From contig CAZRAM010000003.1 in assembly GCA_964598145.1 (NCBI GenBank), positions 333,025 through 397,024 on the forward strand: DNA of 64,000 nt, read 5' to 3'. A program made the position numbers and the translations under genes. Shown one piece after another: positions 1 through 64,000 of this stretch. A model generated the notes under the pieces. It saw only the letters and a program-made list of their open reading frames with translations. It was not told where the DNA came from and searched no databases. The number at the start of each line of letters is the position of its first letter. Position 1 is the first letter of the stretch. This DNA is from an uncultured Pseudomonadales bacterium. Its GTDB lineage: Bacteria > Pseudomonadota > Gammaproteobacteria > Pseudomonadales > JAHEIH01.

Positions 1-185
1 CGGAAATGGTGTTGTCGGCCAATACGGTGCGCCATCCTGAGTTTAGCGAGGGTGTGCGCGCGTTAATTATCGACAAGGACAAACAACCCAAGTGGCAGTT
101 TGCCCGCGTCGAAGATGTCAGCGAAGCCTACGTAGCAGCGTTTTTCGAACCGCCGTGGCCGGAAAACCCGCTGCGCGACCTGTAG
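1..185 (+). CDS. Enoyl-CoA hydratase / 3-hydroxyisobutyryl-CoA hydrolase family protein, C-terminal fragment (5-prime end outside window)
   Basis: Frame 3 reads without stops to ...EFSEGVRALIIDKDKQPKWQFARVEDVSEAYVAAFFEPPWPENPLRDL, stop TAG at 183-185. The EGVRAxxIDKDxxPKW block is typical of the crotonase-fold hydrolase C-terminus. Confidence 0.55.
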   Translation, partial: EMVLSANTVRHPEFSEGVRALIIDKDKQPKWQFARVEDVSEAYVAAFFEPPWPENPLRDL

Positions 186-860
186 TTATTTAGCGAAGAT
201 GGTTTTGACACCGTCGTCGGTGCCAAGCAGCAGTACATCCGCCGGGCGCGCAGCAAACAGGCCGTTGGTAACAACGCCAACGATGCTGTTGAGCGCATGT
301 TCGGTCGCGACCGGGTCGGGGATGTCGAAGTTGTACACGTCGAGAATAATGTTGCCGTTGTCGGTCACGACACCTTCGCGGTAAACCGGATCACCACCGA
401 GCTTAACGATTTGTCTGGCCACGTAGCTGCGCGCCATGGGAATCACTTCTACCGGTAGAGGGAAAGCCCCTAAGGTCTCAACCCACTTGCTTTGATCAGC
501 GATGCAGATGAATTCGCGCGAAGCTGCGGTAACAATTTTTTCGCGCGTTAGCGCGGCGCCACCGCCCTTGATCAAGTGTAGGTGGGCATTACTCTCATCT
601 GCCCCATCGATATAGACCTCGCATTCACCCGCTTCATTCAGGTCTATCACCTCAATGCCGTGGCTTTTTAAGCGCGCTGCGGTCGCTTCCGAACTGGCGA
701 CTGCCGCTTTGAAGTCGTCGCGCAGTTCAGCCAATGCGTCGATAAAAAAGTTGGCGGTGGAACCGGTGCCGACACCAACGATGCTATCGCTACTCAGCTT
801 GGGTTTGATATAGGCGAGAGCGGCTTCCGCGACCGCTTTTTTTAAGGCATTTTGATCCAT
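186..860 (-). CDS. rpiA: Ribose-5-phosphate isomerase A
   Basis: 224-aa ORF with RpiA motifs: [36 protein letters not shown]. Confidence 0.9.
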
Positions 861-967
861 GATGGCTGCTCTATTGTTTTATCGTGTCGACAATTATATA
901 GACTCGAGTGAGTTTGTCGAAAGCCTCTGTTAATATGATGTTTTTAAATTCTCCGGCCGTTTTTCCT

Positions 968-2506
968 ATGCCTGAAACATACATCAAAAAGATCCTCGGT
1001 GCGCGCGTCTACGACGTAGCGATTGAAAGTCCTGTCGACCATGCGCGTTTGTTATCCAAGCGCTTGGACAACAACATTTTGTTGAAGCGAGAAGACCTGC
1101 AGGAAGTGTTTTCCTTCAAATTACGCGGCGCCTACAACAAGATGTCTTCGCTCAGCCAAGAAGAGCGCGACCGCGGTGTCGTGGCGGCTTCGGCGGGTAA
1201 CCACGCACAAGGCTTGGCGCTCGCCGCCCAGCGTATGAAGGTCAAGGCCACCATCGTCATGCCCCGTACCACTCCGGCGATTAAGGTCGATGCGGTGCGC
1301 TCGCGCGGCGCCAAGGTGGTGTTGCACGGCGATACCTTTGATGAGGCCTCGAAACTGGCTAAAGAATTGGTCGCTGAAAAAGGCATGGTATACGTCCACC
1401 CCTTTGATGATCCGGAAGTCATTGCCGGACAGGGCACTATCGGAGTAGAGATTTTGCGACAGGTGAGCGGCCCTCTCGACGCCATCTTCCTGCCCGTAGG
1501 TGGCGGTGGGCTAGCGGCAGGTGTGGCCGCCTACGTTAAATATGTTCGCCCCGAGGTGAAAATTTTTGCGGTCGAGTCTGAAGATTCTGCCTGCTTGAAA
1601 GCCGCTATGGATGCGGGCGAGCGCGTGGTGTTGGATCACGTGGGTATTTTCGCCGAGGGCGTGGCCGTGGCCCAGATCGGGGAAGAAACCTTCCGCGTTA
1701 TCCGCGACACCATCGATGGCGTGATTACCTGTAACACCGACGAGATGTGCGCCGCCATCAAAGATATCTTCGACGACACCCGCTCTATTGCTGAGCCATC
1801 GGGTGCCTTGGCCTTGGCGGGCTTGAAAAAATACATCGCAGAAAACGGTGCACATGGCCAAACCTTGTTGGCCATCGCCAGTGGCGCAAACAGCAATTTC
1901 GATCGTCTACGCTACATTTCTGAACGCACCGAAATCGGCGAACAACGCGAAGCGGTACTGAGTGTATGTATCCCTGAAAAGCCCGGTAGCTTTAAAAAAT
2001 TCTGTGCCGCGCTCGGTCGCCGTGCCATTACAGAATTTAACTATCGCATGGGTGATCCCAAGGACGCGCAGATCTTTGTTGGGGTGCAAGTGGTCCCCGG
2101 CGGTGATGATCGCCACCAAATGGTCGAAATGTTGCGAGAAAAAGGCTATTTAGTGACCGACCTCACAGACAACGAGATGGCAAAGTTGCATATTCGCCAC
2201 ATGGTCGGTGGCCCAGCCCCCGCAACGATCCACGACGAGTGCGTGTATCGCTTTGAGTTCCCCGAGCGCCCTGGTGCGCTGTTGAATTTCTTGAGCACGT
2301 TGGGCAACCGTTGGAACATTTCTATGTTCCACTATCGCAACCACGGTGCAGCGTTTGGCAGAGTATTAGTGGGCATGGAAGTCCCCGAGCAGGAACGAGG
2401 TGAGTTAGAAAATTATTTAACGGAATTGAACTATCCGTTCATTAATGAGACTAACAGTATTGCCTACCAACAATTTTTGGCGGCAAGGTCGACGACCTCG
2501 ACGTAA
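968..2506 (+). CDS. ilvA: Biosynthetic threonine dehydratase (threonine ammonia-lyase)
   Basis: The ORF track gives 908..2506 from a GTG. The ATG at 968 gives MPETYIKKILGARVYDV, the usual IlvA N-terminus. PLP-lysine motif FSFKLRGAYN, GGGGL loop, and two C-terminal ACT-like regulatory repeats. Confidence 0.88.
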   Translation: MPETYIKKILGARVYDVAIESPVDHARLLSKRLDNNILLKREDLQEVFSFKLRGAYNKMSSLSQEERDRGVVAASAGNHAQGLALAAQRMKVKATIVMPRTTPAIKVDAVRSRGAKVVLHGDTFDEASKLAKELVAEKGMVYVHPFDDPEVIAGQGTIGVEILRQVSGPLDAIFLPVGGGGLAAGVAAYVKYVRPEVKIFAVESEDSACLKAAMDAGERVVLDHVGIFAEGVAVAQIGEETFRVIRDTIDGVITCNTDEMCAAIKDIFDDTRSIAEPSGALALAGLKKYIAENGAHGQTLLAIASGANSNFDRLRYISERTEIGEQREAVLSVCIPEKPGSFKKFCAALGRRAITEFNYRMGDPKDAQIFVGVQVVPGGDDRHQMVEMLREKGYLVTDLTDNEMAKLHIRHMVGGPAPATIHDECVYRFEFPERPGALLNFLSTLGNRWNISMFHYRNHGAAFGRVLVGMEVPEQERGELENYLTELNYPFINETNSIAYQQFLAARSTTST

Positions 2507-2585
2507 AATGGACTTTGTGAGTGAGTGATCACTCTATGGCGAAAGGACGCATAACGTAGTACCAAGAGAAATAATAGGCTACCCA

Positions 2586-2735
2586 ATGCGTAAGAAGTTA
2601 GACCCAGTATTTGTTATCGTTTCAGTGCTCGCCCTTGGCATTTTTGTCACCGCGGCGACCCGAGCGATGAGCGACGGCGATGAACAGAATGTGACCGTAC
2701 CCGCCTTTCACCAAGGCGTTTACCTCAACAAATGA
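2586..2735 (+). CDS. Possible small membrane/secreted protein (49 aa), unannotated because it is under 60 aa
   Basis: ATG 2586 to TGA 2733-2735 translates MRKKLDPVFVIVSVLALGIFVTAATRAMSDGDEQNVTVPAFHQGVYLNK. It has a basic N-terminus and one hydrophobic helix. The Shine-Dalgarno is weak, and the 3-prime end overlaps the convergent cyclo-ligase gene by 11 nt. Confidence 0.25.
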   Translation: MRKKLDPVFVIVSVLALGIFVTAATRAMSDGDEQNVTVPAFHQGVYLNK

Positions 2736-3273
2736 TGTGTTCTTTGTCTGTCACCACAGCGTGTAGCGGCACATCCCAGTGTTCGCTGCGCAGCTGTTCC
2801 ACCTCCTGCCACGCATAGGCAAACCCCACCCTAAAGGTTTTTTCACTGCACTGCGCTAACGCGCGGTCGTAGTAGCCCGCGCCCATACCCAGTCGATCAC
2901 CTTGTCGGTTGAAGCCCACCAGCGGGATGACAATGGCATCGAGTTCGAATACCGGAATCGTTTCGCTACCGGTGGGTTCCAAAATGCCGTAGCGGTTGAG
3001 GGCCATGTCACCGCTGCCGTTGACGGCGATAAAGCGCATGGCAAAGTTGTCTTCTACCACCGGCAAATAAAATTGCTTGTCCTGCTGTAATAGCGCCAAT
3101 GGATCAATCTCTCCGGCAAACGGACTGTAGATAGCGACATGTTTGGCGTGCTGGAAACGTTCGATGGCTAACAGGGATTGGCAGGCCTGGTCCGAGGCGA
3201 GTGCAATATCTTCAGGACTAAGGCTGCGGCGGCGTTGTTTGAGGGACTGACGAAGTTGGGTCTTATCGATCAT
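2725..3273 (-). CDS. ygfA: 5-formyltetrahydrofolate cyclo-ligase
   Basis: The ORF track gives 2725..3309. The 3309 start lies inside the 6S RNA 3-prime stem, so the ATG at 3273 (MIDKTQLRQSLKQRRRSL) is preferred. Motifs GILEP and GMGAGYYDR. Conserved zapA-ssrS-ygfA order. Confidence 0.8.
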   Translation of the reverse strand: MIDKTQLRQSLKQRRRSLSPEDIALASDQACQSLLAIERFQHAKHVAIYSPFAGEIDPLALLQQDKQFYLPVVEDNFAMRFIAVNGSGDMALNRYGILEPTGSETIPVFELDAIVIPLVGFNRQGDRLGMGAGYYDRALAQCSEKTFRVGFAYAWQEVEQLRSEHWDVPLHAVVTDKEHIIC

Positions 3274-3287
3274 AAGAGGCTCATAAA

Positions 3288-3460
3288 AGGCCCGAGATAC
3301 CGCTGCCAAGTTGGCCTTGAACCCACAGGTTCAAGATGGTGGACCCTAGTAAACTTTAGGCTTTCCGTCTTGCGGACATGCTCACCGTCTATCGTAAGAT
3401 CCCCCGGTACTACGCTTATCGGCTCAGGGACATTATCGGCTAGCGAATATCTCAGGTTGT
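3288..3460 (-). ncRNA. ssrS: 6S RNA (RNA polymerase sigma70-holoenzyme regulator)
   Basis: The minus strand reads ACAACCUGAGAUAUUCGC..UCCCUGAGCCGAUAA..GGUGAGCAUG..GAAAGCCUAAAG..CUUGAACCUGUGGGUUCAAGG..GCGGUAUCUCGGG. These blocks match E. coli SsrS as I recall it: CUGAGAU, CCCUGAGCCGAUA, GGUGAGCAUG, GAAGCCUUAAA, CUUGAACC..GGGUUCAAGG, CAUCUCGG. The 5-prime CCUGAGAUA pairs with the 3-prime UAUCUCGGG. Position between zapA and ygfA is the conserved synteny. Ends are accurate to about 5 nt. Confidence 0.8.
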
Positions 3461-3465
3461 GGTGG

Positions 3466-3474
3466 ATTATACCA
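3466..3474 (-). promoter_or_regulatory. Extended -10 promoter (TGGTATAAT) for ssrS
   Basis: The minus strand reads TGGTATAAT at 3474..3466, 6-7 nt upstream of the proposed 6S 5-prime A at 3460. No good -35 is present, which fits the TGn extended -10 class. Confidence 0.55.
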
Positions 3475-3500
3475 AAGCCTGTGGCATCGCGCAGGATGAA

Positions 3501-3803
3501 TTAGATTTCAATTTGACGAAGGCGATACATCGCTTCGTCCAGTTTTTTGTTAAGGCTATCGACATCGCGTTGCGTAACGGCATTGCTCGGTGCGACGGGC
3601 GTGTTGCCGTGCAGCAATTCGTACGTGGTATTGAGTGCCGACATCACCGCAATGCGCTCTAGACCAATGATCTTACCGCCCTGTTTGATCTTGCGCATTT
3701 GCTGGTCGAGTTGCCAGGCGGATTCGCGCAGGGCATCTTTCTGCTCGGCGGGGCAGGCGACTTGGTATTCCTTGTCGAGGATATGGACGATAACGGTTTC
3801 CAT
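3501..3803 (-). CDS. zapA: Cell division protein ZapA
   Basis: 100-aa ORF. The pattern ILDKEYQVACPAEQKDALRESAWQLDQQM...AVMSALNTTYEL parallels E. coli ZapA. It lies next to ssrS. Confidence 0.85.
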   Translation of the reverse strand: METVIVHILDKEYQVACPAEQKDALRESAWQLDQQMRKIKQGGKIIGLERIAVMSALNTTYELLHGNTPVAPSNAVTQRDVDSLNKKLDEAMYRLRQIEI

Positions 3804-4012
3804 TAGCTCTCCTGCTCCAGCGCTTTAAGGCGGCCGATCATGTGCGCCACACGCTGCTTGGCTAATTCGGTTTTATCGATCAATTCTTTGCGCTCGCGCA
3901 CCCACGCGTGTTCCTTAGCCTTGAGTTCACGGTTTTCGCGCTGCAGCTCTTCGCAAAGGGCGATTAAGTCATCGACCTTTTGTTCGATAATTTTGAACTG
4001 TGTTTTATCCAT
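3803..4012 (-). CDS. Small coiled-coil protein (ZapB-like / TIGR02449-type), upstream partner of zapA
   Basis: The ORF track gives 3803..4075. The ATG at 4012 gives MDKTQFKIIEQKVDDLIALCEELQRENRELKAKEHAWVRERKELIDKTELAKQRVAHMIGRLKALEQES, a continuous heptad coiled coil. Its stop overlaps the zapA start (TAATG). Confidence 0.65.
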   Translation of the reverse strand: MDKTQFKIIEQKVDDLIALCEELQRENRELKAKEHAWVRERKELIDKTELAKQRVAHMIGRLKALEQES

Positions 4013-4147
4013 AAAAAACGCGGGGCTGTGTTTGCATTGAGGGTTACTATAGTGGTGCACCCCCATGGTGGTCAATCGACGCGCGATATTTGCTCTTATA
4101 AAGCGCTCTGCACAGTGGTAGCATGGCCTTTTTTTCAGGAATTCCCT

Positions 4148-4714
4148 ATGTCTGACCAGCCACTTACCTTTGACGACGTCGCCGATCTCGCGGTTGAACT
4201 CGGCGCCAGTGTTTCACCCTCAGAATTACATGGCTTGTTAGTAGGTCAGCTCGCCACCGGGAAGCGCTTTAGCGAAAGCCAGTGGGTCAATGAAGCGGCG
4301 CGACTGTTAGATGTTGAGCCGCCAGAAGACAAGGTCCAGCAACGAGAGATTTACCAGCTGTACCAGCAAACATTGGCGCAGCTTGAACACGAAGCCATGG
4401 ACTTTGCTTTGCTACTCCCTGAAGAGGATGTGGATTTTAATCAGATTTTAGCCAGTGTTAGCGTGTGGTGTGCCGGTTTCCTAGCGGGTTACGCCATCGC
4501 TGGTGGCAGCCCTGGCGATGAAGATACCCAGGATGTGCTAGAAGATTTCGCTGCAATTTCTCAGGTGGGCGATGAGGAAGAGATTGACGAAGACGCGCAG
4601 CAGGCTCTGTTTGAAGTGGCGGAATATATTCGCGTCGCCGCGTTGTCATTATTTTTGGGTGCGGGCAGCAATGGTGGTGCCGGTGCCGCACCGTCCTCGC
4701 AATCCATTCACTAG
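4148..4714 (+). CDS. ygfB: UPF0149 family protein YgfB
   Basis: The ORF track gives 3980..4714, but its first 56 codons overlap the divergent coiled-coil gene. The ATG at 4148 gives MSDQPLTFDDVADLAVELGASVSPSELHGLLVG, with WCAGFLAGY later. It precedes pepP as in E. coli and Pseudomonas. Confidence 0.75.
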   Translation: MSDQPLTFDDVADLAVELGASVSPSELHGLLVGQLATGKRFSESQWVNEAARLLDVEPPEDKVQQREIYQLYQQTLAQLEHEAMDFALLLPEEDVDFNQILASVSVWCAGFLAGYAIAGGSPGDEDTQDVLEDFAAISQVGDEEEIDEDAQQALFEVAEYIRVAALSLFLGAGSNGGAGAAPSSQSIH

Positions 4715-4723
4715 ATCGAGGCG

Positions 4724-6055
4724 GTGGTGAGTACGACGATATCTGCAGCGGAATATGCGCGCCGGCGCCGCGAGTTGATGCGCCAGCTCGCGCCCAACAG
4801 CATCGCCATCGTCGCCGCCGCTCACGAGACTATTCGCAACCGCGATACCCATTACCCGTTTCGCCAAGATAGCGACTTTTTCTACCTGAGTGGCTTTGCC
4901 GAACCCGACGCCGTCTTGGTGATGCTGCCGGGGCGGGAGCAGGGCGAAGTTATCTTTTTCTGCCGCGATCGCGACCCCAGCAAAGAGATGTGGGACGGTA
5001 AGCGCGTTGGTCCTGAGGGATTAACGCGCCACTATGGCGCCGACGACGCCTTTCCCATTGACGATATCGACGACATCCTGCCGGGCTTAATGGAGGGCCG
5101 CGACCGCGTTTATTACTCCTTGGGCCGCAACCCCGATTTCGATAGTCGCCTAATGAGTTGGTTGAACAGTATTCGCGGCAAGGCGCGCGCCGGTGCTCAG
5201 CCGCCCGAAGAGTTTGTCGACCTCGACCACCTGTTGCACGATATGCGTTTGTACAAGAGCGACGCCGAACTTGCCATCATGCAACGCGCTGGTGACATCT
5301 CGGCAGAGGCCCATTGCCGCGCGATGCAGGTCTGCCGTCCAGGAATGATGGAATACCAGTTAGACGCTGAAATTCAGCACACCTTTGCCATGGCGGGTGC
5401 GCGCCATCCGGCCTACCCAAGCATTGTCGGCGGTGGTGCCAATGGCTGCATTTTGCATTACATCGACAATAGCGAGCCCCTGCGCGATGGTGATTTGGTG
5501 TTGATCGACGCCGGCTGCGAGCTGGGCAACTACGCCTCGGATATTACCCGCACCTTCCCGGTAAATGGCCGCTTTAGCAAAGAGCAGGCCGCACTCTACC
5601 AAGTGGTGCTGGATGCCCAGCAGGCGGCTTGCAACGAAATTGCACCAGGCAAGGATTGGAATGCCTCCCACCTGGCGGCGGTGCGCGTTTTGTGCCAAGG
5701 CCTGCTGGAACACGGCTTGTTGCGCGGTGATCTGGACGAACTGCTAGAACAGGGTGCCTACAGCGAATTTTATATGCACCGCACGGGCCATTGGTTGGGT
5801 TTGGACGTGCACGACGTGGGCGATTACCGCGTCGGAGGTGAATGGCGTGAACTCGAGCCGGGCATGGTCATGACGGTGGAGCCAGGCCTGTACGTAGCCC
5901 CCGACAATCTCAATGTCGAAGCCAAGTGGCGCGGTATTGGCATCCGTATTGAAGACGACGTCGTAGTCACTGAGACTGGCTACCGGGTGTTGACGAGCGG
6001 GGTGCCCAAAACGATTCAAGAGATCGAGGCGTTGATGGCGGAGGCGCGCACATAA
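4724..6055 (+). CDS. pepP: Xaa-Pro aminopeptidase (aminopeptidase P)
   Basis: 443 aa with an N-terminal AMP_N-type region and M24 metal ligands (DAGCELGNYASDITRTF, HRTGHWLGLDVHD, TVEPGLY, IRIEDD). Confidence 0.9.
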   Translation: MVSTTISAAEYARRRRELMRQLAPNSIAIVAAAHETIRNRDTHYPFRQDSDFFYLSGFAEPDAVLVMLPGREQGEVIFFCRDRDPSKEMWDGKRVGPEGLTRHYGADDAFPIDDIDDILPGLMEGRDRVYYSLGRNPDFDSRLMSWLNSIRGKARAGAQPPEEFVDLDHLLHDMRLYKSDAELAIMQRAGDISAEAHCRAMQVCRPGMMEYQLDAEIQHTFAMAGARHPAYPSIVGGGANGCILHYIDNSEPLRDGDLVLIDAGCELGNYASDITRTFPVNGRFSKEQAALYQVVLDAQQAACNEIAPGKDWNASHLAAVRVLCQGLLEHGLLRGDLDELLEQGAYSEFYMHRTGHWLGLDVHDVGDYRVGGEWRELEPGMVMTVEPGLYVAPDNLNVEAKWRGIGIRIEDDVVVTETGYRVLTSGVPKTIQEIEALMAEART

Positions 6056-7239
6056 TGGCCAAAGTGGATGTCGTAATTGTTGGCGCTGGTATTGTTGGCA
6101 TGGCCGCCGCGCTCGGCTTAGCTAATGCTGGTCGTTCGGTGGCGTTGATTGATCGACAGCCGCTCGCGGTGGCGACGCCCTCGGGTAGCGGTGTGGACGA
6201 CTATGATCTCAGAGTTAGCGCGCTAACGCGTCGCAGCCAGCACATTTTGCAAAGCCTCGGGGTATGGGAAAGCATTGCCCAGCAGCGCTGCTGCCCCTAC
6301 CGGCACATGGAGGTATGGGACGACGAAGGTACCGGCCGCATTCGCTTTAACGCCGTCGATATCGACCAACAAAACATTGGCCACATCGTAGAAAACCGGC
6401 TGGTGGCTGCAGCACTTGCCGATGCCGTGCGTGCCAGTCGCGTGCAGGTTTACGCACCCCATGAAATCCAGTCAATAAACAATCGCGCCGACGCGGTGGC
6501 GGTAACACTGGCCGGTGAAACAATCGAGGCTGAGTTGTTGTTAGGGGCCGATGGCGCTCTGTCAAAGGTACGCGAAAGCCTGGGCTATTTTACCCGCGAG
6601 TGGGACTACGGACACACCGGCATTGTCGCCACCCTGCGTATGCAAAACCCCCACCAAGAGACCGCTTGGCAGAATTTCCTGACCAGTGGGCCACTGGCCT
6701 TGTTGCCCTTGGATGACCCGCATATGGTGTCGATTGTTTGGTCCTGCGAAGACGCTATGGCAGAGCGACTGCTAGGCATGGATGAACAGGCCTTTGCCGA
6801 GCAGTTGTACCGTGCCAGTCAAGGCACCCTAGGGCAGGTCGAGGCGTGTAGTCAGCGGGTTGGTTTTCCCCTGCGGCAGCGCCACGCGGTCGACTACGTC
6901 AAAGGCCGCGTGGTATTGATCGGTGATGCCGCCCACACCATTCACCCCTTGGCGGGGCAGGGCATGAACCTAGGCTTGGCCGATGTCGATGTATTGCTGC
7001 AAGAACTGCAGCGCAGCGTGGCACGCAAGCTCGGGGTTGCCCATCCACAGGGTCTGCGCCGTTACCAGCGCCGCCGCAAGGCGGATAACCTGGCGATGAT
7101 GTGGACCATGGAAGGCTTCAAGCGGCTGTTTGCGCGGCGTGAATTGGCGTTGCGTTGGTTGCGCAACGAAGGGATGAGCCAGTTAGATCGATTGGGCAGT
7201 CTAAAAGATAAGATCGTCCATCACGCCTTGGGCGCGTAA
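6055..7239 (+). CDS. ubiH: FAD-dependent ubiquinone biosynthesis hydroxylase (UbiH/UbiI family)
   Basis: 394 aa with VVIVGAGIVG dinucleotide fold, GADGALSKVR, and GDAAHTIHPLAGQGMNLG. It follows pepP as in E. coli (pepP-ubiH). Confidence 0.8.
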   Translation: MAKVDVVIVGAGIVGMAAALGLANAGRSVALIDRQPLAVATPSGSGVDDYDLRVSALTRRSQHILQSLGVWESIAQQRCCPYRHMEVWDDEGTGRIRFNAVDIDQQNIGHIVENRLVAAALADAVRASRVQVYAPHEIQSINNRADAVAVTLAGETIEAELLLGADGALSKVRESLGYFTREWDYGHTGIVATLRMQNPHQETAWQNFLTSGPLALLPLDDPHMVSIVWSCEDAMAERLLGMDEQAFAEQLYRASQGTLGQVEACSQRVGFPLRQRHAVDYVKGRVVLIGDAAHTIHPLAGQGMNLGLADVDVLLQELQRSVARKLGVAHPQGLRRYQRRRKADNLAMMWTMEGFKRLFARRELALRWLRNEGMSQLDRLGSLKDKIVHHALGA

Positions 7240-8381
7240 TCTAAAAATTCTTCCAGTACATCATTCAGGAACAGCGCCCCTCGCTCGCTGGTCGACAGCA
7301 CCTCGTCGCTATCCAACATCAGTCCGCGTTGTCGCAAATCGTGCCACAACGGCGCAATAACCGGCAGTGATAATCCCGTGCGCTCGGCAAACAATGTGGA
7401 CGCGACCCCCCCTTTTAAACGCAGCGCATTGAGCATGAATTCAAACGCCATATCTTTGTGCTCGATCGGAGCATATTTGCGGATGTTCAATGCATCTCGC
7501 GACAAATAATGCTCAGGTGCGCGGGTTTTTTGGCTGCGGATGACGCGGTTTTCATGCGGCAGGGTAATTTTGCCGTGGGCGCCCGCGCCGATGCCGAGGT
7601 AGTCGCCAAACTGCCAGTAGTTGATGTTATGGCGGCTGCGGTGTTGCGGGCGGCAGTAAGCCGAGACTTCATACTGTTGGAGACCGTTGGCCTTAATGAG
7701 CGCCAAGCCTTCATCACCGATATCACACAGGGTGTCCTCGTCGGGCAGTGGTGGTGGCGTGGAGAAAAAGGCGGTGTTTTTCTCGATGGTGAGTTGATAC
7801 CACGACAGGTGAGGGGCGCCCAGCGCCAGCGCGGTGGAGATGTCGTGCAGGGCGTCTGCCACGGTCTGCTGGGGAAGACCGTGCATTAGATCGACATTGA
7901 AGTTATCGAAGCCCGCCTGGCGCGCGATTCCAATGGCGCGCTCGGCTTCACCGGCATTGTGGATCCGGCCCAGAGTTTGTAAGTGTTGGTCGCGAAAGCT
8001 TTGCACCCCGATCGACAGGCGGTTGACCCCCGCGGCACGAAATCCGCTGAACTTGTCCTGTTCAAAGGTACCGGGGTTCGCCTCTAGGGTAATTTCGCAG
8101 TCCGCTGCCAGTGGTATGGTGTCGGCAACACCGCGAAGAATACGGCCTATGCCGTCGGCGGAGAACAAACTCGGCGTACCGCCGCCAAAAAAGATACTTT
8201 GAATATCGCGCCCCTGTGCCCATTCGGCGTCGTTGCGCAGGTCTTGCAACAGGCGTTCTACGTAATCTGCTTCGGGCAGATCGCCGCGTTGGGCGTGCGA
8301 GTTAAAGTCGCAGTAGGGGCACTTGCGCACGCACCAAGGGATGTGGATATAAAGTGATAGCGGCGGTAGCTGCAGCATCAA
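7221..8381 (-). CDS. hemW: Radical SAM heme chaperone HemW (oxygen-independent coproporphyrinogen oxidase-like)
   Basis: 386 aa with the CxxxCxxC cluster motif PWCVRKCPYCDFNS and FFGGGTPS. It lies downstream of rdgB, the conserved pairing. Confidence 0.85.
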   Translation of the reverse strand: MMLQLPPLSLYIHIPWCVRKCPYCDFNSHAQRGDLPEADYVERLLQDLRNDAEWAQGRDIQSIFFGGGTPSLFSADGIGRILRGVADTIPLAADCEITLEANPGTFEQDKFSGFRAAGVNRLSIGVQSFRDQHLQTLGRIHNAGEAERAIGIARQAGFDNFNVDLMHGLPQQTVADALHDISTALALGAPHLSWYQLTIEKNTAFFSTPPPLPDEDTLCDIGDEGLALIKANGLQQYEVSAYCRPQHRSRHNINYWQFGDYLGIGAGAHGKITLPHENRVIRSQKTRAPEHYLSRDALNIRKYAPIEHKDMAFEFMLNALRLKGGVASTLFAERTGLSLPVIAPLWHDLRQRGLMLDSDEVLSTSERGALFLNDVLEEFLDYAPKA

Positions 8382-8959
8382 GACAGGGCTTGTAGCAGCT
8401 GCTGCATGGCGCGGCCGCGGTGGCTGAGGCTATTTTTAACCGCCGGGTCGAGTTCGGCCGCGGTGCACTGTTGATCGTTCAACCAAAACAGCGGGTCGTA
8501 ACCAAAGCCGCCGTCGCCACGGGGGGCATCCAAAATGGTGCCTTCCCACGAGGCATGGCAAATTAACGGCACGGGATCTCTGGCGTGGCGCATAAATACC
8601 AACACACAGTGGTAGCGCGCGCTGCGTAGGTCGACGCCGTCCAGGCGGCGCAGCAATTCGGCATTATTGATGGCATCGTTGGCACCTGGGCCGGCAAAGC
8701 GCGCCGAGTAGATGCCGGGCTCACCATTGAGGGCGTCAACCTCGATGCCCGAGTCGTCTGCCAACGAGGGCAGGCCGGTGTGCTCGCAGCAGTTGCGCGC
8801 CTTGAGGATGGCGTTTTCAACAAACGACAAGCCGGTCTCTTCAATATCGGGCACGCCGTGGGCGCCTTGCGCTTCCACATCCCAGCCCAGAGGGGCGAGC
8901 ATTTGCGCGAATTCGCGCAGTTTTCCTTTGTTGCCAGAGGCGAGAACGAGTTTAGCCAT
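8378..8959 (-). CDS. rdgB: dITP/XTP pyrophosphatase (non-canonical purine NTP pyrophosphatase)
   Basis: 193 aa with LASGNKGKLREF, DDSGIEVDALNGEPGIYSARF, and FGYDPLF. Confidence 0.9.
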   Translation of the reverse strand: MAKLVLASGNKGKLREFAQMLAPLGWDVEAQGAHGVPDIEETGLSFVENAILKARNCCEHTGLPSLADDSGIEVDALNGEPGIYSARFAGPGANDAINNAELLRRLDGVDLRSARYHCVLVFMRHARDPVPLICHASWEGTILDAPRGDGGFGYDPLFWLNDQQCTAAELDPAVKNSLSHRGRAMQQLLQALS

Positions 8960-8962
8960 GGG

Positions 8963-9550
8963 TTACTTCTTAATTTTGTAAATCGCGGTAGTGCCAAGCA
9001 GGTTGGGGAGGCTCTCGGTCAACCAGTTGCTGTCGCCGTCTTCGTTAACCACCACGCGCTCAACGATGGTGATGCCCAAGTCGCGGCACAGTTGTTCGAA
9101 ATCCAGCACCGTACAAAAGTGGATGTTGGGGGTGTCGTACCACGAATAGGGCATGAATTTAGACACCGGCATGCGGCCGCGGAAGCCCAAGTAATAGCGG
9201 CAGCGCCAGTTGGCAAAGTTGGGGAAGGCCACCACGCCTTCGCGGCCAACGCGCAGCAGTTCCAGCAAGACTTTGTCCGGGTAGTGCACCGCTTGCAGGG
9301 TCTGGGTCATGACCACCATGTCCATGCTCTTATCGGCAAAGTTGGCGAGCCCCAAATCGAGGTTTTGCTCGATCACACTGAGGCCCTTTTCAACGCAGGC
9401 TTGGATATTGTCGGGGCTGATTTCTAGTCCAACACAGGTGTGGCCGTCGCCACTGAGCAACTGCATCAATGAGCCGTCACCGCAACCTAAGTCCAATACT
9501 CGGCTGTTGGGCGCGACCCAGCCGCGGATAATTTCGTGATCGACGCGCAT
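8963..9550 (-). CDS. metW: Methionine biosynthesis protein MetW
   Basis: The ORF track gives 8963..9670. The ATG at 9550 (MRVDHEIIRGWV) removes the overlap with metX. SAM-methyltransferase-like LDLGCGDG. It is the standard metX partner. Confidence 0.85.
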   Translation of the reverse strand: MRVDHEIIRGWVAPNSRVLDLGCGDGSLMQLLSGDGHTCVGLEISPDNIQACVEKGLSVIEQNLDLGLANFADKSMDMVVMTQTLQAVHYPDKVLLELLRVGREGVVAFPNFANWRCRYYLGFRGRMPVSKFMPYSWYDTPNIHFCTVLDFEQLCRDLGITIVERVVVNEDGDSNWLTESLPNLLGTTAIYKIKK

Positions 9551-9551
9551 A

Positions 9552-10712
9552 TTAGGCTGCCCCTCCCAGTGATTTGGCCACATTGTCCATGAAGCCCCGG
9601 AACAGGGCTTCGTAGCGAGGGTTGGGTAGCAAGAACGCATCGTGGCCGTAGCTTGATTCAATGTCGGCAAATGTCACCGGGCGGCCAGCGGCTAACAGGG
9701 CTTGCACGATTTCACGCGAGCGCTCCGGCGAAAAGCGCCAGTCGGTGGTGAAAGAGATCACCAAGAAGGGGCATGTCGCATGAGAGAAGGCCAGGGCCGG
9801 ATCGTCCCCGTACTCGCGCGCCAAATCGAAGTAGTCCAAGGCGCGAGTCATCAGCATGTAGGTGTTGGCATCAAAGGTTTCGGCAAACGATTCACCTTGG
9901 TGGTTGAGGTAGCTTTCCACCTGAAATTCGTAGTCGTTCTGCGTGCCTAGGGTGAAATCCCCTCGTTTCAATTCGCGGCCGAAGCGTTCGCCCATCACGT
10001 CGTCGGACAAATAGGTGACGTGGGCGATTTTGCGCGCCAGCGACAGACCGCTGCGCGGCTTGCTGTCGACCTGGTAAAAGTGGCCGTCGTGCCATTCCGG
10101 GTCGCGGCTAATGGCGCTGCGGGCGATATTGTTGAAGGCAATGTTCTGTGAGCTTAGCTTCATGGCGGAGGCGACCACAACGCAAGCGCCGACGCGCTCG
10201 GGGTACTCCAGCGTCCAACGCATGGCCTGCATGCCGCCAAGGCTACCACCGACCACCGCGGCCAGTTTGTCGATGCCCAATTTATCGAGCAGTTTGGCCT
10301 GGCTGTTAACCCAGTCGCGCACCCGTAATACCGGGAAATCAGACCCCCACAGCTTGCCGCTCGCGGGGTTAATGGTGTTGGGGCCGGTACTGCCGTGGCA
10401 GCCACCCAGATTGTTCAGCGCGATTACGTGAAATTTGTTGGTATCAATGGGTTTGTTAGGGCCGATGTAGTGGTCCCACCAGCCGGGACGCTTGTCGTCT
10501 TCGCTGTGGTAACCCGCGGCGTGGTGATGACCGCTGAGGGCATGGCAGATCAGCACGGCATTGCTCTTGTCGGCGTTCAATTCACCATAGGTTTCGTACA
10601 CCAGTTGGTATTGGTCGAGTTGGCCCCCGTTGGACAGCGGCAGCGGCTCATCGAACTGCGCCACCTGTGGGGTAACAATGCCGACCGAGTTCGGCGCGTT
10701 GTGATCAGTCAT
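9552..10712 (-). CDS. metX: Homoserine O-acyltransferase MetX (acetyl/succinyl specificity not resolvable by eye)
   Basis: 386 aa alpha/beta hydrolase with the GGSLGGMQA nucleophile elbow and an N-terminus typical of MetX. It is adjacent to metW. Confidence 0.9.
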
Positions 10713-10720
10713 GGTGTTCC

Positions 10721-11308
10721 TTAGATGCCGAGTACCAACCCCGCGGGCAGGCTAACGCTGGCGGCGGCGTGGGAAAGCAAAATCTTGGCGATGTTGATGC
10801 CGATAAACGCAAAAATAGGCGATATATCCAAACCACCCATTGAAGGAATGATGGCCTGAATGGGGCGCATGATGGGTGCGACAAGCTGTGAAATTAACAG
10901 TACCGCGGGGTTGTAACTGCCGGGGGCAATCCAACTCAAAATTATCGACGCCAGTAGGGCGACAAAGTACAGATTGATCACCATCGATACCAGTCCAATC
11001 AGACCCCAAAGTGCCAGCATGGCGGGGTTGTAGAAGCCGTAGCCTTGCATCAGTAACAAGATGGTCATCGCCACCACTTGCAGGATCACACCGAGTACCA
11101 CCGAGGCGAGGTCAAAACCGCCTAGGCCGGGCACCACTTTGCGAACGGGCTTCAGCAGCGGGTTGGTTGCTTTGACGATAAATTGCGAGATCGGATTGTA
11201 GAAATCCGCCCGGGCCACTTGCAGTAGGAAGCGGGCCACCACCACAAACAGGTAGAGCTCAAACAGCGTTTGAACTAAGTACGTGCCTATGTCGGTTAAT
11301 GCACCCAT
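10721..11308 (-). CDS. yggT: YggT family membrane protein
   Basis: 195 aa, multi-pass hydrophobic, in the conserved yggS-proC-yggT cluster. Confidence 0.8.
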
Positions 11309-11323
11309 GAATCCTCTCCTTGA

Positions 11324-12142
11324 TTAACTGAACAGTGTGCTCATTTCTTGTGAGCGCGCCACGGCGGTGCGCATCGCTTTGGTAACTATAGCGGCTAAAT
11401 CATCTGCCTCAAAGGATTGAATCGCTCTTTCAGTCACGCCGTTAGGGGAAGTGACGCGGCGGCGTAGCTCGACGACATCGACTTCGGTCTCGCTCGCCAT
11501 ACGCGCGGCGCCCAGCACGGTTTGCAGGGCTAACTGTTCGGCGGTGTCGCGGCTTAGGCCACAGGCTTCACCGGCTTCGATCATGCACTGGGTAAATAAA
11601 AATACATAGGCAGGGCCGCTGCCGGACACAGCGGTCACCGCGTGTAGCTCGTCTTCCTGCTGGCACCACACCACAATGCCGACCGCGGCCATGATGCGAT
11701 CGGCGATGGCGCGTTGCTCCTTATTGCACTGGGCGTTGGCGTAAAGGCCTGAGGCTCCGGCGCGCAATTGACTCGGGGTGTTGGGCATACAGCGCACGAT
11801 GGCGCAATCGCGGCCCACCCAGTTCGCAATACTGGCCGCTGTCACCCCGGCGGCCACCGATATAATGAGTTTATTGGCCAGTGCATCGGCGTGTTCGAGT
11901 ACCAGGTCTTTCAGCATTTGTGGCTTCACCGCCAGCACGATGACATCAGCCACAGCGATGGCCTCGCCGTTGTTGTCGCTGACGTGGATGTCGCCCAAAG
12001 CACGGGCGCGTGCCTGGTTGGCCTCACTGCGCGCGGTAGCGGTAATCTGTTGGGCAGGGTAGCCCTCGGCCAGTAGGCCGCCGATGATACTGCCGGCCAT
12101 GTTGCCGGTGCCGATGAAGGCGATGCTTGGGGTGTGGCTCAT
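11324..12142 (-). CDS. proC: Pyrroline-5-carboxylate reductase
   Basis: 272 aa with IAFIGTGNMAGSII NADP fold, MPNTP, and TSPNGVTERAI. Confidence 0.9.
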   Translation of the reverse strand: MSHTPSIAFIGTGNMAGSIIGGLLAEGYPAQQITATARSEANQARARALGDIHVSDNNGEAIAVADVIVLAVKPQMLKDLVLEHADALANKLIISVAAGVTAASIANWVGRDCAIVRCMPNTPSQLRAGASGLYANAQCNKEQRAIADRIMAAVGIVVWCQQEDELHAVTAVSGSGPAYVFLFTQCMIEAGEACGLSRDTAEQLALQTVLGAARMASETEVDVVELRRRVTSPNGVTERAIQSFEADDLAAIVTKAMRTAVARSQEMSTLFS

Positions 12143-12825
12143 TGTCTTGCTCCAAAAATATCGGTGCCAATACGCACCATGGTGGCGCCTTCGTGGACGG
12201 CGGCTTCTAAATCGCCGGACATGCCCATGGAAAGGGTGTCGCAGCTAGGGAATTGCAGTTTAACGGCGTTGAAAATGGCGCTGACCTCAGCAAAATTGCG
12301 GCGTTGGGTGGCGATGTCGTCGCTGTGCTCGGGAATAGCCATCACGCCACGTAGGGTTAAATTGGGGTGTTCTGCCACCGCTGCCGCCAGCGCCAACACG
12401 TCTGCCACACTATCGACGCCGCCTTTGCTGGCTTCGTCGTTGACATTGATTTGAATACATACCTGCAGCGGCGCCTTATCGGCGGGGCGTTGCTCTGCTA
12501 GGCGGCGGGCAATTTTGGCGCGGTCGACGCTGTGCACCCAGTCGAAGTGTTCAGCGATGGGTCGAGTTTTATTGGATTGAATTTGGCCGATGAAGTGCCA
12601 GCGGATATCGTCGTGTTCGCAGGCGGCAATTTTCTCCATGGCATCCTGCAAATAGTTTTCTCCAAAGTCGCGTTGGCCCAACTGGTATACACCTTCCACC
12701 ATGCTCAAGGGCTTGGTTTTTGACACTGCGAGCAGGCTGACGTCGCCGGTTTGGCGGCCGGCGTCGGCTTCGGCGGCGCGAATACGTGCCACGACACATT
12801 TATACTGTTGTTCGAGATTCGACAT
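12139..12825 (-). CDS. yggS: YggS family pyridoxal-phosphate homeostasis protein
   Basis: 228 aa with LLAVSKTKP (PLP lysine), FGENYLQ, and WHFIGQIQSNK. Confidence 0.9.
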   Translation of the reverse strand: MSNLEQQYKCVVARIRAAEADAGRQTGDVSLLAVSKTKPLSMVEGVYQLGQRDFGENYLQDAMEKIAACEHDDIRWHFIGQIQSNKTRPIAEHFDWVHSVDRAKIARRLAEQRPADKAPLQVCIQINVNDEASKGGVDSVADVLALAAAVAEHPNLTLRGVMAIPEHSDDIATQRRNFAEVSAIFNAVKLQFPSCDTLSMGMSGDLEAAVHEGATMVRIGTDIFGARQ

Positions 12826-12920
12826 GGTGTTCCATTGGCGAGAGTCTTTAAGGCTGTCTATTATACTTGGGTGAGATTTTATTGCAGCGTTGAATGCTGC
12901 CTCGATACTAGGACGTATTT

Positions 12921-13955
12921 ATGGATATCACGGAATTACTCGCGTTTAGTGCCAAACAAAACGCTTCCGACCTCCACCTTTCCGCTGGCCTGCCGCCGAT
13001 GATCCGCGTAGACGGTGACGTGCGCCGCATCAATTTGCCGCCGCTCGAGCACAAAGAAGTGCACGCCTTGATCTACGAGATCATGAACGACAAGCAACGC
13101 AAGGACTACGAGGAATTCCTTGAAACCGACTTCTCGTTCGAGGTGCCGGGAGTGGCGCGTTTCCGTGTGAACGCCTTCAACCAAAACCGCGGTGCCGGTG
13201 CGGTATTTCGTACCATTCCCTCTAAGGTGTTGACCATGGAAGAGCTGGGTATGGGGCAGGTGTTTAAGGACATCTCCATGACACCGCGCGGTTTGGTGTT
13301 GGTAACAGGTCCGACCGGTTCGGGTAAGTCGACCACGTTGGCGGCGATGATGGATTTCATTAACGACAATAAATACGAGCATATCCTCACCATCGAGGAT
13401 CCCATTGAATTCGTGCACCAGTCGAAAAAATGTCTGGTCAACCAGCGTGAAGTGCACCGCGATACCCTCGGTTTCGCCGAGGCGTTGCGCTCCGCACTTC
13501 GTGAAGACCCCGATATCATCCTGGTGGGTGAGATGCGTGACTTGGAGACCATTCGCTTGGCCTTGACCGCGGCGGAAACCGGTCACTTAGTATTTGGCAC
13601 CTTGCACACCACCTCCGCGGCTAAAACCATCGACCGTGTCATCGACGTGTTCCCCGCCGAAGAAAAAGCCATGGTGCGTTCGATGCTGTCGGAATCGCTG
13701 CAAGCGGTGGTATCGCAAACGCTGCTCAAGAAACAAGGTGGCGGCCGTGTCGCGGCGCACGAGATCATGCGCGGTACACCGGCGATTCGCAACCTGATCC
13801 GCGAAGACAAAATTGCCCAGATGTACTCGGCGATTCAAACCGGTGCGGCGCAGGGCATGCAGACGCTGGATCAGTGTCTTACCACGTTGGTGGAGAAGCG
13901 TATCATCACCCGCGAGGTGGCGCGCGAGAAAGCCAAAGTCCCCACCAATTTCTAG
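12921..13955 (+). CDS. pilT: Type IV pilus retraction ATPase PilT
   Basis: 344 aa with ASDLHLSAGLPPMIRVDG, Walker A GPTGSGKSTT, the Asp box, and AIRNLIREDK, a PilT-specific motif. Confidence 0.93.
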   Translation: MDITELLAFSAKQNASDLHLSAGLPPMIRVDGDVRRINLPPLEHKEVHALIYEIMNDKQRKDYEEFLETDFSFEVPGVARFRVNAFNQNRGAGAVFRTIPSKVLTMEELGMGQVFKDISMTPRGLVLVTGPTGSGKSTTLAAMMDFINDNKYEHILTIEDPIEFVHQSKKCLVNQREVHRDTLGFAEALRSALREDPDIILVGEMRDLETIRLALTAAETGHLVFGTLHTTSAAKTIDRVIDVFPAEEKAMVRSMLSESLQAVVSQTLLKKQGGGRVAAHEIMRGTPAIRNLIREDKIAQMYSAIQTGAAQGMQTLDQCLTTLVEKRIITREVAREKAKVPTNF

Positions 13956-13970
13956 TAAGGCTAAACGCGT

Positions 13971-15086
13971 ATGGATATTCAAAAACTGTTGGCGATGATG
14001 GTCGAAAAAGAGGCCTCGGATTTATTTATTACTGCCGGCAAACCTCCCTGTGTGAAACTGGACGGCAAAATGACCCCCGTCACCAGCCAAGCGCTGAGCC
14101 CAGATCAGGCCATGGAAGTCGTGCTTAGCGTAATGAACGATACGCAACGCGAAGAGTTCAAGCGTACCCGCGAGTGCAACTTTGCGATTACCGCGCGCGG
14201 AACGGGTCGTTTCCGGGTGAGTGCGTTTTATCAGCGCAACATGGTTGGCTTGGTGGCGCGTCGTATCGAAACCCGCATTCCGGTGTCCGAAGAATTGGGT
14301 CTCCCCCCTATCATCAATGACCTGGCGATGACCAAGCGCGGCCTGATTATCTTTGTTGGCGCCACCGGTACCGGTAAATCTACCTCGCTAGCGTCGATGA
14401 TTGGCTACCGCAACCGCAATTCCAAAGGTCATATCATTACCGTTGAAGATCCCATTGAATTCGTCCACCAGCACGAGGGCTGTTTGATCACCCAGCGCGA
14501 GGTGGGCATCGACACCGAGTCTTTTGAGGTGGCGCTGAAGAATATGCTGCGCCAGGCACCCGATGTCATTTTGATTGGTGAGGTGCGCACCCGCGAAACC
14601 ATGGAGCACGCCATTACCTTCGCTGAAACTGGCCACCTGTGTTTGTGTACCTTGCACGCTAACAACGCCAACCAGGCCCTCGACCGGATCATGCACTTCT
14701 TCCCCCACGAGCGACACTCGCAGTTGTGGATGGACTTGTCGCTTAACCTGCGCGGCATGGTCGCCCAGCAATTGGTGCCCCGCGCCGATGGCAACGGCCG
14801 TGTAGCGGCGGTAGAGGTGTTGTTGAACTCACCCTTGGCGTCGGATTTGATTCGCAAGGGTGAAGTACACGCCTTGAAAGAACTGATGTCGAAGTCGACC
14901 GAAATGGGCATGCAAACCTTCGATCAATCGTTGTTTAATCTCTACAAGGCGGGTGTTATTACCTATGAAGACGCCTTGTCGCACGCCGATTCTGCCAACG
15001 ATTTACGCCTGATGATCAAGCTGCAAGATGCCGACGGCGATGAAATGAGCAGCGCGGCGTCGAAACTGAGTCTAGACGACGGTTAA
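13971..15086 (+). CDS. pilU: Type IV pilus ATPase PilU
   Basis: 371 aa PilT paralog with Walker A GATGTGKSTS, immediately after pilT. An acidic C-terminal tail is typical of PilU. Confidence 0.88.
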   Translation: MDIQKLLAMMVEKEASDLFITAGKPPCVKLDGKMTPVTSQALSPDQAMEVVLSVMNDTQREEFKRTRECNFAITARGTGRFRVSAFYQRNMVGLVARRIETRIPVSEELGLPPIINDLAMTKRGLIIFVGATGTGKSTSLASMIGYRNRNSKGHIITVEDPIEFVHQHEGCLITQREVGIDTESFEVALKNMLRQAPDVILIGEVRTRETMEHAITFAETGHLCLCTLHANNANQALDRIMHFFPHERHSQLWMDLSLNLRGMVAQQLVPRADGNGRVAAVEVLLNSPLASDLIRKGEVHALKELMSKSTEMGMQTFDQSLFNLYKAGVITYEDALSHADSANDLRLMIKLQDADGDEMSSAASKLSLDDG

Positions 15087-15505
15087 TACTTGGACTCGAG
15101 CCAAGACTCGACGATGTACTTGGCGGCGATGCTGTCTATCGGATTGTTGCGGTAGTCGCGACTGCCGCCCCGACTCATGACCTCACCCTTGGCTTCGTAG
15201 CTCGACAGCCGTTCGTCCATCATTTCGGTGGCAAGATTGAAACGGCCATTCAGGCGGCGGGCGAATTTCTGCGCGCGAGCGCACATCTCGCTTTCGCTGC
15301 CATCCATATTGAGTGGTAACCCCACTACCGCCAGTTCTGGCTGCCATTCATGAATCAAACGCCCGATTTCGTCCCAGTTAGGCACGCCGTCGCGCGCCTT
15401 CAACGGCTTTAACGGGCGAGCTTCACCCAGCGCGGTTTGGCAGACCGCTACGCCGATGTTGGTGGTGCCGTAGTCGAAGCCTAACACCAGCTTGGGGGTA
15501 CTCAT
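15083..15505 (-). CDS. ruvX: Holliday junction resolvase-like / pre-16S rRNA nuclease RuvX (YqgF)
   Basis: 140 aa with LGFDYGTTNIGVAV and GLPLNMDGSE. Confidence 0.88.
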   Translation of the reverse strand: MSTPKLVLGFDYGTTNIGVAVCQTALGEARPLKPLKARDGVPNWDEIGRLIHEWQPELAVVGLPLNMDGSESEMCARAQKFARRLNGRFNLATEMMDERLSSYEAKGEVMSRGGSRDYRNNPIDSIAAKYIVESWLESKY

Positions 15506-16077
15506 TAGGCGTGTCCTGCTTGGCTGGAAATAAGGTGGTAGTCGATCCCCAGTTGGGCGAGGGCTTTCTCGGCGCGTTGGCTAAACGGCGTATCGAAAAT
15601 AATCGCTTCATTGGCGGGGGCGTTGAGCCAGGCGTTGTCGGCGATTTCTTCCTCTAATTGGCCGGGTCCCCAACCTGCATAGCCGAGGGTGATAATGAAG
15701 TTTTCTGGACCTTCACCCTTGGCGATGGCGTGGATAATGTCGCGCGACGTGGTCAGGCGCAGCCCGTTGGGCATCAACATGCTGGAATCCCACTCGCGGT
15801 CGCCGTCGTGCAAAATAAAACCGCGGTTCATGTTGACCGGGCCACCAGCTAAGACAGTGATGTTTTGACACTCGGGCAGAATATCGACATTTTCATCATC
15901 GAACAGGTCGGCAAACTTGATGTCGGTGGGACGATTGATGACGATGCCGAGGGCACCCTCGCTGTCGTGCTCGCACATGTAGGTGACCGAGCCGGTGAAC
16001 AGGCCGTCCTCTAAGCCGGGCATGGCAACCAGCAGGTTGTCGCGCAGCGAGTCAAATTGTGCTGTGGTATTTTCCAT
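15505..16077 (-). CDS. yqgE: YqgE/AlgH family protein
   Basis: 190 aa with LLVAMPGLEDGLFTGSVTYMCEH, GALGIVINRP, and GYAGWGPGQLEEE. Confidence 0.88.
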   Translation of the reverse strand: MENTTAQFDSLRDNLLVAMPGLEDGLFTGSVTYMCEHDSEGALGIVINRPTDIKFADLFDDENVDILPECQNITVLAGGPVNMNRGFILHDGDREWDSSMLMPNGLRLTTSRDIIHAIAKGEGPENFIITLGYAGWGPGQLEEEIADNAWLNAPANEAIIFDTPFSQRAEKALAQLGIDYHLISSQAGHA

Positions 16078-16091
16078 ACTCAGTTCCTCGC

Positions 16092-16946
16092 TCAGTTTAC
16101 CCTTGATGACAATCGGTCGCGCCTGAACTGCCAGGTGCGGATGATTTCTAATATGTCGGTATCTTTGGCGATTTCAAGAGGCAGTGGTGCAAAAGGTGCC
16201 GCTAATTCCACAATGCCTCGTGCGGCTTGATCGAGTAGGGCATGGCCGGAAGACTGCAGCAAACGCACCTCTTTGACCGAGCCATCTGGCATGAGGGCGA
16301 CCATTAGTCGAACATCGCCCTCTATACCCAGTTGTTTAGCGCGCTGTGGGTAGAAACGGTTACCGGTGTTTTCAATTTGGCGTTGCCATTGCAGTACGTA
16401 GGCCGCGTCCACCGCGCTCTTGGTCGATACCGAAGTGAGGCGCTTCACACGCGGTAGCTTGGCGTAGCTCTGCTTTAGATTGTCTAAGTGGGCTTCCAAA
16501 CTAGCGATGTCCCCGGCGTCTAGTTGTTCGCTCTGTGTCTCGACGCCCAGTTCGTCAGGAGCCTTTTCACGCTCGGCATCCATCCACCAAGGGGCATCAT
16601 CGGCGCTGATGATAGCTTGCTCGTGCACGCTCTGTCGCTGCTCTAGCTGGTGTTGTTGCGGTAGCATTTGATCAGCTTGAAAGGGCGCTTGGTAGGGAGT
16701 GTACAGGGCTTCGCTGCGGGTATTGTCGCCGCTGCCAATTTGATCGGACTGGGCGATAAAGTCGGCCTCTTCAGGCGGTGCAATATCTTGCCGTGTGGCG
16801 AGGGTGATTTCCAGCAGCGGTGCTTTAGCGCGCTGGCTCTGCCACTCAAAACTGACCCCGGCGATGATCACAACGTGCATCGCTAATGCGGCCAAGGTGG
16901 CGGCAGCGAAGGGTTGTTCATAAGCCAGCAGGGTCAGTTTGCGCAT
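16092..16946 (-). CDS. TonB family energy-transducer-like protein (TonB3-like position)
   Basis: 284 aa with an N-terminal anchor helix, a long Q/E/P-rich linker, and a C-terminal TonB fold (YPQRAKQLGIEGDVRLMVALMPDGSVKEVRLLQSSGHALLDQAA). It sits between yqgE and gshB, next to pilG. Confidence 0.75.
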   Translation of the reverse strand: MRKLTLLAYEQPFAAATLAALAMHVVIIAGVSFEWQSQRAKAPLLEITLATRQDIAPPEEADFIAQSDQIGSGDNTRSEALYTPYQAPFQADQMLPQQHQLEQRQSVHEQAIISADDAPWWMDAEREKAPDELGVETQSEQLDAGDIASLEAHLDNLKQSYAKLPRVKRLTSVSTKSAVDAAYVLQWQRQIENTGNRFYPQRAKQLGIEGDVRLMVALMPDGSVKEVRLLQSSGHALLDQAARGIVELAAPFAPLPLEIAKDTDILEIIRTWQFRRDRLSSRVN

Positions 16947-17900
16947 TTATTTTGCCAGTAGTTGTTCGATCACCGTCATAAATTGGCCGCCGATATCAAG
17001 GTCGTGCGCCGCGTCTAACTCGCGGATACAGGTTGGGCTGGTGACGTTGATCTCGGTGAGGTAGTCGCCAATGACATCCAAGCCTACAAAGTATAGACCG
17101 CGTTCGACCAAGGCGGGGCCGACGCGCTCGGCGATCCAGCGCTCGCGATCGGTTAGTGGCATCGGCACTCCCGAGCCTCCGGCGGCCAAATTGCCGCGGG
17201 TCTCACCTTGCGAAGGGATGCGCGCCAACGCGTGTGACACTGGTTTGCCGTTGACCATTAAGATGCGTTTATCGCCGTGCACGATTTCCGGGATGTAGCG
17301 CTGCGCCATAATGGTACGCGACCCAAAATCGGTGAGCGTTTCCAGAATCACACTGACGTTGCTGTCATCGGCCTTGCAGCGGAAGATCGAGCTGCCACCC
17401 ATGCCGTCGAGGGGTTTAAAAATGACATCGCCGTGGGTTTTGTGGAAGGCCTTCAGTCGCGCCATGTCGCCGCTGACTAACAACGGTGGACCGCAGTCGG
17501 GGAATTGGGTGGCAAAGACTTTTTCGTTGCAGTCGCGCAAGCTTTGCGGTTTGTTGCAAATCAACACGCCATCGCGCTCGGCGGCCTCAAGGATATAGGT
17601 GTTGTACACGTACTCGCTGTCAAACGGGGGGTCGCGGCGCATCACAATCACGTCGACGGCTTCGCTTAATACCACATCGTGCTGGGCGCCAAAGTCGTAC
17701 CAGTGCTCGCGGCTATCGTGAACTGTCAGATCGGTTGTGCGCGCTTTGGCCACGCCTTGTTCGATGTACAGATCGGCCGGTTCCATGTAGTGTAGTGACC
17801 AACCGTGCTTCTGCGCAGCGAGCAGCATAGCGAGGCTGCTGTCCTTGTAGGGTTTAATGTTGGCAATCGGGTCCATGACCATGCCGAAACGAATTGTCAT
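16947..17900 (-). CDS. gshB: Glutathione synthetase
   Basis: 317 aa ATP-grasp enzyme with RRDPPFD, KPLDGMGGSSIF, and NLAAGG. Confidence 0.92.
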   Translation of the reverse strand: MTIRFGMVMDPIANIKPYKDSSLAMLLAAQKHGWSLHYMEPADLYIEQGVAKARTTDLTVHDSREHWYDFGAQHDVVLSEAVDVIVMRRDPPFDSEYVYNTYILEAAERDGVLICNKPQSLRDCNEKVFATQFPDCGPPLLVSGDMARLKAFHKTHGDVIFKPLDGMGGSSIFRCKADDSNVSVILETLTDFGSRTIMAQRYIPEIVHGDKRILMVNGKPVSHALARIPSQGETRGNLAAGGSGVPMPLTDRERWIAERVGPALVERGLYFVGLDVIGDYLTEINVTSPTCIRELDAAHDLDIGGQFMTVIEQLLAK

Positions 17901-18047
17901 AGCATTTCCTTAACGCTGGGCGAGACCGTTAAAACTCACCTATAATGATTGATCATTGATAGGCGAATGATAGCACTTGCGGCTGCCGCTGTAAGTCGCG
18001 CAATGTGAGTAGCGCATCCTGATGCGCCGTGCATAGGGAAAAAATAC

Positions 18048-18443
18048 ATGGAAAAGTCCATCGAGCAGTTGACCGTACTGGTTGTCGATGACAGTAAAAC
18101 GATACGTCGCACCGCCGAAACCTTGCTCGGCAAAGAGGGGTGCAGCGTCGTTACTGCGGAAGATGGTTTTGCCGCACTGGCGATGATCGTTGAACACAAA
18201 CCCGATATTATTTTTGTCGATATCATGATGCCCCGCTTGGACGGCTACCAAGTGTGTTCGCTGGTCAAAAACAACGCCCAATTCAAACACACCCCGGTGG
18301 TCATGCTATCTAGCAAAGACGGCTTGTTCGACAAGGCCCGTGGCCGTATTGTGGGCGCTGATCAATACCTCACCAAACCCTTTGGTCGCAATGAATTGCT
18401 GGAAGCCATTCGCGACAATACATCCATTTCCGAAAGCGCATAG
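18048..18443 (+). CDS. pilG: Twitching-motility CheY-like response regulator PilG
   Basis: 131 aa with VDDSKTIR, DIMMPRLDGYQVCSLVKNN, and YLTKPF. Confidence 0.9.
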   Translation: MEKSIEQLTVLVVDDSKTIRRTAETLLGKEGCSVVTAEDGFAALAMIVEHKPDIIFVDIMMPRLDGYQVCSLVKNNAQFKHTPVVMLSSKDGLFDKARGRIVGADQYLTKPFGRNELLEAIRDNTSISESA

Positions 18444-18454
18444 GATAGGCAGTT

Positions 18455-18814
18455 ATGGCTAGGATTCTCATCGTCGACGACTCGGAAACCGAACGCCAAT
18501 ACATGAGCAAATTGCTATTGTCGAAGGGGCATGAACTCATCATCGCCCACGACGCCGAGGAAGGCGTTGTCATGGCGCGCGGGGAATTGCCAGATTTGAT
18601 CTTGATGGACGTAGTCATGCCCGGCATGAATGGTTTTCAAGCGACACGCCAGCTGAGCAAAGATCCCACCACGTCGCATATCCCCATTATTATCGTCAGT
18701 ACCAAGGATCAACAAACCGACCAAATTTGGGCGCAGCGGCAGGGTGCTAAGGCGTACTTGGTAAAACCGGTGAAAAAAGAATTGCTGTTCGCCGAGCTAG
18801 AAAAGTTGTTGTAG
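18455..18814 (+). CDS. pilH: Twitching-motility CheY-like response regulator PilH
   Basis: 119 aa with ILIVDDSETE, LMDVVMPGMNGFQATR, and YLVKP. Confidence 0.9.
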   Translation: MARILIVDDSETERQYMSKLLLSKGHELIIAHDAEEGVVMARGELPDLILMDVVMPGMNGFQATRQLSKDPTTSHIPIIIVSTKDQQTDQIWAQRQGAKAYLVKPVKKELLFAELEKLL

Positions 18815-18824
18815 CAGGTGTCCA

Positions 18825-19400
18825 GTGGCCCAGGATGCTAAACAAGATTTTCAGTACCTGCTCGATGCCTCTGCGCGCTATCGACAACGCGCTAAGCCCT
18901 TGCCAGCGCAGCGAGCCGTAGAGACTTGGTGGCCCGCGCTGATGTTGCAAATTGGCGATTGTCCCTTGATTTGCCGCCAATCCTACATCAACGAAGTTAT
19001 GTCGATGCCCAAATATGCGGTGCTTCCCTCGGCTAACCGATGGGTACTGGGGGTGGCTAATTTGCGCGGCGAGTTGCTGCCGCTGGTGGATGTCGCGGCG
19101 TTTTTAGGATTGCCTGTGACCCCCAGTCACAATCGCCGGGTGTTGGTCTGTCACCACAACGAGCAATGGTTAGGGTTAGTGGTCGATGCGGTGTTCGGCA
19201 TGCAGCGTCTTAAAGATGAACAGCTAGACAACGACCCCGCCTGTCCAACCCAGGCATTACGTGCCTTTGCCGAGCAGAGTGCTATTGTGCGCCGTCGCCG
19301 CCACTGGTTGCTAGACATCGATCGCCTTGTGAGCGACGAGCAATTTACCGAGGTAGGGCGCCAACCCGAGGCGCCTGCCCCACTCCAAAAACAGGGATAA
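18825..19400 (+). CDS. pilI: CheW-like coupling protein PilI
   Basis: 191 aa, GTG start, with a CheW fold signature ([24 protein letters not shown]). It lies between pilH and pilJ. Confidence 0.85.
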
Positions 19401-19404
19401 CAAT

Positions 19405-21444
19405 ATGGAAACGTCGACAGCCATCGATAAATCACAGGGTCGCGAGATCCGTTGGTTAGTTGTCGCGCTAGTGGTGTGTTTGTTCGCACTGTTGGCCAAC
19501 ATGGTGGTGTTTTACCAAGACAGCAGCCGCGATCAGGAGCGCTTGGATCGACTAGCGCAAATGCGCGTGCAAATTCGCAACATCGCGGACGCCGGAGAGC
19601 TCGCTCTGACGGGTGACCTCAACGCCTTTGAGCAATTGCAGCGCGAGCAACAAACCCACGCCCAAAATAGCCAGCGCGTGGTGGCATTGTCCCAGGGCGA
19701 TAGCGGTTTCTCTGACGGTGGCCTTGGGCGACTAAATAGTAACTTTAGTGCCCACATCAAAGAGCTACTTGCCATGCAAGATAGCTTGATGTTGCTCAAC
19801 ACCGATATCGAGGTGACAGCCCAGGCCCTGCCAACCTTGCGCCAACAGTGGGCAGATATTTTAGAGTTGATGTTGAGCCGCAATCTGCCCGATGAGCAGG
19901 TGATGGCAGTCAACGAGCAAATATGGCTGACCGACCGCATGATTCGCCAATTGGATTACGTGCGCTTTGGTCGTGGTGATGGTCGCGCGCTGCTACAGCA
20001 ATTTGCTATCGACGCCGGCAAAATTAGTAATACCACCGCCGACCTTATGCGCGGTTCTACCAACCTTCCGCGGCTGCGCGACGATACCGCACGCGGTTTG
20101 CTTGGCGCCATCGACGAGCAACTAGCCATGTTGGCGCGTTCGATTCGCCAGGTGGGCGAATTATCAGATAGCTTCGCCCAGGCTAAAACCGCGGCCGATG
20201 CCATCGCGGCCGAGCAATTAGAGATTGATCAAGCGGCCGAGCGAATCGCCAGTGCCGTCGAAAACCTCGCCGACAGTCGATATATCGGCTTGCGTTCGAT
20301 GGTGGTGTTTGCCCTTATTTCAACCTTGCTATTGTTCCTGGTGCTGCTGCGTCAGCGTCGCCTCACTCAGGCGCAGTTAGCCGAGTCTGCCGCCGTCACC
20401 GAGCGCAATCAAAAGGCGATTTTGCGCTTGCTGGATGAGTTGGCCGACCTGGCCGACGGCGACTTAACGGTCAGCGCCACTGTGACCGAGGACTTCACCG
20501 GCGCCATCGCCGACTCGATCAATTTTACCGTCGACCAGCTCAGGGTGCTGGTATCTAATATTAACGACACCGCGGTTAAGGTGTCTGGGGCGGCTCAGGA
20601 TTCACAGGCCACTGCCCTGCAGTTGGCCAAGGCGTCCGAGCACCAAGCCCACGAAATCGCTGGCGCCTCCGCCGCGATTAACGAAATGGCCGTTACCATT
20701 GACCAGGTATCGCTCAACGCGGAAGAGTCTGCCCGCGTGGCAGACCGCTCGGTAGAGTTGGCGGATACCGGTGCCAACGTCGTGCGCAATACCATCGAAG
20801 GGATGGATACGATTCGAGAACAGATTCAAGATACCGCTAAGCGGATCAAGCGACTTGGCGAGAGTTCGCAGGAGATCGGCGATATTATCTCCTTGATTAA
20901 CGATATTGCCGACCAAACCAACATTCTGGCGTTGAACGCAGCGATCCAAGCGTCGATGGCTGGCGATGCCGGCCGCGGTTTCGCGGTGGTTGCCGACGAA
21001 GTACAGCGCTTGGCGGAGCGTTCATCGGCGGCTACCCGTCAAATTGAAGCGCTGGTAAAAACCATTCAAAGCGACACCAGCGAAGCGGTGATTTCAATGG
21101 AAAAAACCACCGCTGATGTGGTGCGAGGTGCCGGCCTAGCCAACGATGCGGGTGTGGCGCTGGCTGAGATTGAAGAGGTGTCGGGCGACTTAGCCGAGCT
21201 GATTCAAAACATCTCCAACGCGGCGCGGCAACAGGCCTCGTCGGCGAACCACGTGTCGAACACCATGAACGTCATCCAGGACATTACCTCCCAGACCGCC
21301 CAGGGCACTATGGCCACCGCGCGTTCGATTGGTAACCTGTCCGATTTGGCGAATGAACTGCGCAACTCTGTGGCGGGTTTCACCCTGCCTCATAAATCCG
21401 CCCCCAAGCCCAAAAATGTGGCTGACCAACCCGCCGAGGAATAA
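19405..21444 (+). CDS. pilJ: Methyl-accepting chemotaxis protein PilJ
   Basis: 679 aa with two TM segments, a HAMP domain, and the highly conserved MCP hairpin [33 protein letters not shown]. Confidence 0.92.
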
Positions 21445-21446
21445 GG

Positions 21447-22241
21447 GTGATTGAAGCGGCGGTGGAAAAGGCGTGGCGCCAAATGCTGAGCGATCGCTTA
21501 GGGCTCAGCTACAGCGAGCATTCGCCGGTGCTCAACACCGCCATCCAGCGCCTGTGCCGGTTGTTTGATATGACAGCCAGCGAAGCCCTCGACGTATTGC
21601 AGTTATGTGGTGATGACGATCCCATGTGGCAGCGCGCTCGGGATGAAGTGGTCGTTTCCAGCAGTCGATTTTTTCGTGACCCGGAGATGTATGCCACGGT
21701 CGAACAATGGTTGTCGGCGCGCGCTGTGGACGACACCTTAACCGCCATTAGTTATGGTTCAGCGGACGGGCGCGAGGCCTACAGCTTGGCCATGTTATTC
21801 AGCGAGGCGGCGTGTCCATTTGCGATTATTGGTGTGGATATTTCTCCACGTGCCCTTGAGCAGGCGAATCAAGCGCACTACAGCCTGCGTGATATCGACG
21901 AAATCCCAACGGGTCTGCAAGCCAAATATACCCGTTCTGTGGCAGACAATCGTTTTACCTTAGTGCCGAAAATCCGTGACGCCGTACGTTTTTTTGATCC
22001 GGCCGCGTTGAGTAGTGAAGAGCCGCTGTGCGCGGACCTCATTTGCTGCCAGAATACACTTATGTACCTGACCCGCGAGCAACAGATGAGCCACTTACAA
22101 TGGTTTGAAGAGCACTTAAATCCCGGTGGATTACTTCTGTTGAGTCCTACCGACCAGCCTCAGTGGCGAGGCAAAGGTCTTCAGCGCTATGCCAGCCCGC
22201 GTGTTAGAGCCCTTCATAAACCGATGGAGGATGCGGCGTGA
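21447..22241 (+). CDS. pilK: CheR-type chemoreceptor methyltransferase PilK
   Basis: 264 aa, GTG start, with FFRD motif, SYGSADGREAYSLAM (SAM fold motif I region), and NTLMYL. Confidence 0.8.
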   Translation: MIEAAVEKAWRQMLSDRLGLSYSEHSPVLNTAIQRLCRLFDMTASEALDVLQLCGDDDPMWQRARDEVVVSSSRFFRDPEMYATVEQWLSARAVDDTLTAISYGSADGREAYSLAMLFSEAACPFAIIGVDISPRALEQANQAHYSLRDIDEIPTGLQAKYTRSVADNRFTLVPKIRDAVRFFDPAALSSEEPLCADLICCQNTLMYLTREQQMSHLQWFEEHLNPGGLLLLSPTDQPQWRGKGLQRYASPRVRALHKPMEDAA

Positions 22242-25200
22242 CTACCCAGTTAGTCGATCTTCACCCCTCGCTCAGCGGTCTTTGGCAGGAATTGCAGGAG
22301 ACGGATTTAACGTCGACCGAGTGTTGGCGCGATCTTGCGGTTGCCCTGCAATTCAGTGCCGTACCCGGTCTTCAGTTCCTTGGTAGCGAGTTGTACAACA
22401 GTTTGCGCCGCGACACCGCCGGTAAGTTATTCAAGTCAGGTCCCGAGTTGAGCGATATCGCTGACCATGTTAAGCGAGCCATCGGCGGGGCGTTTCAGGG
22501 GGATGCCTATCCGCCTTCAGCGTTAGTGGCGATCAACGCGCTGCGGGTTAACACCCAACAAAACCTATTCTCAGCGAATCATTGGGCGGCCGACTTAGAT
22601 AGTGCCGAGGTAGTCAGCTTAGCTGATGGTGATAGGGAAAAACTGCGCGCTTGGCTTGTAAAAGCTGGCCAGTTGTTCAAGTTAGCCATGATGCAGATGA
22701 TGAAGGGCGAGCAAGATGGCCTGACGGCGCTGCAAAAGTTGTTACCTCGCCTAGCGGGCGTGACCAAGGGCTGCGCGAGTCAACCCATGTGGCAAGCGGC
22801 GCAGGCTTTCGTGGCCCAACTCGATTCAGCCGCGGCGCGGCGCGCTTTGCCGCAAATTCTGCTGCGCTATGTGTTGCAAAATCTCAATGTCATCGCCAAG
22901 GCAGCCGAACCTGAAGCCGAGCGTGGGCAAACGCTGGTGTTGGCGCGACAATTATCTGTATATGCCGCTAGCAACGCCGACGTGAGTGATTGGTTGGTGA
23001 TGGCGCCCGATGCCAAGTACGACCATGCCCAGCAGGCACTGCGAGAGCTGCAAGGCGCGCTGCTGGATTTCTTCGAAGATGGTTCAGAATTTGACGTGCT
23101 CAAAGCGGTACCTGCCCATGCCGCTCACCTGGCCGATGCCCTTCACGCAGCGGATCTTGTGACCTGTGCCGACTACGCCAAGACATTGTCGGCGTATGTT
23201 GACCAACAAGTGCTGTCGCGCAAGTTGCTGCCCAGTGCTGAGCGCATCGACCAGTTGACCCGGGTTGTCATCGCGATTGAATGGGCACTGCGTCTCGCGG
23301 CTTGGCACCTGCCTTGGCAGGCAGCCCTGCAAGGCGCCGAACGCAGCGAGCAACAATTGGCAGCTGCGATTAATGATGCGCTGCCGAGCGCGCCACCGTC
23401 AGAGCCAATAGTGGCCCCAACAGAACCTGTGGTGTCGGATATTGATCCAGAATTGCGCGATATCTTTGTCGAAGAGGCCCGCGAGGTTTTGCAGGACATG
23501 CAAAGCGCGCTCGACGATGGCGAACTTGGGCACGACGCCTTGGCCGAAATTCGACGCGGCTTCCACACCATCAAGGGCAGCGGCCGTATGGTCGGCGCCG
23601 AAGCGATTGGTGAGTTTGGCTGGAGTTTAGAAAACACCTACAACCAGCTTTTGCAGGGCAGCCAGACTTTGAGTATCGGTCACGCGCCATTAATTGCTGC
23701 GGCCGTGGAAGAGTTGAACCTGATGGTGGAGGCGTTAGCCGTCGGTCAGGGCGATAGTTTGACGCCCCGTGCCGCCCGCTTGAATGCCCTGCTTCAACAA
23801 CAAACGAGTCAGCAGCCACCACCCGCCGAGGCGTGGGCAGAGGCTTTGGCCGACAGCAGCGATTCGCTAGAGGATGTCTTTACCCCCGAAGCTCTGCAAT
23901 ATTTAGATACCGTACAGGCCTTTGTCGAGCGCGCCAAATCGCTGGGCGGCAATGTCGATGTGCCTAACGATGTGCTGCGCGCCATGCACACCCTCAAAGG
24001 CGGCGCTAAGACGGCGCAGTTGGAGAGCTTGAGCCAGTTGATCGTACCGCTTGAGGGCAAGTTGAAGCTGGCCCACAAAGTCGATATTGAAGCCATTGAA
24101 TTGCTCGAAGAGGCCATCGCCATGGCGCGACTTTGTCTTACCGAGCAGCACGATGAAGATCAACTGTGCGCTCTGCAAACGCGTATTTCGGCCTGGGATA
24201 CGGCGCAAACCGAAGCGGTCGAAACGGCCATGGCGTCGTTGCTGGCGGTGGGCGAAACGCTAGACAATATGTACCCGGCGATGTTGTCCCACGACCTCAA
24301 TTTTGACTGGCACGGTCACGCCGAGCAACTGCAACAAGACGCGGCTCCATTGGCGGCGAGTCAGCCCTCCATGGCGGCATTGCTTAGCGCCATGGCTGAC
24401 TTCATTCTGCGCCATATCGTCGATAAACAGGTGTTAGATCACCTCGAGCCCGCCCTTGGGCAAGCCTTTGACGCGTTAAATCTCATCGCCGCAGACCAGG
24501 CACCGGTGATCGATAAGGCGACTCTAGACAGTTTGTCTCAGCAGTTAGAAAGCGCCGATCAAGAGCTGGAAGATAGCCGCCAAGAGATCGATTCACCGCT
24601 GGCAAAATCCTTGAGTGAAGAGGCTCCCGCCCCCTTATTGGAACCCCGTGAGGAGCCAGCCAGCGCGAGTGATGAGGTCACGCCGCCGGGAAAGCCTAAA
24701 GCGGCCGAGCCAGACGACGCGGTCGACCCAGAACTGATCGAGATATTCAGTGAAGAGGCGCAGGAATTAATCGAAGCCATCGATGCCTCCCTAAGCGAGT
24801 GGCAGCAATCACCCGGAAGTGAAACCCTTAGCGCCGATCTCAAGCGCCAGTTACATACCCTCAAAGGAGGGGCGCGGATGGTTAATTGGCGCGATATGGC
24901 TGCCACCGCGCACGATTTTGAAAGCGAGCTCATCGCCTTGGGAACGTCTCCCAATGCCGATCACTTCCGCACCTGGCGTGGCTATTGGCAGACCCTGGAT
25001 GACATGTTGCGCGGCCTCGATAGTGGTGAAGAGGACGAGGCGCCGGTCGCCGCGGTGGCCATTAAAAGCGAAAAAGCCCCCAAGGCTATCGATTTACTCA
25101 AGGTCCCCGTCGATACCCTTGAAGAAATGGCCAATATCGGTGGCGAAATTACTATTAGCCGCAGTCAGCTCGATGAACAACGCCGCGCCATGCTCAAAGT

Positions 25201-26926
25201 CGTCACCGAATTGGAAGCTGCACAGCAGCGCACCATGGATCAGCTGCGCCGGCTCGATACCCAAACCCAGGCCCAGATCGCCTATCGCCGCGAGCAGTTG
25301 GAAACCACCGCCGATGAGTCCTTTGACCCTCTGGAAATGGACCGCTACACCGTGCTGCAACAGCTCACCAACGGTTTGATGGAGTCGCTGAGCGACATTG
25401 GCGATTTAAAATCGACCGCCACCGACCTATTGCGCAACATGGAAACCACCCTGGTGCAGCAGGGTCGGATGAGTGCCTCGCTGGTACAGAAACTCCACCA
25501 GTCGCGAATGATTCCTGTCGCGCGCTTAATGCCAAGGCTACGCCGTCTAGTGGATCAAATTAGTTTAGAACTCGGCAAGCCGGTGGAATTTGTCGCGGAA
25601 CAAATCGAGGGTGAATTGCAGCGCTCGGTGCTCGAACGTATTGCCACCTCGCTCGAGCATATTGTTCGCAACGCGCTCGACCACGGCATTGAAACACCTG
25701 AGCAGCGCGCCGCACAGGGAAAACCCGAGGTCGGCACGATCAAGTTGAGCGTGCAACGGCGCGACAACGAATTAGTATTTGTGATGAGCGACGACGGCGG
25801 CGGCATTAACCGCGAAGCGGTGTTAGCCAAGGCGGTCGCCCGCGGTATCGTAGCCGACGACGAGCAGTTGTCGCCCAACGATGTGCTGCGTTTGATCATG
25901 CGCCCTGGTTTCAGTACCGCCACCAAGGTGACTGAGATTTCGGGTCGCGGCGTTGGGATGGATGTGGTCGATAATGAGATGCTGTCGTTGGGTGGGCGCG
26001 TTGAAGTGCAGTCCATCGTTGAACACGGCACTGAATTTACCCTCGTAGTGCCTTTCTCACAGTCGGTCAATCGCGCCTTGATGGTTGACGTTGGCAGCCA
26101 GCGCTTCGCGGTGCCCTTTGCCGGTATCGAGGGCATTATGCGCATTTCACGTCGCGAGTTAGCTGGCCTAAGAGAAAATAAAGACAGTCGTTTGAGCTAC
26201 GGTAAACAGCATTATCACTTCTGCGAAATGGCACAATTGCTGGGTCTAGAAGAGGAGGTGAGTGTTGTACAAGAGGGCTATTCGCCACTCATTTTATTGC
26301 GTGCCGGCGATGGTAACTTTGCGGTACGGGTCGACGCCCTTCGCGGTAGTCGCGAGTTGGTGGTGAAATCCCTGGGGCCACAGTTCGGCAAGCTGATGGG
26401 CATCGCTGGTGCCACCATCATGGGGGATGGCAGCGTAATCAGTATCGTTGATTTACCACCCTTGTTGCGGGCCTGGCAGCAGGGATTGCGATTTATACAC
26501 GCGGCCGATGACAGTGTTGCCCGCCGTGAGCAGCAGGCCACCGTGATGATCGTGGACGACTCGATTACGGTGCGCAAAATTACCTCACGCTTGTTGGAAC
26601 GCCACCAGTTCTCGGTCATGACCGCCAAAGATGGTGTCGACGGTTTAGAAAAGCTTGAAGGCCAAATGCCTAACATCATCTTGCTAGATGTGGAAATGCC
26701 CCGGATGGACGGTTTTGAATTCGCGAGCCAAGTACGCCATAGCGAGCAGTGGCAGCACATACCGATTGTTATGGTGAGCTCGCGCAGCGGTGAAAAGCAT
26801 CGCCGCCGCGCCGAGGAAGTAGGGGTCGATCACTTATTGAGTAAGCCCTATCGCGAAGAGGTCCTGCTCGACATGATCAATGAGCTTTTACAGCACGGCC
26901 GCCGCGGGGAGGCAGATAATGGCTAG
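22238..26926 (+). CDS. chpA: Hybrid CheA-type histidine kinase ChpA (multi-Hpt, CheW-like and receiver domains)
   Basis: 1562 aa; the GTG start overlaps the pilK stop (GTGA). Three Hpt motifs (FHTIKGSGRMVG, MHTLKGGAKTAQ, LHTLKGGARMVN), HATPase N/G boxes (HIVRNALDHGIE, GRGVGMDVV), a CheW-like region, and a C-terminal REC domain (VMIVDDS..LLDVEMPRMDGFE..SKP). Confidence 0.92.
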   Translation: MTTQLVDLHPSLSGLWQELQETDLTSTECWRDLAVALQFSAVPGLQFLGSELYNSLRRDTAGKLFKSGPELSDIADHVKRAIGGAFQGDAYPPSALVAINALRVNTQQNLFSANHWAADLDSAEVVSLADGDREKLRAWLVKAGQLFKLAMMQMMKGEQDGLTALQKLLPRLAGVTKGCASQPMWQAAQAFVAQLDSAAARRALPQILLRYVLQNLNVIAKAAEPEAERGQTLVLARQLSVYAASNADVSDWLVMAPDAKYDHAQQALRELQGALLDFFEDGSEFDVLKAVPAHAAHLADALHAADLVTCADYAKTLSAYVDQQVLSRKLLPSAERIDQLTRVVIAIEWALRLAAWHLPWQAALQGAERSEQQLAAAINDALPSAPPSEPIVAPTEPVVSDIDPELRDIFVEEAREVLQDMQSALDDGELGHDALAEIRRGFHTIKGSGRMVGAEAIGEFGWSLENTYNQLLQGSQTLSIGHAPLIAAAVEELNLMVEALAVGQGDSLTPRAARLNALLQQQTSQQPPPAEAWAEALADSSDSLEDVFTPEALQYLDTVQAFVERAKSLGGNVDVPNDVLRAMHTLKGGAKTAQLESLSQLIVPLEGKLKLAHKVDIEAIELLEEAIAMARLCLTEQHDEDQLCALQTRISAWDTAQTEAVETAMASLLAVGETLDNMYPAMLSHDLNFDWHGHAEQLQQDAAPLAASQPSMAALLSAMADFILRHIVDKQVLDHLEPALGQAFDALNLIAADQAPVIDKATLDSLSQQLESADQELEDSRQEIDSPLAKSLSEEAPAPLLEPREEPASASDEVTPPGKPKAAEPDDAVDPELIEIFSEEAQELIEAIDASLSEWQQSPGSETLSADLKRQLHTLKGGARMVNWRDMAATAHDFESELIALGTSPNADHFRTWRGYWQTLDDMLRGLDSGEEDEAPVAAVAIKSEKAPKAIDLLKVPVDTLEEMANIGGEITISRSQLDEQRRAMLKVVTELEAAQQRTMDQLRRLDTQTQAQIAYRREQLETTADESFDPLEMDRYTVLQQLTNGLMESLSDIGDLKSTATDLLRNMETTLVQQGRMSASLVQKLHQSRMIPVARLMPRLRRLVDQISLELGKPVEFVAEQIEGELQRSVLERIATSLEHIVRNALDHGIETPEQRAAQGKPEVGTIKLSVQRRDNELVFVMSDDGGGINREAVLAKAVARGIVADDEQLSPNDVLRLIMRPGFSTATKVTEISGRGVGMDVVDNEMLSLGGRVEVQSIVEHGTEFTLVVPFSQSVNRALMVDVGSQRFAVPFAGIEGIMRISRRELAGLRENKDSRLSYGKQHYHFCEMAQLLGLEEEVSVVQEGYSPLILLRAGDGNFAVRVDALRGSRELVVKSLGPQFGKLMGIAGATIMGDGSVISIVDLPPLLRAWQQGLRFIHAADDSVARREQQATVMIVDDSITVRKITSRLLERHQFSVMTAKDGVDGLEKLEGQMPNIILLDVEMPRMDGFEFASQVRHSEQWQHIPIVMVSSRSGEKHRRRAEEVGVDHLLSKPYREEVLLDMINELLQHGRRGEADNG

Positions 26927-27341
26927 GCGTTCCATCGTCGCCCTACTCGCCGGCGAGGCCGATCAATACTTGGCCTGTGCCATGGTGCAGGCCGAGCAGG
27001 GCATGGTGATCATGCCCGATGTGGCTATTGCTGAAGTGGTCGGTTGGCAGAGTAATCTGAAGAGCCACGTGGTTTGGCGTGAGCGAGAGCTGCCCGTGCT
27101 CGATATCAGCGGCGGTGACAAGCGAGTGTGTGTGTTGGTGTTACACGCCGTGCACAAGCCCGCGCAGGAATTTTTTGCCGTAGCGGTAAAAACATTGCCC
27201 CGTATGTTGCGACTTAGCGTCGATGATATGCGCACCATCGATGCGCAATTAGTTTACCCCTGGCAGCGCAGTTGGGTGACGGTGGATGGCCGTCGCATGA
27301 TTCTGCCTGATTTTGAAAAATTAGAACAACTGATCGTTTAA
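26919..27341 (+). CDS. CheW-like protein (ChpC-like)
   Basis: The ORF track gives 26880..27341. The ATG at 26919 overlaps the chpA stop and gives MARRSIVALLAGEADQYLACAM... It has a CheW-like pattern (IAEVVGWQ..VVWRERELPVLDISG). The assignment is weaker than for pilI. Confidence 0.6.
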   Translation: MARRSIVALLAGEADQYLACAMVQAEQGMVIMPDVAIAEVVGWQSNLKSHVVWRERELPVLDISGGDKRVCVLVLHAVHKPAQEFFAVAVKTLPRMLRLSVDDMRTIDAQLVYPWQRSWVTVDGRRMILPDFEKLEQLIV

Positions 27342-27431
27342 CGAGAAAATACTGATCGTTTTTTGCTTCTAAGTTGTTATTTGAGGCTTTTAATTCGCCT
27401 TAAATGGTGTGGTGTTTAAGGAAAAACGACC

Positions 27432-28025
27432 ATGCCAAACAAGCAAGCTGGGCAGGCGTGGATAACATTGGAAGTTTCACTTTTAGCCTGCCATTCAGAA
27501 GACGACGCTGTCGATGAGTTTCGACGCTATGTGTTACGCCAATACGGTATTTCGATTGGTCATATCGATGCATTTATTCCCTTTGCTGGTGATCAGCATA
27601 ATTATTGTATGACCCTCAGTGATGTGCGCATTTACCTCGCCAGTGCCAGTATGACCGACGCGTTCTTGGCGGCTGCGAACGACCTGGCCAAGCTATTACG
27701 GCATCGCTTGCAGGCTATCTTTGAGGCCATCGACGCCGATGTGCTGACGCATTACTATCAGCAGTTAAGTCAGCCTTCATCCCCCACCCCTAGCATTAAC
27801 AAACTAATTTTTTGCCGACGTTATTTGAACGTTAACAACCCCTTAGCCATGATGGCCTGCCTCCTAGCCAGTGGTTTGTCTGTCAACGACGTGCAACAAC
27901 AGCTCGGCATATCGCGCACAACCCGGCGCACTTACCTGCAGCGCCTTACTAAGCAGTGCGGGGTAGACACGCAACAACAATTAATCCTTCACCTGACACA
28001 GGGGCCGTTGGCATGGCTGCAGTGA
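27432..28025 (+). CDS. Hypothetical protein with degenerate C-terminal LuxR/GerE-like HTH
   Basis: 197 aa with an AT-rich upstream gap of 90 nt. The C-terminus ASGLSVNDVQQQLGISRTTRRTYLQRLTKQCGVDTQQQLILHL aligns by eye with the HTH of the next gene. I do not recognise the N-terminal 140 aa. Confidence 0.6.
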   Translation: MPNKQAGQAWITLEVSLLACHSEDDAVDEFRRYVLRQYGISIGHIDAFIPFAGDQHNYCMTLSDVRIYLASASMTDAFLAAANDLAKLLRHRLQAIFEAIDADVLTHYYQQLSQPSSPTPSINKLIFCRRYLNVNNPLAMMACLLASGLSVNDVQQQLGISRTTRRTYLQRLTKQCGVDTQQQLILHLTQGPLAWLQ

Positions 28026-28807
28026 GCTGTATCTGGCAGCGGCGGCAATCGCGTTGGTTTCTAGTAGCGAATACCGATAAAGCACAATTTACGGCTGAGT
28101 GCATCGAAACTGTAAGCCTCATGCTCGAGCGGCAGCCACGCGCTTTTGGGGCATTGCGGCGCTACGTGCAACACCTTTTTCAGGGGCGTGCAAAGGTCGT
28201 GGTTGAACGTGCCAATGGCCACCAGTGGCTTGTGATAGCGCTTGCGGCAGACAAGATTCCTTGCACCATGGCATTTATTCAGCAGCAATTGCAGCGAGCA
28301 CAACCCCAGCACGACCTGGCAAGCCTGTTGGCATTGTTCAGCTCACCGGTGGCGCTAGTAAATTGCCGAACTGGACGCTCGCTGACCAACACGGCTTGGC
28401 GGCGTAAACATGAGGGTCTTGACCCGCCTCAGGCAGCAGCACTGGCATCTGCCATGCGGCAATTGTGCCGAGCTACGCCAGCCAACAACAGCGAATTTGC
28501 CTTGGATGAGGAGCAAGGATTACTGTTATTGCGGCAGCGAGGACAACGAGTAGGAGCTTGGCGTTTGATGGTATGGTATCGCGGTAAGCCCCACCAAACG
28601 GAGCCTCTAGGTAACTTATCCAACGCCGAGCGGCGCGTATGCAGGGCCTTGCAAGAAGGACTGTCGGTACAACAAGTGGCCGAAAGGCAGGCTAAGAGTA
28701 TTCACACCATTAGGACGCAGCTGCGCAATAGTTACAAAAAGCTGCGGGTCAATAATCAGGCCGATTTACTGCTAAAGCTAAAAGTCGCCCCACAAATATT
28801 GCAGTAG
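28013..28807 (+). CDS. LuxR-family HTH transcriptional regulator with uncharacterised (possibly PAS-like) N-terminal domain
   Basis: The ORF track gives 27956..28807. The ATG at 28013 (MAAVSCIWQ) overlaps the upstream stop by 13 nt. The C-terminus LSNAERRVCRALQEGLSVQQVAERQAKSIHTIRTQLRNSYKKLRVNNQADLLLKL is a GerE-type HTH. The central SPVALVNCRTGRSLTNTAWRR resembles a PAS core. Confidence 0.7.
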   Translation: MAAVSCIWQRRQSRWFLVANTDKAQFTAECIETVSLMLERQPRAFGALRRYVQHLFQGRAKVVVERANGHQWLVIALAADKIPCTMAFIQQQLQRAQPQHDLASLLALFSSPVALVNCRTGRSLTNTAWRRKHEGLDPPQAAALASAMRQLCRATPANNSEFALDEEQGLLLLRQRGQRVGAWRLMVWYRGKPHQTEPLGNLSNAERRVCRALQEGLSVQQVAERQAKSIHTIRTQLRNSYKKLRVNNQADLLLKLKVAPQILQ

Positions 28808-29503
28808 CGACAGCGCAGCTAACGGTGCTGTTTCAGTGCGCAATACCCGCGGACCGAGTTGCAGCGATACAAATCCCGCGCCGAGGGCACTGTCAATTTC
28901 CACTTGGCTCAATCCACCTTCAGGCCCGATCAGCAAACAGGCGCTGCTAGGTGTATCGCTGTGCTGCAGGGATTGATCACTGGTCGGATAAAGCACAAAT
29001 TTCACTTGGCTATTCTCGCCGGCGAGAAGCTGATCCAGCCGTTGGGGTACACATAGTTCTGGCAGCACACTGCGACTACATTGCTCGCAGGCGCTGCGGA
29101 TCACGCCCTGCCAGTGTTGCAGTTTTTTCTCGAGTCGATCGCCGTTGAGTTTCACATCGCCGTGTTCGGTGAACAGTGGCGTAATCTTGCTTACGCCAAG
29201 TTCGGTGGCCTTTTGTAAGACAAAATCCATGCGATCGCCCTTGGAAATGCCGATGGCGAGATGGCTTTGCAATGGCGATTCAGCGAGGCCATCGCGAACA
29301 CAGTGAACCGTCACCGTGGCGGATTTTTTGGTCGCCTCGGTGAGCTCGACATCAAATTCCAAGCCGCTGCCATCAAACATCACAAAACGATAGCCTAGTG
29401 GCGAGCGAAGTACCTTGAGCAGATAGTGGCTCGCACCCTCATCCAGCGTAAAGGTACCTGATCTAGGGAGTGTTAGGCTGCTGTAGAGTCGGCTGATCCG
29501 CAT
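28778..29503 (-). CDS. rsmE: 16S rRNA (uracil1498-N3)-methyltransferase RsmE
   Basis: 241 aa with an MRISRLY N-terminus and LLIGPEGGLSQVEI SPOUT motif. Confidence 0.85.
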   Translation of the reverse strand: MRISRLYSSLTLPRSGTFTLDEGASHYLLKVLRSPLGYRFVMFDGSGLEFDVELTEATKKSATVTVHCVRDGLAESPLQSHLAIGISKGDRMDFVLQKATELGVSKITPLFTEHGDVKLNGDRLEKKLQHWQGVIRSACEQCSRSVLPELCVPQRLDQLLAGENSQVKFVLYPTSDQSLQHSDTPSSACLLIGPEGGLSQVEIDSALGAGFVSLQLGPRVLRTETAPLAALSLLQYLWGDF

Positions 29504-30348
29504 GCTGTTTTAATACCCAAGTTGTGCCAAAGCGTGCTCACGGGGTCGACAGAATTCATCGAATAAAAGTGTAGCCCAGGCGCGCCGCCAGCAAGTAAGT
29601 GCTCACACATCTGCGAAATGAAGTCCACACCAAAAGCTTGTAGCGAGGCATTGTCGTCGCCATAGGCGGACAACTTTTTATCCAGCCAACGTGGAATATC
29701 AGCACCGCAATTGGCAGAAAAACGCGCGATGTTGGCGTAGTTCAAAATAGGCATGATACCCGGATAAATGGGCTGGGTGATACCCTTCGCATGGCAGGCA
29801 TCTAAAAAGTAAAAATAGGCGTCGGGGTCAAAAAAGTACTGGGTGATTGCGCTATCGGCACCGGCCTCGAACTTGCCCTTTAAAAAATGGATGTCAGCGT
29901 CATAGCTCTCCGCTTCAGGGTGAATTTCTGGGTAGGCGGCGACCTCAATTTGAAAGTGATCACCTGTGTGTTGACGGATAAAGCGCACCAAGGCATCCGC
30001 GTGAACCAATTCGCGCTCGCCGTTCATGCCGCTGGGCAAGTCACCGCGCAGTGCTACGATGCGTTTGACGCCGGCCTGTTTGTATTCGTTGATGAGGGCC
30101 AAGATGGTGTCTTCACCGTCGCCACCGAAGGAGAGGTGAGGTGCGGTGTCGATACCGGCAGCCAGCATGCTTAATACCATGTCTTTGGTGGTTTCGCGGG
30201 TGGTGCCGCCAGCGCCGTAGGTGCATGAGAAAAAGGCAGGATTAAGTGCGTTGAGCTGCTTGACCGTGTTGGTCAGTTTGGCTTTTCCCTCGGGGGATCT
30301 TGGAGGGAAGATTTCTATACTAAATTGCTTGTCTGAGTAGTCCATCAC
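29473..30348 (-). CDS. metF: Methylenetetrahydrofolate reductase
   Basis: 291 aa with FSIEIFPPRS, FFSCTYGAGG, RIVALRGD, and GAPGLHFYSMN. Confidence 0.9.
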   Translation of the reverse strand: MMDYSDKQFSIEIFPPRSPEGKAKLTNTVKQLNALNPAFFSCTYGAGGTTRETTKDMVLSMLAAGIDTAPHLSFGGDGEDTILALINEYKQAGVKRIVALRGDLPSGMNGERELVHADALVRFIRQHTGDHFQIEVAAYPEIHPEAESYDADIHFLKGKFEAGADSAITQYFFDPDAYFYFLDACHAKGITQPIYPGIMPILNYANIARFSANCGADIPRWLDKKLSAYGDDNASLQAFGVDFISQMCEHLLAGGAPGLHFYSMNSVDPVSTLWHNLGIKTACGSADSTAA

Positions 30349-30355
30349 AGTATCT

Positions 30356-30382
30356 CAAAAGGCGGCAGCCAAGGGCTGCCGC
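30356..30382 (-). terminator. Terminator-like hairpin (possible attenuator) between ahcY and metF
   Basis: GCGGCAGCC-AAG-GGCTGCCGC is a perfect 9-bp stem at 30362-30382. On the minus strand it is followed by CUUUUG. The U-tract is short, so termination is probably partial. Confidence 0.4.
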
Positions 30383-30393
30383 GAAAAAGCCGC

Positions 30394-31803
30394 CTAGTAT
30401 TTATAGGCTTCTGGCTTGTAGGGGCCATCCACATTTACGTGGATATAGTCAGCTTGTTGCTTGGTCAGTCGTGTCAACACGCCACCGAAACCCTCGACCA
30501 TGTCCTTGGCCACTTCTTCGTCGAGTTTCTTGGGCAGAACCTTAACGTAGACATTGGCAGGCTTGTCAGCCGCAGGCAGGTCGGCGAATTTCGCCTCGTA
30601 CAGGTACATCTGTGCCAGTACTTGGTTGGCGAAAGAACCATCCATAATGCGCGAGGGGTGGCCAGTAGCGTTACCCAAGTTCACCAAGCGGCCCTCTGAT
30701 AACAGGATCAAGTGATCGTTGCTGGCTTTGTCGCGAATGACCTTGTGTACCTGGGGTTTGACTTCATCCCACTCCCAGTTGGCACGCATGTAGGCGGTGT
30801 CAATTTCGTTGTCGAAGTGGCCGATGTTACATACCACTGCGCCAGATTTAAGCGCTTGCAGCATGTTTTTGTCGCACACATTGACGTTACCGGTAGTGGT
30901 CACCACCAAGTCAGTCTTGCCCAACAGGTCTTTGTCGACGCACTCGAGCGTGCCGTTGTTTTCGCCGTTGATGTAGGGCGAGACCACTTCGAAGCCGTCC
31001 ATGCACGCTTGCATCGCACAGATGGGATCCACTTCGGTCACTTTGACGATCATGCCTTCTTGGCGCAGTGATGCCGCTGAGCCTTTGCCCACGTCACCGT
31101 AGCCAATGACCAGCGCTTTACGGCCCGCCAACAAGTTGTCGGTGCCGCGCTTGATGGCGTCGTTCAGCGAGTGTCGGCAACCGTATTTGTTGTCGTTCTT
31201 TGCTTTAGTAACCGCATCGTTTACGTTGATGGCGGGCACTTTCAAAGTACCAGCTTGAACCATTTCTAACAGACGGTGTACACCGGTGGTGGTTTCTTCA
31301 GAGATACCATGAATAGTGTCCAGCATGTGTGGGAATTTGTTGTGAACCATTTCGGTCAAATCGCCACCGTCGTCCAGAATCATGTTGGCATCCCAGATCG
31401 CATCGCTGTCTTTGCTAGCGCGAATGGTTTGCTCGATGCACCATAAGAACTCTTCCTCAGTCTCGCCTTTCCAGGCGAAGACAGGGATACCGGCTGCTGC
31501 AATCGCGGCGGCGGCGTGGTCTTGGGTAGAGAAAATGTTGCACGATGACCAGCGCACGTCGGCACCCAGTTCCACCAGTGTTTCAATCAACACGGCGGTT
31601 TGAATGGTCATGTGGATACAGCCCATGATCTTGGCACCAGCCAGGGGTTGGGCATCTTTGTACTTGCGACGCAGCGCCATCAGCGCGGGCATTTCGCCTT
31701 CGGCGATTTCAATTTCTTTGCGACCCCAGTCTGCCAGTTTGATGTCGGCGACTTTGTAGTCGGTGAAATTGTCTAAGTTAATAACTTCTGCTGTGTTGCT
31801 CAT
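30394..31803 (-). CDS. ahcY: Adenosylhomocysteinase
   Basis: 469 aa with DDGGD, an NAD-binding [17 protein letters not shown], and a C-terminal YKY. Its start overlaps the metK stop. Confidence 0.93.
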
Positions 31804-32960
31804 AGTCCAGCCTCCGCTTTGATTTGGTCAACTTTGTCGGTTTTTTCCCAAGTGAAATTGGGCAGTTCGCGGCCGAAGTGGCCATACGCTGCTGTCGCTT
31901 GATAGATGGGGCGTTTCAAGTCCAGCATTTCAATAATGCCGCGCGGACGAAGATCGAATACGCGACGAACGATTTCTACGATGCGGTCGTCAGCAACGAC
32001 GCCAGTGCCAAAGGTATTGACCGAAATTGAAGTCGGCTCGGCCACGCCGATGGCGTACGATACTTGGATTTCACAGCGGTCAGCCAAGCCAGCCGCGACG
32101 ATGTTCTTCGCCACGTAACGACCCGCATAAGCCGCCGAACGGTCTACTTTTGAAGGATCTTTACCCGAGAAGGCACCGCCACCGTGGCGAGCCATGCCGC
32201 CATAGGTGTCCACGATAATTTTACGGCCGGTCAGGCCGCAGTCGCCCACTGGGCCACCAATGACGAAGTTGCCGGTGGGGTTGATGTGGTACTTGGTGCC
32301 ACTGTGCAACCATTCAGCGGGAATGACGGGCTTGATGATTTCTTCCATCACCGCTTCGCGCAAATCACTCAGGCTGATACTGGGGTCGTGTTGCGTCGAC
32401 AGCACGATGGCATCGACCGCGACGGGTTTGCCGTCGGCGTAGTGCATGGTGACCTGTGATTTAGCATCGGGGCGCAGCCAGGGCAGGGTGCCGGCCTTAC
32501 GAACTTCTGCTTGGCGCTCAACGAGACGGTGTGAATACTGAATCGGCGCAGGCATCAATACGCTGGTTTCGTTTGATGCGTATCCAAACATCAGGCCTTG
32601 GTCGCCGGCGCCGAGGTCTTTGTTGTCACCCTCGTCAACGCCCATCGCGATGTCTGCCGATTGCTTGCCAATAGCGTTCAATACCGCACAGCTGGCGCCG
32701 TCAAAACCGACGTCGGAACTGTTATAGCCAATGCCCAGCACAACATCGCGAATCAAGTCTTCTAAGTCGACATAGGTGTTGGTACGCACTTCGCCAGCCA
32801 CGATGACCATACCGGTTTTGACCATGGTCTCCACCGCCACGCGAGCGTTTTTATCATCCTTCAGGATGGCATCGAGCACGGCGTCAGAGATCTGATCCGC
32901 CATTTTATCGGGGTGGCCTTCCGAGACCGACTCCGAGGTAAAAACACTGTATTCTGACAT
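31800..32960 (-). CDS. metK: S-adenosylmethionine synthase
   Basis: 386 aa with [29 protein letters not shown], and [19 protein letters not shown]. Confidence 0.95.
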
Positions 32961-33005
32961 GTAAAAATCCTCAAAAACCTGTTTGTGGCAGGTGTTATGT
33001 CGTGT

Positions 33006-33992
33006 TTATTGCAAAGACGTTGCTGGCTTATAAAAACAATGTAGTTGAATAGTGAAGCCATTGCGTTGTGCAAAATATGAACTATCGCGACGTTCCCAGC
33101 CGGCGTTGTCGGCCCACTGCAGAATATCGTCGCTATTTAGGCCCAACCAAAGGTCGCCGCACTCCTGCTGCGCCCACGTTTGGTCGTGCTCGCAGAGATC
33201 GGTGATAATCAACAAGCCGCCCTCGCTGGCGGCAGCAAAGGTGTCATCAAAGATCTGCTGCGGCGACGCCACGTGGTGCAACACCATGTTGATCACTTGG
33301 CAGTCGACCCCAACCACGTTGTTGCGCAGGGTGCGAGTATCGCCGTTGAGCCATTCGACATTGTCCAGCGCAGCATTGCTGGGTGCCGACTTGGCGAGGG
33401 CTAGCATGGTCTCGGAGCTGTCCAGTGCAACAACGCGGGTAAAGCGCGTGGCCAGTGACGGTAGAAATGCCCCTTCGCCGGGGCCAATTTCAACCGCGCA
33501 GCGCAGCCGCGGGCAGTGGCTATCGATCACGTGCAGCACTTCGTTGGTGTACAGCTCAACGCTGGCAATCTGTTCCTGGTGGCTTTGGAATTTACCGGCG
33601 TAATCTCGGAAAAATTGCTCAGAGCGCTCGGCGCGGGCGCGGTTGACATCGTCCAAACGGGCGGCGCACTCCCCGGGCAGTTCCAGTGCGTCCACCACTT
33701 GCCAAAGTGCGCGGTGCAAATTGACTAATAGGGGGTGGTTGGCCTGGGTGGCGCGGCGGTAAAAAATGCTGTTGCCTTCGCGGCGAGTGGTGACCAGACC
33801 TGCTTTGGCCAAAACCTTCAGGTGATGGCTCAAGCTTGGTTGTTTGGCATCGAAGATTTGGCACAGCTCAAGCACGCCAAACGAGTCGCGGCTGAGGGCA
33901 CGCAAAATTTGCAGGCGCAGCGATTCGCCACTGGCATGGCAGAGGGCGCTAAGCGTTTCAACGGCAAGTTGTGGACTGGTTTCAGCATTCAT
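33006..33992 (-). CDS. sahR: ArsR-family HTH fused to SAM-methyltransferase-like domain; SahR-type S-adenosylhomocysteine-responsive regulator (by architecture and context)
   Basis: 328 aa with an N-terminal ArsR wHTH (LRLQILRALSRDSFGVLELCQIFDAKQPSLSHHLKVLAKAGLV). The C-terminal Rossmann fold has motif I VEIGPGEGAF. It lies directly upstream and co-oriented with metK-ahcY-metF. Confidence 0.7.
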   Translation of the reverse strand: MNAETSPQLAVETLSALCHASGESLRLQILRALSRDSFGVLELCQIFDAKQPSLSHHLKVLAKAGLVTTRREGNSIFYRRATQANHPLLVNLHRALWQVVDALELPGECAARLDDVNRARAERSEQFFRDYAGKFQSHQEQIASVELYTNEVLHVIDSHCPRLRCAVEIGPGEGAFLPSLATRFTRVVALDSSETMLALAKSAPSNAALDNVEWLNGDTRTLRNNVVGVDCQVINMVLHHVASPQQIFDDTFAAASEGGLLIITDLCEHDQTWAQQECGDLWLGLNSDDILQWADNAGWERRDSSYFAQRNGFTIQLHCFYKPATSLQ

Positions 33993-34001
33993 GGGCGGGA
34001 G

Positions 34002-34024
34002 TATAGAGCAAAATTCGCTCTATA
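34002..34024. promoter_or_regulatory. Inverted repeat TATAGAGC-N7-GCTCTATA, candidate SahR autoregulatory operator
   Basis: Perfect 8-bp arms at 34002-34009 and 34017-34024, 10 nt upstream of the sahR ATG, inside the AT-rich sahR/tktA divergent region. Confidence 0.5.
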
Positions 34025-34155
34025 TCAAAATATTTCAATATAGTATGCAATATTTGTCTAAAAGATGTCCGTTATAGTCCCTTTTGATTTGATAAGGCGA
34101 GCTGACTAGGCGACAATATGGCCTCTTTTTAGCCCCTCTCGCCTAGGAGATATCA

Positions 34156-36153
34156 ATGCCTGCACGCAGTGATTTAGCCAATGCCATTCGCGCATTGAGC
34201 ATGGACGCCGTCCAGAAAGCAAAAAGTGGTCACCCCGGTGCCCCTATGGGTATGGCCGACATTGCCGAAGTGCTCTGGAACGACTACATGGTGCACAACC
34301 CCAGCAACCCCAATTGGGCCGATCGCGACCGCTTTGTACTGTCAAACGGCCACGGATCAATGCTGATTTATTCACTGTTGCACCTAACAGGCTACGATCT
34401 TGATATCAATGAGCTGAAAAACTTCCGCCAGCTGCATTCTAAAACCCCGGGTCACCCCGAATACGGCTATGCGCCCGGCGTTGAAACCACCACTGGCCCG
34501 CTCGGTCAGGGTATTACCAACGGCGTGGGTATGGCGCTGGCTGAAAAAATCATGGCGGCGCAATTCAACCGTCCCGGCCACGACATCGTTGACCACAACA
34601 CTTACGTGTTCCTCGGTGACGGCTGCTTGATGGAAGGTATTTCACACGAAGCGTGTTCACTGGCCGGCACTTTGGGCCTTGGTAAGTTGATCGCCTTCTA
34701 CGATGACAACGGCATTTCTATCGACGGCGAAGTGGAAGGTTGGTTCACCGACAATACCCCCGCGCGTTTCGAAGCCTACGGCTGGCACGTGATTCCCAAA
34801 GTGGACGGCCACAGCCCCGAGGCAATTATCGCCGCGGTTGAAGCCGCCCGTGCGGAGAGTGGCAAGCCTACCTTGATCTGCTGCCAGACCATCATCGGTA
34901 AGGGTTCGCCCAACAAACAAGGCAAAGAAGATTGCCACGGCGCGCCACTGGGCGACGACGAAATCGCACTAGTGCGCGAGACCATCGGTTGGCCCCACGC
35001 GCCTTTCGAAGTTCCTGCCGACATTTACGCTGGCTGGGATGCGAAGGCCAAAGGTGCAGCGGCAGAGCAAGCTTGGAACGAACGTTTCGCCGCATACCGC
35101 GCCGCCTACCCAGAATTGGCGGCAGAGTTTGAACGCCGTATGGCAGGCGATTTGCCTGAAGATTTCTCTACCAAAGCGATGGAATACGTGGTGGCTTGCC
35201 AAGAAAAAGGCGACGTCATCGCTACCCGTAAGGCGTCACAAAACACTATTACTGCCTACGCTAAATTGCTGCCTGAATTTCTCGGCGGTTCAGCGGACTT
35301 GGCTGGTTCAAACTTGACCATGTGGGGTGACTGCAAGCCAGTGACCGCTGACGACGCCAATGGCAACTACGTGTACTACGGCGTGCGTGAATTTGGTATG
35401 TCGGCCATCATGAACGGCATCGCTCTGCACGGTGGCTTGCTGCCTTTCGGCGCGACCTTCCTGATGTTTATGGAATACGCGCGCAACGCAGTGCGTATGT
35501 CGGCATTGATGAAAATTCGCAATATCTTTGTCTACACCCACGACTCGATTGGTCTGGGTGAAGACGGCCCGACTCACCAGCCCGTTGAGCAGACCGCGTC
35601 ATTGCGTTGTACCCCCAATTTGTCGACCTGGCGTCCCTGTGACACGGTCGAATCAGCGGTGGCTTGGAAGTACGCCATCGAGCGTCAGGATGGTCCTTCG
35701 GCGTTGATCTTCACCCGTCAAAACCTGCCTCACCAGCAGCGTTCGGTGCAGCAAGTGGCGGATATCGCGCGCGGCGCTTACATCCTTAGCGATTGCGACG
35801 GCGAACCCGAATTGATCTTAATTGCCACGGGCTCAGAAGTGGGTTTGGCGATGGATTCTGCCGCCGTATTGCGCGATAAAGGCCACAAGGTTCGCGTAGT
35901 GTCTATGCCTTCGGCCGATGTGTTCGACGCTCAAGATGCCGAGTACCGCCAAGCGGTATTACCGGTAGAAGTGGCTAGCCGCATCGCGATCGAGGCGGGT
36001 CACGAAAACTTCTGGTACAAGTATGTTGGCCTCGATGGCCGCGTTATCGGCATGACCACCTTCGGTGAATCGGCGCCAGCCGGCCAGTTGTTCGAAGAGT
36101 TTGGTTTCACCGTCGACAACGTGGTCGCGGTAGCGAGCGAGCTGCTGGATTAG
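34156..36153 (+). CDS. tktA: Transketolase
   Basis: 665 aa with [31 protein letters not shown], and [12 protein letters not shown]. Confidence 0.95.
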
Positions 36154-37163
36154 TGGGCTATCGCATTGCGATAAACGGCTACGGTCGTATCGGTCGCTGC
36201 GTGTTGCGGGCGCTGCTTGAGGGTAGCGCTAGCGACATAGACGTAGTGGCGATCAATGAGCTGGGCGATGCTAACACCATCGTCCACCTCACTAAGTACG
36301 ATTCGACCCACGGGCGTTTGCCCTTGCCGGTTTCCCACCAAGGTGATGAATTATTGGTCGGTGATAAACGCATCAAACTTTTTCACCATGCTGACATCGC
36401 TGACTTGCCCTGGGGTGAGCTCGATATCGATTTAGTGATGGAGTGTACTGGCCAATTTAGCGACCGCGCCACGGCGCAAAAGCACTTAAGCCAGGGGGCG
36501 AAAAAGGTGCTGTTTTCACAGCCCGCCGACCCCGATGTCGATGCAACTGTGGTGTATGGGCTCAACCACCACGAGCTCAACAGCCAGCTCAAAATCGTGT
36601 CCAATGCCTCCTGTACCACTAATGCGTTATTACCGGTGATTCACGCCCTCGATGGCGAGCTAGGTATTTTGCGCGGCTGTATTACCACTGTGCACTCGGC
36701 AATGAACGACCAACCGGTGATCGACGCCTATCACCACACCGACCTTCGCAAGACGCGTGCCGCTAGCCAGTCGATCATTCCGGTCGATACCGAGTTGGCG
36801 CGTGGCATCGCGCGCATTTTGCCGGCCTTTGATGGCAAATTTGAAGCGCAGGCGATTCGCGTACCCACCACCAACGTGTCGCTGCTGGATTTGGCGCTAG
36901 ACGTTACCCGCGACACCAGTGCCAGTGAAGTGAACCAATTACTCAAAGCCGCCACCGCCAATTACTGCGGTGTGCTTGGCTATACTGATGAACCGCTAGC
37001 CTCGTGTGACTTTATCCACGACAGCCACTCCGCCATCGTCGATGCTGGTCAAACCCGCGTCGCCGACGGCCGTTTGATCAAACTGATTGTATGGTTCGAC
37101 AACGAGTGGGGCTTTGCCAATAGAATGATACAAACTGCCAGCCACTGGTTGGCAAGTCACTAA
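36153..37163 (+). CDS. epd: Erythrose-4-phosphate dehydrogenase (GAPDH family)
   Basis: 336 aa with INGYGRIGR and the active site [10 protein letters not shown]. The position tkt-epd-pgk-fba matches the Pseudomonas/E. coli arrangement. Epd versus Gap is inferred from synteny. Confidence 0.75.
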
Positions 37164-37176
37164 TAAGGAGATCTCC

Positions 37177-38337
37177 ATGTCCGTGATCAGAATGTCTGAT
37201 TTGGATTTAAACGGTAAGCGTGTATTGATCCGCGAAGACCTCAACGTGCCACTCAAAGATGGCGTTGTTACCAGTGATGCTCGTATTCGTGCGGCGCTGC
37301 CTACCATTCAGGCGGCCCTAGACGGCGGTGCTCGTGTGATCTTGATGTCGCACTTGGGTCGACCCACCGAAGGGGAGTTTGAGGCGCAATATTCACTGGC
37401 GCCGGTAGCGGCTCATTTAGGCAAGTTGCTGGGTATGCCCGTGCGCGTGGTGAAAGAATGGCAAGCCGGTGTCGACGTCGCTGAGGGCGAAATCGTCATG
37501 CTGGAAAACGTCCGTTTCAATGTCGGCGAAAAGAAAGACGCCGAAGATCTGGCCAAAGCGTATGCGGCGCTGTGCGATATCTTCGTGATGGATGCTTTCG
37601 GTACCGCCCACCGCGCCCAAGCGTCGACCCACGGCGTGGCTAAGTTCGCCCCCGTTGCCTGCGCCGGCCCACTGTTGTCAGGTGAGCTCGATGCCCTTGC
37701 AAAAGCGTTGGCAGAACCCGAGCGCCCTGTGGTGGCGATTGTCGGTGGCTCTAAAGTATCAACCAAACTGGAAGTGCTCGAGAAACTGTCTGAGGTCTGC
37801 GATCAGTTGATCGTAGGTGGCGGTATCGCCAACACCTTTATGGCGGCGAGCGGCTTAGCGGTGGGTAAATCGTTGTATGAACCCGATTTAATTCCGCAAG
37901 CCAAGGCGCTGATGGAAAAGACGCGCATCCCTATTCCTGTGGATGTGGTGGTAGGTAAAAATTTCGCGGAAGACGAACCCGCCATCTTCAAGTACGCAGA
38001 TGAAGTCCAAGACGATGAGATGATTTTTGATATTGGCCCCGGCACCGCTAACGAAATGGCGGACATTCTGCAAAGCGCCAAGACCATTTTGTGGAACGGC
38101 CCCGTCGGTGTATTTGAATTTGAACAGTTCAGCACTGGCACCCGTGCCATTAGTGAGGCGATTGCAGATAGCACCGGCTTTTCACTGGCCGGCGGTGGCG
38201 ACACCTTAGCGGCGATCGACAAATTTAACATTGCCGACAAGGTATCCTATATTTCTACAGGTGGCGGTGCCTTCCTCGAGTACGTCGAGGGTAAAACACT
38301 GCCTGCAGTAGCGATTTTGGAAGCGCGAGCTAAATAA
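37177..38337 (+). CDS. pgk: Phosphoglycerate kinase
   Basis: 386 aa with [24 protein letters not shown], and GGGDT. Confidence 0.95.
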
Positions 38338-38497
38338 AACAACAACAGCCGCGCTAATTTTCACGGAGACCAAAAATGAAGGAGATCCTCAAAACAAAAG
38401 ACTAGCTCAACCCCTTTAGTTCAAGAGTGGGCACCTGCACAGTGCCTTTGAATTCAACGACAACTGCACATTGTCGCGCTGTAATAAAGAGGATGTT

Positions 38498-39547
38498 ATG
38501 GCACTTATTACCCTTAGGCAGCTATTGGACCACGCTGCCGAATACGGCTATGGGATTCCGGCGTTCAACGTCAATAACCTAGAGCAAACCCGCGCTATTA
38601 TGGAGGCCGCTCGCGCCACCAATAGCCCTGTTATCATGCAAGCGTCTGCGGGCGCCCGTAAATACGCCGGGGCGCCGTTTCTGCGCCACATGATCCTGGC
38701 GGCCATCGAAGAGTTCCCCGAAATCCCCGTCTGCATGCACCAAGACCACGGCACCAGCCCGGCGGTTTGTCAGCGCTCGATTCAATTGGGTTTCTCATCG
38801 GTGATGATGGATGGCTCGCTGATGGAGGATGGCAAAACACCCTCTAGCTACGAGTACAACGTCGACGTTACGCGCCGCACCGTTGAGATGTCGCACGCCT
38901 GTGGCGTGTCGGTAGAGGGCGAATTGGGTTGTCTGGGCTCGCTTGAAACAGGCGAAGCCGGTGAAGAGGATGGCGTAGGCGCAGCGGGTAAGTTGAGCCA
39001 CGATCAAATGCTCACCGACCCCGATGAAGCGGCCGATTTTGTCGCCAAAACTGGCGTTGATGCCTTGGCGATTGCCTGTGGCACATCCCACGGCGCCTAC
39101 AAATTCACCCGCCCGCCCACCGGCGACATACTGGCGATTGATCGCATCCGCGAGATCCACGCCAAGATCCCCAACACCCATCTAGTCATGCACGGTTCTA
39201 GTTCGGTGCCGCAGGACTGGCTGGCGATCATCAACGAGTTCGGGGGTGAGATTCCAGAGACCTACGGTGTGCCGGTGGAGCAGATCTGCGAAGGCATCAA
39301 GCACGGCGTGCGCAAAGTGAATATCGATACTGATCTTCGCCTGGCGTCTACCGGCACAATTCGCCGCTTTATGGCGCAGAACCCCGCCGAATTTGACCCG
39401 CGCAAGTACCTGGGTAAAACCGTTGAAGCCATGCGCGATATTTGTATTGCCCGCTACGAAGCCTTTGGCACCGCTGGCCACGCCAGCAAGATCGTGCCGA
39501 TAGGTCTAGAACAAATGGCGACCAACTACAGCAACGGCAGCTACTAA
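38498..39547 (+). CDS. fba: Class II fructose-bisphosphate aldolase
   Basis: The ORF track gives 38471..39547. The ATG at 38498 gives [30 protein letters not shown], with HQDHG, SVMMDGS, and HGSSSVP. Confidence 0.92.
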
Positions 39548-40480
39548 ATGCAGGCCACGCGAGCTCATTGGCACGAGCTCGCCGAGCTTTTGCCCGACAT
39601 TACCAGCGACGAGGCAACTGCCTCGCTCGGTGGTCTCGACCAATACTACACCCATTACCAATTACCCAATCGGCAACGCTATGCCCACCGCATGGGTCGT
39701 ATTAGCGTCGAGGATTGGCGAATTGTTTGCCAAACCTGGACGCCCGCAGATCCGCGCGGCACGCTGTGCATTGTTCACGGTCTCTACGACCATACCGGCG
39801 TATACAAAAAAATTATCGACTACGCCTTGGCGGCTAATTGGCGGGTGTGCATTTTTGACCTGCCGGGGCATGGCCTTAGCAGTGGCCGGCAAGCGTCGAT
39901 AAAGACCTTCGACAGCTACCTACAGGTACTTGATGCCGCCGTGGCGGCGTTTAAAACCTTGTATGGCGATGATCTCATCGCGCTGGGGCAGAGCACCGGT
40001 GGCGGAATTTTGATGCGCCATTGCCTACAGAATCCCGTTTGCCATTTCCGCAAAGTGGTGTTGATATCGCCCTTGCTGCGTGCGGCGAAGTGGAATGTAG
40101 TGATTTTCATGCACGGCATGTTGCGCTGGTGGAATAACCGCATCAAGCGAAGTTTTTCCGCTTCTTCTCACGACCAGGCTTTCGTCGATTTTCTCGCCAA
40201 TAGTGACCCACTACAGAGCCGCTACCTGTATTTTGATTGGGTGGCAGCGATGTTCAATGCCGAATCCGAATTTCATGTCGCCAACCTGAGCGATGTTGAA
40301 ATCCACATGATTCAGGGCACGGGCGACAACACCGTGGACTGGCGTTATAACGTGAAGTACATCCCGCTGAAGTTTCCGCAGATGCGCCTTTATATGATTG
40401 AGGGTGCTGGGCACCAGCTAGTTAATGAAGCCCCGCCCTATATCACTCAGCTTTTCAGTCGCCTCGACGACATTCTATAG
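39548..40480 (+). CDS. Alpha/beta hydrolase (lysophospholipase/monoacylglycerol-lipase-like)
   Basis: 310 aa with HGLYDHTGVY, nucleophile elbow GQSTGG, and a late GDNTVD...GAGH. Its ATG directly abuts the fba stop (TAAATG). Confidence 0.7.
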   Translation: MQATRAHWHELAELLPDITSDEATASLGGLDQYYTHYQLPNRQRYAHRMGRISVEDWRIVCQTWTPADPRGTLCIVHGLYDHTGVYKKIIDYALAANWRVCIFDLPGHGLSSGRQASIKTFDSYLQVLDAAVAAFKTLYGDDLIALGQSTGGGILMRHCLQNPVCHFRKVVLISPLLRAAKWNVVIFMHGMLRWWNNRIKRSFSASSHDQAFVDFLANSDPLQSRYLYFDWVAAMFNAESEFHVANLSDVEIHMIQGTGDNTVDWRYNVKYIPLKFPQMRLYMIEGAGHQLVNEAPPYITQLFSRLDDIL

Positions 40481-40553
40481 CGTGATTGGCGGAGGTCGAC
40501 TTTGTCATCGCCAAAGATTCGCTTATGATTAGCCCTTAAAACAAGGAGTGCTT

Positions 40554-40814
40554 ATGAACGTTTTTAAAATCATGTTGACCGGTGTGATCTGCTTAAGCCT
40601 GATGGCCTGTGTTAACCAAGCCAAGTTGCGTAAAGAACGTGAATTAGCGGGCGCCGATGACGGCAAAATTTGTCGTATGGAACAGGTTGCCGGTAAGCTC
40701 ATTCGCGAACGAATTTGCTACACACCCGAACAGCTTGAAAGGATTCGCGAAGCATCACAAAATGCCAAAGATAGCATGGACCGTCGAGGCGCTATAGCTA
40801 CTCCCCAGGGTTAA
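40554..40814 (+). CDS. Small lipoprotein with conserved two-Cys motif
   Basis: AAGGAG at 40543-40548 lies 5 nt before ATG 40554. Signal peptide MNVFKIMLTGVICLSLMAC has lipobox LMAC. The mature part contains KICRMEQVAGKLIRERICYTPEQLERI. Its stop overlaps the next ATG (TAATG). Confidence 0.7.
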   Translation: MNVFKIMLTGVICLSLMACVNQAKLRKERELAGADDGKICRMEQVAGKLIRERICYTPEQLERIREASQNAKDSMDRRGAIATPQG

Positions 40815-42607
40815 TGAACCTGCAACAACAGGCCAATTTGGCGGTTCAGGCCCTACAGCAAGGTGCTTGGCCCCTCGCTATCGAGCACGCCAAATCGGCC
40901 TTGGCACAATCTCCACAGCACCCTGAGCTCTTGCATATATTAGCAATGGCGTTGCGCGGTGGTGGTTTTTTGTCTCAGGCCGAACAGGCTTTTCAGTACT
41001 GCTTACAGCTGAACCCCTCGCACACCATTGCTGCCGGTAATTACGCTAATTTACTGTATCAACAAGCCCGATACGTTGAGGCTGAACGCTATTATCGGCA
41101 AGCACTTGCTGGTGGCGAAAATAGCGATGCACGCAGAAATTTGGCCACGCTGTTAGGTTTAAAGCTTAAGCGATTTGATGAGGCCACGGCGCTGCTAGAG
41201 GGCTGTAATGCTGAAGCTGAGCGTTTGCTTGTCGCAGATATTAAACACGCAAAAGGAGAGGCCGCCGATGCCATGGAATTGGTTGAAGCGTTGATTGTCG
41301 AGAATGGTCTCTTGCCAGAACTGTTGTTAAGACGAGCGCGTCTGCAGCGCGATTTGGGTCAATCCGAAGAGGCATTGCAACAACTCCAATCCCACCAAGA
41401 AGTGTTTCAAGAAAGCAGTGATTACCGTTATATGCTGGGTTGCTTGTACTACGACTTGTCGCAATGGCAAGCCTCAGAAGGTCACTTGTTGACTGCCATA
41501 GAATCAGCACCAATGATGTTAGAAGCCCACCAAGCCCTCAATCAATTGTACTGGGAGCAACAACGGGACGAAGCGTTTTTGGGCAGCTACCGCCGTTTGA
41601 AACAGCGCGGGCAATACACGCCTGCGGTTCGCATGAATGAAGTGGCCACGCTGGTTCAAACCAAGCAATTGGACAGTGCGCGCGAGTTACTCAACGAAGG
41701 ATTTAAGGTAGATGGCGACTTAGCCGATTATCGACATGCACTGGGCGCGATCGAATCCCGAGAGTCTAATCTCGAGGCAGCCAAATACCACTTACAGCTA
41801 GCAGCCAATGCCGTGCCGGAAAATCATCGTTGGCAAGTGGACTTAGCCAGCGTGCTTATACAGCTCGGGGATTACCAGCATGCATTACAAAAGCTTGATC
41901 ACGCGGCGCAAAATGTCCCCGATAATCAGGAGATCTGGGCTTATAAAGGACTTTGTTGGCGTTTACTAGACGATCCAAAATTCCACTGGCTGTACGACGA
42001 GCGCTTGATCGACTATCGGCCCTTGCCCATTCCCGCGAGTTACGACAACACCGAGCACTTTTTTACCGAGCTTGCGCGTAGTCTTCGCAAATTGCATACG
42101 GCGAGCCGTCAACCGCTTGATCAAAGTGTCGCCGGCGGTACCCAATCCATGGGCAATTTGTTTGTTCAGCCCGATGCGGTGATTCAAGACTATCGTATGG
42201 CTTTGCAGCAGCGCATAAGTGATTTTCTTGCTGGGCTGCCTAGAAACGATAGCGAACATCCCTTTTACCGGCGCATGCGGCAGGGGTTTAGGTTCTCGGG
42301 TGCGTGGTCAGTGAGCTTGCACGGTGACGGTTACCATACCAATCACGTTCACCCTGAGGGTTGGTTGTCGGGACCCTGTTACGTCGAGGTGCCGTCCATC
42401 TGTAGCCAAGATGATCCAGAGCAGCAAGGCTGGGTTATTCTCGGTGAAACTTCCCTCAACCTAGGCGAGCGCGAACAGACCTTGCAAGCGCACTGCCCGC
42501 AGGTTGGCATGTCGTTACTTTTTCCCTCCTATATGTGGCATGGTACGCGACCATTTTCGTCGTCACAGCGACGGGTTACTGCCCCCATGGATGCCTTGCC
42601 TAACTAA
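40814..42607 (+). CDS. TPR-repeat protein with C-terminal 2OG-Fe(II) oxygenase-like domain (PF13759-like)
   Basis: 597 aa with no signal peptide. About 400 aa of TPR-like helical repeats precede YHTNHVHPEGWLSGPCYVEVP ... LLFPSYMWHGTRPF, which matches the NxHxHP..SG.YY / FPS..H pattern of that oxygenase family as I recall it. Confidence 0.7.
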   Translation: MNLQQQANLAVQALQQGAWPLAIEHAKSALAQSPQHPELLHILAMALRGGGFLSQAEQAFQYCLQLNPSHTIAAGNYANLLYQQARYVEAERYYRQALAGGENSDARRNLATLLGLKLKRFDEATALLEGCNAEAERLLVADIKHAKGEAADAMELVEALIVENGLLPELLLRRARLQRDLGQSEEALQQLQSHQEVFQESSDYRYMLGCLYYDLSQWQASEGHLLTAIESAPMMLEAHQALNQLYWEQQRDEAFLGSYRRLKQRGQYTPAVRMNEVATLVQTKQLDSARELLNEGFKVDGDLADYRHALGAIESRESNLEAAKYHLQLAANAVPENHRWQVDLASVLIQLGDYQHALQKLDHAAQNVPDNQEIWAYKGLCWRLLDDPKFHWLYDERLIDYRPLPIPASYDNTEHFFTELARSLRKLHTASRQPLDQSVAGGTQSMGNLFVQPDAVIQDYRMALQQRISDFLAGLPRNDSEHPFYRRMRQGFRFSGAWSVSLHGDGYHTNHVHPEGWLSGPCYVEVPSICSQDDPEQQGWVILGETSLNLGEREQTLQAHCPQVGMSLLFPSYMWHGTRPFSSSQRRVTAPMDALPN

Positions 42608-44064
42608 GCATCTCGTTCCGGTAAAAATGCTGGGTAGTGCTTGGCCCGGCCGATTGACTGATTATGTAGTGCCTGTCTGACTTGCCATACACTGGCGGTT
42701 TTAACTGTGTTGTTAAGAGTATGGAAACGAAGGCATGTGTCGTCCCAAGCTAGCCCCATTGCCCTTAGTATGGGAGTTATCGTCGCTTGTGGATCCTTTA
42801 CGAGAGCTTCGTAGCGCACACTGTAAACGTCCTCAGGATAGAACTTTTGCCAATGCTCCTTTAGCGCTTGGCAATATTCGGCATATTCGACGATATGCTG
42901 TGGGTTGCAGGCGTAATCCATGGCAGGTGCTAGCCGCTGTTGGTATATAGATAGTGCGTTATCTCTGAGATCGCGTTCAGTGATAACGATTTTTGCTTTG
43001 GGAAACAGCTGCTTAATTTTATGGATATGCCACAGGTTGTCAGGCCGCTTGTCTGTCACCCAGGGTTTATCGTTGGCCACGCGCGATATCTGCTGTAAGT
43101 ATTGCGAAACCGCTTGCTGTTGTTTGCTTGGGTTGAGGCCCTGCGCCAATTTTGGGAAAAGCGTGAGTTCTCCTCCCGCAGCAATGGCGGGGTGGGCGGC
43201 GAGCATTTGCTCTAATAGGGTTGAGCCCGAGCGGAACATGCCGCAGATAAACACGAGATTGTGTGCAGTACTGATAGCTTGATTGGTAACAGGTTGGATA
43301 GCCTCTTCAAAGCGCGCACGCCACAACTTTGGATTAAAGGCTCTATTGAATCGCGCGTTAAGCGCATTAGCCGCTTGAAATGTCTGCCAGGCCTCCACGT
43401 ATAGTTTGGAGGCTTCAAGCTGGTGGCCAATTTCATAGAGCATGTTGCAGTATTGGTCTGGGTCCGATTGGGTGCGAGCTAGGCAGTCTTTTAGTGTGGT
43501 CAGCATGGAGCCGTCGCGCTGCATGGCGGCGAGGCGTGTTAGGCCGGTTGGGTACTGTTTGTCGTCATGTGGAATCGATGACAGTAGCTGCTTGGCTTGT
43601 TCTTTTTCGCCTCTATCCTCGTACAGGTTGGCGAGATTAATGATGGCGGCAGCATACCCTGGAGCTAGTTCAACGGCTCGTTTGAAGGTTGCTTCGGCCA
43701 TGTCGTCGTCTAGGATTTCTTCGCGCTGTAAAATCGCGATATTGTTATAGGCCTCCGCGGGATGTTGCAGCCCCATATCGATGGATTGCTTGTAAAGAGA
43801 AATAGCTTGTTCAACTAATCCGGCTTTAGCGGCGTAGTAGGCTTTGTTGTAACAATTGTCAGGATCTTGGACTGAGAACAGTTCACTGGCCGCCTCGGGG
43901 GTTTGACTTCCTAGGTAAAGGTTGGCCAAGGCAATACGATATTGGTCCTTTTCCGGAAAATCAGCGATAAGCAATTTTAAACGCTCGATTGCGGTCGAAA
44001 TATCCCCCTGTTGATAGGCTTGCAGGGCTCTTTCGTAGCGTGAACGCTCTGAATCGGCTGGCAT
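42604..44064 (-). CDS. TPR-repeat protein with C-terminal PAPS-dependent sulfotransferase domain
   Basis: 486 aa with no signal peptide and N-terminal TPRs. The 5-prime-PSB loop is FICGMFRSGSTLLEQ and the 3-prime-PB region is ITERDLRDNALS. Its stop overlaps the oxygenase stop (convergent, 4 nt). Confidence 0.75.
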   Translation of the reverse strand: MPADSERSRYERALQAYQQGDISTAIERLKLLIADFPEKDQYRIALANLYLGSQTPEAASELFSVQDPDNCYNKAYYAAKAGLVEQAISLYKQSIDMGLQHPAEAYNNIAILQREEILDDDMAEATFKRAVELAPGYAAAIINLANLYEDRGEKEQAKQLLSSIPHDDKQYPTGLTRLAAMQRDGSMLTTLKDCLARTQSDPDQYCNMLYEIGHQLEASKLYVEAWQTFQAANALNARFNRAFNPKLWRARFEEAIQPVTNQAISTAHNLVFICGMFRSGSTLLEQMLAAHPAIAAGGELTLFPKLAQGLNPSKQQQAVSQYLQQISRVANDKPWVTDKRPDNLWHIHKIKQLFPKAKIVITERDLRDNALSIYQQRLAPAMDYACNPQHIVEYAEYCQALKEHWQKFYPEDVYSVRYEALVKDPQATITPILRAMGLAWDDTCLRFHTLNNTVKTASVWQVRQALHNQSIGRAKHYPAFLPERDA

Positions 44065-44080
44065 TCGGTTTCCTTATATT

Positions 44081-44092
44081 TTGTCGCGACAA
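44081..44092. promoter_or_regulatory. Perfect 12-bp palindrome TTGTCGCGACAA upstream of the sulfotransferase gene
   Basis: Seen at 44081-44092, 17 nt upstream of ATG 44064. Function unknown; possibly an operator. Confidence 0.3.
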
Positions 44093-44122
44093 AAAAAAAC
44101 AGCGGGCATGGCCCGCTGTTTT
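44091..44122 (-). terminator. Rho-independent terminator of the TonB-dependent receptor gene
   Basis: CAGCGGGC-ATG-GCCCGCTG is a perfect 8-bp GC-rich stem at 44100-44118. On the minus strand it is followed by nine U (plus-strand A9 at 44091-44099). T4 on the plus-strand side could make it bidirectional. Confidence 0.85.
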
Positions 44123-44136
44123 CGCTAACAGTAACC

Positions 44137-46953
44137 TTAGAAGCTGAAGGTTACGTTGGCGCTGACGTAACGACCCAGAGTGTCGTAGAAACCAGCGATG
44201 GTGTTAGCGTTAGATGACAAAGTACTGCCCACCATTGGAGGCTCTTTGTCCAGCAAGTTACGCACAGTACCAGAAACTTCAATGTTTTCACTTACGGTGT
44301 AAGCAGCATTCAAGTCAATGTAAGACTGTGAACCCAGGTTATCCTGAGCAATAACGTCGGTAGCGCCATCATAAGTCACGCCACCGAAGTAACGCCACTT
44401 GGCACCTACGCTGTAATCGCCTTTGGTGAAGTTAGTAGACAACATACCACGCCATTCGGGAGTGACGAAACAGCTAGTGCTGATCAAGCCCACACAGTCT
44501 TCGCGAGTGGTTTCGTCGCCGGGCAGAGTCAGAGTTTCTTTCTTCAGCATGTGTGAAGCAGAGAACTTAAAGCTCAGAGCGCCGCCAGCAAGTTCCATGG
44601 CGTAAGCTGCTGCCAAGTCGATACCTTCGTAGTTGATTTCACCCAAGTTCTGGTTGTTGCTTTCGATGTAGCCAGATGTACCACGCCACAGTGTGCCTGC
44701 AGTACCACGGTTAATCAGACCACAGAAGGTGGCGTTGTTGTTAACCGCACACTGCTCCAGAATGGTTTCTGCACCTACAGAGTCAATCGCGTCTTTCAGT
44801 TCGATGCTCCAGTAGTCAACCGAGAAGGTCAAGTTCTCGATAGGATCAACAACTACACCAAAGGTGAAGGTGTCTGCAACTTCGGGTTTCAGTTCAGTGT
44901 TACCACCGAATACGCCGTTGTACTGAGACGCGGGGCTTACATCGATGTTGCCGTATTGAGCGGCAGTCACACCTGTGCGAGCACACTGTTCAGCAGTGAA
45001 TACTGGGTTCGCGCCTGCACAGCCGTCAACACCGTTCCACAGACCCAAGTTAGAGGGTGCAAACATCTCGATTACTGAGGGTGAACGAATTGCACGGTTG
45101 ACACCGGTGCGGATACGCAGTGAATCCAAAGGCTCGTAGCTAAGTGCCACTTTGAAGGTATTGTGATTACCAGCCAATGAGTAGTCTGATGAACGAGCAC
45201 CGATCTCAGTGGTGAAGTTATCCAACACTGGAATCGCAGCTTCGAAGAACAAGTCGGTTACGTTATAAGCACCTTCAATGCTTGGAGTAGGACCACCTTG
45301 ACCTAACAGTGAACCGTCTTCATAAACAGAGTCCGCGTTGCGATCGAATTTAATATCACGACGTTCCATACCCGCAGCGATGCTGATAGTGCGGTCAGTA
45401 GTACCGAGGCTGTAACCAGTGTCACCGCTGACGAAACCTGAGAAGATTTCTTGGCTGATACCGGCGCCCAGGATCGCCACACCCGTTAACGAGTCAGCTT
45501 GCTCAGAAGTCACACCTTGGTAGGTGAATACATCGTAGGTAGCATTTTCCAGCGCTTCAGAAATCTTAGGCGCAAAGAAGTCGTTGATGTAGGTTGAGTA
45601 TGAGTTTACGCGACCTTTTTGGTAGTTAACATCGTAGTCCCAACCATCAGCCAACGTGCCTTCTACACCCAGCACCATGCGGAAGCTGTTGTTTTCCAGA
45701 ATGTTAGAACGTGGACCACCTTCAACGTTACGTTTACCGATGTAAGCACCGATAGTGCCGTTTTCATCGAAGCCTGGCGCTGAGAACAGTGACAGGAACT
45801 GTGCACGTTGTGCGTCGCTGAACAGATCTGAGCTCAGAGGAATTTCATACATTTCAGCATAGAACGTACCTGACTCAGCAATCTGTGCTTTAGTGCGGTA
45901 ATCCATGTAAGAGAATTCGCCGTAGATGCGAGTGTTGTCGTTGATAGCGTATTTAACATTACCACCGAAGGTCCATTTTTCATCGGGACGCATGAAGTGG
46001 TTAATAGGCGCGTAGTTATAAGTCTCACGGCCTGCTCCAGTGCGGGGAGCGAATGAGCTATCATCTTGCAGTGCAAACCAGCCTTCTTCGCCTGCAGGGT
46101 CGTAAACGCCGTCAACAACTGGTGCTAAGAAGAAGTTAGGTACAGGTGTAGTACTAGAACCGCCACACGCAGTACCGCCGCCGTTCAGTGCACACGAAGA
46201 GTAGTCTCGCGCTTCTTGACGCAGCTCACTACCTTTACGCCAAGTGGCGAACATGGTGGCATTACCTTTGCCTTCAGCGAAGTTGCTACCGATTAAGATG
46301 TCGATAGTGTCGGCTTGGCCATCTACACCGTTACCACCTTTGGGGTAATCGAAGCCGCGAGCATCCATCAAACCTTGGATGTAAGTGTTGTCGTTATCGT
46401 GCATGAAGCCCGAAGTACCCATGTTGATTTCAACACCTTCGAAATCTTCACGCAGTACGAAGTTAACAACACCCGCTACAGCGTCTGCACCGTACACGGT
46501 AGATGCACCACCGGTCAGTACTTCAACACGCTCGATCATTGAGGTAGGAATTTGGTTTACGTCAGCAGCGGCTGAGCTAAATGCACCACCGGGTGACATA
46601 CGACGGCCGTTGATCAGAACCAATGTACGGTTCGCACCCATACCACGCAGGTCAAGGGTAGCGTTACCAGAGGCACCGTTTGAAATGTAAGAGTTATCGC
46701 CAGCTTCCAACTGAGGCAAGCTGTTCAAGAAGTCTTCGATCTTGTTGATACCGGTCGCTTTAATTTCGAGTGCAGTTGAAACAGTAACAGGGCTCGCGCT
46801 TTCAAAACCATCGGTTTTAATGCGTGAACCAGTGACTACTACTTCTTCGAGATCAGCATCAGCAGCAATTGTGTGAGCGGCGGGCAGTACTGACAATGCA
46901 GCAGTTGTACCCATCGCAAACTTAATAGCCGTAGCTAGTTTGCTTTTTTTCAT
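44137..46953 (-). CDS. TonB-dependent outer-membrane receptor
   Basis: 938 aa with signal peptide MKKSKLATAIKFAMGTTAALSVLPAAHTIAA, TonB box/plug LEEVVVTGSRI, and a beta-barrel with alternating aromatic pattern. The terminal residues are NVTFSF. Confidence 0.92.
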   Translation of the reverse strand: MKKSKLATAIKFAMGTTAALSVLPAAHTIAADADLEEVVVTGSRIKTDGFESASPVTVSTALEIKATGINKIEDFLNSLPQLEAGDNSYISNGASGNATLDLRGMGANRTLVLINGRRMSPGGAFSSAAADVNQIPTSMIERVEVLTGGASTVYGADAVAGVVNFVLREDFEGVEINMGTSGFMHDNDNTYIQGLMDARGFDYPKGGNGVDGQADTIDILIGSNFAEGKGNATMFATWRKGSELRQEARDYSSCALNGGGTACGGSSTTPVPNFFLAPVVDGVYDPAGEEGWFALQDDSSFAPRTGAGRETYNYAPINHFMRPDEKWTFGGNVKYAINDNTRIYGEFSYMDYRTKAQIAESGTFYAEMYEIPLSSDLFSDAQRAQFLSLFSAPGFDENGTIGAYIGKRNVEGGPRSNILENNSFRMVLGVEGTLADGWDYDVNYQKGRVNSYSTYINDFFAPKISEALENATYDVFTYQGVTSEQADSLTGVAILGAGISQEIFSGFVSGDTGYSLGTTDRTISIAAGMERRDIKFDRNADSVYEDGSLLGQGGPTPSIEGAYNVTDLFFEAAIPVLDNFTTEIGARSSDYSLAGNHNTFKVALSYEPLDSLRIRTGVNRAIRSPSVIEMFAPSNLGLWNGVDGCAGANPVFTAEQCARTGVTAAQYGNIDVSPASQYNGVFGGNTELKPEVADTFTFGVVVDPIENLTFSVDYWSIELKDAIDSVGAETILEQCAVNNNATFCGLINRGTAGTLWRGTSGYIESNNQNLGEINYEGIDLAAAYAMELAGGALSFKFSASHMLKKETLTLPGDETTREDCVGLISTSCFVTPEWRGMLSTNFTKGDYSVGAKWRYFGGVTYDGATDVIAQDNLGSQSYIDLNAAYTVSENIEVSGTVRNLLDKEPPMVGSTLSSNANTIAGFYDTLGRYVSANVTFSF

Positions 46954-47100
46954 AGTATTCCCCTGTGAAATTTAATTAGTGCTGACAGCAATGCCAGCAT
47001 CGCAAGGAATCTATGTTATAAAGTCTGATCGCATACGGTTAAAATTAGCCAATGCTTATGTAAAACGATGATTTTTTGCGTTTTGTCAAAAAATGACCTG

Positions 47101-47131
47101 AAAAAAGACCGCCAAACCATTGTTTGGCGGT
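47101..47131 (-). terminator. Rho-independent terminator of serA
   Basis: ACCGCCAAA-CCATTG-TTTGGCGGT is a 9-bp stem at 47108-47131. On the minus strand it is followed by CUUUUUU (plus-strand AAAAAAG at 47101-47107). Confidence 0.8.
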
Positions 47132-47139
47132 GAACTTTT

Positions 47140-48372
47140 TTAGAAAAGTACGCGGCAACGCAGAGTGCCATCGATCTCTTTGAGGGCTTTCAGGGCGAGA
47201 TCGCTGTAATCAGAATCGATATCTAGTACCACGTAACCCACTTTGTCGGTGGTTTGCAGGTACTGACCGCTAATGTTGATATTGCTTTCAGAGAATACGC
47301 GGTTGATGGCCGCCATCACGCCGGGGATGTTGCGGTGAATGTGCAACAGACGGTGTGTGTTTTCATGGCCGGGCAGCGCCACTTCGGGGAAGTTAACCGA
47401 GGTGATGGTCATGCCGGTATCGCTGTACTTGGCCATTTTGTCGGCCACTTCCATGCCGATGTTCTCTTGCGCTTCCATGGTTGAACCGCCGATATGTGGT
47501 GTCAGGAAGGTGTTTTCGAACTTGCGCAGTGGCGAAATAAACTCATCTTCGTTCGACTTTGGCTCAACCGGGAATACGTCGATTGCCGCACCCGCGAGCT
47601 TCTTGCTTTCCAGTGCGTCGGCCAGGGCGTCGATGTCCACCACGGTACCGCGCGAGGCGTTGATGAAGATCGCTTTGTCCTTCATTTGTTCAAATTCGCG
47701 AGCGCCGATCATATTCTTGGTCGAGGCCAATTCAGGCACGTGCAGGCTGATGATATCGGATTGCTTCAGCAACTGGGGCAGGCTGCGAATTTGCATGGCG
47801 TTGCCCAGCGGTAATTTGTTGACCACGTCGAAAAATACCACGCGCATACCTAGCGATTCGGCCATGATGCTCAGCTGCATGCCGATGTTGCCGTAACCAA
47901 TAATGCCGAGGGTTTTACCACGGATCTCGTAGGAACCGGTGGCGGTTTTCTGCCATTCGCCGCGGTGAGCAGCGGCGCTCTTCTCGGCGATGCCGCGTAA
48001 CAACAAGATGGCTTCGGCTAATACCAGTTCGGCCACGGAGCGAGTGTTAGAGTAGGGCGCGTTAAACACCACCACACCGTGTTCGGTGGCGGCTTGCAGG
48101 TCGACCTGGTTAGTGCCAATACAAAAACAACCTACACCGATGAGTTTGCGCGCCTTGGCGAACACGTCCGCGGTGAGTTGGGTGCGAGAGCGAATACCCA
48201 CGAAATGTGCGTCCGCAATCGCGTTTTCCAATTCTTCACCACTCAAGGCTTTCTTGTGGTATTCGATATTGGTGTAACCGGCAGCGTTGAAGGTTTCAAT
48301 CGCCGAGGCGTGGACGCCTTCAAGAAGCAGGATTTTGATTTTGTCCTTGTGAAGTGAGGTAGTGAGCGGCAT
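47140..48372 (-). CDS. serA: D-3-phosphoglycerate dehydrogenase
   Basis: The ORF track gives 47140..48390 from a TTG. The ATG at 48372 gives MPLTTSLHKDKIKILLLEGVH. It looks collinear by eye with E. coli SerA as I recall it (GIIGYGNIG, HIGGST, C-terminal ACT domain). Confidence 0.93.
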   Translation of the reverse strand: MPLTTSLHKDKIKILLLEGVHASAIETFNAAGYTNIEYHKKALSGEELENAIADAHFVGIRSRTQLTADVFAKARKLIGVGCFCIGTNQVDLQAATEHGVVVFNAPYSNTRSVAELVLAEAILLLRGIAEKSAAAHRGEWQKTATGSYEIRGKTLGIIGYGNIGMQLSIMAESLGMRVVFFDVVNKLPLGNAMQIRSLPQLLKQSDIISLHVPELASTKNMIGAREFEQMKDKAIFINASRGTVVDIDALADALESKKLAGAAIDVFPVEPKSNEDEFISPLRKFENTFLTPHIGGSTMEAQENIGMEVADKMAKYSDTGMTITSVNFPEVALPGHENTHRLLHIHRNIPGVMAAINRVFSESNINISGQYLQTTDKVGYVVLDIDSDYSDLALKALKEIDGTLRCRVLF

Positions 48373-48472
48373 GCTTAACTCTCGCAGCAAAAAATAAAGT
48401 CGCGCATTCTACCACAGCGTGTAACCAATGCGTCATTTATCTGCTGATTTGCGACATTTATAGAGGAAATAT

Positions 48473-49102
48473 ATGCGCTCCAAACTGCCTAGACCTATTC
48501 CCAGCAAAATTGTCTGTATCGGCCGCAATTACGCCGAGCACGCTAAAGAGCTCAACAACCCCATTCCTACCTCACCACTGCTATTCATTAAGACCGCCAA
48601 TAGCGTGGTGCCCTTTGAAAAACCCATCGCGGTGCCTACCGCGCACGGTAGCTGCCACCACGAGCTGGAGATTGCCTTGTTGATGGGAGAGAAGGGGATC
48701 GCCGGTGTCGGTTTGGCCTTGGATCTCACCCTGCGCGACTTGCAAGATAAACTCAAAGCCAAGGGCCACCCTTGGGAAAAGGCTAAGGCTTTCGACGGCG
48801 CCTGCCCCTTGTCGGAGTTTGTGGCAGTGGATGAAGGGCTTCGCGGCGAGTTGGGTAACTTGAACCTCGAGCTGCGTCGTAACGGCGCCCAGCAACAGTG
48901 TGGCAACAGCTCGCAAATGCTGACACCGGTGCCCGCTCTGCTCGAGGAAATCGCCCAGTATTTTACCTTGCTGCCTGGCGACGTGGTGCTCACCGGCACC
49001 CCAGCAGGGGTGGGGCCGCTGTACTCCGGGGATGAACTGGAGGCCGTGTTGAGCACAGCCTCTGGAGAGGTGTTGTTGTCGCTAAAAACCCACGTGGTAT
49101 AG
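48473..49102 (+). CDS. Fumarylacetoacetate hydrolase family protein (YcgM-like)
   Basis: 209 aa with ICIGRNYAEHAKEL, HELEIA, and GDVVLTGTPAGVG. Confidence 0.8.
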   Translation: MRSKLPRPIPSKIVCIGRNYAEHAKELNNPIPTSPLLFIKTANSVVPFEKPIAVPTAHGSCHHELEIALLMGEKGIAGVGLALDLTLRDLQDKLKAKGHPWEKAKAFDGACPLSEFVAVDEGLRGELGNLNLELRRNGAQQQCGNSSQMLTPVPALLEEIAQYFTLLPGDVVLTGTPAGVGPLYSGDELEAVLSTASGEVLLSLKTHVV

Positions 49103-49107
49103 GGCGG

Positions 49108-50757
49108 TTAGTCCTCCCATACCACGGGGTCGCTACCTAGGTGGGCGTGAATGAAGTCGCCATAGTGTTCTTCGATTTGGCGGCGCTTTAGCTTCATGGT
49201 GGGGGTTAACAGACCGTTATCGATGCGCCAATCCTCTTTGGTGATGAACATCTGCGCGACTTTTTCATAGGCGGGTAGGTGTTCGTTGATTTGTTCCAAG
49301 GCTGCGGTTAATTGCTCGGTCAATTCTGCGCGGCTCTTACCCGAGGCTAAGCCCACTTCGGAAAGATTGGTCAGCAGCATGGGCTGATCTTTGCCGTGGC
49401 CAAAAATCATCAACTGGCCAAGGATATTCACCCCACCGAACTCATTTTCCAGAACCGGCGGTTGGACAAACTTGCCTTTGGTGGTTTTAAACACTTCGCC
49501 AAGACGGCCAGTGACCCAAAGGTTGCCTTTTTCATCGATACGGCCAGAGTCGCCGGTGTGATACCAGCCATCGATCATGACTTCGGCGGTCTTTTCTGGG
49601 TTTTTGTAGTAGCCCTGCATTAGGCCGGCGCCCTTAAAGCACACTTCGCCCTCTTCGCTGATTTTGACCTCGGTGCCTTTGAATGGCTTACCGACGCAGC
49701 CGGGAACGGGTTCTTTTTCATTGAAAATACAACCGTCGATGAAGTTTTCCGTCATGCCGTAACCGTCGCGCAGGTTAATCCCCATGTTGATAAACCATTC
49801 CTGGATCTCAATTGGGGTGGGCGCGGAGCCGGTGATGACAAATTTGGCTTGTGCCAATCCCAGCATGGCGCGCACTTGGGCTTTTTGCTCATCGCCCATT
49901 TGTGCCTGCACTTCAGGCGGAACCTTGGCGTCGACACCGGCTTTGAATTTTGCCCACAGGCGCGGTACCGCAAAAAACAGTGTGGGTTGAACGCTGCGCA
50001 GTTCGTCACCAAAGGTGGCGAGTCCTTCCGAAAAAGACACCGTGGGGCTGAGATAAAAGCTGCCCATTTCCACCACGATGCGCTCCGCAGCGTGGGACAT
50101 CGGCAAGAAAGAAAAGTAGCGCTCGCGCTGGCCGGGGAGGTGGTCAATCGGCCAGGCATCAATCATGCGTGGAACCACTTTGCCGGGTGTGCCGTGCACG
50201 TGAACAACGCCTTTGGGGTTGCCGGTCGTGCCCGACGTGTAGAGGATTGTCATCATGTCCTCGTCATTCGGAATCGGTGACTCCGCGAAGGGTTCATATT
50301 CGTTGACCACATTGGCCAGCGAGTACTCACAATCAATTGTGCAGCCTAGCATGGCAATGGTGGGAATCTTTCTTTGTATCTCGCCGGCGGCGATGGCCGG
50401 CAGCTGGTCGACCACGCCTAAAAACATCAGGTCGCACTCGGCGTGATCAAGAATATAGTTGGCCGAGCTGATGTCTTGCCCGGGGTAGAGTGGCACGCTG
50501 ACATGGCCGCTAAGCATGATCGCCAAATCGACGATCACCCAATCCATTGAGTTTGCCGACCACAGGGCGATGCGGCTGCCTTTGGCGAGGTTGAAGCTGT
50601 TGATAAAGCTTGCCGTGCGCCGCACCCGATCGGCCACTTGAGCCCACGTGAATTCCTGCCACTCGAGGTTGTGCGCTTGGCGCAGGTAGATGTCGTCAGG
50701 GGTATTCTTTTCCCAGTAGTACATACATTCGAGGGGGGTGATGTCGGACAGGTGCAT
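49108..50757 (-). CDS. AMP-dependent acyl-CoA synthetase/ligase (long-chain fatty-acid-CoA ligase-like)
   Basis: 549 aa with AMP-binding motif YTSGTTGNPKGV, YGMTE, and GWYHTGD. Confidence 0.85.
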   Translation of the reverse strand: MHLSDITPLECMYYWEKNTPDDIYLRQAHNLEWQEFTWAQVADRVRRTASFINSFNLAKGSRIALWSANSMDWVIVDLAIMLSGHVSVPLYPGQDISSANYILDHAECDLMFLGVVDQLPAIAAGEIQRKIPTIAMLGCTIDCEYSLANVVNEYEPFAESPIPNDEDMMTILYTSGTTGNPKGVVHVHGTPGKVVPRMIDAWPIDHLPGQRERYFSFLPMSHAAERIVVEMGSFYLSPTVSFSEGLATFGDELRSVQPTLFFAVPRLWAKFKAGVDAKVPPEVQAQMGDEQKAQVRAMLGLAQAKFVITGSAPTPIEIQEWFINMGINLRDGYGMTENFIDGCIFNEKEPVPGCVGKPFKGTEVKISEEGEVCFKGAGLMQGYYKNPEKTAEVMIDGWYHTGDSGRIDEKGNLWVTGRLGEVFKTTKGKFVQPPVLENEFGGVNILGQLMIFGHGKDQPMLLTNLSEVGLASGKSRAELTEQLTAALEQINEHLPAYEKVAQMFITKEDWRIDNGLLTPTMKLKRRQIEEHYGDFIHAHLGSDPVVWED

Positions 50758-50914
50758 GCTGGGCTCCTATAACGCCTATTTTGTTTATTTTTATAAACAC
50801 TATGCTAGCTCCACTATAACAGCTAGGTTTGATGTCGCCATGGCGAAGTCACGATATTGCTTCTATTTTATTGTCAGCGCACACTGCAAGGCAGTGGTAT
50901 AAGGAGAGACCCCC

Positions 50915-52744
50915 ATGAAAGCATTTTTATCCTTTATTTTTATTCCCTTTTTGTTAGTCGCTTGCAGCAACGATGCCTCGCTACCCAAGCAAGACATTAG
51001 CAAAACCGAGTCTGAGCGTTTAAACGTATGGTTTGATGCCCGCTACGAAGAAGAGCTGCAGATGTCGCCCATGATGTTGACCAGCTTGGGCCGGAAAGAC
51101 CAGTACGACCAAATCGATGACATGAGCGAAGCCGCTGACGACAAGCAATTCGCTTGGTTGGAAGGCACCGTCAAAGATCTGCAGGCCAATTTTGATTACC
51201 AGCTGCTGAACGACGATGCCAAGGTGTCGTATGACATCTGGATCTATCAATACAATTTAGCCAAGGCGGCTCAGCCCTTCCGCCGCCACGGCTACGTGTT
51301 TACTCAAATGCAGGGTGCGCATGCCTTCTTACCCAATTTCTTGATCAACTTCCACCGCGTCGACAACATCGACGACATGAACGCCTACATCGCTCGCTTG
51401 GGTGGCGTTTCGCGTGCGCTGGGGCAGTTGTTGGCACGTGCACAGTTGGCGGCAGAAGAAGGTATTCGCCCCCCTCGCTTTGCCTACGAGGGTGTCATTG
51501 ATCAGGCTAAAAAATTGCTCACCGGTGCACCTTTTAGCGCCAGTGAGAGCGATGCCCCCCTGTGGTCTGACGCCAAGGGAAAAATTGATGCACTCGTGCA
51601 AAAAGGCGATATTACCACCGAACAAGCAGGCGAGTTGCAATCGGCGGCAGAAAAGGCGCTGCTGGAGCAGTTCCAGCCTGCCTACAACAACTTGATCGCG
51701 TGGATGGAAGCAGATCTGCCGAATACCGATGCCGACGCCCGCGGTGCCAGTGCACTGCCCAACGGCGAGGCGTTTTATAACTACCAACTGCGTGACAACA
51801 CCACGCTTAGTTTGACCGCCGATGAAATTCACAACATTGGTTTGGCCGAAGTCGCTCGCCTTCGCGGCGAGATGGAAGCCATTAAAGACAGCGTGGGTTT
51901 TGAAGGCGACTTGCAAGCCTTCTTTGAATTCATTCGCACCGACGAGCAGTTCTTCTATCCCAACGATGACAGCGGTCGCCAGGCCTACATCGATGATTCG
52001 ACCGCCTTTTTTGATTTCATGAAGAGTGAACTACCCAACTACTTTGGCATTTTGCCCAAGGCTGACTTGGTGGTGAAGCGTGTTGAGGCGTTCCGCGAGC
52101 AAGACGGCGCAGCACAGCACTACTACCCCGGTACACCCGATGGCTCGCGCCCTGGTGTTTACTACGCGCACTTGTCGGACATGAATTCGATGCCCAAGAA
52201 CGAGATGGAGGCGATTGCCTACCACGAGGGTCTGCCCGGTCACCACATGCAAATCTCGATTGCTCAAGAGTTGGAGAGTGTGCCCCAGTTTAGAACCCAA
52301 GCGGGTTTTACCTCCTACATCGAGGGTTGGGCCCTGTACTCAGAGCTGTTGTCAAAAGAAATGGGTGCTTATAACAATCCGTACTCAGACTTTGGTCGTT
52401 TAATTACCGAAATGTGGCGTGCGATTCGCTTGGTAGTGGATACTGGTCTACACTCCAAGGGCTGGAGCGAAATGCAGGCGCGCCAATATTTTTACGATAA
52501 TTCGCCGATTGCCGAAGGACAGGTAATCTCCGAAGTGCGCCGCTACCTGGTTTGGCCAGGTCAAGCAACAGCCTATAAGATGGGCATGTTGAAGATCATG
52601 GAGTTGCGCGCTAAGGCCAAGGACGTGTTGGGCGATAAGTTCGACATTCGCGGTTTCCACGATGCCGTACTCGGCGGAGGGGCTGTTCCCCTGCCGGTAT
52701 TGGAGCGCGTGATCAATGACTGGATCGACAGCCAAAAGGTTTAG
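50915..52744 (+). CDS. DUF885 family lipoprotein (metallopeptidase-like)
   Basis: 609 aa with lipoprotein signal FIPFLLVAC and a late YHEGLPGHHMQ motif, characteristic of DUF885 as I recall it. Confidence 0.7.
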   Translation: MKAFLSFIFIPFLLVACSNDASLPKQDISKTESERLNVWFDARYEEELQMSPMMLTSLGRKDQYDQIDDMSEAADDKQFAWLEGTVKDLQANFDYQLLNDDAKVSYDIWIYQYNLAKAAQPFRRHGYVFTQMQGAHAFLPNFLINFHRVDNIDDMNAYIARLGGVSRALGQLLARAQLAAEEGIRPPRFAYEGVIDQAKKLLTGAPFSASESDAPLWSDAKGKIDALVQKGDITTEQAGELQSAAEKALLEQFQPAYNNLIAWMEADLPNTDADARGASALPNGEAFYNYQLRDNTTLSLTADEIHNIGLAEVARLRGEMEAIKDSVGFEGDLQAFFEFIRTDEQFFYPNDDSGRQAYIDDSTAFFDFMKSELPNYFGILPKADLVVKRVEAFREQDGAAQHYYPGTPDGSRPGVYYAHLSDMNSMPKNEMEAIAYHEGLPGHHMQISIAQELESVPQFRTQAGFTSYIEGWALYSELLSKEMGAYNNPYSDFGRLITEMWRAIRLVVDTGLHSKGWSEMQARQYFYDNSPIAEGQVISEVRRYLVWPGQATAYKMGMLKIMELRAKAKDVLGDKFDIRGFHDAVLGGGAVPLPVLERVINDWIDSQKV

Positions 52745-52768
52745 TCAATCACAGGAATACGCACATAG

Positions 52769-54898
52769 ATGAAGCCAAATGAAGTAGATCCACTGGTACA
52801 GTGTCTACTCGCCATGGCGCGCTTTCACGACGTTACCGCTTCAGCCGAGGCGGTAACCTCGGGATTGCCCTTGGTCGACGGCAAGCTGACACCTTCTCTG
52901 TTCAGCCGCGCCGCAGCAAGACTCAACATGACCAGCAAGCTTGTCGCCAAGGACTTGGCGCAACTGCAAGCGGCACATTTTCTCCCCATTATTCTGCTTA
53001 ACGATGACGATTCGGCGTGCGTGTTAACCGGCTGGAGCGAAGACGGCCGCAGTGCAAAAGTGCTGCTGCCTGAACTGAATACCGCCGCGGTGGATATTCC
53101 TCTCGAACAACTGAAAAGCCGCTACACCGGTACCGCCATCATGACCCGCCCGGTGTTCCAGTTTGATCACTCCATGAGCAAGCGTCGCACCGAGGAAGAG
53201 GGACACTGGTTCTGGAGTGCGATTAAGGCCAACCGCGTGGTGTACCGCGATGTACTACTGGCCGCCTTCTTCGTCAATATTTTTGCCCTCGCCCTGCCAC
53301 TGTTTACCATGAACGTGTACGACAGGGTGGTGCCCAACCACGCCATGGAAACGCTGTGGATGTTGGCCTCGGGTGTGGTGCTGATTATGTTGGCCGATGT
53401 GGCGCTGCGCACCGTGCGGGCCTACTTCCTCGATCTCGCCGGGCGCCGTGTCGACATTAGTCTTTCCGCCAAAATCATGGAGCGGGTGCTGGGGCTGAAA
53501 CTGGAAGCACGGCCGAATTCGGTGGGGTCGTTTGCGTCGAATTTGCGCTCGTTTGAATCGGTGCGCGACTTCATTACCTCGGCCTCGGTCACCACTTTGA
53601 TCGATTTACCGTTCTCTATTTTGTTTATCGCGGTGATCGCCTGGATCGCGTGGCCGATTGTTATTCCGGTGCTGATCGCGGTGTTAATTGTGCTTGGCTA
53701 TGCTTTAGCTACACAGGCGCGTTTGAAAACCCTGTCGGAAACCATGTACGTGGCCGGCGCCATGCGTAACTCGACGCTGATCGAATCCTTGGTGGGTTTA
53801 GAAACCCTCAAGGCGATGGGCGCCGAAGGCAACATGCAGCGCAAGTGGGAAAAGACCACTAGCTTCCTCGCTCGCATCGGCGTGCAGCTGCGCTTGCTGT
53901 CGAACGCCAGTATTTCAGTCACCCAGTGGACCCAGCAGATGTGTTCCATCGCTGTGATCATTACCGGTGTCTACCTGATTACTCAAGGGGAGTTGAGCAT
54001 GGGTGGCTTGATCGCCACCAACATGCTGGCTAGCCGAGTGATGATGCCTTTTTCACAAGCTGCGGGATTGATCTTGCAGTATCACACTGCGCGCACCTCG
54101 CTCGATTCGCTCGACGAAGTGATGGCCAAACCCGTCGAGCGCGAAGAGGGCCGCCAGTTCCTGTCGCGCAACCACATCGACGGCAACTTGGTGTTCAACA
54201 ATGTCAGTTTTGCCTATCCCGGCAGCGATATCGGCGCACTGCGCAACATTAACTTTAGCGTTAAAGCCGGTGAAACGGTGGTGGTACTTGGCCGAGTTGG
54301 CAGTGGTAAATCGACCCTGTTGAAGTTGGCGATGGGGCTTTATTCACCCAGCGAAGGCGCCATTACCATCGACGGAATCGACATCCGCCAGCTCGACCCC
54401 GCCGACCTGCGGTTGGGGGTGGGGTACGTGCCGCAAGACGTGGTGTTGTTCCGCGGCACCTTGCGCGAAAACATCATGTTGGCGCAGCGCCACGTGAGCG
54501 ACGCTGAGATCATGCGCGCCGCTGAAATGGCTGGCTTGGATGAGTTTATTAAGCGCCACCCCAAAGGCTTGGATATGGATGTGGGCGAGCGCGGCGAATC
54601 GCTATCGGGCGGCCAGCGCAAGGGTGTGGCTCTGGCACGCGCCATGGTGCACAGCCCCTCGGTGATGTTTATGGATGAACCCACCGGCTCGATGGATCAC
54701 TCCACCGAAGCATCGGTGGTGAAACAGTTGAAGAAATACTCGGTGGGCAAAACCCTGTTTTTGATTACCCACCGCACGTCGCTGTTGGATTTGGCCGATC
54801 GCATTGTGGTGATCGATAACGGACAAGTGGTCGCGAACGGTCCCCGCGACAACGTGGTGGAAGCGCTGCGTCAGGGCAAAATTGGGAAGGCGAGCTAA
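52769..54898 (+). CDS. Type I secretion system permease/ATPase with N-terminal C39-like (non-catalytic) domain
   Basis: 709 aa with an N-terminal roughly 130-aa peptidase-C39-like fold and a six-helix TMD. Walker A GRVGSGKST, signature LSGGQRK, Walker B VMFMDEPT. Confidence 0.9.
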   Translation: MKPNEVDPLVQCLLAMARFHDVTASAEAVTSGLPLVDGKLTPSLFSRAAARLNMTSKLVAKDLAQLQAAHFLPIILLNDDDSACVLTGWSEDGRSAKVLLPELNTAAVDIPLEQLKSRYTGTAIMTRPVFQFDHSMSKRRTEEEGHWFWSAIKANRVVYRDVLLAAFFVNIFALALPLFTMNVYDRVVPNHAMETLWMLASGVVLIMLADVALRTVRAYFLDLAGRRVDISLSAKIMERVLGLKLEARPNSVGSFASNLRSFESVRDFITSASVTTLIDLPFSILFIAVIAWIAWPIVIPVLIAVLIVLGYALATQARLKTLSETMYVAGAMRNSTLIESLVGLETLKAMGAEGNMQRKWEKTTSFLARIGVQLRLLSNASISVTQWTQQMCSIAVIITGVYLITQGELSMGGLIATNMLASRVMMPFSQAAGLILQYHTARTSLDSLDEVMAKPVEREEGRQFLSRNHIDGNLVFNNVSFAYPGSDIGALRNINFSVKAGETVVVLGRVGSGKSTLLKLAMGLYSPSEGAITIDGIDIRQLDPADLRLGVGYVPQDVVLFRGTLRENIMLAQRHVSDAEIMRAAEMAGLDEFIKRHPKGLDMDVGERGESLSGGQRKGVALARAMVHSPSVMFMDEPTGSMDHSTEASVVKQLKKYSVGKTLFLITHRTSLLDLADRIVVIDNGQVVANGPRDNVVEALRQGKIGKAS

Positions 54899-56352
54899 TG
54901 TCAGATCAGCAAGAACCAGCATTGCCGCCAGAATTGCAGCAACCCCCCGAGCCCAAAAAAGACTTTTTGGACCGCGCCAGCGACAACTTTCTTGTGCGCC
55001 TGTTCGACCGCTTCATCTTTGCCGTGTTTGGCAAATGGCTGAAGGATGTCTCCGCTGAAGAGCAACACTGGAACGCCGACGTTAACCGCGCATTTGTCGA
55101 GCAGCAACCGCTGCGCGTGCACAGCCTGCTGTACACCATCGGTGTGGTGGTGCTGTTTTTGGTGCTGTGGGCCTCGTGGGCCGAGATCGACGAAGTCACT
55201 CGCGGCGAAGCGCGTGTGATTCCCTCGCAGCAGGTGCAAATTATTCAGTCGCAAGACGGCGGGGTGGTGAAGGAAATTCTTATCCGCGAGGGCGATATTG
55301 TCGAGCAGGGGCAGTTGTTAATTAGCCTGGATCAGACACGATCAGAGTCGATGTTGCGCGAAAGCCGGGCCGAACTGCTGGGATTGCGCGCCAAAGTAGA
55401 GCGTTTAAGCTCGGTGGTAAACGATCAAGCTTTCGAGCCCAGCGCGGAGCTGCAAGAGCTGATTCCCACTATTTTGGAGCAGGAAAAACGCCTCTACGGC
55501 GATAACCTGCAGCGCTTGAACGCGATCCGCAATATCGCCGACGAGCAGTTGATTCAGCGCCAGCAAGAATTGTCCGAGTTAGAGGCACGCCGCACCCAAT
55601 TGAGCAAGGCCTTGGAGTTGAGCACCCGCGAGTTGAATGTGACCCGTCCCTTGGTGAGTTCTGGTGCGGTGTCAGAGGTGGAGCTACTGCGACTGGAGCG
55701 CGACACTACCAATATCAGCGGTGAGCTTGAGCAGACCAAGGCTCAGATCGAGAAGTCTAAATCGTCAATTACCGAGGCGCGCAATAGTAAGCAAGAAGTT
55801 GAACTGGCTTTCTTCAACGAGATGCGCGAAGAGCTGTCGGCCACTATCGCCCGCGTTAACGCATTGGAAGAAAGCAGCACCGGTCTGACCGACCGCGTGA
55901 ACCAAACGCTAGTGAAATCCCCGGTTAAGGGCACCATCAAGCGCCTGTATTTCAACACCGTTGGGGGTGTCGTGTTGCCTGGTCGCGAGATCGTCGAGAT
56001 CGTACCGCTCGACGACACGCTGTTGCTAGAAGCCAAGATTCAGCCGCGCGATATCGCCTTCCTGCGCCCCGGCCAAGAGGCCATGGTGAAATTTACCGCC
56101 TACGATTTTGTGGTTTATGGCGGCCTTAAGGGCAGCGTTGAGCGCATTGGTGCCGATACGATCATAGACGAAGAAGGAAATGCCTACTATAACGTAAGGG
56201 TGAGAACGACCGAGTCGTTCAACAATGACGATATGCCGATTATTCCCGGCATGGTGGCCGAGGTCGATATCCTCACCGGCAAGAAAACGATCATGGCCTA
56301 TTTGATGAAACCCGTATTACGCGCCAAGCAGTACGCCTTAACGGAACGATAG
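54898..56352 (+). CDS. HlyD-family type I secretion periplasmic adaptor
   Basis: 484 aa; its start overlaps the ABC gene stop (TAATG). One TM helix, a long coiled coil, a lipoyl/beta-barrel segment (VKSPVKGTIKRLYFNTVGGVV), and a C-terminal MAYLMKPVL. Confidence 0.9.
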   Translation: MSDQQEPALPPELQQPPEPKKDFLDRASDNFLVRLFDRFIFAVFGKWLKDVSAEEQHWNADVNRAFVEQQPLRVHSLLYTIGVVVLFLVLWASWAEIDEVTRGEARVIPSQQVQIIQSQDGGVVKEILIREGDIVEQGQLLISLDQTRSESMLRESRAELLGLRAKVERLSSVVNDQAFEPSAELQELIPTILEQEKRLYGDNLQRLNAIRNIADEQLIQRQQELSELEARRTQLSKALELSTRELNVTRPLVSSGAVSEVELLRLERDTTNISGELEQTKAQIEKSKSSITEARNSKQEVELAFFNEMREELSATIARVNALEESSTGLTDRVNQTLVKSPVKGTIKRLYFNTVGGVVLPGREIVEIVPLDDTLLLEAKIQPRDIAFLRPGQEAMVKFTAYDFVVYGGLKGSVERIGADTIIDEEGNAYYNVRVRTTESFNNDDMPIIPGMVAEVDILTGKKTIMAYLMKPVLRAKQYALTER

Positions 56353-56976
56353 ATGAAGCACATTTTTGTGGGTTACGGGGGTCGCCTGCGCCCTCGTTGG
56401 CAGGAAGCCTTTTCCGACGCCCAGGGATTGTCATCGCTGTTTGAATTGACCCCCGCTCGCGAGGGCGAAAAGCGTATGCTGTGGTTCGATATTTCCAACA
56501 CCTCGGCGCAAGAGCGTATGGCCTTGGTGAATCAATGCATTGCCTCCGGCTCGCCGGTGATCGTGATGTCTTCCCTGCCCAACGACGACGAAGCCTACGA
56601 GATGCTGCGCAACGGCGCTTACGGTTACTGCCACAACGTGGCGGCGCCGAGCCAGTTGGTGGAAATTGCCCAGGTAGTCGAGCACGGTGGCCTTTGGGTG
56701 GGCGCGGCGGTAATGCGTCGCTTGGTGACTATCGCCAACCGCGTGTCAGATCACAAGCCCAAAAACGGCACCATCCGCGGTTTGGATGAACTGACCCACA
56801 AAGAACTCGATGTGGCAAAGCAAGTTGCCGTTGGCGCCACCAACAAAGAAATTGCCGAGCAATTGCATATGTCAGAACGCACCGTGAAAGCCCATCTTTC
56901 CTCGGTGTTCGACAAAATGGCGGTGCGCGATCGCGTGCAACTCGCCCTCACCATGAACAACGTCAAACTGCACTAA
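56353..56976 (+). CDS. LuxR-family regulator with atypical (pseudo-)receiver domain
   Basis: 207 aa; its ATG directly follows the adaptor stop (TAGATG). The C-terminal GerE HTH is LTHKELDVAKQVAVGATNKEIAEQLHMSERTVKAHLSSVFDKMAVRDRVQLA. The N-terminal REC-like fold keeps D46 (LWFDIS). It lacks the beta1 acidic pair (IFVGYGGR) and has H in place of the beta5 Lys (GAYGYCHN). Confidence 0.8.
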   Translation: MKHIFVGYGGRLRPRWQEAFSDAQGLSSLFELTPAREGEKRMLWFDISNTSAQERMALVNQCIASGSPVIVMSSLPNDDEAYEMLRNGAYGYCHNVAAPSQLVEIAQVVEHGGLWVGAAVMRRLVTIANRVSDHKPKNGTIRGLDELTHKELDVAKQVAVGATNKEIAEQLHMSERTVKAHLSSVFDKMAVRDRVQLALTMNNVKLH

Positions 56977-57022
56977 ATAACCAAAATTCGCCTAAAAAGC
57001 GCCATTTTTTCATTTTGGTTAT
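56977..57022. promoter_or_regulatory. Perfect 11-bp inverted repeat ATAACCAAAAT-N24-ATTTTGGTTAT between the regulator and adhesin genes
   Basis: Arms lie at 56977-56987 and 57012-57022, starting 1 nt after the regulator stop codon. It could be a stem-loop terminator (AT-rich stem with a T-run inside the loop) or a protein operator. Confidence 0.45.
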
Positions 57023-57140
57023 ATAGATGCTATTTCTAAATGCTTAACTGTTCTTAAACACGCCCAATAGTCCAATGTCGTGGACATGACCTTTTCCTAC
57101 TATTACTGCTAAGAAAATCTTTAGACGAAGGAATCACGTC

Positions 57141-60100
57141 ATGGCCAGTCAAGCAATCGCAACCGTCGCAGCAGTATTAGGAACCGCCTTCGCCCGTAAT
57201 GAAAACGGCGAAATGCGTGAAATTAAAGCCGGAGATACCATCTACGAGGGTGAGGTGTTAGTAACCCCCGATGGTAGCTCGGTAGAGTTGAGCATGATGG
57301 ACGGTTCTCCCCTCGTGGTTAGTGGCGTTAACGAGACCCTGCTGACTCCCGACGTGGTGGCAGAACTGGCGGCTAACGCGCAAGAAGCGGCAGCCAGTCA
57401 AGACACCTTGGATGAGTTGATCTCGGGCATTCGTGGCCTTGACGGAGGCAGCGAAGAAGAGCAAATCCTGGCCGCCTTGGAAGGCGACGGCAACCTCGAT
57501 GACCTGTTAGAAGAAACTGCAGCCGGCTTGGGCGGCGGTGGCCAAGGCGAAGGCCACTCGTTCGTAATGCTGGATCGCGTGAACGAGCAAGTGGCATTCA
57601 GTGGCGCGGGTTCGACCGATGGCGCGATTGTTGAAGGCGATGCCAGCCAAGAGCAAGACGTTAACCTGCCTCCACAAGTGGCCAATGTGGATCTGGGTGA
57701 AATCGACGAAGACGGCGCTATTACCTTTACTGCACAAGACCTGCTGTTCGGTTCGTTTGACCCCGAGGGTCAGCCCTTGACCGTGAGCAACGTGAGCCTG
57801 ACCAGTGGCAACGGCACCCTAACCGATAACGGCGACGGTACCTTTACCTTTACCCCTGATGCAGACTGGAATGGCGACGTATCGTTTGGTTTCGACGTCA
57901 CCGACGACCTGATCACCGTGCCTAACACCGCAACCCTGACGGTTGCGCCTGTAAACGATGCCCCCGAAGTGGGGCCCATCACCATCGTTGATACCGAAGT
58001 AACCGCCCCCGACGGCGCGGTGATTGTTGGTATTCCCGAAGATGGTTCGTTGATCATTACCGAAGACCAATTAATTGGTGTGACCGATGATATCGACAAC
58101 ACCGATTCAGAGTTAAGCGTGGTAGATATCAGCGTTGATAATGGCACCATTGTTAACAACGGTGACGGCACCTTTACCTTTACTCCCGATCCCGATTTCA
58201 ACGGCGATGTCGTGGTGAGCTTTGAAGTTAGCGATGGTGAATTGTCGGATACCGGTTCAGCCACCTTCACCGTGGTCCCCGTGGTAGACGTGGTCGATGA
58301 CGGCGTACAGATCGAGCAAGATACCCCCGTGATTGTGAACGTGATGGACAACGATACCTTCGAAGGCGAAGGTACCGTGACAGCGGTGGGTACACCCAGC
58401 AATGGTTCGGCGTCGGTAAATGCCGATAATACCGTGACCTACGTGCCCAACCCTGGCTTCATTGGCGAAGATACCTTTACCTACACCGTAACCACCGAAA
58501 CGGGCGATACCGAAACCGCCACCGTAACCGTGACCATCGTGTCTGCGGACAATCCTGCCAACCTTGGCACCGACAGCGGCGAAGTGACCGAGGGCGGCCC
58601 GCTGACCGATAGCGGCACCATTAGCATCGATGATCCCGATGCCGGCGAAAATTTCTTCCAAGTACAAGATGGTACCCAAGGTGATTTCGGTAGCTTTGAG
58701 ATCGACGAAAACGGCAACTGGACCTACACCTTGGACGACACCCTCGACGCGGTACAGTCACTGGGCGAAGGCGATCAACTGACCGAAATCTTCCCCGTGC
58801 AGAGCGTCGATGGCACCGAAACCACCGTGGTGGTGACCATTAACGGCACCAACGACGTGCCCGTGTTTACTCCCGGTAGCAACACCGTTGGCGACGACGC
58901 TGGCACCGTGAAAGAAGAAGAGCCCCTGCAGGCCACTGGTACTGTATCGATCGAAGATACCGATACCAACGAAGACATGTTCCAGCCCCAAGACAACACC
59001 GAGGGCGAATACGGCGACTTCACCATCGATGAAGACGGCAACTGGGTTTACGATCTGAACAACGACGACCCACGTATTCAATCCCTGCCCGAAGGTGAAG
59101 AACTGACCGAAACCTTCCCCGTGACCAGTGTGGATGGCACCGAAACCGAAGTCGTGATCACCATTGTGGGTACCAACGACGTGCCTACCATTACCGGTGA
59201 TACTGGTAGTGTGACCGAAGATACCGTGCTGAGCATCAACGGTACCGTGACCATCGTTGATACCGACGCCGGTGAATCTGAATTTGCACCACAAACAGGC
59301 ACTACCGGTAACCACGGCACATTCACCCTGGCTGCAAATGGCGCGTGGGTATACACCTTGGATAACGATTCAGCCGCCGTCCAAGCGCTGGGCGAAGGCG
59401 ATACCCTGACCGATGAATTCACTGTGATCAGTGCTGATGGCACTGAAAGCGATACCGTGACCATTACTATTAATGGCACCAACGATACACCTAACTTTAC
59501 CGACGGTTCACAAACCCTGGGTGACGATGCAGGTAGCGTTTTTGAAGATGAACCCCTCAGCGCATCAGGTACCGTGAGTATTAGCGATACCGACGAAGGT
59601 GAAGAAGCGTTTGACCCCCAAACTAACACCTCGGGTGACTACGGCGATTTCACCATCGATGCCGATGGTAACTGGACCTACAACCTCGACAATGCCAACG
59701 ACACAGTGCAAGGACTTGGCGAAGGCGAAATTCTGGAAGAAACCTTCCCAGTTATTACCGTAGACGGTACCGAAACCGAAGTGGTGATTACCATTACTGG
59801 CCGCAACGATGGCCCCGTGGTGTCTGTTGAAGATTTGGCCGCTGTAGAAGATGGCGCAGCAATTACCGGCAATGCCGGCTTTACTGATCTGGATGTTAAC
59901 GATACCCACACCTACACCGTAAGCGACATGCCCGCGGGCCAAGGTTCAGTAAGCATTGATGCCGCAACAGGCGAGTACACCTACAACCCTGGTAATGATT
60001 TCCAATACTTGGCCGAAGGTCAAACGACCGATGTTTCATTTGATGTGACAGTGACGGATAGCGAGGGTGCGAGTGATACAAAAACTGTGACTGTGACAGT

Positions 60101-63100
60101 GACGGGAGTTAACGACTCTCCTGAGGTTGAAGGAACGATTTCAGATCAAAATCTGGCTGAAGACTTCACGTCCTACACTATTGATCTGAATGCAGCATTT
60201 AAAGACAACGATAACACAGATGGTGAGCTGACCTTTGGAGTTAGTGGTAACTCAAACGTTGGCGTGAGTATCGTTGGTGGTATTGCCACGATTAGCCAAG
60301 CGACAGCTGACTGGAATGGCGTTGAGAATCTTACCTTTACAGCGACTGACCCCGATGGTTTAAGTGCAAGCCAGGATGTGACCTTTATTGTAAGTCCTGT
60401 GGTGGATATTGCTGATGACACAGGTAATGTTGTTGAGGATACCGCGACGATTATCAATGTGTTGGGTAACGATGCTTTTGAGAACAGCAATGCGGCTGTC
60501 ACTTCAGTAGGCAATGCCACTGGCGGTACCGTGGCATTAGAAAATGGTGTGGTGACTTTCACACCAACACCCAACTACAACGGTGCGGCTGGTTTTGATT
60601 ACACCGTGACTTCTGGCGGTGTAACCGAAAATGCAACTGTTGCACTTACCGTCACCCCAGTGAATGATCCAGCATCCTTGGCCATGAATGCTCCCGAATC
60701 ATTTACAGAAGGTTCTGCGTCAGCGGGTGACTTGGTAACTACTGTGGCATCGGTATCAGATCCTGATGGCGATGGTACTTTCACGTACGCCATTAGTGAT
60801 AATACTAACTATACGATTGCGGCGGATGGCACCGTAAGGTTAACGGCAGATGGTGCGGCGCTGGCGAATGCGGATGCTGGTCCAGAGCTACCTGCCTTTA
60901 CTGTGACCGCGACATCGGGTGGAGACTTCTCATCTGTAGCGACATCGGCCAGTATTGATCCTTCAGTGACCCCAGTGAATGATCCAGCATCCTTGACCAT
61001 GAATGCTCCCGAATCATTTACAGAAGGTTCTGCGTCAGCGGGTGACTTGGTAACTACTGTGGCATCGGTATCAGATCCTGATGGCGATGGTACTTTCACG
61101 TACGCCATTAGTGATAATACTAACTATACGATTGCGGCGGATGGCACCGTAAGGTTAACGGCAGATGGTGCGGCGCTGGCGAATGCGGATGCTGGTCCAG
61201 AGCTACCTGCCTTTACTGTGACCGCGACATCGGGTGGAGACTTCTCATCTGTAGCGACATCGGCCAGTATTGATCCTTCAGTGACCCCAGTGAATGATGC
61301 TCCAACATTAATTGTTACCCTCGAAAATGACTTTATCGAAGATGACATTAGTAATGCTATTGGTAGTATTGTTGCTACCTTTACAGTCTCAGACCCTGAA
61401 AACGATACAGTAACAGTAGTACTTAGTGATACCACGAATTACGCACTTTCAGGCAATAACGTTGTATTAACTAGTGCCGGTTTGGTACTAGTTAATAGTG
61501 GCCAGGATTTGCCAGCATTTACTTTGACGCCAAATGATGGACAAGTAGATGGATCTTCAGTAAGCGTTGATCCATCAGTTGATTCTCATCCTGTTGATGA
61601 ATCAAGTTCTCAATCAATATCAATTACTAATGTTTCAGGCTCTACAATTCAAGATGATCTGTTTTATACAGGTCTTGATGGGTTTGGTGGGGTTATGTTG
61701 ATTGAAAACTTTGGTGAAAATGTTGAATTAACCTCATCAACTGGCGTACCACTTGTTTACTCTGAAAACTTTGATGAAGAGTCTGGTATTTATACATATT
61801 CCGCTACTGCTAATGGTGATCCTGTATTCACAATAACAGTAGATACCAATAATACGGACATTAATTATACCTTTGAAATGTTTGACTCAATAAAGCTTCA
61901 GACATCATATACTTTCGATGCAGACTTCCTGTCACAAGGTGGCAAAGACGAGTACTACTTCTTAACAAATGACGGAAGTCTCTCGAAAGGTTCAGTTGAT
62001 ACTGATGCCCCTGAAAATACTTCAGTTACTATTTCAGCCATAGATGCAGATGGAAATCAAATTGATGTGAATGCAAATGCTACTGTTGTGGGTGCAGGTT
62101 CTGGCTTAACAGTGGGACCGGATGAATGGATTGTACTTACTTATGATCCAGAGAATTTTCAGTCAGCAGTTGAAGTTGTAATAGCAGAAGATGCTAACGG
62201 AACAATCCCTGATAATGACTTTTGGTATCATCTAAAAGTCACCGGTTTTGACTCTAATGGCACGGAAATCGTTTATGAAGCCTTGGTTGATCAGGGCGAT
62301 GCAAGTACAGGGCCTCAATTAGATTCTGATGGTACTTTATTACTCGTAGCGTCATCATTGACGGGTGATCAGTTGGATGCTTCTGGGAATCCTATAGCTA
62401 CAGACTTATCTTTTGTAAATATTTCCAAAGTTGAGTTGTCTGGCTTAGATAATGGTTTAACAGGAAGTGGAAAAAATGATTCTCTAGTAATCACATCTAT
62501 CTCAAACAATGTCACTGAATCAATTGATGACTTGGATTTGAACTTTAGCTTTACAGGTACGGATGATTCTGGTGACTCAGTTTCAAATCAAATAAGCATC
62601 AATGTCACTGATGGAATAACTCCATCAAGTTATGATGGCACTGGTGATTTGGTTCAGGGTGGTTCTACAGATGATGTTCTTACACCTGTTAATTTGACAA
62701 ATTTAGATGGTGGTAATGCAGTATTTGGTTATGAAGGAAATGATACAATCGATGGCGGATTAAATGATGATGTTTTGACTGGAGGATTGGGAGAAGATGT
62801 CTTTGCCTGGTCATTAGCTGACCCAAATTCAAATGATGTTATTACAGATTTTGAAATTACTGATACAGATAGTTCAGGCGATATTTCTGCAGCAGAGATC
62901 CTTGATACTAATACAACAGTTGACGCCATCGACCTAAGTGACCTGTTGGTTGACGAAGAATCTAACCCAATCACGGATTATTTGAGTGTTACTTATGATG
63001 GCACCAATACCATTATCAATGTAACCCCTGATGGTTCGGGTGGAACAACTTCGCAGATTATTACAGTTGAAGGTGTTGATTTAACCGGAGGTCTTGATGA

Positions 63101-63167
63101 GGCTACTCAACAATCAACCATTATCCAAAATCTGATAGATGGTGGTAAGCTTGTTCTCGACCAGTAA
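57141..63167 (+). CDS. Giant LapA-like type I-secreted repeat adhesin (retention module, cadherin/Ig-like and VCBS repeats, RTX, C-terminal T1SS target domain)
   Basis: - 2008 aa, with SD GAAGGA upstream.
- The N-terminus MASQAIATVAAVLGTAFARNENGEMREIKAGDTIYEGEVLVTPDGSSVELSMMDGSPLVV resembles the LapA-type retention module.
- The motif TAAG..GGGGQGEGHSFVMLDRV follows.
- The body has repeated PVNDAP-bounded roughly 100-aa domains and five VCBS units.
- RTX nonamers are GYEGNDTIDGGLNDDVLTGGLGEDVFA.
- The C-terminus DVFAWSLAD..DVITDF..DAIDLSDLL resembles the VC_A0849-subclass secretion domain. Confidence 0.9.
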   Translation: MASQAIATVAAVLGTAFARNENGEMREIKAGDTIYEGEVLVTPDGSSVELSMMDGSPLVVSGVNETLLTPDVVAELAANAQEAAASQDTLDELISGIRGLDGGSEEEQILAALEGDGNLDDLLEETAAGLGGGGQGEGHSFVMLDRVNEQVAFSGAGSTDGAIVEGDASQEQDVNLPPQVANVDLGEIDEDGAITFTAQDLLFGSFDPEGQPLTVSNVSLTSGNGTLTDNGDGTFTFTPDADWNGDVSFGFDVTDDLITVPNTATLTVAPVNDAPEVGPITIVDTEVTAPDGAVIVGIPEDGSLIITEDQLIGVTDDIDNTDSELSVVDISVDNGTIVNNGDGTFTFTPDPDFNGDVVVSFEVSDGELSDTGSATFTVVPVVDVVDDGVQIEQDTPVIVNVMDNDTFEGEGTVTAVGTPSNGSASVNADNTVTYVPNPGFIGEDTFTYTVTTETGDTETATVTVTIVSADNPANLGTDSGEVTEGGPLTDSGTISIDDPDAGENFFQVQDGTQGDFGSFEIDENGNWTYTLDDTLDAVQSLGEGDQLTEIFPVQSVDGTETTVVVTINGTNDVPVFTPGSNTVGDDAGTVKEEEPLQATGTVSIEDTDTNEDMFQPQDNTEGEYGDFTIDEDGNWVYDLNNDDPRIQSLPEGEELTETFPVTSVDGTETEVVITIVGTNDVPTITGDTGSVTEDTVLSINGTVTIVDTDAGESEFAPQTGTTGNHGTFTLAANGAWVYTLDNDSAAVQALGEGDTLTDEFTVISADGTESDTVTITINGTNDTPNFTDGSQTLGDDAGSVFEDEPLSASGTVSISDTDEGEEAFDPQTNTSGDYGDFTIDADGNWTYNLDNANDTVQGLGEGEILEETFPVITVDGTETEVVITITGRNDGPVVSVEDLAAVEDGAAITGNAGFTDLDVNDTHTYTVSDMPAGQGSVSIDAATGEYTYNPGNDFQYLAEGQTTDVSFDVTVTDSEGASDTKTVTVTVTGVNDSPEVEGTISDQNLAEDFTSYTIDLNAAFKDNDNTDGELTFGVSGNSNVGVSIVGGIATISQATADWNGVENLTFTATDPDGLSASQDVTFIVSPVVDIADDTGNVVEDTATIINVLGNDAFENSNAAVTSVGNATGGTVALENGVVTFTPTPNYNGAAGFDYTVTSGGVTENATVALTVTPVNDPASLAMNAPESFTEGSASAGDLVTTVASVSDPDGDGTFTYAISDNTNYTIAADGTVRLTADGAALANADAGPELPAFTVTATSGGDFSSVATSASIDPSVTPVNDPASLTMNAPESFTEGSASAGDLVTTVASVSDPDGDGTFTYAISDNTNYTIAADGTVRLTADGAALANADAGPELPAFTVTATSGGDFSSVATSASIDPSVTPVNDAPTLIVTLENDFIEDDISNAIGSIVATFTVSDPENDTVTVVLSDTTNYALSGNNVVLTSAGLVLVNSGQDLPAFTLTPNDGQVDGSSVSVDPSVDSHPVDESSSQSISITNVSGSTIQDDLFYTGLDGFGGVMLIENFGENVELTSSTGVPLVYSENFDEESGIYTYSATANGDPVFTITVDTNNTDINYTFEMFDSIKLQTSYTFDADFLSQGGKDEYYFLTNDGSLSKGSVDTDAPENTSVTISAIDADGNQIDVNANATVVGAGSGLTVGPDEWIVLTYDPENFQSAVEVVIAEDANGTIPDNDFWYHLKVTGFDSNGTEIVYEALVDQGDASTGPQLDSDGTLLLVASSLTGDQLDASGNPIATDLSFVNISKVELSGLDNGLTGSGKNDSLVITSISNNVTESIDDLDLNFSFTGTDDSGDSVSNQISINVTDGITPSSYDGTGDLVQGGSTDDVLTPVNLTNLDGGNAVFGYEGNDTIDGGLNDDVLTGGLGEDVFAWSLADPNSNDVITDFEITDTDSSGDISAAEILDTNTTVDAIDLSDLLVDEESNPITDYLSVTYDGTNTIINVTPDGSGGTTSQIITVEGVDLTGGLDEATQQSTIIQNLIDGGKLVLDQ
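57516..57527 (+). other. Candidate LapG-type (BTLCP protease) dialanine processing site T-A-A-G
   Basis: Codons ACT GCA GCC GGC encode T126-A127-A128-G129, followed by the Gly-rich GLGGGGQGEGHSF. The context is as in characterised LapA-like substrates (established consensus [T/A/P]-A-A-[G/V]). Confidence 0.6.
58542..60122 (+). repeat. Five tandem VCBS-type repeat units (about 105 aa each), diverged
   Basis: The recurring pattern is G(D/S)F(T/E)IDxxGNW(T/V)Y(T/D/N)LDNxxxxVQxLGEGxxLTExFPVxSVDGTExxVVITIxGTND(V/T/G)P. The fifth unit is more divergent and ends in VTGVNDSP. Confidence 0.8.
60654..61298 (+). repeat. Near-identical 315-bp tandem duplication (2 copies) inside the adhesin gene
   Basis: By direct comparison, 60657-60971 and 60972-61286 are identical except G60681 versus A60996 (Ala to Thr). 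Each copy encodes one 105-aa PVNDPASL...IDPSVT domain. The ORF track shows the same duplication on the opposite strand (MAYVKVPSPSGSDTDATVVTK... twice). Confidence 0.95.
62727..62807 (+). repeat. RTX calcium-binding nonapeptide repeats (3 units)
   Basis: GYEGNDTID GGLNDDVLT GGLGEDVFA fits GGxGxDxUx. Confidence 0.8.
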
Positions 63168-63179
63168 GTAAGGATTTAT

Positions 63180-63521
63180 ATGCCCTACATCAAACGCAAC
63201 ACCGCCGGCCAAATCTCGGCGGTCTCTGAAGAAGCCCTCCCAGGCTTCTTGGAGGCTACCGATAAAGACGCCGACGACATCGCTGCCTTTGGGGTGGAAT
63301 TGATCGGTTCGGATGAAGCCGAACTGATCAAGACTGACCTTGAGTTCGTGCGGGTATTGGAAGACGTGATTGAGTTGTTGATGGCGAAGAACGTGATTCA
63401 ATTCACGGAATTGCCGGATGCCTCGCAGGCGAAAATGCTGAAACGTAAGAAGTTGCGTGATGGCATTACCAGTAAGCTGGATTTGTTGGATGAGGAAAGT
63501 TTGTTCTTTGGGCGTGATTAA
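63180..63521 (+). CDS. Small acidic hypothetical protein
   Basis: 113 aa, starting 12 nt after the adhesin stop. MPYIKRNTAGQISAVSEEALPGFLEATDKDADD...DLEFVRVLEDVIELLMAKNVIQFTELPDASQAKMLKRKKLR. GC-rich like the core genome and followed by a terminator. Confidence 0.6.
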   Translation: MPYIKRNTAGQISAVSEEALPGFLEATDKDADDIAAFGVELIGSDEAELIKTDLEFVRVLEDVIELLMAKNVIQFTELPDASQAKMLKRKKLRDGITSKLDLLDEESLFFGRD

Positions 63522-63540
63522 TTGATCCACTAAGATGATA

Positions 63541-63577
63541 AAGGCGATGAGCTTAAAGGTTTATCGCCTTTTTTATT
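63541..63577 (+). terminator. Rho-independent terminator after the small acidic ORF
   Basis: AAGGCGAT-N14-ATCGCCTT stem at 63541-63570, followed by TTTTATT. Confidence 0.7.
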
Positions 63578-63836
63578 GCCCGTAATGGGTTTTAGCCCTG
63601 ATGACGACAACAACACAGCGGTCGTCTTCGATTCGATACACAATACGATCTTGAAAGCTCAAGCGTACCGAGTAGTACCCCTTTAATTTTCCGATAAGTG
63701 GTTTGCCCTCATAGGGGGCGACAGCTATTTTGTGTCGCAGTATTTCTTTAAGTTTGTTTTTGAGTTTATCGGATAGCTTAGTTATATCTTTTTGCGCTTG
63801 CTTGGTAAGTTCTATCTTGTATCGGTAATCGCTCAC
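63573..63836 (-). CDS. Type II toxin-antitoxin system toxin, RelE/StbE/YoeB superfamily
   Basis: 87 aa, GTG start. The sequence KIELTKQAQKDITKL...YEGKPLIGKLKGYYSVRLSFQDRIVYRIEDDRCVVVVIRAKTHY is typical of RelE-fold mRNA interferases. Its start overlaps the antitoxin stop (GTGA). Confidence 0.8.
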   Translation of the reverse strand: MSDYRYKIELTKQAQKDITKLSDKLKNKLKEILRHKIAVAPYEGKPLIGKLKGYYSVRLSFQDRIVYRIEDDRCVVVVIRAKTHYGQ

Positions 63837-64000
63837 AGCGGCTCACCAAAAACATCTTCGAAACTATCTGTGTCACCTTTGTCGGCTTCTTTTGTCGATT
63901 GCTCAAAAGTCTTATTGAAATCAGGTTGCGACAGAATGTGTAGTGTTTCTATCAGACTGTCGTAATCTTCTGCCGACATGATCATCGCTTTGCCAGATTT
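63833..64000 (-). CDS. Phd/YefM-family antitoxin, C-terminal part (5-prime end outside window)
   Basis: The minus-strand frame reads KSGKAMIMSAEDYDSLIETLHILSQPDFNKTFEQSTKEADKGDTDSFEDVFGEPL, stop TGA at 63835-63833. The SAEDYDSLxETLxIL block is typical of Phd/YefM. Confidence 0.75.
   Translation of the reverse strand, partial: KSGKAMIMSAEDYDSLIETLHILSQPDFNKTFEQSTKEADKGDTDSFEDVFGEPL

Follow-up and report, generated by a model that had tools for sequence, protein, structure and literature searches.

A Lap-type adhesin locus with an embedded LuxR-type regulator, and its lapD, lapG and outer-membrane genes just past the window end

Introduction

The Lap system of Pseudomonas fluorescens and P. 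putida comprises LapA, LapBCE, LapG and LapD, and to our knowledge the Pseudomonas lap loci hold neither a LuxR-type pseudo-receiver gene nor a 113-aa gene. In the BpfA-AggABC-BpfG/BpfD cluster of Shewanella the adhesin, type I secretion, LapG-like and LapD-like genes are linked, with an OmpA-like component that is encoded by a separate gene and with no LuxR gene known. In the Vibrio cpsQ-mfpABC and brpT-cabABC loci, regulators of the VpsT family, which carry the c-di-GMP motif W[F/L/M][T/S]R, adjoin type I secretion operons for matrix proteins. In Vibrio cholerae the large type I secreted adhesins FrhA and CraA are under LapDG/c-di-GMP control, lapDG and the adhesins lie at separate loci, and no embedded LuxR has been described; an adhesin locus there may be without its own LapE-like gene, so unlinked components are already known (PMC6890996). 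The artA locus of Achromobacter xylosoxidans GN050 reads tolC-hypothetical-hlyB-hlyD-luxR-artA-transglutaminase(BTLCP)-EAL protein (PMC9430717, Fig. 5A); the dialanine site of ArtA is A113-A114, and the luxR was drawn and not studied (PMC9430717).

We analysed a 64,000-nucleotide stretch of DNA from an uncultured Pseudomonadales bacterium (the window). Its adhesin locus shares with Pseudomonas Lap a retention module of LapA type that contains the dialanine site TAAG, an LssB/LapB-type ABC exporter, an HlyD adaptor and a TolC-family outer-membrane protein, and its BTLCP protease and degenerate GGDEF-EAL LapD-type receptor have P. fluorescens LapG and LapD, respectively, as their best solved matches. 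It differs in gene order (ABC-HlyD-LuxR-adhesin-orf113 ... lapD-lapG / OMP), in the OmpA-like domain fused to the C-terminus of the outer-membrane protein, in the dedicated LuxR-type pseudo-receiver gene and the conserved 113-aa gene, and in its passenger, whose building blocks are cadherin-like, Big_9 and VCBS repeats and whose RTX block is minimal. The linkage of adhesin, type I secretion, LapG-like and LapD-like genes together with an OmpA-like component is as in Shewanella, except that the OmpA-like part is here fused to the TolC-like protein. As in the Vibrio cpsQ and brpT loci, a regulator with an atypical receiver and a LuxR helix-turn-helix is encoded next to the genes of a type I secretion system and of its large calcium-binding substrate; gene order differs, the Vibrio substrates are not known to be retention-module adhesins, and the regulator family of the window is without W[F/L/M][T/S]R. 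[quoted passage not shown] By drawn gene order, the A. xylosoxidans artA locus likewise has luxR between hlyD and a retention-module adhesin, with tolC upstream of hlyB, and the embedded-luxR arrangement had already been drawn (PMC9430717).

Results

Exporter, adaptor, adhesin and downstream genes

Gene content, gene order, domains and motif conservation are given as observed. The genes of the locus and of its downstream flank inside the window are:

52769..54898, + strand, ABC permease/ATPase of LssB/LapB type, type I secretion (TIGR03375 profile match)
54898..56352, + strand, HlyD/LapC-type periplasmic adaptor (TIGR01843 HlyD, 386 bits; cutoff 209)
56353..56976, + strand, LuxR/GerE-family regulator with a degenerate receiver (GerE, 65 bits; start abuts the HlyD stop codon)
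57141..63167, + strand, LapA-type adhesin, 2008 aa (retention module, repeats, RTX block, type I secretion target domain)
63180..63521, + strand, orf113, acidic cytoplasmic protein of 113 aa, beginning 12 bp past the adhesin stop
63540..63571, + strand, terminator-like strong hairpin (14-bp stem and T tract) separating orf113 from the convergent toxin gene
63573..63836, − strand, YoeB/ParE-family toxin (Pfam matches; GC 0.42)
63833..64000, − strand, Phd/YefM antitoxin, truncated by the window end

The four same-strand reading frames proposed in the initial annotation were recovered at matching positions, all on the + strand (52769-54898, 54898-56352, 56353-56976 and 57141-63167), as was the close packing of the first three, the ABC stop codon overlapping the HlyD start by 1 nt and HlyD abutting LuxR. 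Only 24 bp upstream of the ABC gene ends the DUF885 gene, whose product, annotated as a lipoprotein, does carry a lipobox (LVAC); no promoter could be placed for the ABC-HlyD-LuxR unit. The exporter matches TIGR03375 LssB with 947 bits (cutoff 693) over residues 7-703, contains both ABC_membrane and ABC_tran domains, and belongs to a cluster whose members are labelled 'LapB' at JGI. The C39-like domain reported for it was also seen; because the N-terminal Peptidase_C39 match (18.3 bits) falls under the cutoff of 22, we call this part C39-like and not a proven peptidase, and it is probably inactive.

The LapA hallmarks ascribed to the adhesin were found in the retention module (residues 6-152; NF033682 retention_LapA, 84.8 bits, cutoff 50), the dialanine motif (TAAG, residues 126-129) and the C-terminal domain T1SS_VCA0849 (residues 1899-2004), the RTX repeats being weaker than had been described, with about three nonapeptides (~1863-1889) and a HemolysinCabind match of 17.9 bits, under the cutoff of 23. 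Its repeats are of the cadherin-like/Big_9/VCBS/tandem-95 kind, and the 3' part of the gene is strain-variable. The small acidic frame and the toxin-antitoxin module noted downstream are both present. Orf113 (pI 4.45) has no match in Pfam or NCBIfam, and its AF2 model (pLDDT 71) no fold match in the PDB; homologues with 34-51% identity in related Lap loci follow the adhesin or LuxR and share the core TDLxFVRVLEDVIELL...FTELP. The YoeB/ParE and Phd/YefM pair is an insertion between orf113 and lapD, an interval that in relatives is too short to hold such a pair.

lapD, lapG and an outer-membrane gene past the window end

As the initial annotation had stated, the flanks inside the window contain neither LapG nor LapD nor an outer-membrane gene. 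Other assemblies, and not the record of the window itself, supplied the sequence past base 64000. Over window positions 61269-64000, a stretch that takes in the strain-variable 3' portion of the adhesin gene, the metagenome contig L002 matches at 100% identity, and past base 64000 it carries the rest of the antitoxin, LapD, LapG and a protein with OEP and OmpA domains. In window-equivalent positions, read on the 100%-identical contig L002/L092, these genes are:

64311-66242, − strand, lapD
66273-66992, − strand, lapG
67175-69082, + strand, TolC-family and OmpA outer-membrane gene

Thus lapD starts 311 bp and the outer-membrane gene ~3.2 kb past the window end, and only orf113 and the toxin-antitoxin pair separate lapD-lapG-OMP from the adhesin. 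The order is the same in L003, an independent assembly also 100% identical to the window end, and a 519-kb contig (L089; NCBI GCA_024639455.1), whose LuxR is 94% identical to that of the window, reads DUF885-ABC-HlyD-LuxR-adhesin-orf113-TA-LapD-LapG. A 402-kb NCBI contig also carries identical proteins.

LapG matches P. fluorescens LapG (4U65_E) with E = 4.9e-50 and the catalytic motifs GDCEDY, AHM and LLD aligned. LapD matches P. fluorescens LapD (3PJW) with E = 1.3e-41, its periplasmic domain matching 3PJV, and pairs a LapD_MoxY_N periplasmic domain, in which GWNQ is present, with GGDEF and EAL motifs that are both degenerate (NGSDF and ECP, respectively). Over their full lengths the best NCBIfam matches are LapG and LapD, respectively, at scores below the strict equivalog cutoffs (228 vs 320 and 451 vs 1020). 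The outer-membrane protein scores 258 bits against TIGR01844 (cutoff 225) and joins a TolC-family part to a C-terminal OmpA-like peptidoglycan-binding domain.

The apparent absence of switch and pore is a window-edge artefact. The initial annotation had itself named genes just beyond the window edge as evidence against the absence, and as regards gene location this is what we found.

A regulator gene conserved within the Lap cassette

We surveyed gene order in 80 related loci of Gamma- and Betaproteobacteria, gathered through LuxR. HlyD lies directly 5' of the LuxR gene in 79 of them and a retention-module N-terminus 3' of it in 74; LapD was seen in 18, LapG in 15 and the outer-membrane gene in 20, counts limited by contig reach. 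The regulator family is almost confined to Lap-type loci in this survey. The embedded LuxR gene is thus a conserved member of the Lap cassette, and the window locus is a member of a widespread Lap subtype with a built-in LuxR-type regulator.

The regulator was rightly annotated as an embedded pseudo-receiver protein of LuxR type: a GerE helix-turn-helix is found and a Response_reg Pfam match is not. Its AF2 model (pLDDT 87.8) has a receiver and a helix-turn-helix fold, with LiaR, VraR, RcsB, VpsT and NarL as top PDB fold matches. In the family alignment R15, W16, F20, W44, GY(C)H94 and HGGLW115 are invariant, the acidic pair after strand 1 is absent and the Lys position of the receiver varies.

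The LuxR-adhesin spacer

Between the regulator and adhesin genes we found:

56977..57024, + strand, AT-rich 11-bp perfect inverted repeat ATAACCAAAAT...ATTTTGGTTAT, immediately 3' of the LuxR stop
57061..57076, + strand, adhesin-promoter motif, CGCCCAATAGTCCAAT in the window (family consensus TG(T/G)MC-N4-GTMCAAT)
57098..57103, + strand, −10-like hexamer TACTAT, 22 nt 3' of GTCCAA

The inverted repeat (RNA fold −11.8 kcal/mol, z = −3.35), whose outer arms are kept in L089, may mark where the ABC-HlyD-LuxR transcript ends. The motif is a candidate operator of the regulator. Its strict pattern has 29 matches in 1.70 Mb, 28 of them within LuxR-adhesin intergenic DNA, in loci that were all picked via LuxR, so that co-occurrence of motif and LuxR is not independent evidence; a regex match is missing in about one third of the loci. 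Where the adhesin gene is displaced, the motif moves along with it in 10 of 14 such loci. In L089 the motif block is identical to that of the window and the flanks have diverged; the L025 and L029 copies form a perfect palindrome, TGGACTTAAGTCCA. The left half-site in the window, CGCCC, matches the consensus poorly. A TAnnnT hexamer stands a constant 22-23 nt downstream of the motif across loci; no canonical sigma-70 −35/−10 pair was found in 56300-57300, and the ABC, lapG and outer-membrane genes have no motif copy upstream.

Discussion

With lapD, lapG and the outer-membrane gene just past its end, the window very probably covers the left two-thirds of an adhesin system of Lap type that is complete and canonical; taken as a whole this is the best explanation, and the locus is, on homology, an ordinary c-di-GMP-controlled Lap system. 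The ABC protein, HlyD and the TolC-family/OmpA protein would export the 2008-aa adhesin C-terminus first, and its N-terminal retention module would plug the pore and keep it at the surface. Release would follow when LapG, a periplasmic protease, cleaves TAAG, and at high c-di-GMP the inner-membrane receptor LapD would sequester LapG.

The alternative favoured by the initial annotation, a lineage without a linked outer-membrane component or LapG/LapD, in which the switch is remote or control purely transcriptional, fits the lack of these genes inside the window; it is very improbable given that they come next on contigs that match the window end at 100%, and likewise in L089, the sister genome, and many relatives, distant ones included. 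Barring a strain-specific deletion right after base 64000, the identical contigs rule out a lineage truly without linked genes. That L002 is a short-read metagenome contig could suggest a chimera with an artefactual adjacency, which we regard as hardly credible, as the junction is shared by three independent assemblies (L002, L003 and L001/L004) and by the 519-kb genome contig, and the order orf113-lapD-lapG-OMP recurs in distant genera.

As for the regulator, we slightly favour a model in which it binds as a dimer to the imperfect palindrome TG(T/G)MC-N4-GTMCAAT, which adjoins the adhesin promoter at its −35 position much like a class II activator site, and activates transcription of adhesin and orf113; both the pairing with this operator and the sign of regulation are inferred by comparison across loci. 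Since the loci were selected by LuxR, the motif could belong to another factor common to them, and the regulator might instead autoregulate, tune its own ABC-HlyD-LuxR operon or act on distant genes. The weak left half-site would agree with this, and we hold it to be unlikely: nearly all strict matches sit upstream of the adhesin in LuxR-containing loci, the dyad suits a dimeric GerE helix-turn-helix protein, the family is nearly restricted to Lap-type loci, and the other genes examined have no copy upstream. A c-di-GMP-binding transcription factor like VpsT or CpsQ is less likely still. Its receiver and GerE architecture without phosphorylation residues, the VpsT fold match, invariant arginines and tryptophans (R15 W16, W44, W115, R123) that could stack a dinucleotide, and the Vibrio pairing of VpsT-type regulators with type I secretion matrix-protein operons speak for it; sequence similarity to VpsT is, however, confined to the helix-turn-helix, and LW[VM][GP] takes the place of the W[F/L/M][T/S]R signature. 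Were it true, a single signal would govern both adhesin transcription and surface retention.

The transcriptional role suggested by the initial annotation is plausible from gene order and the upstream motif, though not as a substitute for LapD/LapG. Conserved gene order and a motif that tracks the adhesin indicate that the regulator of this Lap subtype probably adds a transcriptional layer on top of LapD/LapG control.

The Lap locus continues beyond the window end

Near the 3' end of the window the ORF map places four plus-strand genes, the first three overlapping or abutting, which profile searches identified, in agreement with the initial annotation, as an exporter, an adaptor, a LuxR-type regulator and an adhesin.

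Features of the locus (positions past 64000 are window-equivalent and were read on L002, a metagenome contig)
52769-54898, plus strand: LssB/LapB-type type I secretion ABC permease/ATPase, 709 aa (ORF map and profile search)
54898-56352, plus strand: HlyD-family adaptor, 484 aa, overlapping the ABC gene by 1 nt
56353-56976, plus strand: GerE/LuxR helix-turn-helix regulator, 207 aa, abutting the HlyD gene
57061-57076, plus strand: copy of the adhesin-promoter motif, TG(T/G)MC-N4-GTMCAAT
57098-57103, plus strand: TACTAT hexamer downstream of the motif copy
57141-63167, plus strand: LapA-type adhesin, 2008 aa, its start separated from the LuxR gene by a 164-bp spacer
63180-63521, plus strand: orf113, a conserved acidic cytoplasmic protein, 113 aa, pI 4.45
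63540-63571, plus strand: strong terminator-like hairpin downstream of orf113
63573-64000, to about 64093 on L002, minus strand: toxin-antitoxin pair of the YoeB/ParE and Phd/YefM types, GC 0.42 against about 0.55
63833-64093, minus strand: the antitoxin, 86 aa, cut by the window end and complete on L002
64311-66242, minus strand: LapD-type protein, 643 aa
66273-66992, minus strand: BTLCP (LapG), 239 aa
67175-69082 (L002:62-1969), plus strand: TolC-family outer-membrane protein, 635 aa

The ABC exporter reached 947 bits against TIGR03375 (cutoff 693) and the HlyD-family adaptor 386 bits against TIGR01843 (cutoff 209). A C39 bacteriocin-processing peptidase domain on the exporter was considered and rejected, since the N-terminal Pfam match to Peptidase_C39 falls below threshold (18.3 bits, cutoff 22) and Pro8, judged by eye against the HlyB C39-like domain, probably occupies the catalytic position; "C39-like" is therefore the right label. 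Both flanks of the locus had been described correctly, with a DUF885 lipoprotein upstream, whose lipobox is present, and the acidic ORF, toxin and truncated antitoxin downstream.

The adhesin carries the retention module, dialanine motif and C-terminal secretion domain that had been ascribed to it. Its residues 6-152 match NF033682 (retention_LapA, 84.8 bits, cutoff 50), and TAAG at residues 126-129, the sole [T/A/P]AA[G/V] match within the first 300 residues, is the predicted dialanine site for LapG. Profile searches also found cadherin-like, Big_9, VCBS and tandem-95 repeats, followed by a C-terminal target domain at residues 1899-2004 (TIGR03661 T1SS_VCA0849, 41.4 bits, cutoff 17.6). The RTX repeats of the initial annotation stand in part: a block exists at residues 1863-1889, but it comprises only about three nonapeptides and its HemolysinCabind score is sub-threshold (17.9 bits, cutoff 23).

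The adhesin gene also differs between strains. L001:2559-8633, from a strain with flanking genes at 98.6-99.3% identity, encodes an adhesin of 2025 aa, compared with 2008 aa in the window; the first ~320 residues are identical, the next ~150 diverge, and past residue ~470 (window 58540-63167, residues ~470-2008) the two are unrelated, C-terminal secretion domain included. The 3' part of the gene (61501-63167) has an atypically low GC of 0.386, against about 0.55 for the locus, and it looks as if the passenger and C-terminus were replaced by recombination from a lower-GC donor. Within the gene, a 315-bp unit occurs twice at 60654-61298 with 99% identity, encoding 105-aa domains that differ at one residue, which is a recent in-frame domain duplication.

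Within the window there is no gene for LapG, LapD or an outer-membrane component, and a search for LapG, LapD and TolC genes among its other large ORFs, which include TPR-sulfotransferase proteins, a TonB-dependent receptor and a chemosensory cluster like Pil-Chp, found no Lap component; to this extent the absence first reported is real. Searching for proteins identical to the toxin gave four contigs, and the sequence past base 64000 was taken from contigs identical or near-identical to the window end. L002 (Logan SRR15635858) matches window 61269-64000 at 100% identity and, as this overlap takes in the strain-variable 3' part of the adhesin gene, it represents the same genotype; L003, an independent assembly, is 100% identical over 62459-64000. 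On L002 lapD, lapG and a TolC/OmpA gene follow immediately past the edge, so that the locus without switch and pore proposed initially was an artefact of where the window ends. As regards gene location, this is the outcome that had been named in advance as counting against that proposal. The order is backed by a sister genome, L089 (NCBI GCA_024639455.1; 519-kb contig; regulator 94% identical), which reads DUF885-ABC-HlyD-LuxR-adhesin-orf113-toxin-antitoxin-LapD-LapG.

The LapD-type protein matches LapD_MoxY_N (PF16448, 129 bits), GGDEF and EAL profiles. Its periplasmic domain contains GWNQ, its degenerate GGDEF and EAL motifs read NGSDF and ECP, and to judge from its sequence it is a receptor, not an enzyme. 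Its closest solved relative is Pseudomonas fluorescens LapD (3PJW, E = 1.3e-41), and its top NCBIfam match is LapD over the full length, at 451 bits for the equivalog NF045673, which is under the cutoff of 1020. LapG scored 52 bits for Peptidase_C93 (cutoff 27), and its closest match among solved structures, at E = 4.9e-50, is P. fluorescens LapG (4U65_E), to which the GDCEDY, AHM and LLD motifs of the catalytic Cys-His-Asp triad align; the top NCBIfam match is again full length and to LapG, the equivalog NF045674 reaching 228 bits, under its cutoff of 320. The outer-membrane protein, which would take the LapE/AggA role, combines two OEP domains with an OmpA domain at its C-terminus and exceeds the cutoff for type_I_sec_TolC (TIGR01844, 258 bits, cutoff 225). 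In it a TolC-family channel is fused to a C-terminal, OmpA-like domain of the peptidoglycan-binding kind; other systems have separate genes for the TolC-like and OmpA-like parts.

The toxin-antitoxin pair sits between orf113 and lapD in the window lineage and in L089, and more distant relatives do not have it there. As these relatives leave no room for it between the two genes, the pair, with its GC of 0.42, is a lineage-specific insertion, and the window end falls inside it.

Elsewhere in the window, a chemosensory cluster (18825-28807) includes a 679-aa MCP (19405-21444) and a 1562-aa CheA-type kinase (22238-26926) with three Hpt matches, a CheW domain and a receiver domain, and resembles the Pil-Chp (ChpA-like) control system of type IV pili. 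A region of GC about 0.50, below that of its neighbours (40814-46953), encodes a TPR and 2OG-Fe(II) oxygenase protein (40814-42607, plus strand), a TPR and sulfotransferase protein (42604-44064, minus strand) and, adjoining these, a 938-aa TonB-dependent receptor (44137-46953, minus strand).

The cassette is conserved across relatives

Using the regulator, we fetched 80 loci from species-representative genomes and searched them by tblastn with the window and L002 proteins. They come from Gammaproteobacteria (Halieaceae, Halomonadaceae, Cellvibrionaceae, Methylobacter) and Betaproteobacteria (Rhodocyclaceae, Comamonadaceae, Methylophilaceae, Hydrogenophilales), plus a few bins that carry a Desulfuromonadales label. 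The regulator gene is directly preceded by HlyD in 79 of the 80 loci; the ABC gene is found in 78, and a retention-module N-terminus is encoded downstream in 74. As far as contig reach permits, LapD was found in 18 of the 80, LapG in 15 and a TolC-like outer-membrane gene in 20. Nine loci have the exact window/L002 order of adhesin, orf113, lapD and lapG, the last two on the minus strand; a plus-strand outer-membrane gene comes next in seven, and the stretches of the other two (L009, L017) end before that position. Other arrangements occur as well, with the outer-membrane gene upstream of the ABC gene in Halomonas-type loci and lapDG between regulator and adhesin in Methylotenera.

orf113 belongs to this conserved set. 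Many LuxR-type Lap loci encode a homologue with its core, TDLxFVRVLEDVIELL...FTELP; these homologues are 34-51% identical, and their gene follows either that of the adhesin or, immediately, that of the regulator. It matched nothing in Pfam or NCBIfam, and a Foldseek search of PDB with its AF2 model, of moderate confidence (pLDDT 71), found nothing with an E value under 3. The name "tryptophan synthase subunit beta like protein", which homologues bear in some databases, has no support here, and we regard it as a mislabel. The protein could be a partner of the regulator or its anti-activator, or a cytoplasmic secretion cofactor.

The embedded regulator and the adhesin promoter

The regulator belongs to a large family, with 512 detectable homologues in a 90%-clustered database and about 504 clusters at 50% identity (E <= 1e-30), the closest named organisms being Halieaceae at ~45-50% identity. 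Its AF2 model (pLDDT 87.8) shows a five-stranded receiver joined to a GerE helix-turn-helix, with LiaR, VraR, ChrA, RcsB, VpsT and NarL as top fold matches. A phosphorylatable response regulator of the NarL/FixJ type has this fold in its favour and a nearly invariant D46 at the phospho-Asp position; it was rejected on the missing Pfam Response_reg match, the missing acidic pair, which the family alignment replaces by FVGYGG after strand 1, and the NarL Lys position, which varies among N, V and A. "Pseudo-receiver", as the protein had been called, is a fair label. A c-di-GMP-binding regulator of the VpsT/CpsQ type is unlikely: VpsT is among the fold matches, but sequence similarity to it is confined to residues 145-204, and the c-di-GMP motif with which helix 6 of VpsT begins, W[F/L/M][T/S]R, is absent, the family having HGGLW[VM][GPL] without [TS]R. 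What the family does conserve is its own set of invariant residues (R15, W16, F20, W44, G-Y-(C)-H94 and HGGLW115), giving the signature LRxRW...W-x-D...GYCH...HGGLW.

Directly after the LuxR stop, at 56977-57024, there is an 11-bp perfect AT-rich inverted repeat (RNA fold z = -3.35), which may mark the end of a transcript or be bound by a protein.

A promoter scan of the spacer between the LuxR and adhesin genes found no canonical sigma-70 -35/-10 pair. Among 61 such spacers the heptamer GTCCAAT occurs in 28, against a maximum of 12 in shuffled controls. Aligned sites (equivalent sites in L009-L088) read (C/T)TG(T/G)MC-N4-GTMCAAT, with a TAnnnT hexamer 22-23 nt further on, and lie ~70-110 nt before the adhesin start codon. 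The element is highly specific to the DNA preceding retention-module adhesin genes in these loci: the strict pattern has 29 matches on both strands of 1.70 Mb of locus sequence, 28 of them in the spacers, which total 13 kb. The motif goes with the adhesin: where the adhesin gene is 2-10 kb from the regulator gene (14 further loci), it stands 72-155 nt upstream of the adhesin start in 10 and, in those 10, not beside the regulator gene. Between the window and L089 the block CGCCCAATAGTCCAATGTCGTGGACA is identical and its flanks have diverged. The site can be read as a direct repeat, GTCC-N6-GTCC, or as a dyad; we tentatively favour the dyad because the sites in two of the loci, L025 and L029, are perfect palindromes, TGGACTTAAGTCCA. 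Placed as predicted, next to the -35 position, this dyad has the geometry seen in class II promoters, which depend on an activator, and its co-occurrence with the embedded regulator makes it a candidate site for that protein.

Discussion

The locus is very probably a complete linked Lap system. Every Lap-system feature that sequence can address is present, the RTX block alone being marginal. To judge from the homologous Lap system of Pseudomonas (for a review see PMC6890996), the ABC, HlyD and TolC-OmpA proteins would secrete the adhesin, the retention module would anchor it in the pore, LapG would cleave it at A127-A128, and c-di-GMP-bound LapD would sequester LapG. Comparative evidence suggests in addition that the regulator may activate an adhesin-orf113 transcript ending at the terminator at 63540-63571.

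An embedded luxR gene is not unprecedented in a Lap locus, since one is drawn, though not studied, in the artA locus of Achromobacter xylosoxidans, where luxR likewise lies between hlyD and artA in the published order tolC-hypothetical-hlyB-hlyD-luxR-artA-transglutaminase-EAL (PMC9430717). Full-text literature searches turned up this map as the sole trace, and no functional work on a LuxR gene built into a Lap locus. From the conservation and placement of the motif we lean, if only slightly, towards the regulator activating the adhesin promoter through it. More tentatively, and with rather less than even confidence, we propose that a large Lap subclass of Gamma- and Betaproteobacteria has a hard-wired transcriptional module, in which a pseudo-receiver regulator, a dyad operator abutting the -35 and ligand sensing would be combined with orf113, whose gene would share a transcript with either the adhesin or the regulator. 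The invariant Arg, Trp, Cys and His of the regulator may serve to detect a ligand, perhaps c-di-GMP or a redox/metal signal; if so, ligand sensing would couple adhesin synthesis to the retention controlled by LapD and LapG.

To our knowledge, the best-studied Lap systems, those of Pseudomonas, Vibrio and Shewanella, carry no dedicated regulator in the locus. With the supposed loss of release switch and pore explained by the window end, the locus reads as a textbook c-di-GMP/LapD/LapG adhesin system, and at the same time as a member of a widespread environmental Lap subtype, found in Halieaceae, Halomonadaceae, Rhodocyclaceae, Comamonadaceae, Methylophilaceae and apparently Achromobacter, that has a dedicated regulator together with a small conserved protein and an element, sharply conserved, at the adhesin promoter. 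Understanding of how giant adhesins are controlled at the level of transcription lags behind that of their post-translational switch, and for this layer the subtype offers a concrete and testable predicted regulator-operator pair.

What the first reader, a model, noticed from the sequence alone, without database searches (positions are those of the whole stretch)
60000..63167. Compositional mosaic: the 3-prime third of the adhesin gene is strongly AT-shifted and returns to core GC right after the stop codon
- **Hand-counted GC of 60-nt samples along the gene:** 57781-57840, 37/60; 58501-58560, 37/60; 59401-59460, 29/60; 60241-60300, 28/60; 61441-61500, 24/60; 61621-61680, 20/60; 62281-62340, 27/60; 62641-62700, 24/60.
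- **After the stop codon:** The next gene jumps back to 36/60 (63181-63240).
- **Codon usage:** Codon choice changes in parallel. ACC/GGC/GAC-rich usage at the 5-prime end becomes ACT/ACA/GGT/GGA/GAT-rich at the 3-prime end.
- **What the AT-rich part encodes:** one diverged copy of the duplicated domain, about 430 aa of unrecognised sequence, the RTX repeats and the C-terminal secretion signal.
- **Interpretation:** A single ORF with such a gradient suggests a chimeric gene, with a foreign C-terminal 'business end plus secretion signal' cassette recombined onto a native N-terminal stalk. That would be a route to swapping adhesin specificity while keeping retention and regulatory parts.
Basis: partly seen in the sequence, partly recalled or inferred. 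Interest (0 to 1): 0.6.

Follow-up and report, generated by a model that had tools for sequence, protein, structure and literature searches.

The report
Adhesin gene with swapped foreign tip
A giant surface-adhesin gene of an uncultured marine bacterium keeps a native, strain-invariant anchor end but carries an AT-rich outer part that a near-identical sister strain has replaced with unrelated DNA; this is a clear example of a kind of adhesin-tip swapping already described in other bacteria.

Summary
All nine hand-counted GC values are exact. GC3 along the 2008-aa LapA-type RTX adhesin ORF (57141-63167) falls in three steps: 0.60 (57141-59987), 0.41 (59988-61292) and 0.24 (61293-63164). The window background is 0.645 ± 0.076 and never drops below 0.40.

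The chimera interpretation is supported directly. A sister-strain contig (L086) is 99.7% identical upstream of the gene, 100% identical over adhesin residues 1-317, and 99.3% identical from the stop codon onward. Everything between is unrelated sequence encoding a different 2025-aa adhesin. That second allele, seen in four samples, shows the same GC3 staircase (0.61/0.41/0.27).

Independent assemblies reproduce the window allele at 100% identity apart from a gap at 60712-61268, inside a tandem duplication, so chimeric assembly is unlikely.

Each block has different nearest relatives:
- Block A: a Pseudomonadales MAG (75%).
- Block B: Vibrio tandem-95 proteins and a Marinobacterium-labelled MAG (60-66%).
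- Block C: Psychromonas, Vibrio and an Acinetobacter plasmid (62-72%) for its first domain; Cycloclasticus-type C-termini (37-41%) for the rest.

Relatives take their hosts' composition, so low GC3 is not intrinsic to these domains. No donor was identified. Swaps of the ligand-binding region in RTX adhesins are already described, so this is a new member of a known kind.

The parts
52769..54898 (+). T1SS ABC transporter (LapB-like). It was used as the anchor for finding orthologous and sister-strain loci.
   Evidence: Pfam ABC_membrane and ABC_tran. The exact protein is found on four independent contigs.
54898..56352 (+). T1SS membrane-fusion protein (HlyD/LapC-like).
   Evidence: Pfam HlyD_3 and HlyD_D23.
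56353..56976 (+). LuxR/GerE-type regulator, syntenic between the transporter genes and the adhesin in all orthologous loci.
   Evidence: Pfam GerE. Synteny in L001-L010.
57141..63167 (+). LapA-type RTX adhesin ORF of 2008 aa. This is the mosaic gene.
   Evidence: ORF listing. NCBIfam retention_LapA, 5 VCBS stretches, 6 tandem-95 stretches and T1SS_VCA0849. Pfam Cadherin_4, Cadherin_5 and Big_9.
57141..58091 (+). Strain-invariant 5' anchor (residues 1-317). It is 100% identical in protein to the alternative allele.
57156..57596 (+). Retention module (residues 6-152), with a TAAG motif at residues 126-129 that is a candidate LapG cleavage site.
   Evidence: NF033682 scores 84.8 bits against a cutoff of 50. 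TAAG position.
57927..58526 (+). Left-hand boundary zone. Nucleotide identity to the sister-strain allele decays from 0.93 to 0.58-0.66, and the next bin is at chance level (about 0.4).
   Evidence: 100-nt identity bins.
57141..59987 (+). Block A, with native-like composition (GC3 0.60). It holds the retention module, tandem-95 domains and five VCBS domains.
   Evidence: Change-point analysis. The best relative is P0132, from a Pseudomonadales MAG, at 75%.
59988..61292 (+). Block B, intermediate composition (GC3 0.41).
   Evidence: Change-point analysis. Nearest relatives are Vibrio tandem-95 proteins at about 60% and L002 at 61-66%.
60633..61262 (+). Two tandem copies of a 315-nt unit. The copies are identical except for 10 differences in the first 49 nt. 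Short-read assemblies break here.
   Evidence: Contig ends at 60711 and 61269.
61293..63164 (+). Block C, strongly AT-shifted (GC 0.385, GC3 0.24).
   Evidence: Change-point analysis. The cut lies within 6 nt of the end of the duplicated unit, at the VND|AP linker at 61298/61299.
61293..61586 (+). C1 domain, the diverged third copy of the ~105-aa domain. It is 42% identical to its in-gene neighbours but 62-78% identical to domains in Vibrio, Psychromonas, an Acinetobacter plasmid and the L086 allele.
61587..62645 (+). Rare orphan module of about 350 aa, all-beta, possibly a carbohydrate-binding-like ligand-binding region.
   Evidence: Only 5 relatives among 1.84 billion cluster representatives. 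No Pfam family. AlphaFold2 model with pLDDT 57.6. Weak Foldseek hits to CBM and lectin folds.
62706..62801 (+). RTX nonapeptide repeats (GGxGxD-type).
   Evidence: PF00353 scores 17.9 bits, below its cutoff of 23. The motifs are visible in the translation.
62835..63152 (+). Type I secretion C-terminal target domain.
   Evidence: TIGR03661 scores 41.4 bits against a cutoff of 17.6.
63160..63179 (+). Sharp right-hand boundary. Identity to all four contigs carrying the other allele resumes at the stop codon and the 12-nt spacer.
63180..63521 (+). Conserved 113-aa ORF of native composition (GC3 0.65) with no known family. It forms the right-hand flank shared by both alleles.

Best explanation
**What it is.** The gene encodes a LapA-type, type-I-secreted RTX adhesin, and its DNA is a recombinational mosaic.

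**The conserved part.** The first ~950 nt have native composition and do not vary between the two strains compared. They encode the retention module, which has to fit the resident LapG/LapD/outer-membrane machinery, and the first extender domains.

**The exchanged part.** Everything distal is swapped as allelic cassettes: further extenders, the ligand-binding region, the RTX repeats and the secretion signal. The exchange is by homologous recombination anchored on the conserved 5' part of the gene and on the conserved ORF just past the stop codon. This resembles capsule or O-antigen switching.

**The AT-rich blocks.** Blocks B (GC3 0.41) and C (GC3 0.24) are DNA that came from lower-GC lineages and has not yet drifted to the host's composition. 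They come from a pool of adhesin modules shared among marine Gammaproteobacteria.

**The junctions.** The B/C junction falls at an inter-domain 'VND|AP' linker. After import, a 315-nt domain unit was duplicated in place.

**The consequence.** The surface-binding tip changes while secretion, retention and c-di-GMP control are kept.

**Shown versus inferred.** Shown here: the three compositional blocks, the allele replacement between near-identical strains, the boundaries, and the different nearest relatives of each block. Inferred: the direction and donors of transfer, the recombination mechanism, and the change in binding specificity.
For: **Composition.**
- Three GC3 blocks with highly significant cuts.
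- They lie far outside the window background.
- Codon usage is uncorrelated (block B) or anticorrelated (block C) with host genes.

**Allele replacement.**
- L086 is 99.7% identical over 53227-57140 and 99.3% over 63160-64000, but has no nucleotide match over about 58500-63159.
- Its adhesin is 2025 aa, identical over residues 1-317 and unrelated after about 470.
- L089, L090 and L091, from three further samples, carry the L086 allele at 100% identity and match the window only from 63160 onward.

**Not an assembly artefact.**
- L082, L084 and L085 are 100% identical to the window up to 60711.
- L087 and L088 are 100% identical from 61269 and from 62459 respectively to 64000.

**Different nearest relatives.**
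- Block A: a Pseudomonadales MAG at 75%.
- Block B: Vibrio at about 60% and L002 at 61-66%.
- C1 domain: Psychromonas and Vibrio at 62-66%, an Acinetobacter mobilizable plasmid at 72%.
- C-terminal 526 aa: Cycloclasticus-type adhesin C-termini at 37-40%, carried on different stalks.

**Composition follows the host, not the domain type.**
- The Vibrio genome carrying C1-type domains has housekeeping GC3 of 0.25-0.27 (its own adhesin is at 0.35).
- Block-B-type repeats sit at GC3 0.48 in L002 and 0.79 in L095.
- Whole adhesins at the orthologous loci L008 and L009 run at about 0.9.

**Locus context.** LapD- and LapG-like genes lie downstream on L087.
Against: - No donor was found. The closest relatives of blocks B and C are only 37-72% identical, and a JGI metagenome scan for block C returned only RTX-level hits.
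- Database sampling is biased towards Vibrio, so 'Vibrio-like' may only mean 'best-sampled relative'.
- The stretch 60712-61268 is not covered by the independent short-read contigs. It holds the tandem duplication that ends 31 nt before the B/C junction. That junction is supported only by L087 starting 30 nt upstream of it, so copy number and linkage rest on the window assembly.
- The left boundary is a gradual decay, not a sharp breakpoint. It could reflect old allelic divergence maintained by selection rather than a recent import.
- The identical three-tier GC3 pattern in two unrelated alleles is not explained by simple single-donor transfer.
Confidence: 0.8

Rival explanations
1. **Assembly chimera.** The 64-kb contig wrongly joins adhesin genes of two co-occurring organisms through their repetitive domains.
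For: - The gene is repetitive.
- Short-read contigs break at 60711 and restart at 61269, around a near-exact 315-nt tandem duplication that ends 31 nt before the B/C junction.
Against: - The A/B junction is reproduced at 100% identity in three independent sample assemblies (L082, L084, L085).
- Block C is joined to the native downstream flank at 100% identity in L087 and L088.
- The upstream-side and downstream-side contigs co-occur in the same samples (SRR15635857 and SRR15635858).
- L087 begins with 30 nt of the block-B repeat end.
- The alternative allele shows the same staircase on a single 22-kb contig with both native flanks.
Confidence: 0.03
2. **In-place codon selection or amino-acid effect.** The 3' AT shift arises in place, for example from selection for slow translation or weak mRNA structure near the C-terminal secretion signal of T1SS substrates, or from amino-acid content.
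For: - Both alleles at this locus show a decline in GC3 from 5' to 3'.
- Several orthologous adhesins (L010, L004, L001) have lower GC3 than their neighbouring genes.
Against: - GC3 changes far more than GC1 or GC2.
- The two alleles are unrelated in sequence, so they cannot have diverged in place.
- The adhesin in L009, and the 2605-aa stretch of the L008 adhesin that was available, have GC3 of about 0.9 along their length. L010 has no change point.
- Block-B-type repeats occur at GC3 0.79 in L095.
Confidence: 0.05
3. **Old balanced polymorphism.** The alleles are ancient, maintained in the species by diversifying or frequency-dependent selection, and moved between strains only by intraspecific recombination. 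Their AT-richness dates from a very old import or from a separate allele-specific equilibrium, not from recent foreign DNA.
For: - The left boundary is a graded decay from 93% to about 60% over roughly 600 nt, as seen next to long-lived polymorphisms.
- Each allele recurs unchanged (100%) across several samples.
- No close donor was found.
- Both alleles share the same three tiers, and their lowest tiers start with the same C1-type domain.
Against: - GC3 of 0.24 in a genome at 0.65 should erode over long residence.
- Each block's relatives lie in different orders at moderate identity.
- This reading is not exclusive of a foreign origin. It differs mainly in timing.
Confidence: 0.12

Closest known systems
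Swaps of the ligand-binding region between RTX adhesin alleles at one locus, such as Aeromonas Ah2a/Ah2d, Legionella Lp1a-c and Vibrio vulnificus Vv1e (bioRxiv 10.1101/2025.09.30.679566, read)
   Same: [quoted passage not shown]
- The locus is the same in both alleles.
- The swaps are attributed to uptake of DNA and homologous recombination.
   Different: - Here the host is an uncultured marine Pseudomonadales-type bacterium.
- The swapped part runs through the secretion signal to the stop codon.
- It also includes most of the extender region.
- It carries a stepwise compositional signature (GC3 0.60/0.41/0.24) that recurs in a second, unrelated allele. The term 'GC content' does not occur in that paper's main text.
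Pseudomonas fluorescens LapA and the LapBCE/LapD/LapG system (established knowledge; NCBIfam NF033682)
   Same: - N-terminal retention module with a TAAG motif.
- Extender repeats.
- C-terminal RTX repeats and T1SS signal.
- Adjacent ABC and membrane-fusion genes.
- LapD-like (LapD_MoxY_N-GGDEF-EAL) and LapG-like (Peptidase_C93) genes nearby.
   Different: - The extender and tip domains differ.
- The gene order includes a LuxR-type regulator, a 113-aa ORF and a toxin-antitoxin pair.
- LapG cleavage and c-di-GMP control were not tested here.
MARTX toxin effector-domain shuffling in Vibrio vulnificus rtxA1 (my own knowledge of Kwak et al. 2011 and Roig et al. 2011; those papers were not read here)
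   Same: A giant T1SS RTX protein whose internal or distal functional modules are exchanged by recombination between strains, giving mosaic alleles.
   Different: - MARTX toxins keep both conserved repeat ends and swap central effector domains.
- This protein has no cysteine protease domain or MARTX repeat families among its Pfam hits.
- This protein is an adhesin and swaps its whole distal end.
C-terminal cassette displacement in polymorphic toxin systems (Rhs/CDI; PMC3482391, seen as a search hit, abstract only)
   Same: A conserved N-terminal delivery part with a variable C-terminal functional part generated by recombination.
   Different: - There are no orphan or silent cassette copies in the window.
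- The ORF after the stop codon is the same for both alleles, so it is not an allele-specific immunity gene.
- No toxin domain was detected.

Membership tests
LapA-type retention-module RTX adhesin (T1SS) | N-terminal retention module | tested here: met
   NCBIfam NF033682 retention_LapA scores 84.8 bits against a cutoff of 50, over residues 6-152.
LapA-type retention-module RTX adhesin (T1SS) | Di-alanine LapG cleavage motif (TAAG) in the retention module, and actual cleavage by LapG | tested here: inconclusive
   A single TAAG motif is present at residues 126-129. Cleavage cannot be tested with these tools.
LapA-type retention-module RTX adhesin (T1SS) | Long array of Ig-like or cadherin-like extender domains | tested here: met
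   Pfam matched stretches: 9 Cadherin_4, 7 Big_9 and 5 Cadherin_5. NCBIfam: 5 VCBS and 6 tandem-95 stretches.
LapA-type retention-module RTX adhesin (T1SS) | C-terminal RTX nonapeptide repeats | tested here: inconclusive
   PF00353 scores 17.9 bits, below its cutoff of 23. GGxGxD-type motifs are visible at residues ~1856-1890 and align with the RTX repeats of P0252-P0257.
LapA-type retention-module RTX adhesin (T1SS) | Type I secretion C-terminal target domain | tested here: met
   TIGR03661 scores 41.4 bits against a cutoff of 17.6, over residues 1899-2004.
LapA-type retention-module RTX adhesin (T1SS) | Adjacent T1SS ABC transporter and membrane-fusion protein | tested here: met
   ORFs 52769-54898 (ABC) and 54898-56352 (HlyD family).
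LapA-type retention-module RTX adhesin (T1SS) | LapD-like c-di-GMP receptor and LapG-like protease in the locus | tested here: met
   On L087, which is 100% identical to window 61269-64000, the genes just beyond the window end carry LapD_MoxY_N+GGDEF+EAL, Peptidase_C93 and OEP-OmpA. They lie outside the window itself.
RTX adhesin allele pair with a swapped ligand-binding region | Same locus, near-identical N-terminal part, and a collapse of identity across the distal region | tested here: met
   Window versus L086: flanks 99.3-99.7% identical, residues 1-317 100% identical, sequence unrelated after about residue 470, and identity resuming at the stop codon.
RTX adhesin allele pair with a swapped ligand-binding region | The swapped part contains a ligand-binding domain with altered specificity | not testable with these tools
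   The orphan module has no family. The model is low-confidence (pLDDT 57.6). There are only weak hints of a CBM or lectin fold.
MARTX toxin | Cysteine protease domain and conserved MARTX repeat regions flanking effector domains | tested here: not met
   No such Pfam families appear among the hits to the 2008-aa protein.
Polymorphic toxin system with orphan C-terminal cassettes | Silent cassette copies nearby and an allele-specific immunity gene after the stop codon | tested here: not met
   No blastn or tblastn copy of blocks B or C exists elsewhere in the window. The downstream ORF is the same (98-100%) with both alleles.

The most novel reading that the evidence does not exclude
The same three-step GC3 staircase (about 0.60 / 0.41 / 0.25) appears in two unrelated alleles, and the lowest tier of each starts with the same C1-type domain. 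This may reflect a right-anchored, nested 'tip-first' replacement process. The distal end, fixed at the stop codon and the 113-aa ORF, would be exchanged most often. The left crossover would land at conserved inter-domain linkers of shared adapter domains. The imported DNA would come from an inter-order pool of AT-rich adhesin cassettes, partly plasmid-borne, circulating among marine Gammaproteobacteria. If so, composition along the gene would record the order of imports.
Probability: 0.2. Interest if true: 0.6.

Novelty: new member of a known kind. Interest (0 to 1): 0.4.

Why it matters
Adhesin tips decide which surfaces, hosts or particles a bacterium colonises. This locus shows that two near-identical strains of an uncultured marine bacterium differ in almost nothing here except the outer ~1500-1700 residues of one adhesin. 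It also shows that the replaced DNA carries a strong foreign compositional signature.

Three practical points follow:
- **A marker for swapped tips.** A GC3 step inside a giant ORF, bounded by the stop codon, could be used to find swapped adhesin tips in metagenomes.
- **An example outside pathogens.** It shows that exchange of the ligand-binding region in RTX adhesins is not confined to pathogens.
- **An untested hint about secretion.** Two C-terminal secretion signals that are 31% identical lie next to LapB/LapC genes that are 99.7% identical in the stretch compared. If both adhesins are secreted, the transporter tolerates divergent signals.

It does not reveal a new kind of system.

Tried and rejected
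**Searches that led nowhere.**
- An exact-sequence look-up of the 2008-aa protein found nothing on record. Neighbouring genes were used as anchors instead.
- A genome-collection scan with the ABC transporter found no conspecific genome. The best matches were 70-71% (Azotimanducaceae and Marinobacterium-labelled MAGs, then Halieaceae), so the host species is not among the representative genomes.
- A JGI metagenome scan with the C-terminal 526 aa, meant to catch a donor context, returned only two RTX-level hits at 41-46% over about 60-75 residues.
- A tblastn of block C against plasmids returned only C1-domain and RTX-level hits.
- Pfam on the orphan module returned nothing meaningful.
- The AlphaFold2 model built from six sequences has mean pLDDT 57.6. 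Foldseek matches have TM-scores of at most 0.43, so I do not claim a fold.
- A literature search for 'RTX adhesin', 'recombination' and 'GC content' found no paper on compositional mosaics in these genes.

**Explanations considered and rejected.**
- Assembly chimera.
- Amino-acid or translation-selection effect.
- Polymorphic-toxin-style cassette system.
- MARTX membership.

The reasons are given under the rival explanations and the membership tests.

Full report
**1. The observation**

The ORF 57141-63167 (+) encodes 2008 aa. In sliding windows, GC falls from about 0.55-0.60 to 0.35-0.40, with the sharpest step near 61200-61350.

The shift lies mainly in third codon positions. GC3 goes from 0.57-0.71 at the 5' end to 0.18-0.30 at the 3' end, while GC1 and GC2 move much less. 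For comparison, 281 windows of 300 nt from 44 other ORFs in the window have GC3 of mean 0.645, SD 0.076 and minimum 0.40.

A likelihood change-point analysis on third positions gives three blocks:

| Block | Codons | Coordinates | GC3 |
|---|---|---|---|
| A | 1-949 | 57141-59987 | 0.60 |
| B | 950-1384 | 59988-61292 | 0.41 |
| C | 1385-2008 | 61293-63164 | 0.244 |

The two cuts have 2*deltaLL of 170 and 32.5, against a maximum of 14.9 in 200 permutations.

Codon usage follows the same pattern. ACC falls from 0.81 to 0.17, GGC from 0.59 to 0.21 and AAC from 0.76 to 0.17. The RSCU correlation with host genes is 0.74, -0.03 and -0.28 for blocks A, B and C. The only 1-kb bins below 47% GC in the whole window cover the 3' end of this gene and the short flank after it.

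The next ORF, 63180-63521, has GC3 of 0.65. After it comes an AT-rich YoeB/YefM toxin-antitoxin pair.

**2. What the gene is**

- Pfam finds 9 Cadherin_4, 7 Big_9 and 5 Cadherin_5 stretches, plus a sub-threshold RTX match.
- NCBIfam finds a LapA-type retention module (84.8 bits, cutoff 50), five VCBS and six tandem-95 stretches, and the T1SS C-terminal target domain (41.4 bits, cutoff 17.6).
- A TAAG motif lies at residues 126-129.
- Upstream are a T1SS ABC transporter, a HlyD-family protein and a LuxR-type regulator.
- On contig L087, which is 100% identical to window 61269-64000, the genes beyond the window end are a LapD-like receptor (LapD_MoxY_N-GGDEF-EAL), a LapG-like Peptidase_C93 and an OEP-OmpA outer-membrane protein.

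This is therefore a Lap-type adhesin locus.

**3. Orthologous loci**

A genome-collection scan with the transporter found ten orthologous loci (59-71% identity) in Halieaceae, 'Azotimanducaceae' and other MAGs. Eight of them show the same ABC-MFP-LuxR-adhesin order; the other two contigs end before the adhesin.

Their adhesins share with the window protein only the N-terminal ~160 residues (45-54%) and generic repeat similarity. The one exception is L002, which is 66% identical to residues 966-1160.

Adhesins in L008 (a 2605-aa stretch cut by the end of the fetched locus) and L009 run at GC3 of about 0.9 along their length. L010 has no change point. Several others (L010, L004, L001) are AT-shifted as a whole relative to their neighbours. 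A 3' AT shift is therefore not a general property of these genes.

**4. The decisive comparison: strain-level alleles**

*The window allele in other assemblies.* Exact-protein look-ups of the transporter and of the 113-aa downstream ORF returned independent assemblies.
- L082, L084 and L085, from three samples, are 100% identical to the window up to 60711.
- L087 is 100% identical from 61269 to 64000, and L088 from 62459 to 64000.
- The breaks fall in a 315-nt tandem duplication whose copies are identical except in their first 49 nt.

*The second allele.* L086 is a 22-kb contig from another study.
- It is 99.7% identical to the window over 53227-57140.
- It is 98.4% identical over 57141-58090.
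- Identity then decays from 0.93 to about 0.6 over 57927-58526, and is at chance after that.
- Identity returns to 99.3% exactly at the stop codon and spacer (63160 onward).

Its adhesin is 2025 aa. It is identical to the window protein over residues 1-317 and unrelated after about residue 470, and the C-terminal 120 residues are 31% identical. L089, L090 and L091, from three more samples, carry this second allele at 100% identity and match the window only from 63160.

In the decay zone the window allele stays close to the outgroup P0132 (76-90%), while L086 does not (55-67%). This fits L086's own first GC3 change point at codon 332.

**5. The second allele has the same staircase**

L086 has GC3 of 0.61 (codons 1-332), 0.41 (333-837) and 0.27 (838-2025). 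The lowest tier of both alleles begins with the same ~100-aa C1-type domain, which is 78% identical in protein and 73% in DNA over 223 nt.

**6. Nearest relatives of each block**

- **Block A.** The best relative is P0132, from a Pseudomonadales MAG: 75% overall and 76-94% over residues 318-767. Identity then falls away as that protein continues with different repeats.
- **Block B.** The top hits are Vibrio 'tandem-95 repeat' proteins at about 60% over half the block, and L002 at 61-66%. Vibrio is heavily over-sampled.
- **Block C, first ~98 residues (C1).** This domain is 42% identical to the neighbouring in-gene copies. It is 62-66% identical to Psychromonas and Vibrio domains, and 72% identical to a domain repeated at least 40 times in a 22-kb gene on the mobilizable Acinetobacter piscicola plasmid pYH12207-1.
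- **Block C, remaining 526 residues.** These have only five relatives among 1.84 billion cluster representatives. The four significant ones, together with a 2116-aa Cycloclasticus cluster member of one of them, align end to end at 37-40% from a conserved P-x-D-E-S motif through the RTX repeats to the secretion signal. Where their N-terminal parts are known, they sit on different stalk repeats.

The module-RTX-signal unit is therefore a coherent cassette that occurs on several stalk types.

**7. Composition follows the host, not the domain**

- The Vibrio genome that carries C1-type domains has housekeeping GC3 of 0.25-0.27, matching block C. Its own adhesin is at 0.35.
- Block-B-type repeats sit at GC3 0.48 in L002 and 0.79 in L095.

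This argues against an intrinsic compositional or selective cause. It supports the view that blocks B and C retain the composition of lower-GC sources.

**8. The orphan module**

No Pfam family matches it. The AlphaFold2 model is all-beta but of modest confidence: mean pLDDT 57.6, with the core of residues ~45-260 at 70-80. Foldseek hits are weak. They are enriched in beta-sandwich carbohydrate-binding and lectin modules, and include an Aeromonas RTX-adhesin CBM/split domain (9q5u, E = 1e-3). This is a hint, not a result.

**9. Mechanism**

*Shown.*
- The mosaic structure, with three compositional blocks.
- Allele replacement between near-identical strains.
- A graded left boundary within the extender array.
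- A sharp right boundary in the 12-nt spacer after the stop codon.
- A B/C junction within 6 nt of the VND|AP inter-domain linker (61298/61299).

*Inferred.*
- Homologous recombination anchored in the conserved 5' part of the gene and in the downstream ORF replaces the distal part as a cassette.
- The retention module is kept because it must fit the resident LapG/LapD/outer-membrane proteins.
- The secretion signal travels with the tip and is accepted by the resident transporter.
- The AT-rich blocks come from lower-GC lineages.
- The 315-nt duplication arose after import.

*Not resolved.* I could not tell whether the staircase records serial nested imports, two donor pools, or a donor gene that was already a mosaic.

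**10. Comparison with what is known**

A 2026 preprint on RTX adhesins in long-read genomes describes the same kind of event. [quoted passage not shown] Smaller swaps occur in Legionella. A Vibrio vulnificus allele is attributed to homologous recombination with V. cholerae DNA. A 2023 PNAS paper suggests horizontal acquisition of the FrhA peptide-binding domain.

The present case is therefore a new member of a known kind. The added details are:
- the strong stepwise GC3 signature;
- its recurrence in a second, unrelated allele;
- the boundary at the stop codon;
- the setting in an uncultured marine bacterium.

**11. Verdict**

The finding is of moderate interest.

Noticed in passing
63180-63521 (+): A 113-aa ORF starts 12 nt after the adhesin stop codon. 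It has native composition (GC3 0.65) and no Pfam or NCBIfam family. It is 98-100% conserved next to both adhesin alleles and marks the right-hand recombination boundary. It has no counterpart in the orthologous loci L001-L010 (tblastn). Its function is unknown.
   Followed up: partly
63573-64000 (-): An AT-rich (about 42-45% GC) YoeB/ParE-type toxin (87 aa) and the start of a Phd/YefM antitoxin lie between the adhesin locus and the lapD-like and lapG-like genes. The pair is present with both alleles.
   Followed up: partly
40428-46824; L083: A strain that is 98.9% identical (L083) lacks window 40428-46824. In its place it has a different TonB-dependent receptor (993 aa versus 938 aa). The window ORFs in this stretch have below-average GC3 (0.49-0.54). 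This looks like a second strain-variable island.
   Followed up: no
60633-61262: Two tandem 315-nt units are identical except in their first 49 nt. Three short-read contigs stop at 60711 and one restarts at 61269, so the copy number in the window assembly is unverified.
   Followed up: partly
L009:13571-19117: The last 51 codons of this orthologous adhesin ORF have GC3 of 0.20, against 0.91 for the rest. An overlapping ORF (18853-21429) continues in another frame. This is probably a frameshift or an assembly error rather than a swap.
   Followed up: no
L096 (NZ_CP048660.1 121912-144240): The mobilizable Acinetobacter piscicola plasmid pYH12207-1 carries a 22-kb VCBS-domain gene with at least 40 matches to the C1-type domain (72% identity). 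This makes it a possible vehicle for spreading adhesin modules between orders.
   Followed up: partly
L010:14544-20759; L004:14454-18005: In Halioglobus MAGs the orthologous adhesin genes are AT-shifted as a whole (GC3 0.45-0.49) relative to their neighbours (0.6-0.7), with no internal step. Adhesin bodies at this locus may be exchanged often across the family.
   Followed up: partly
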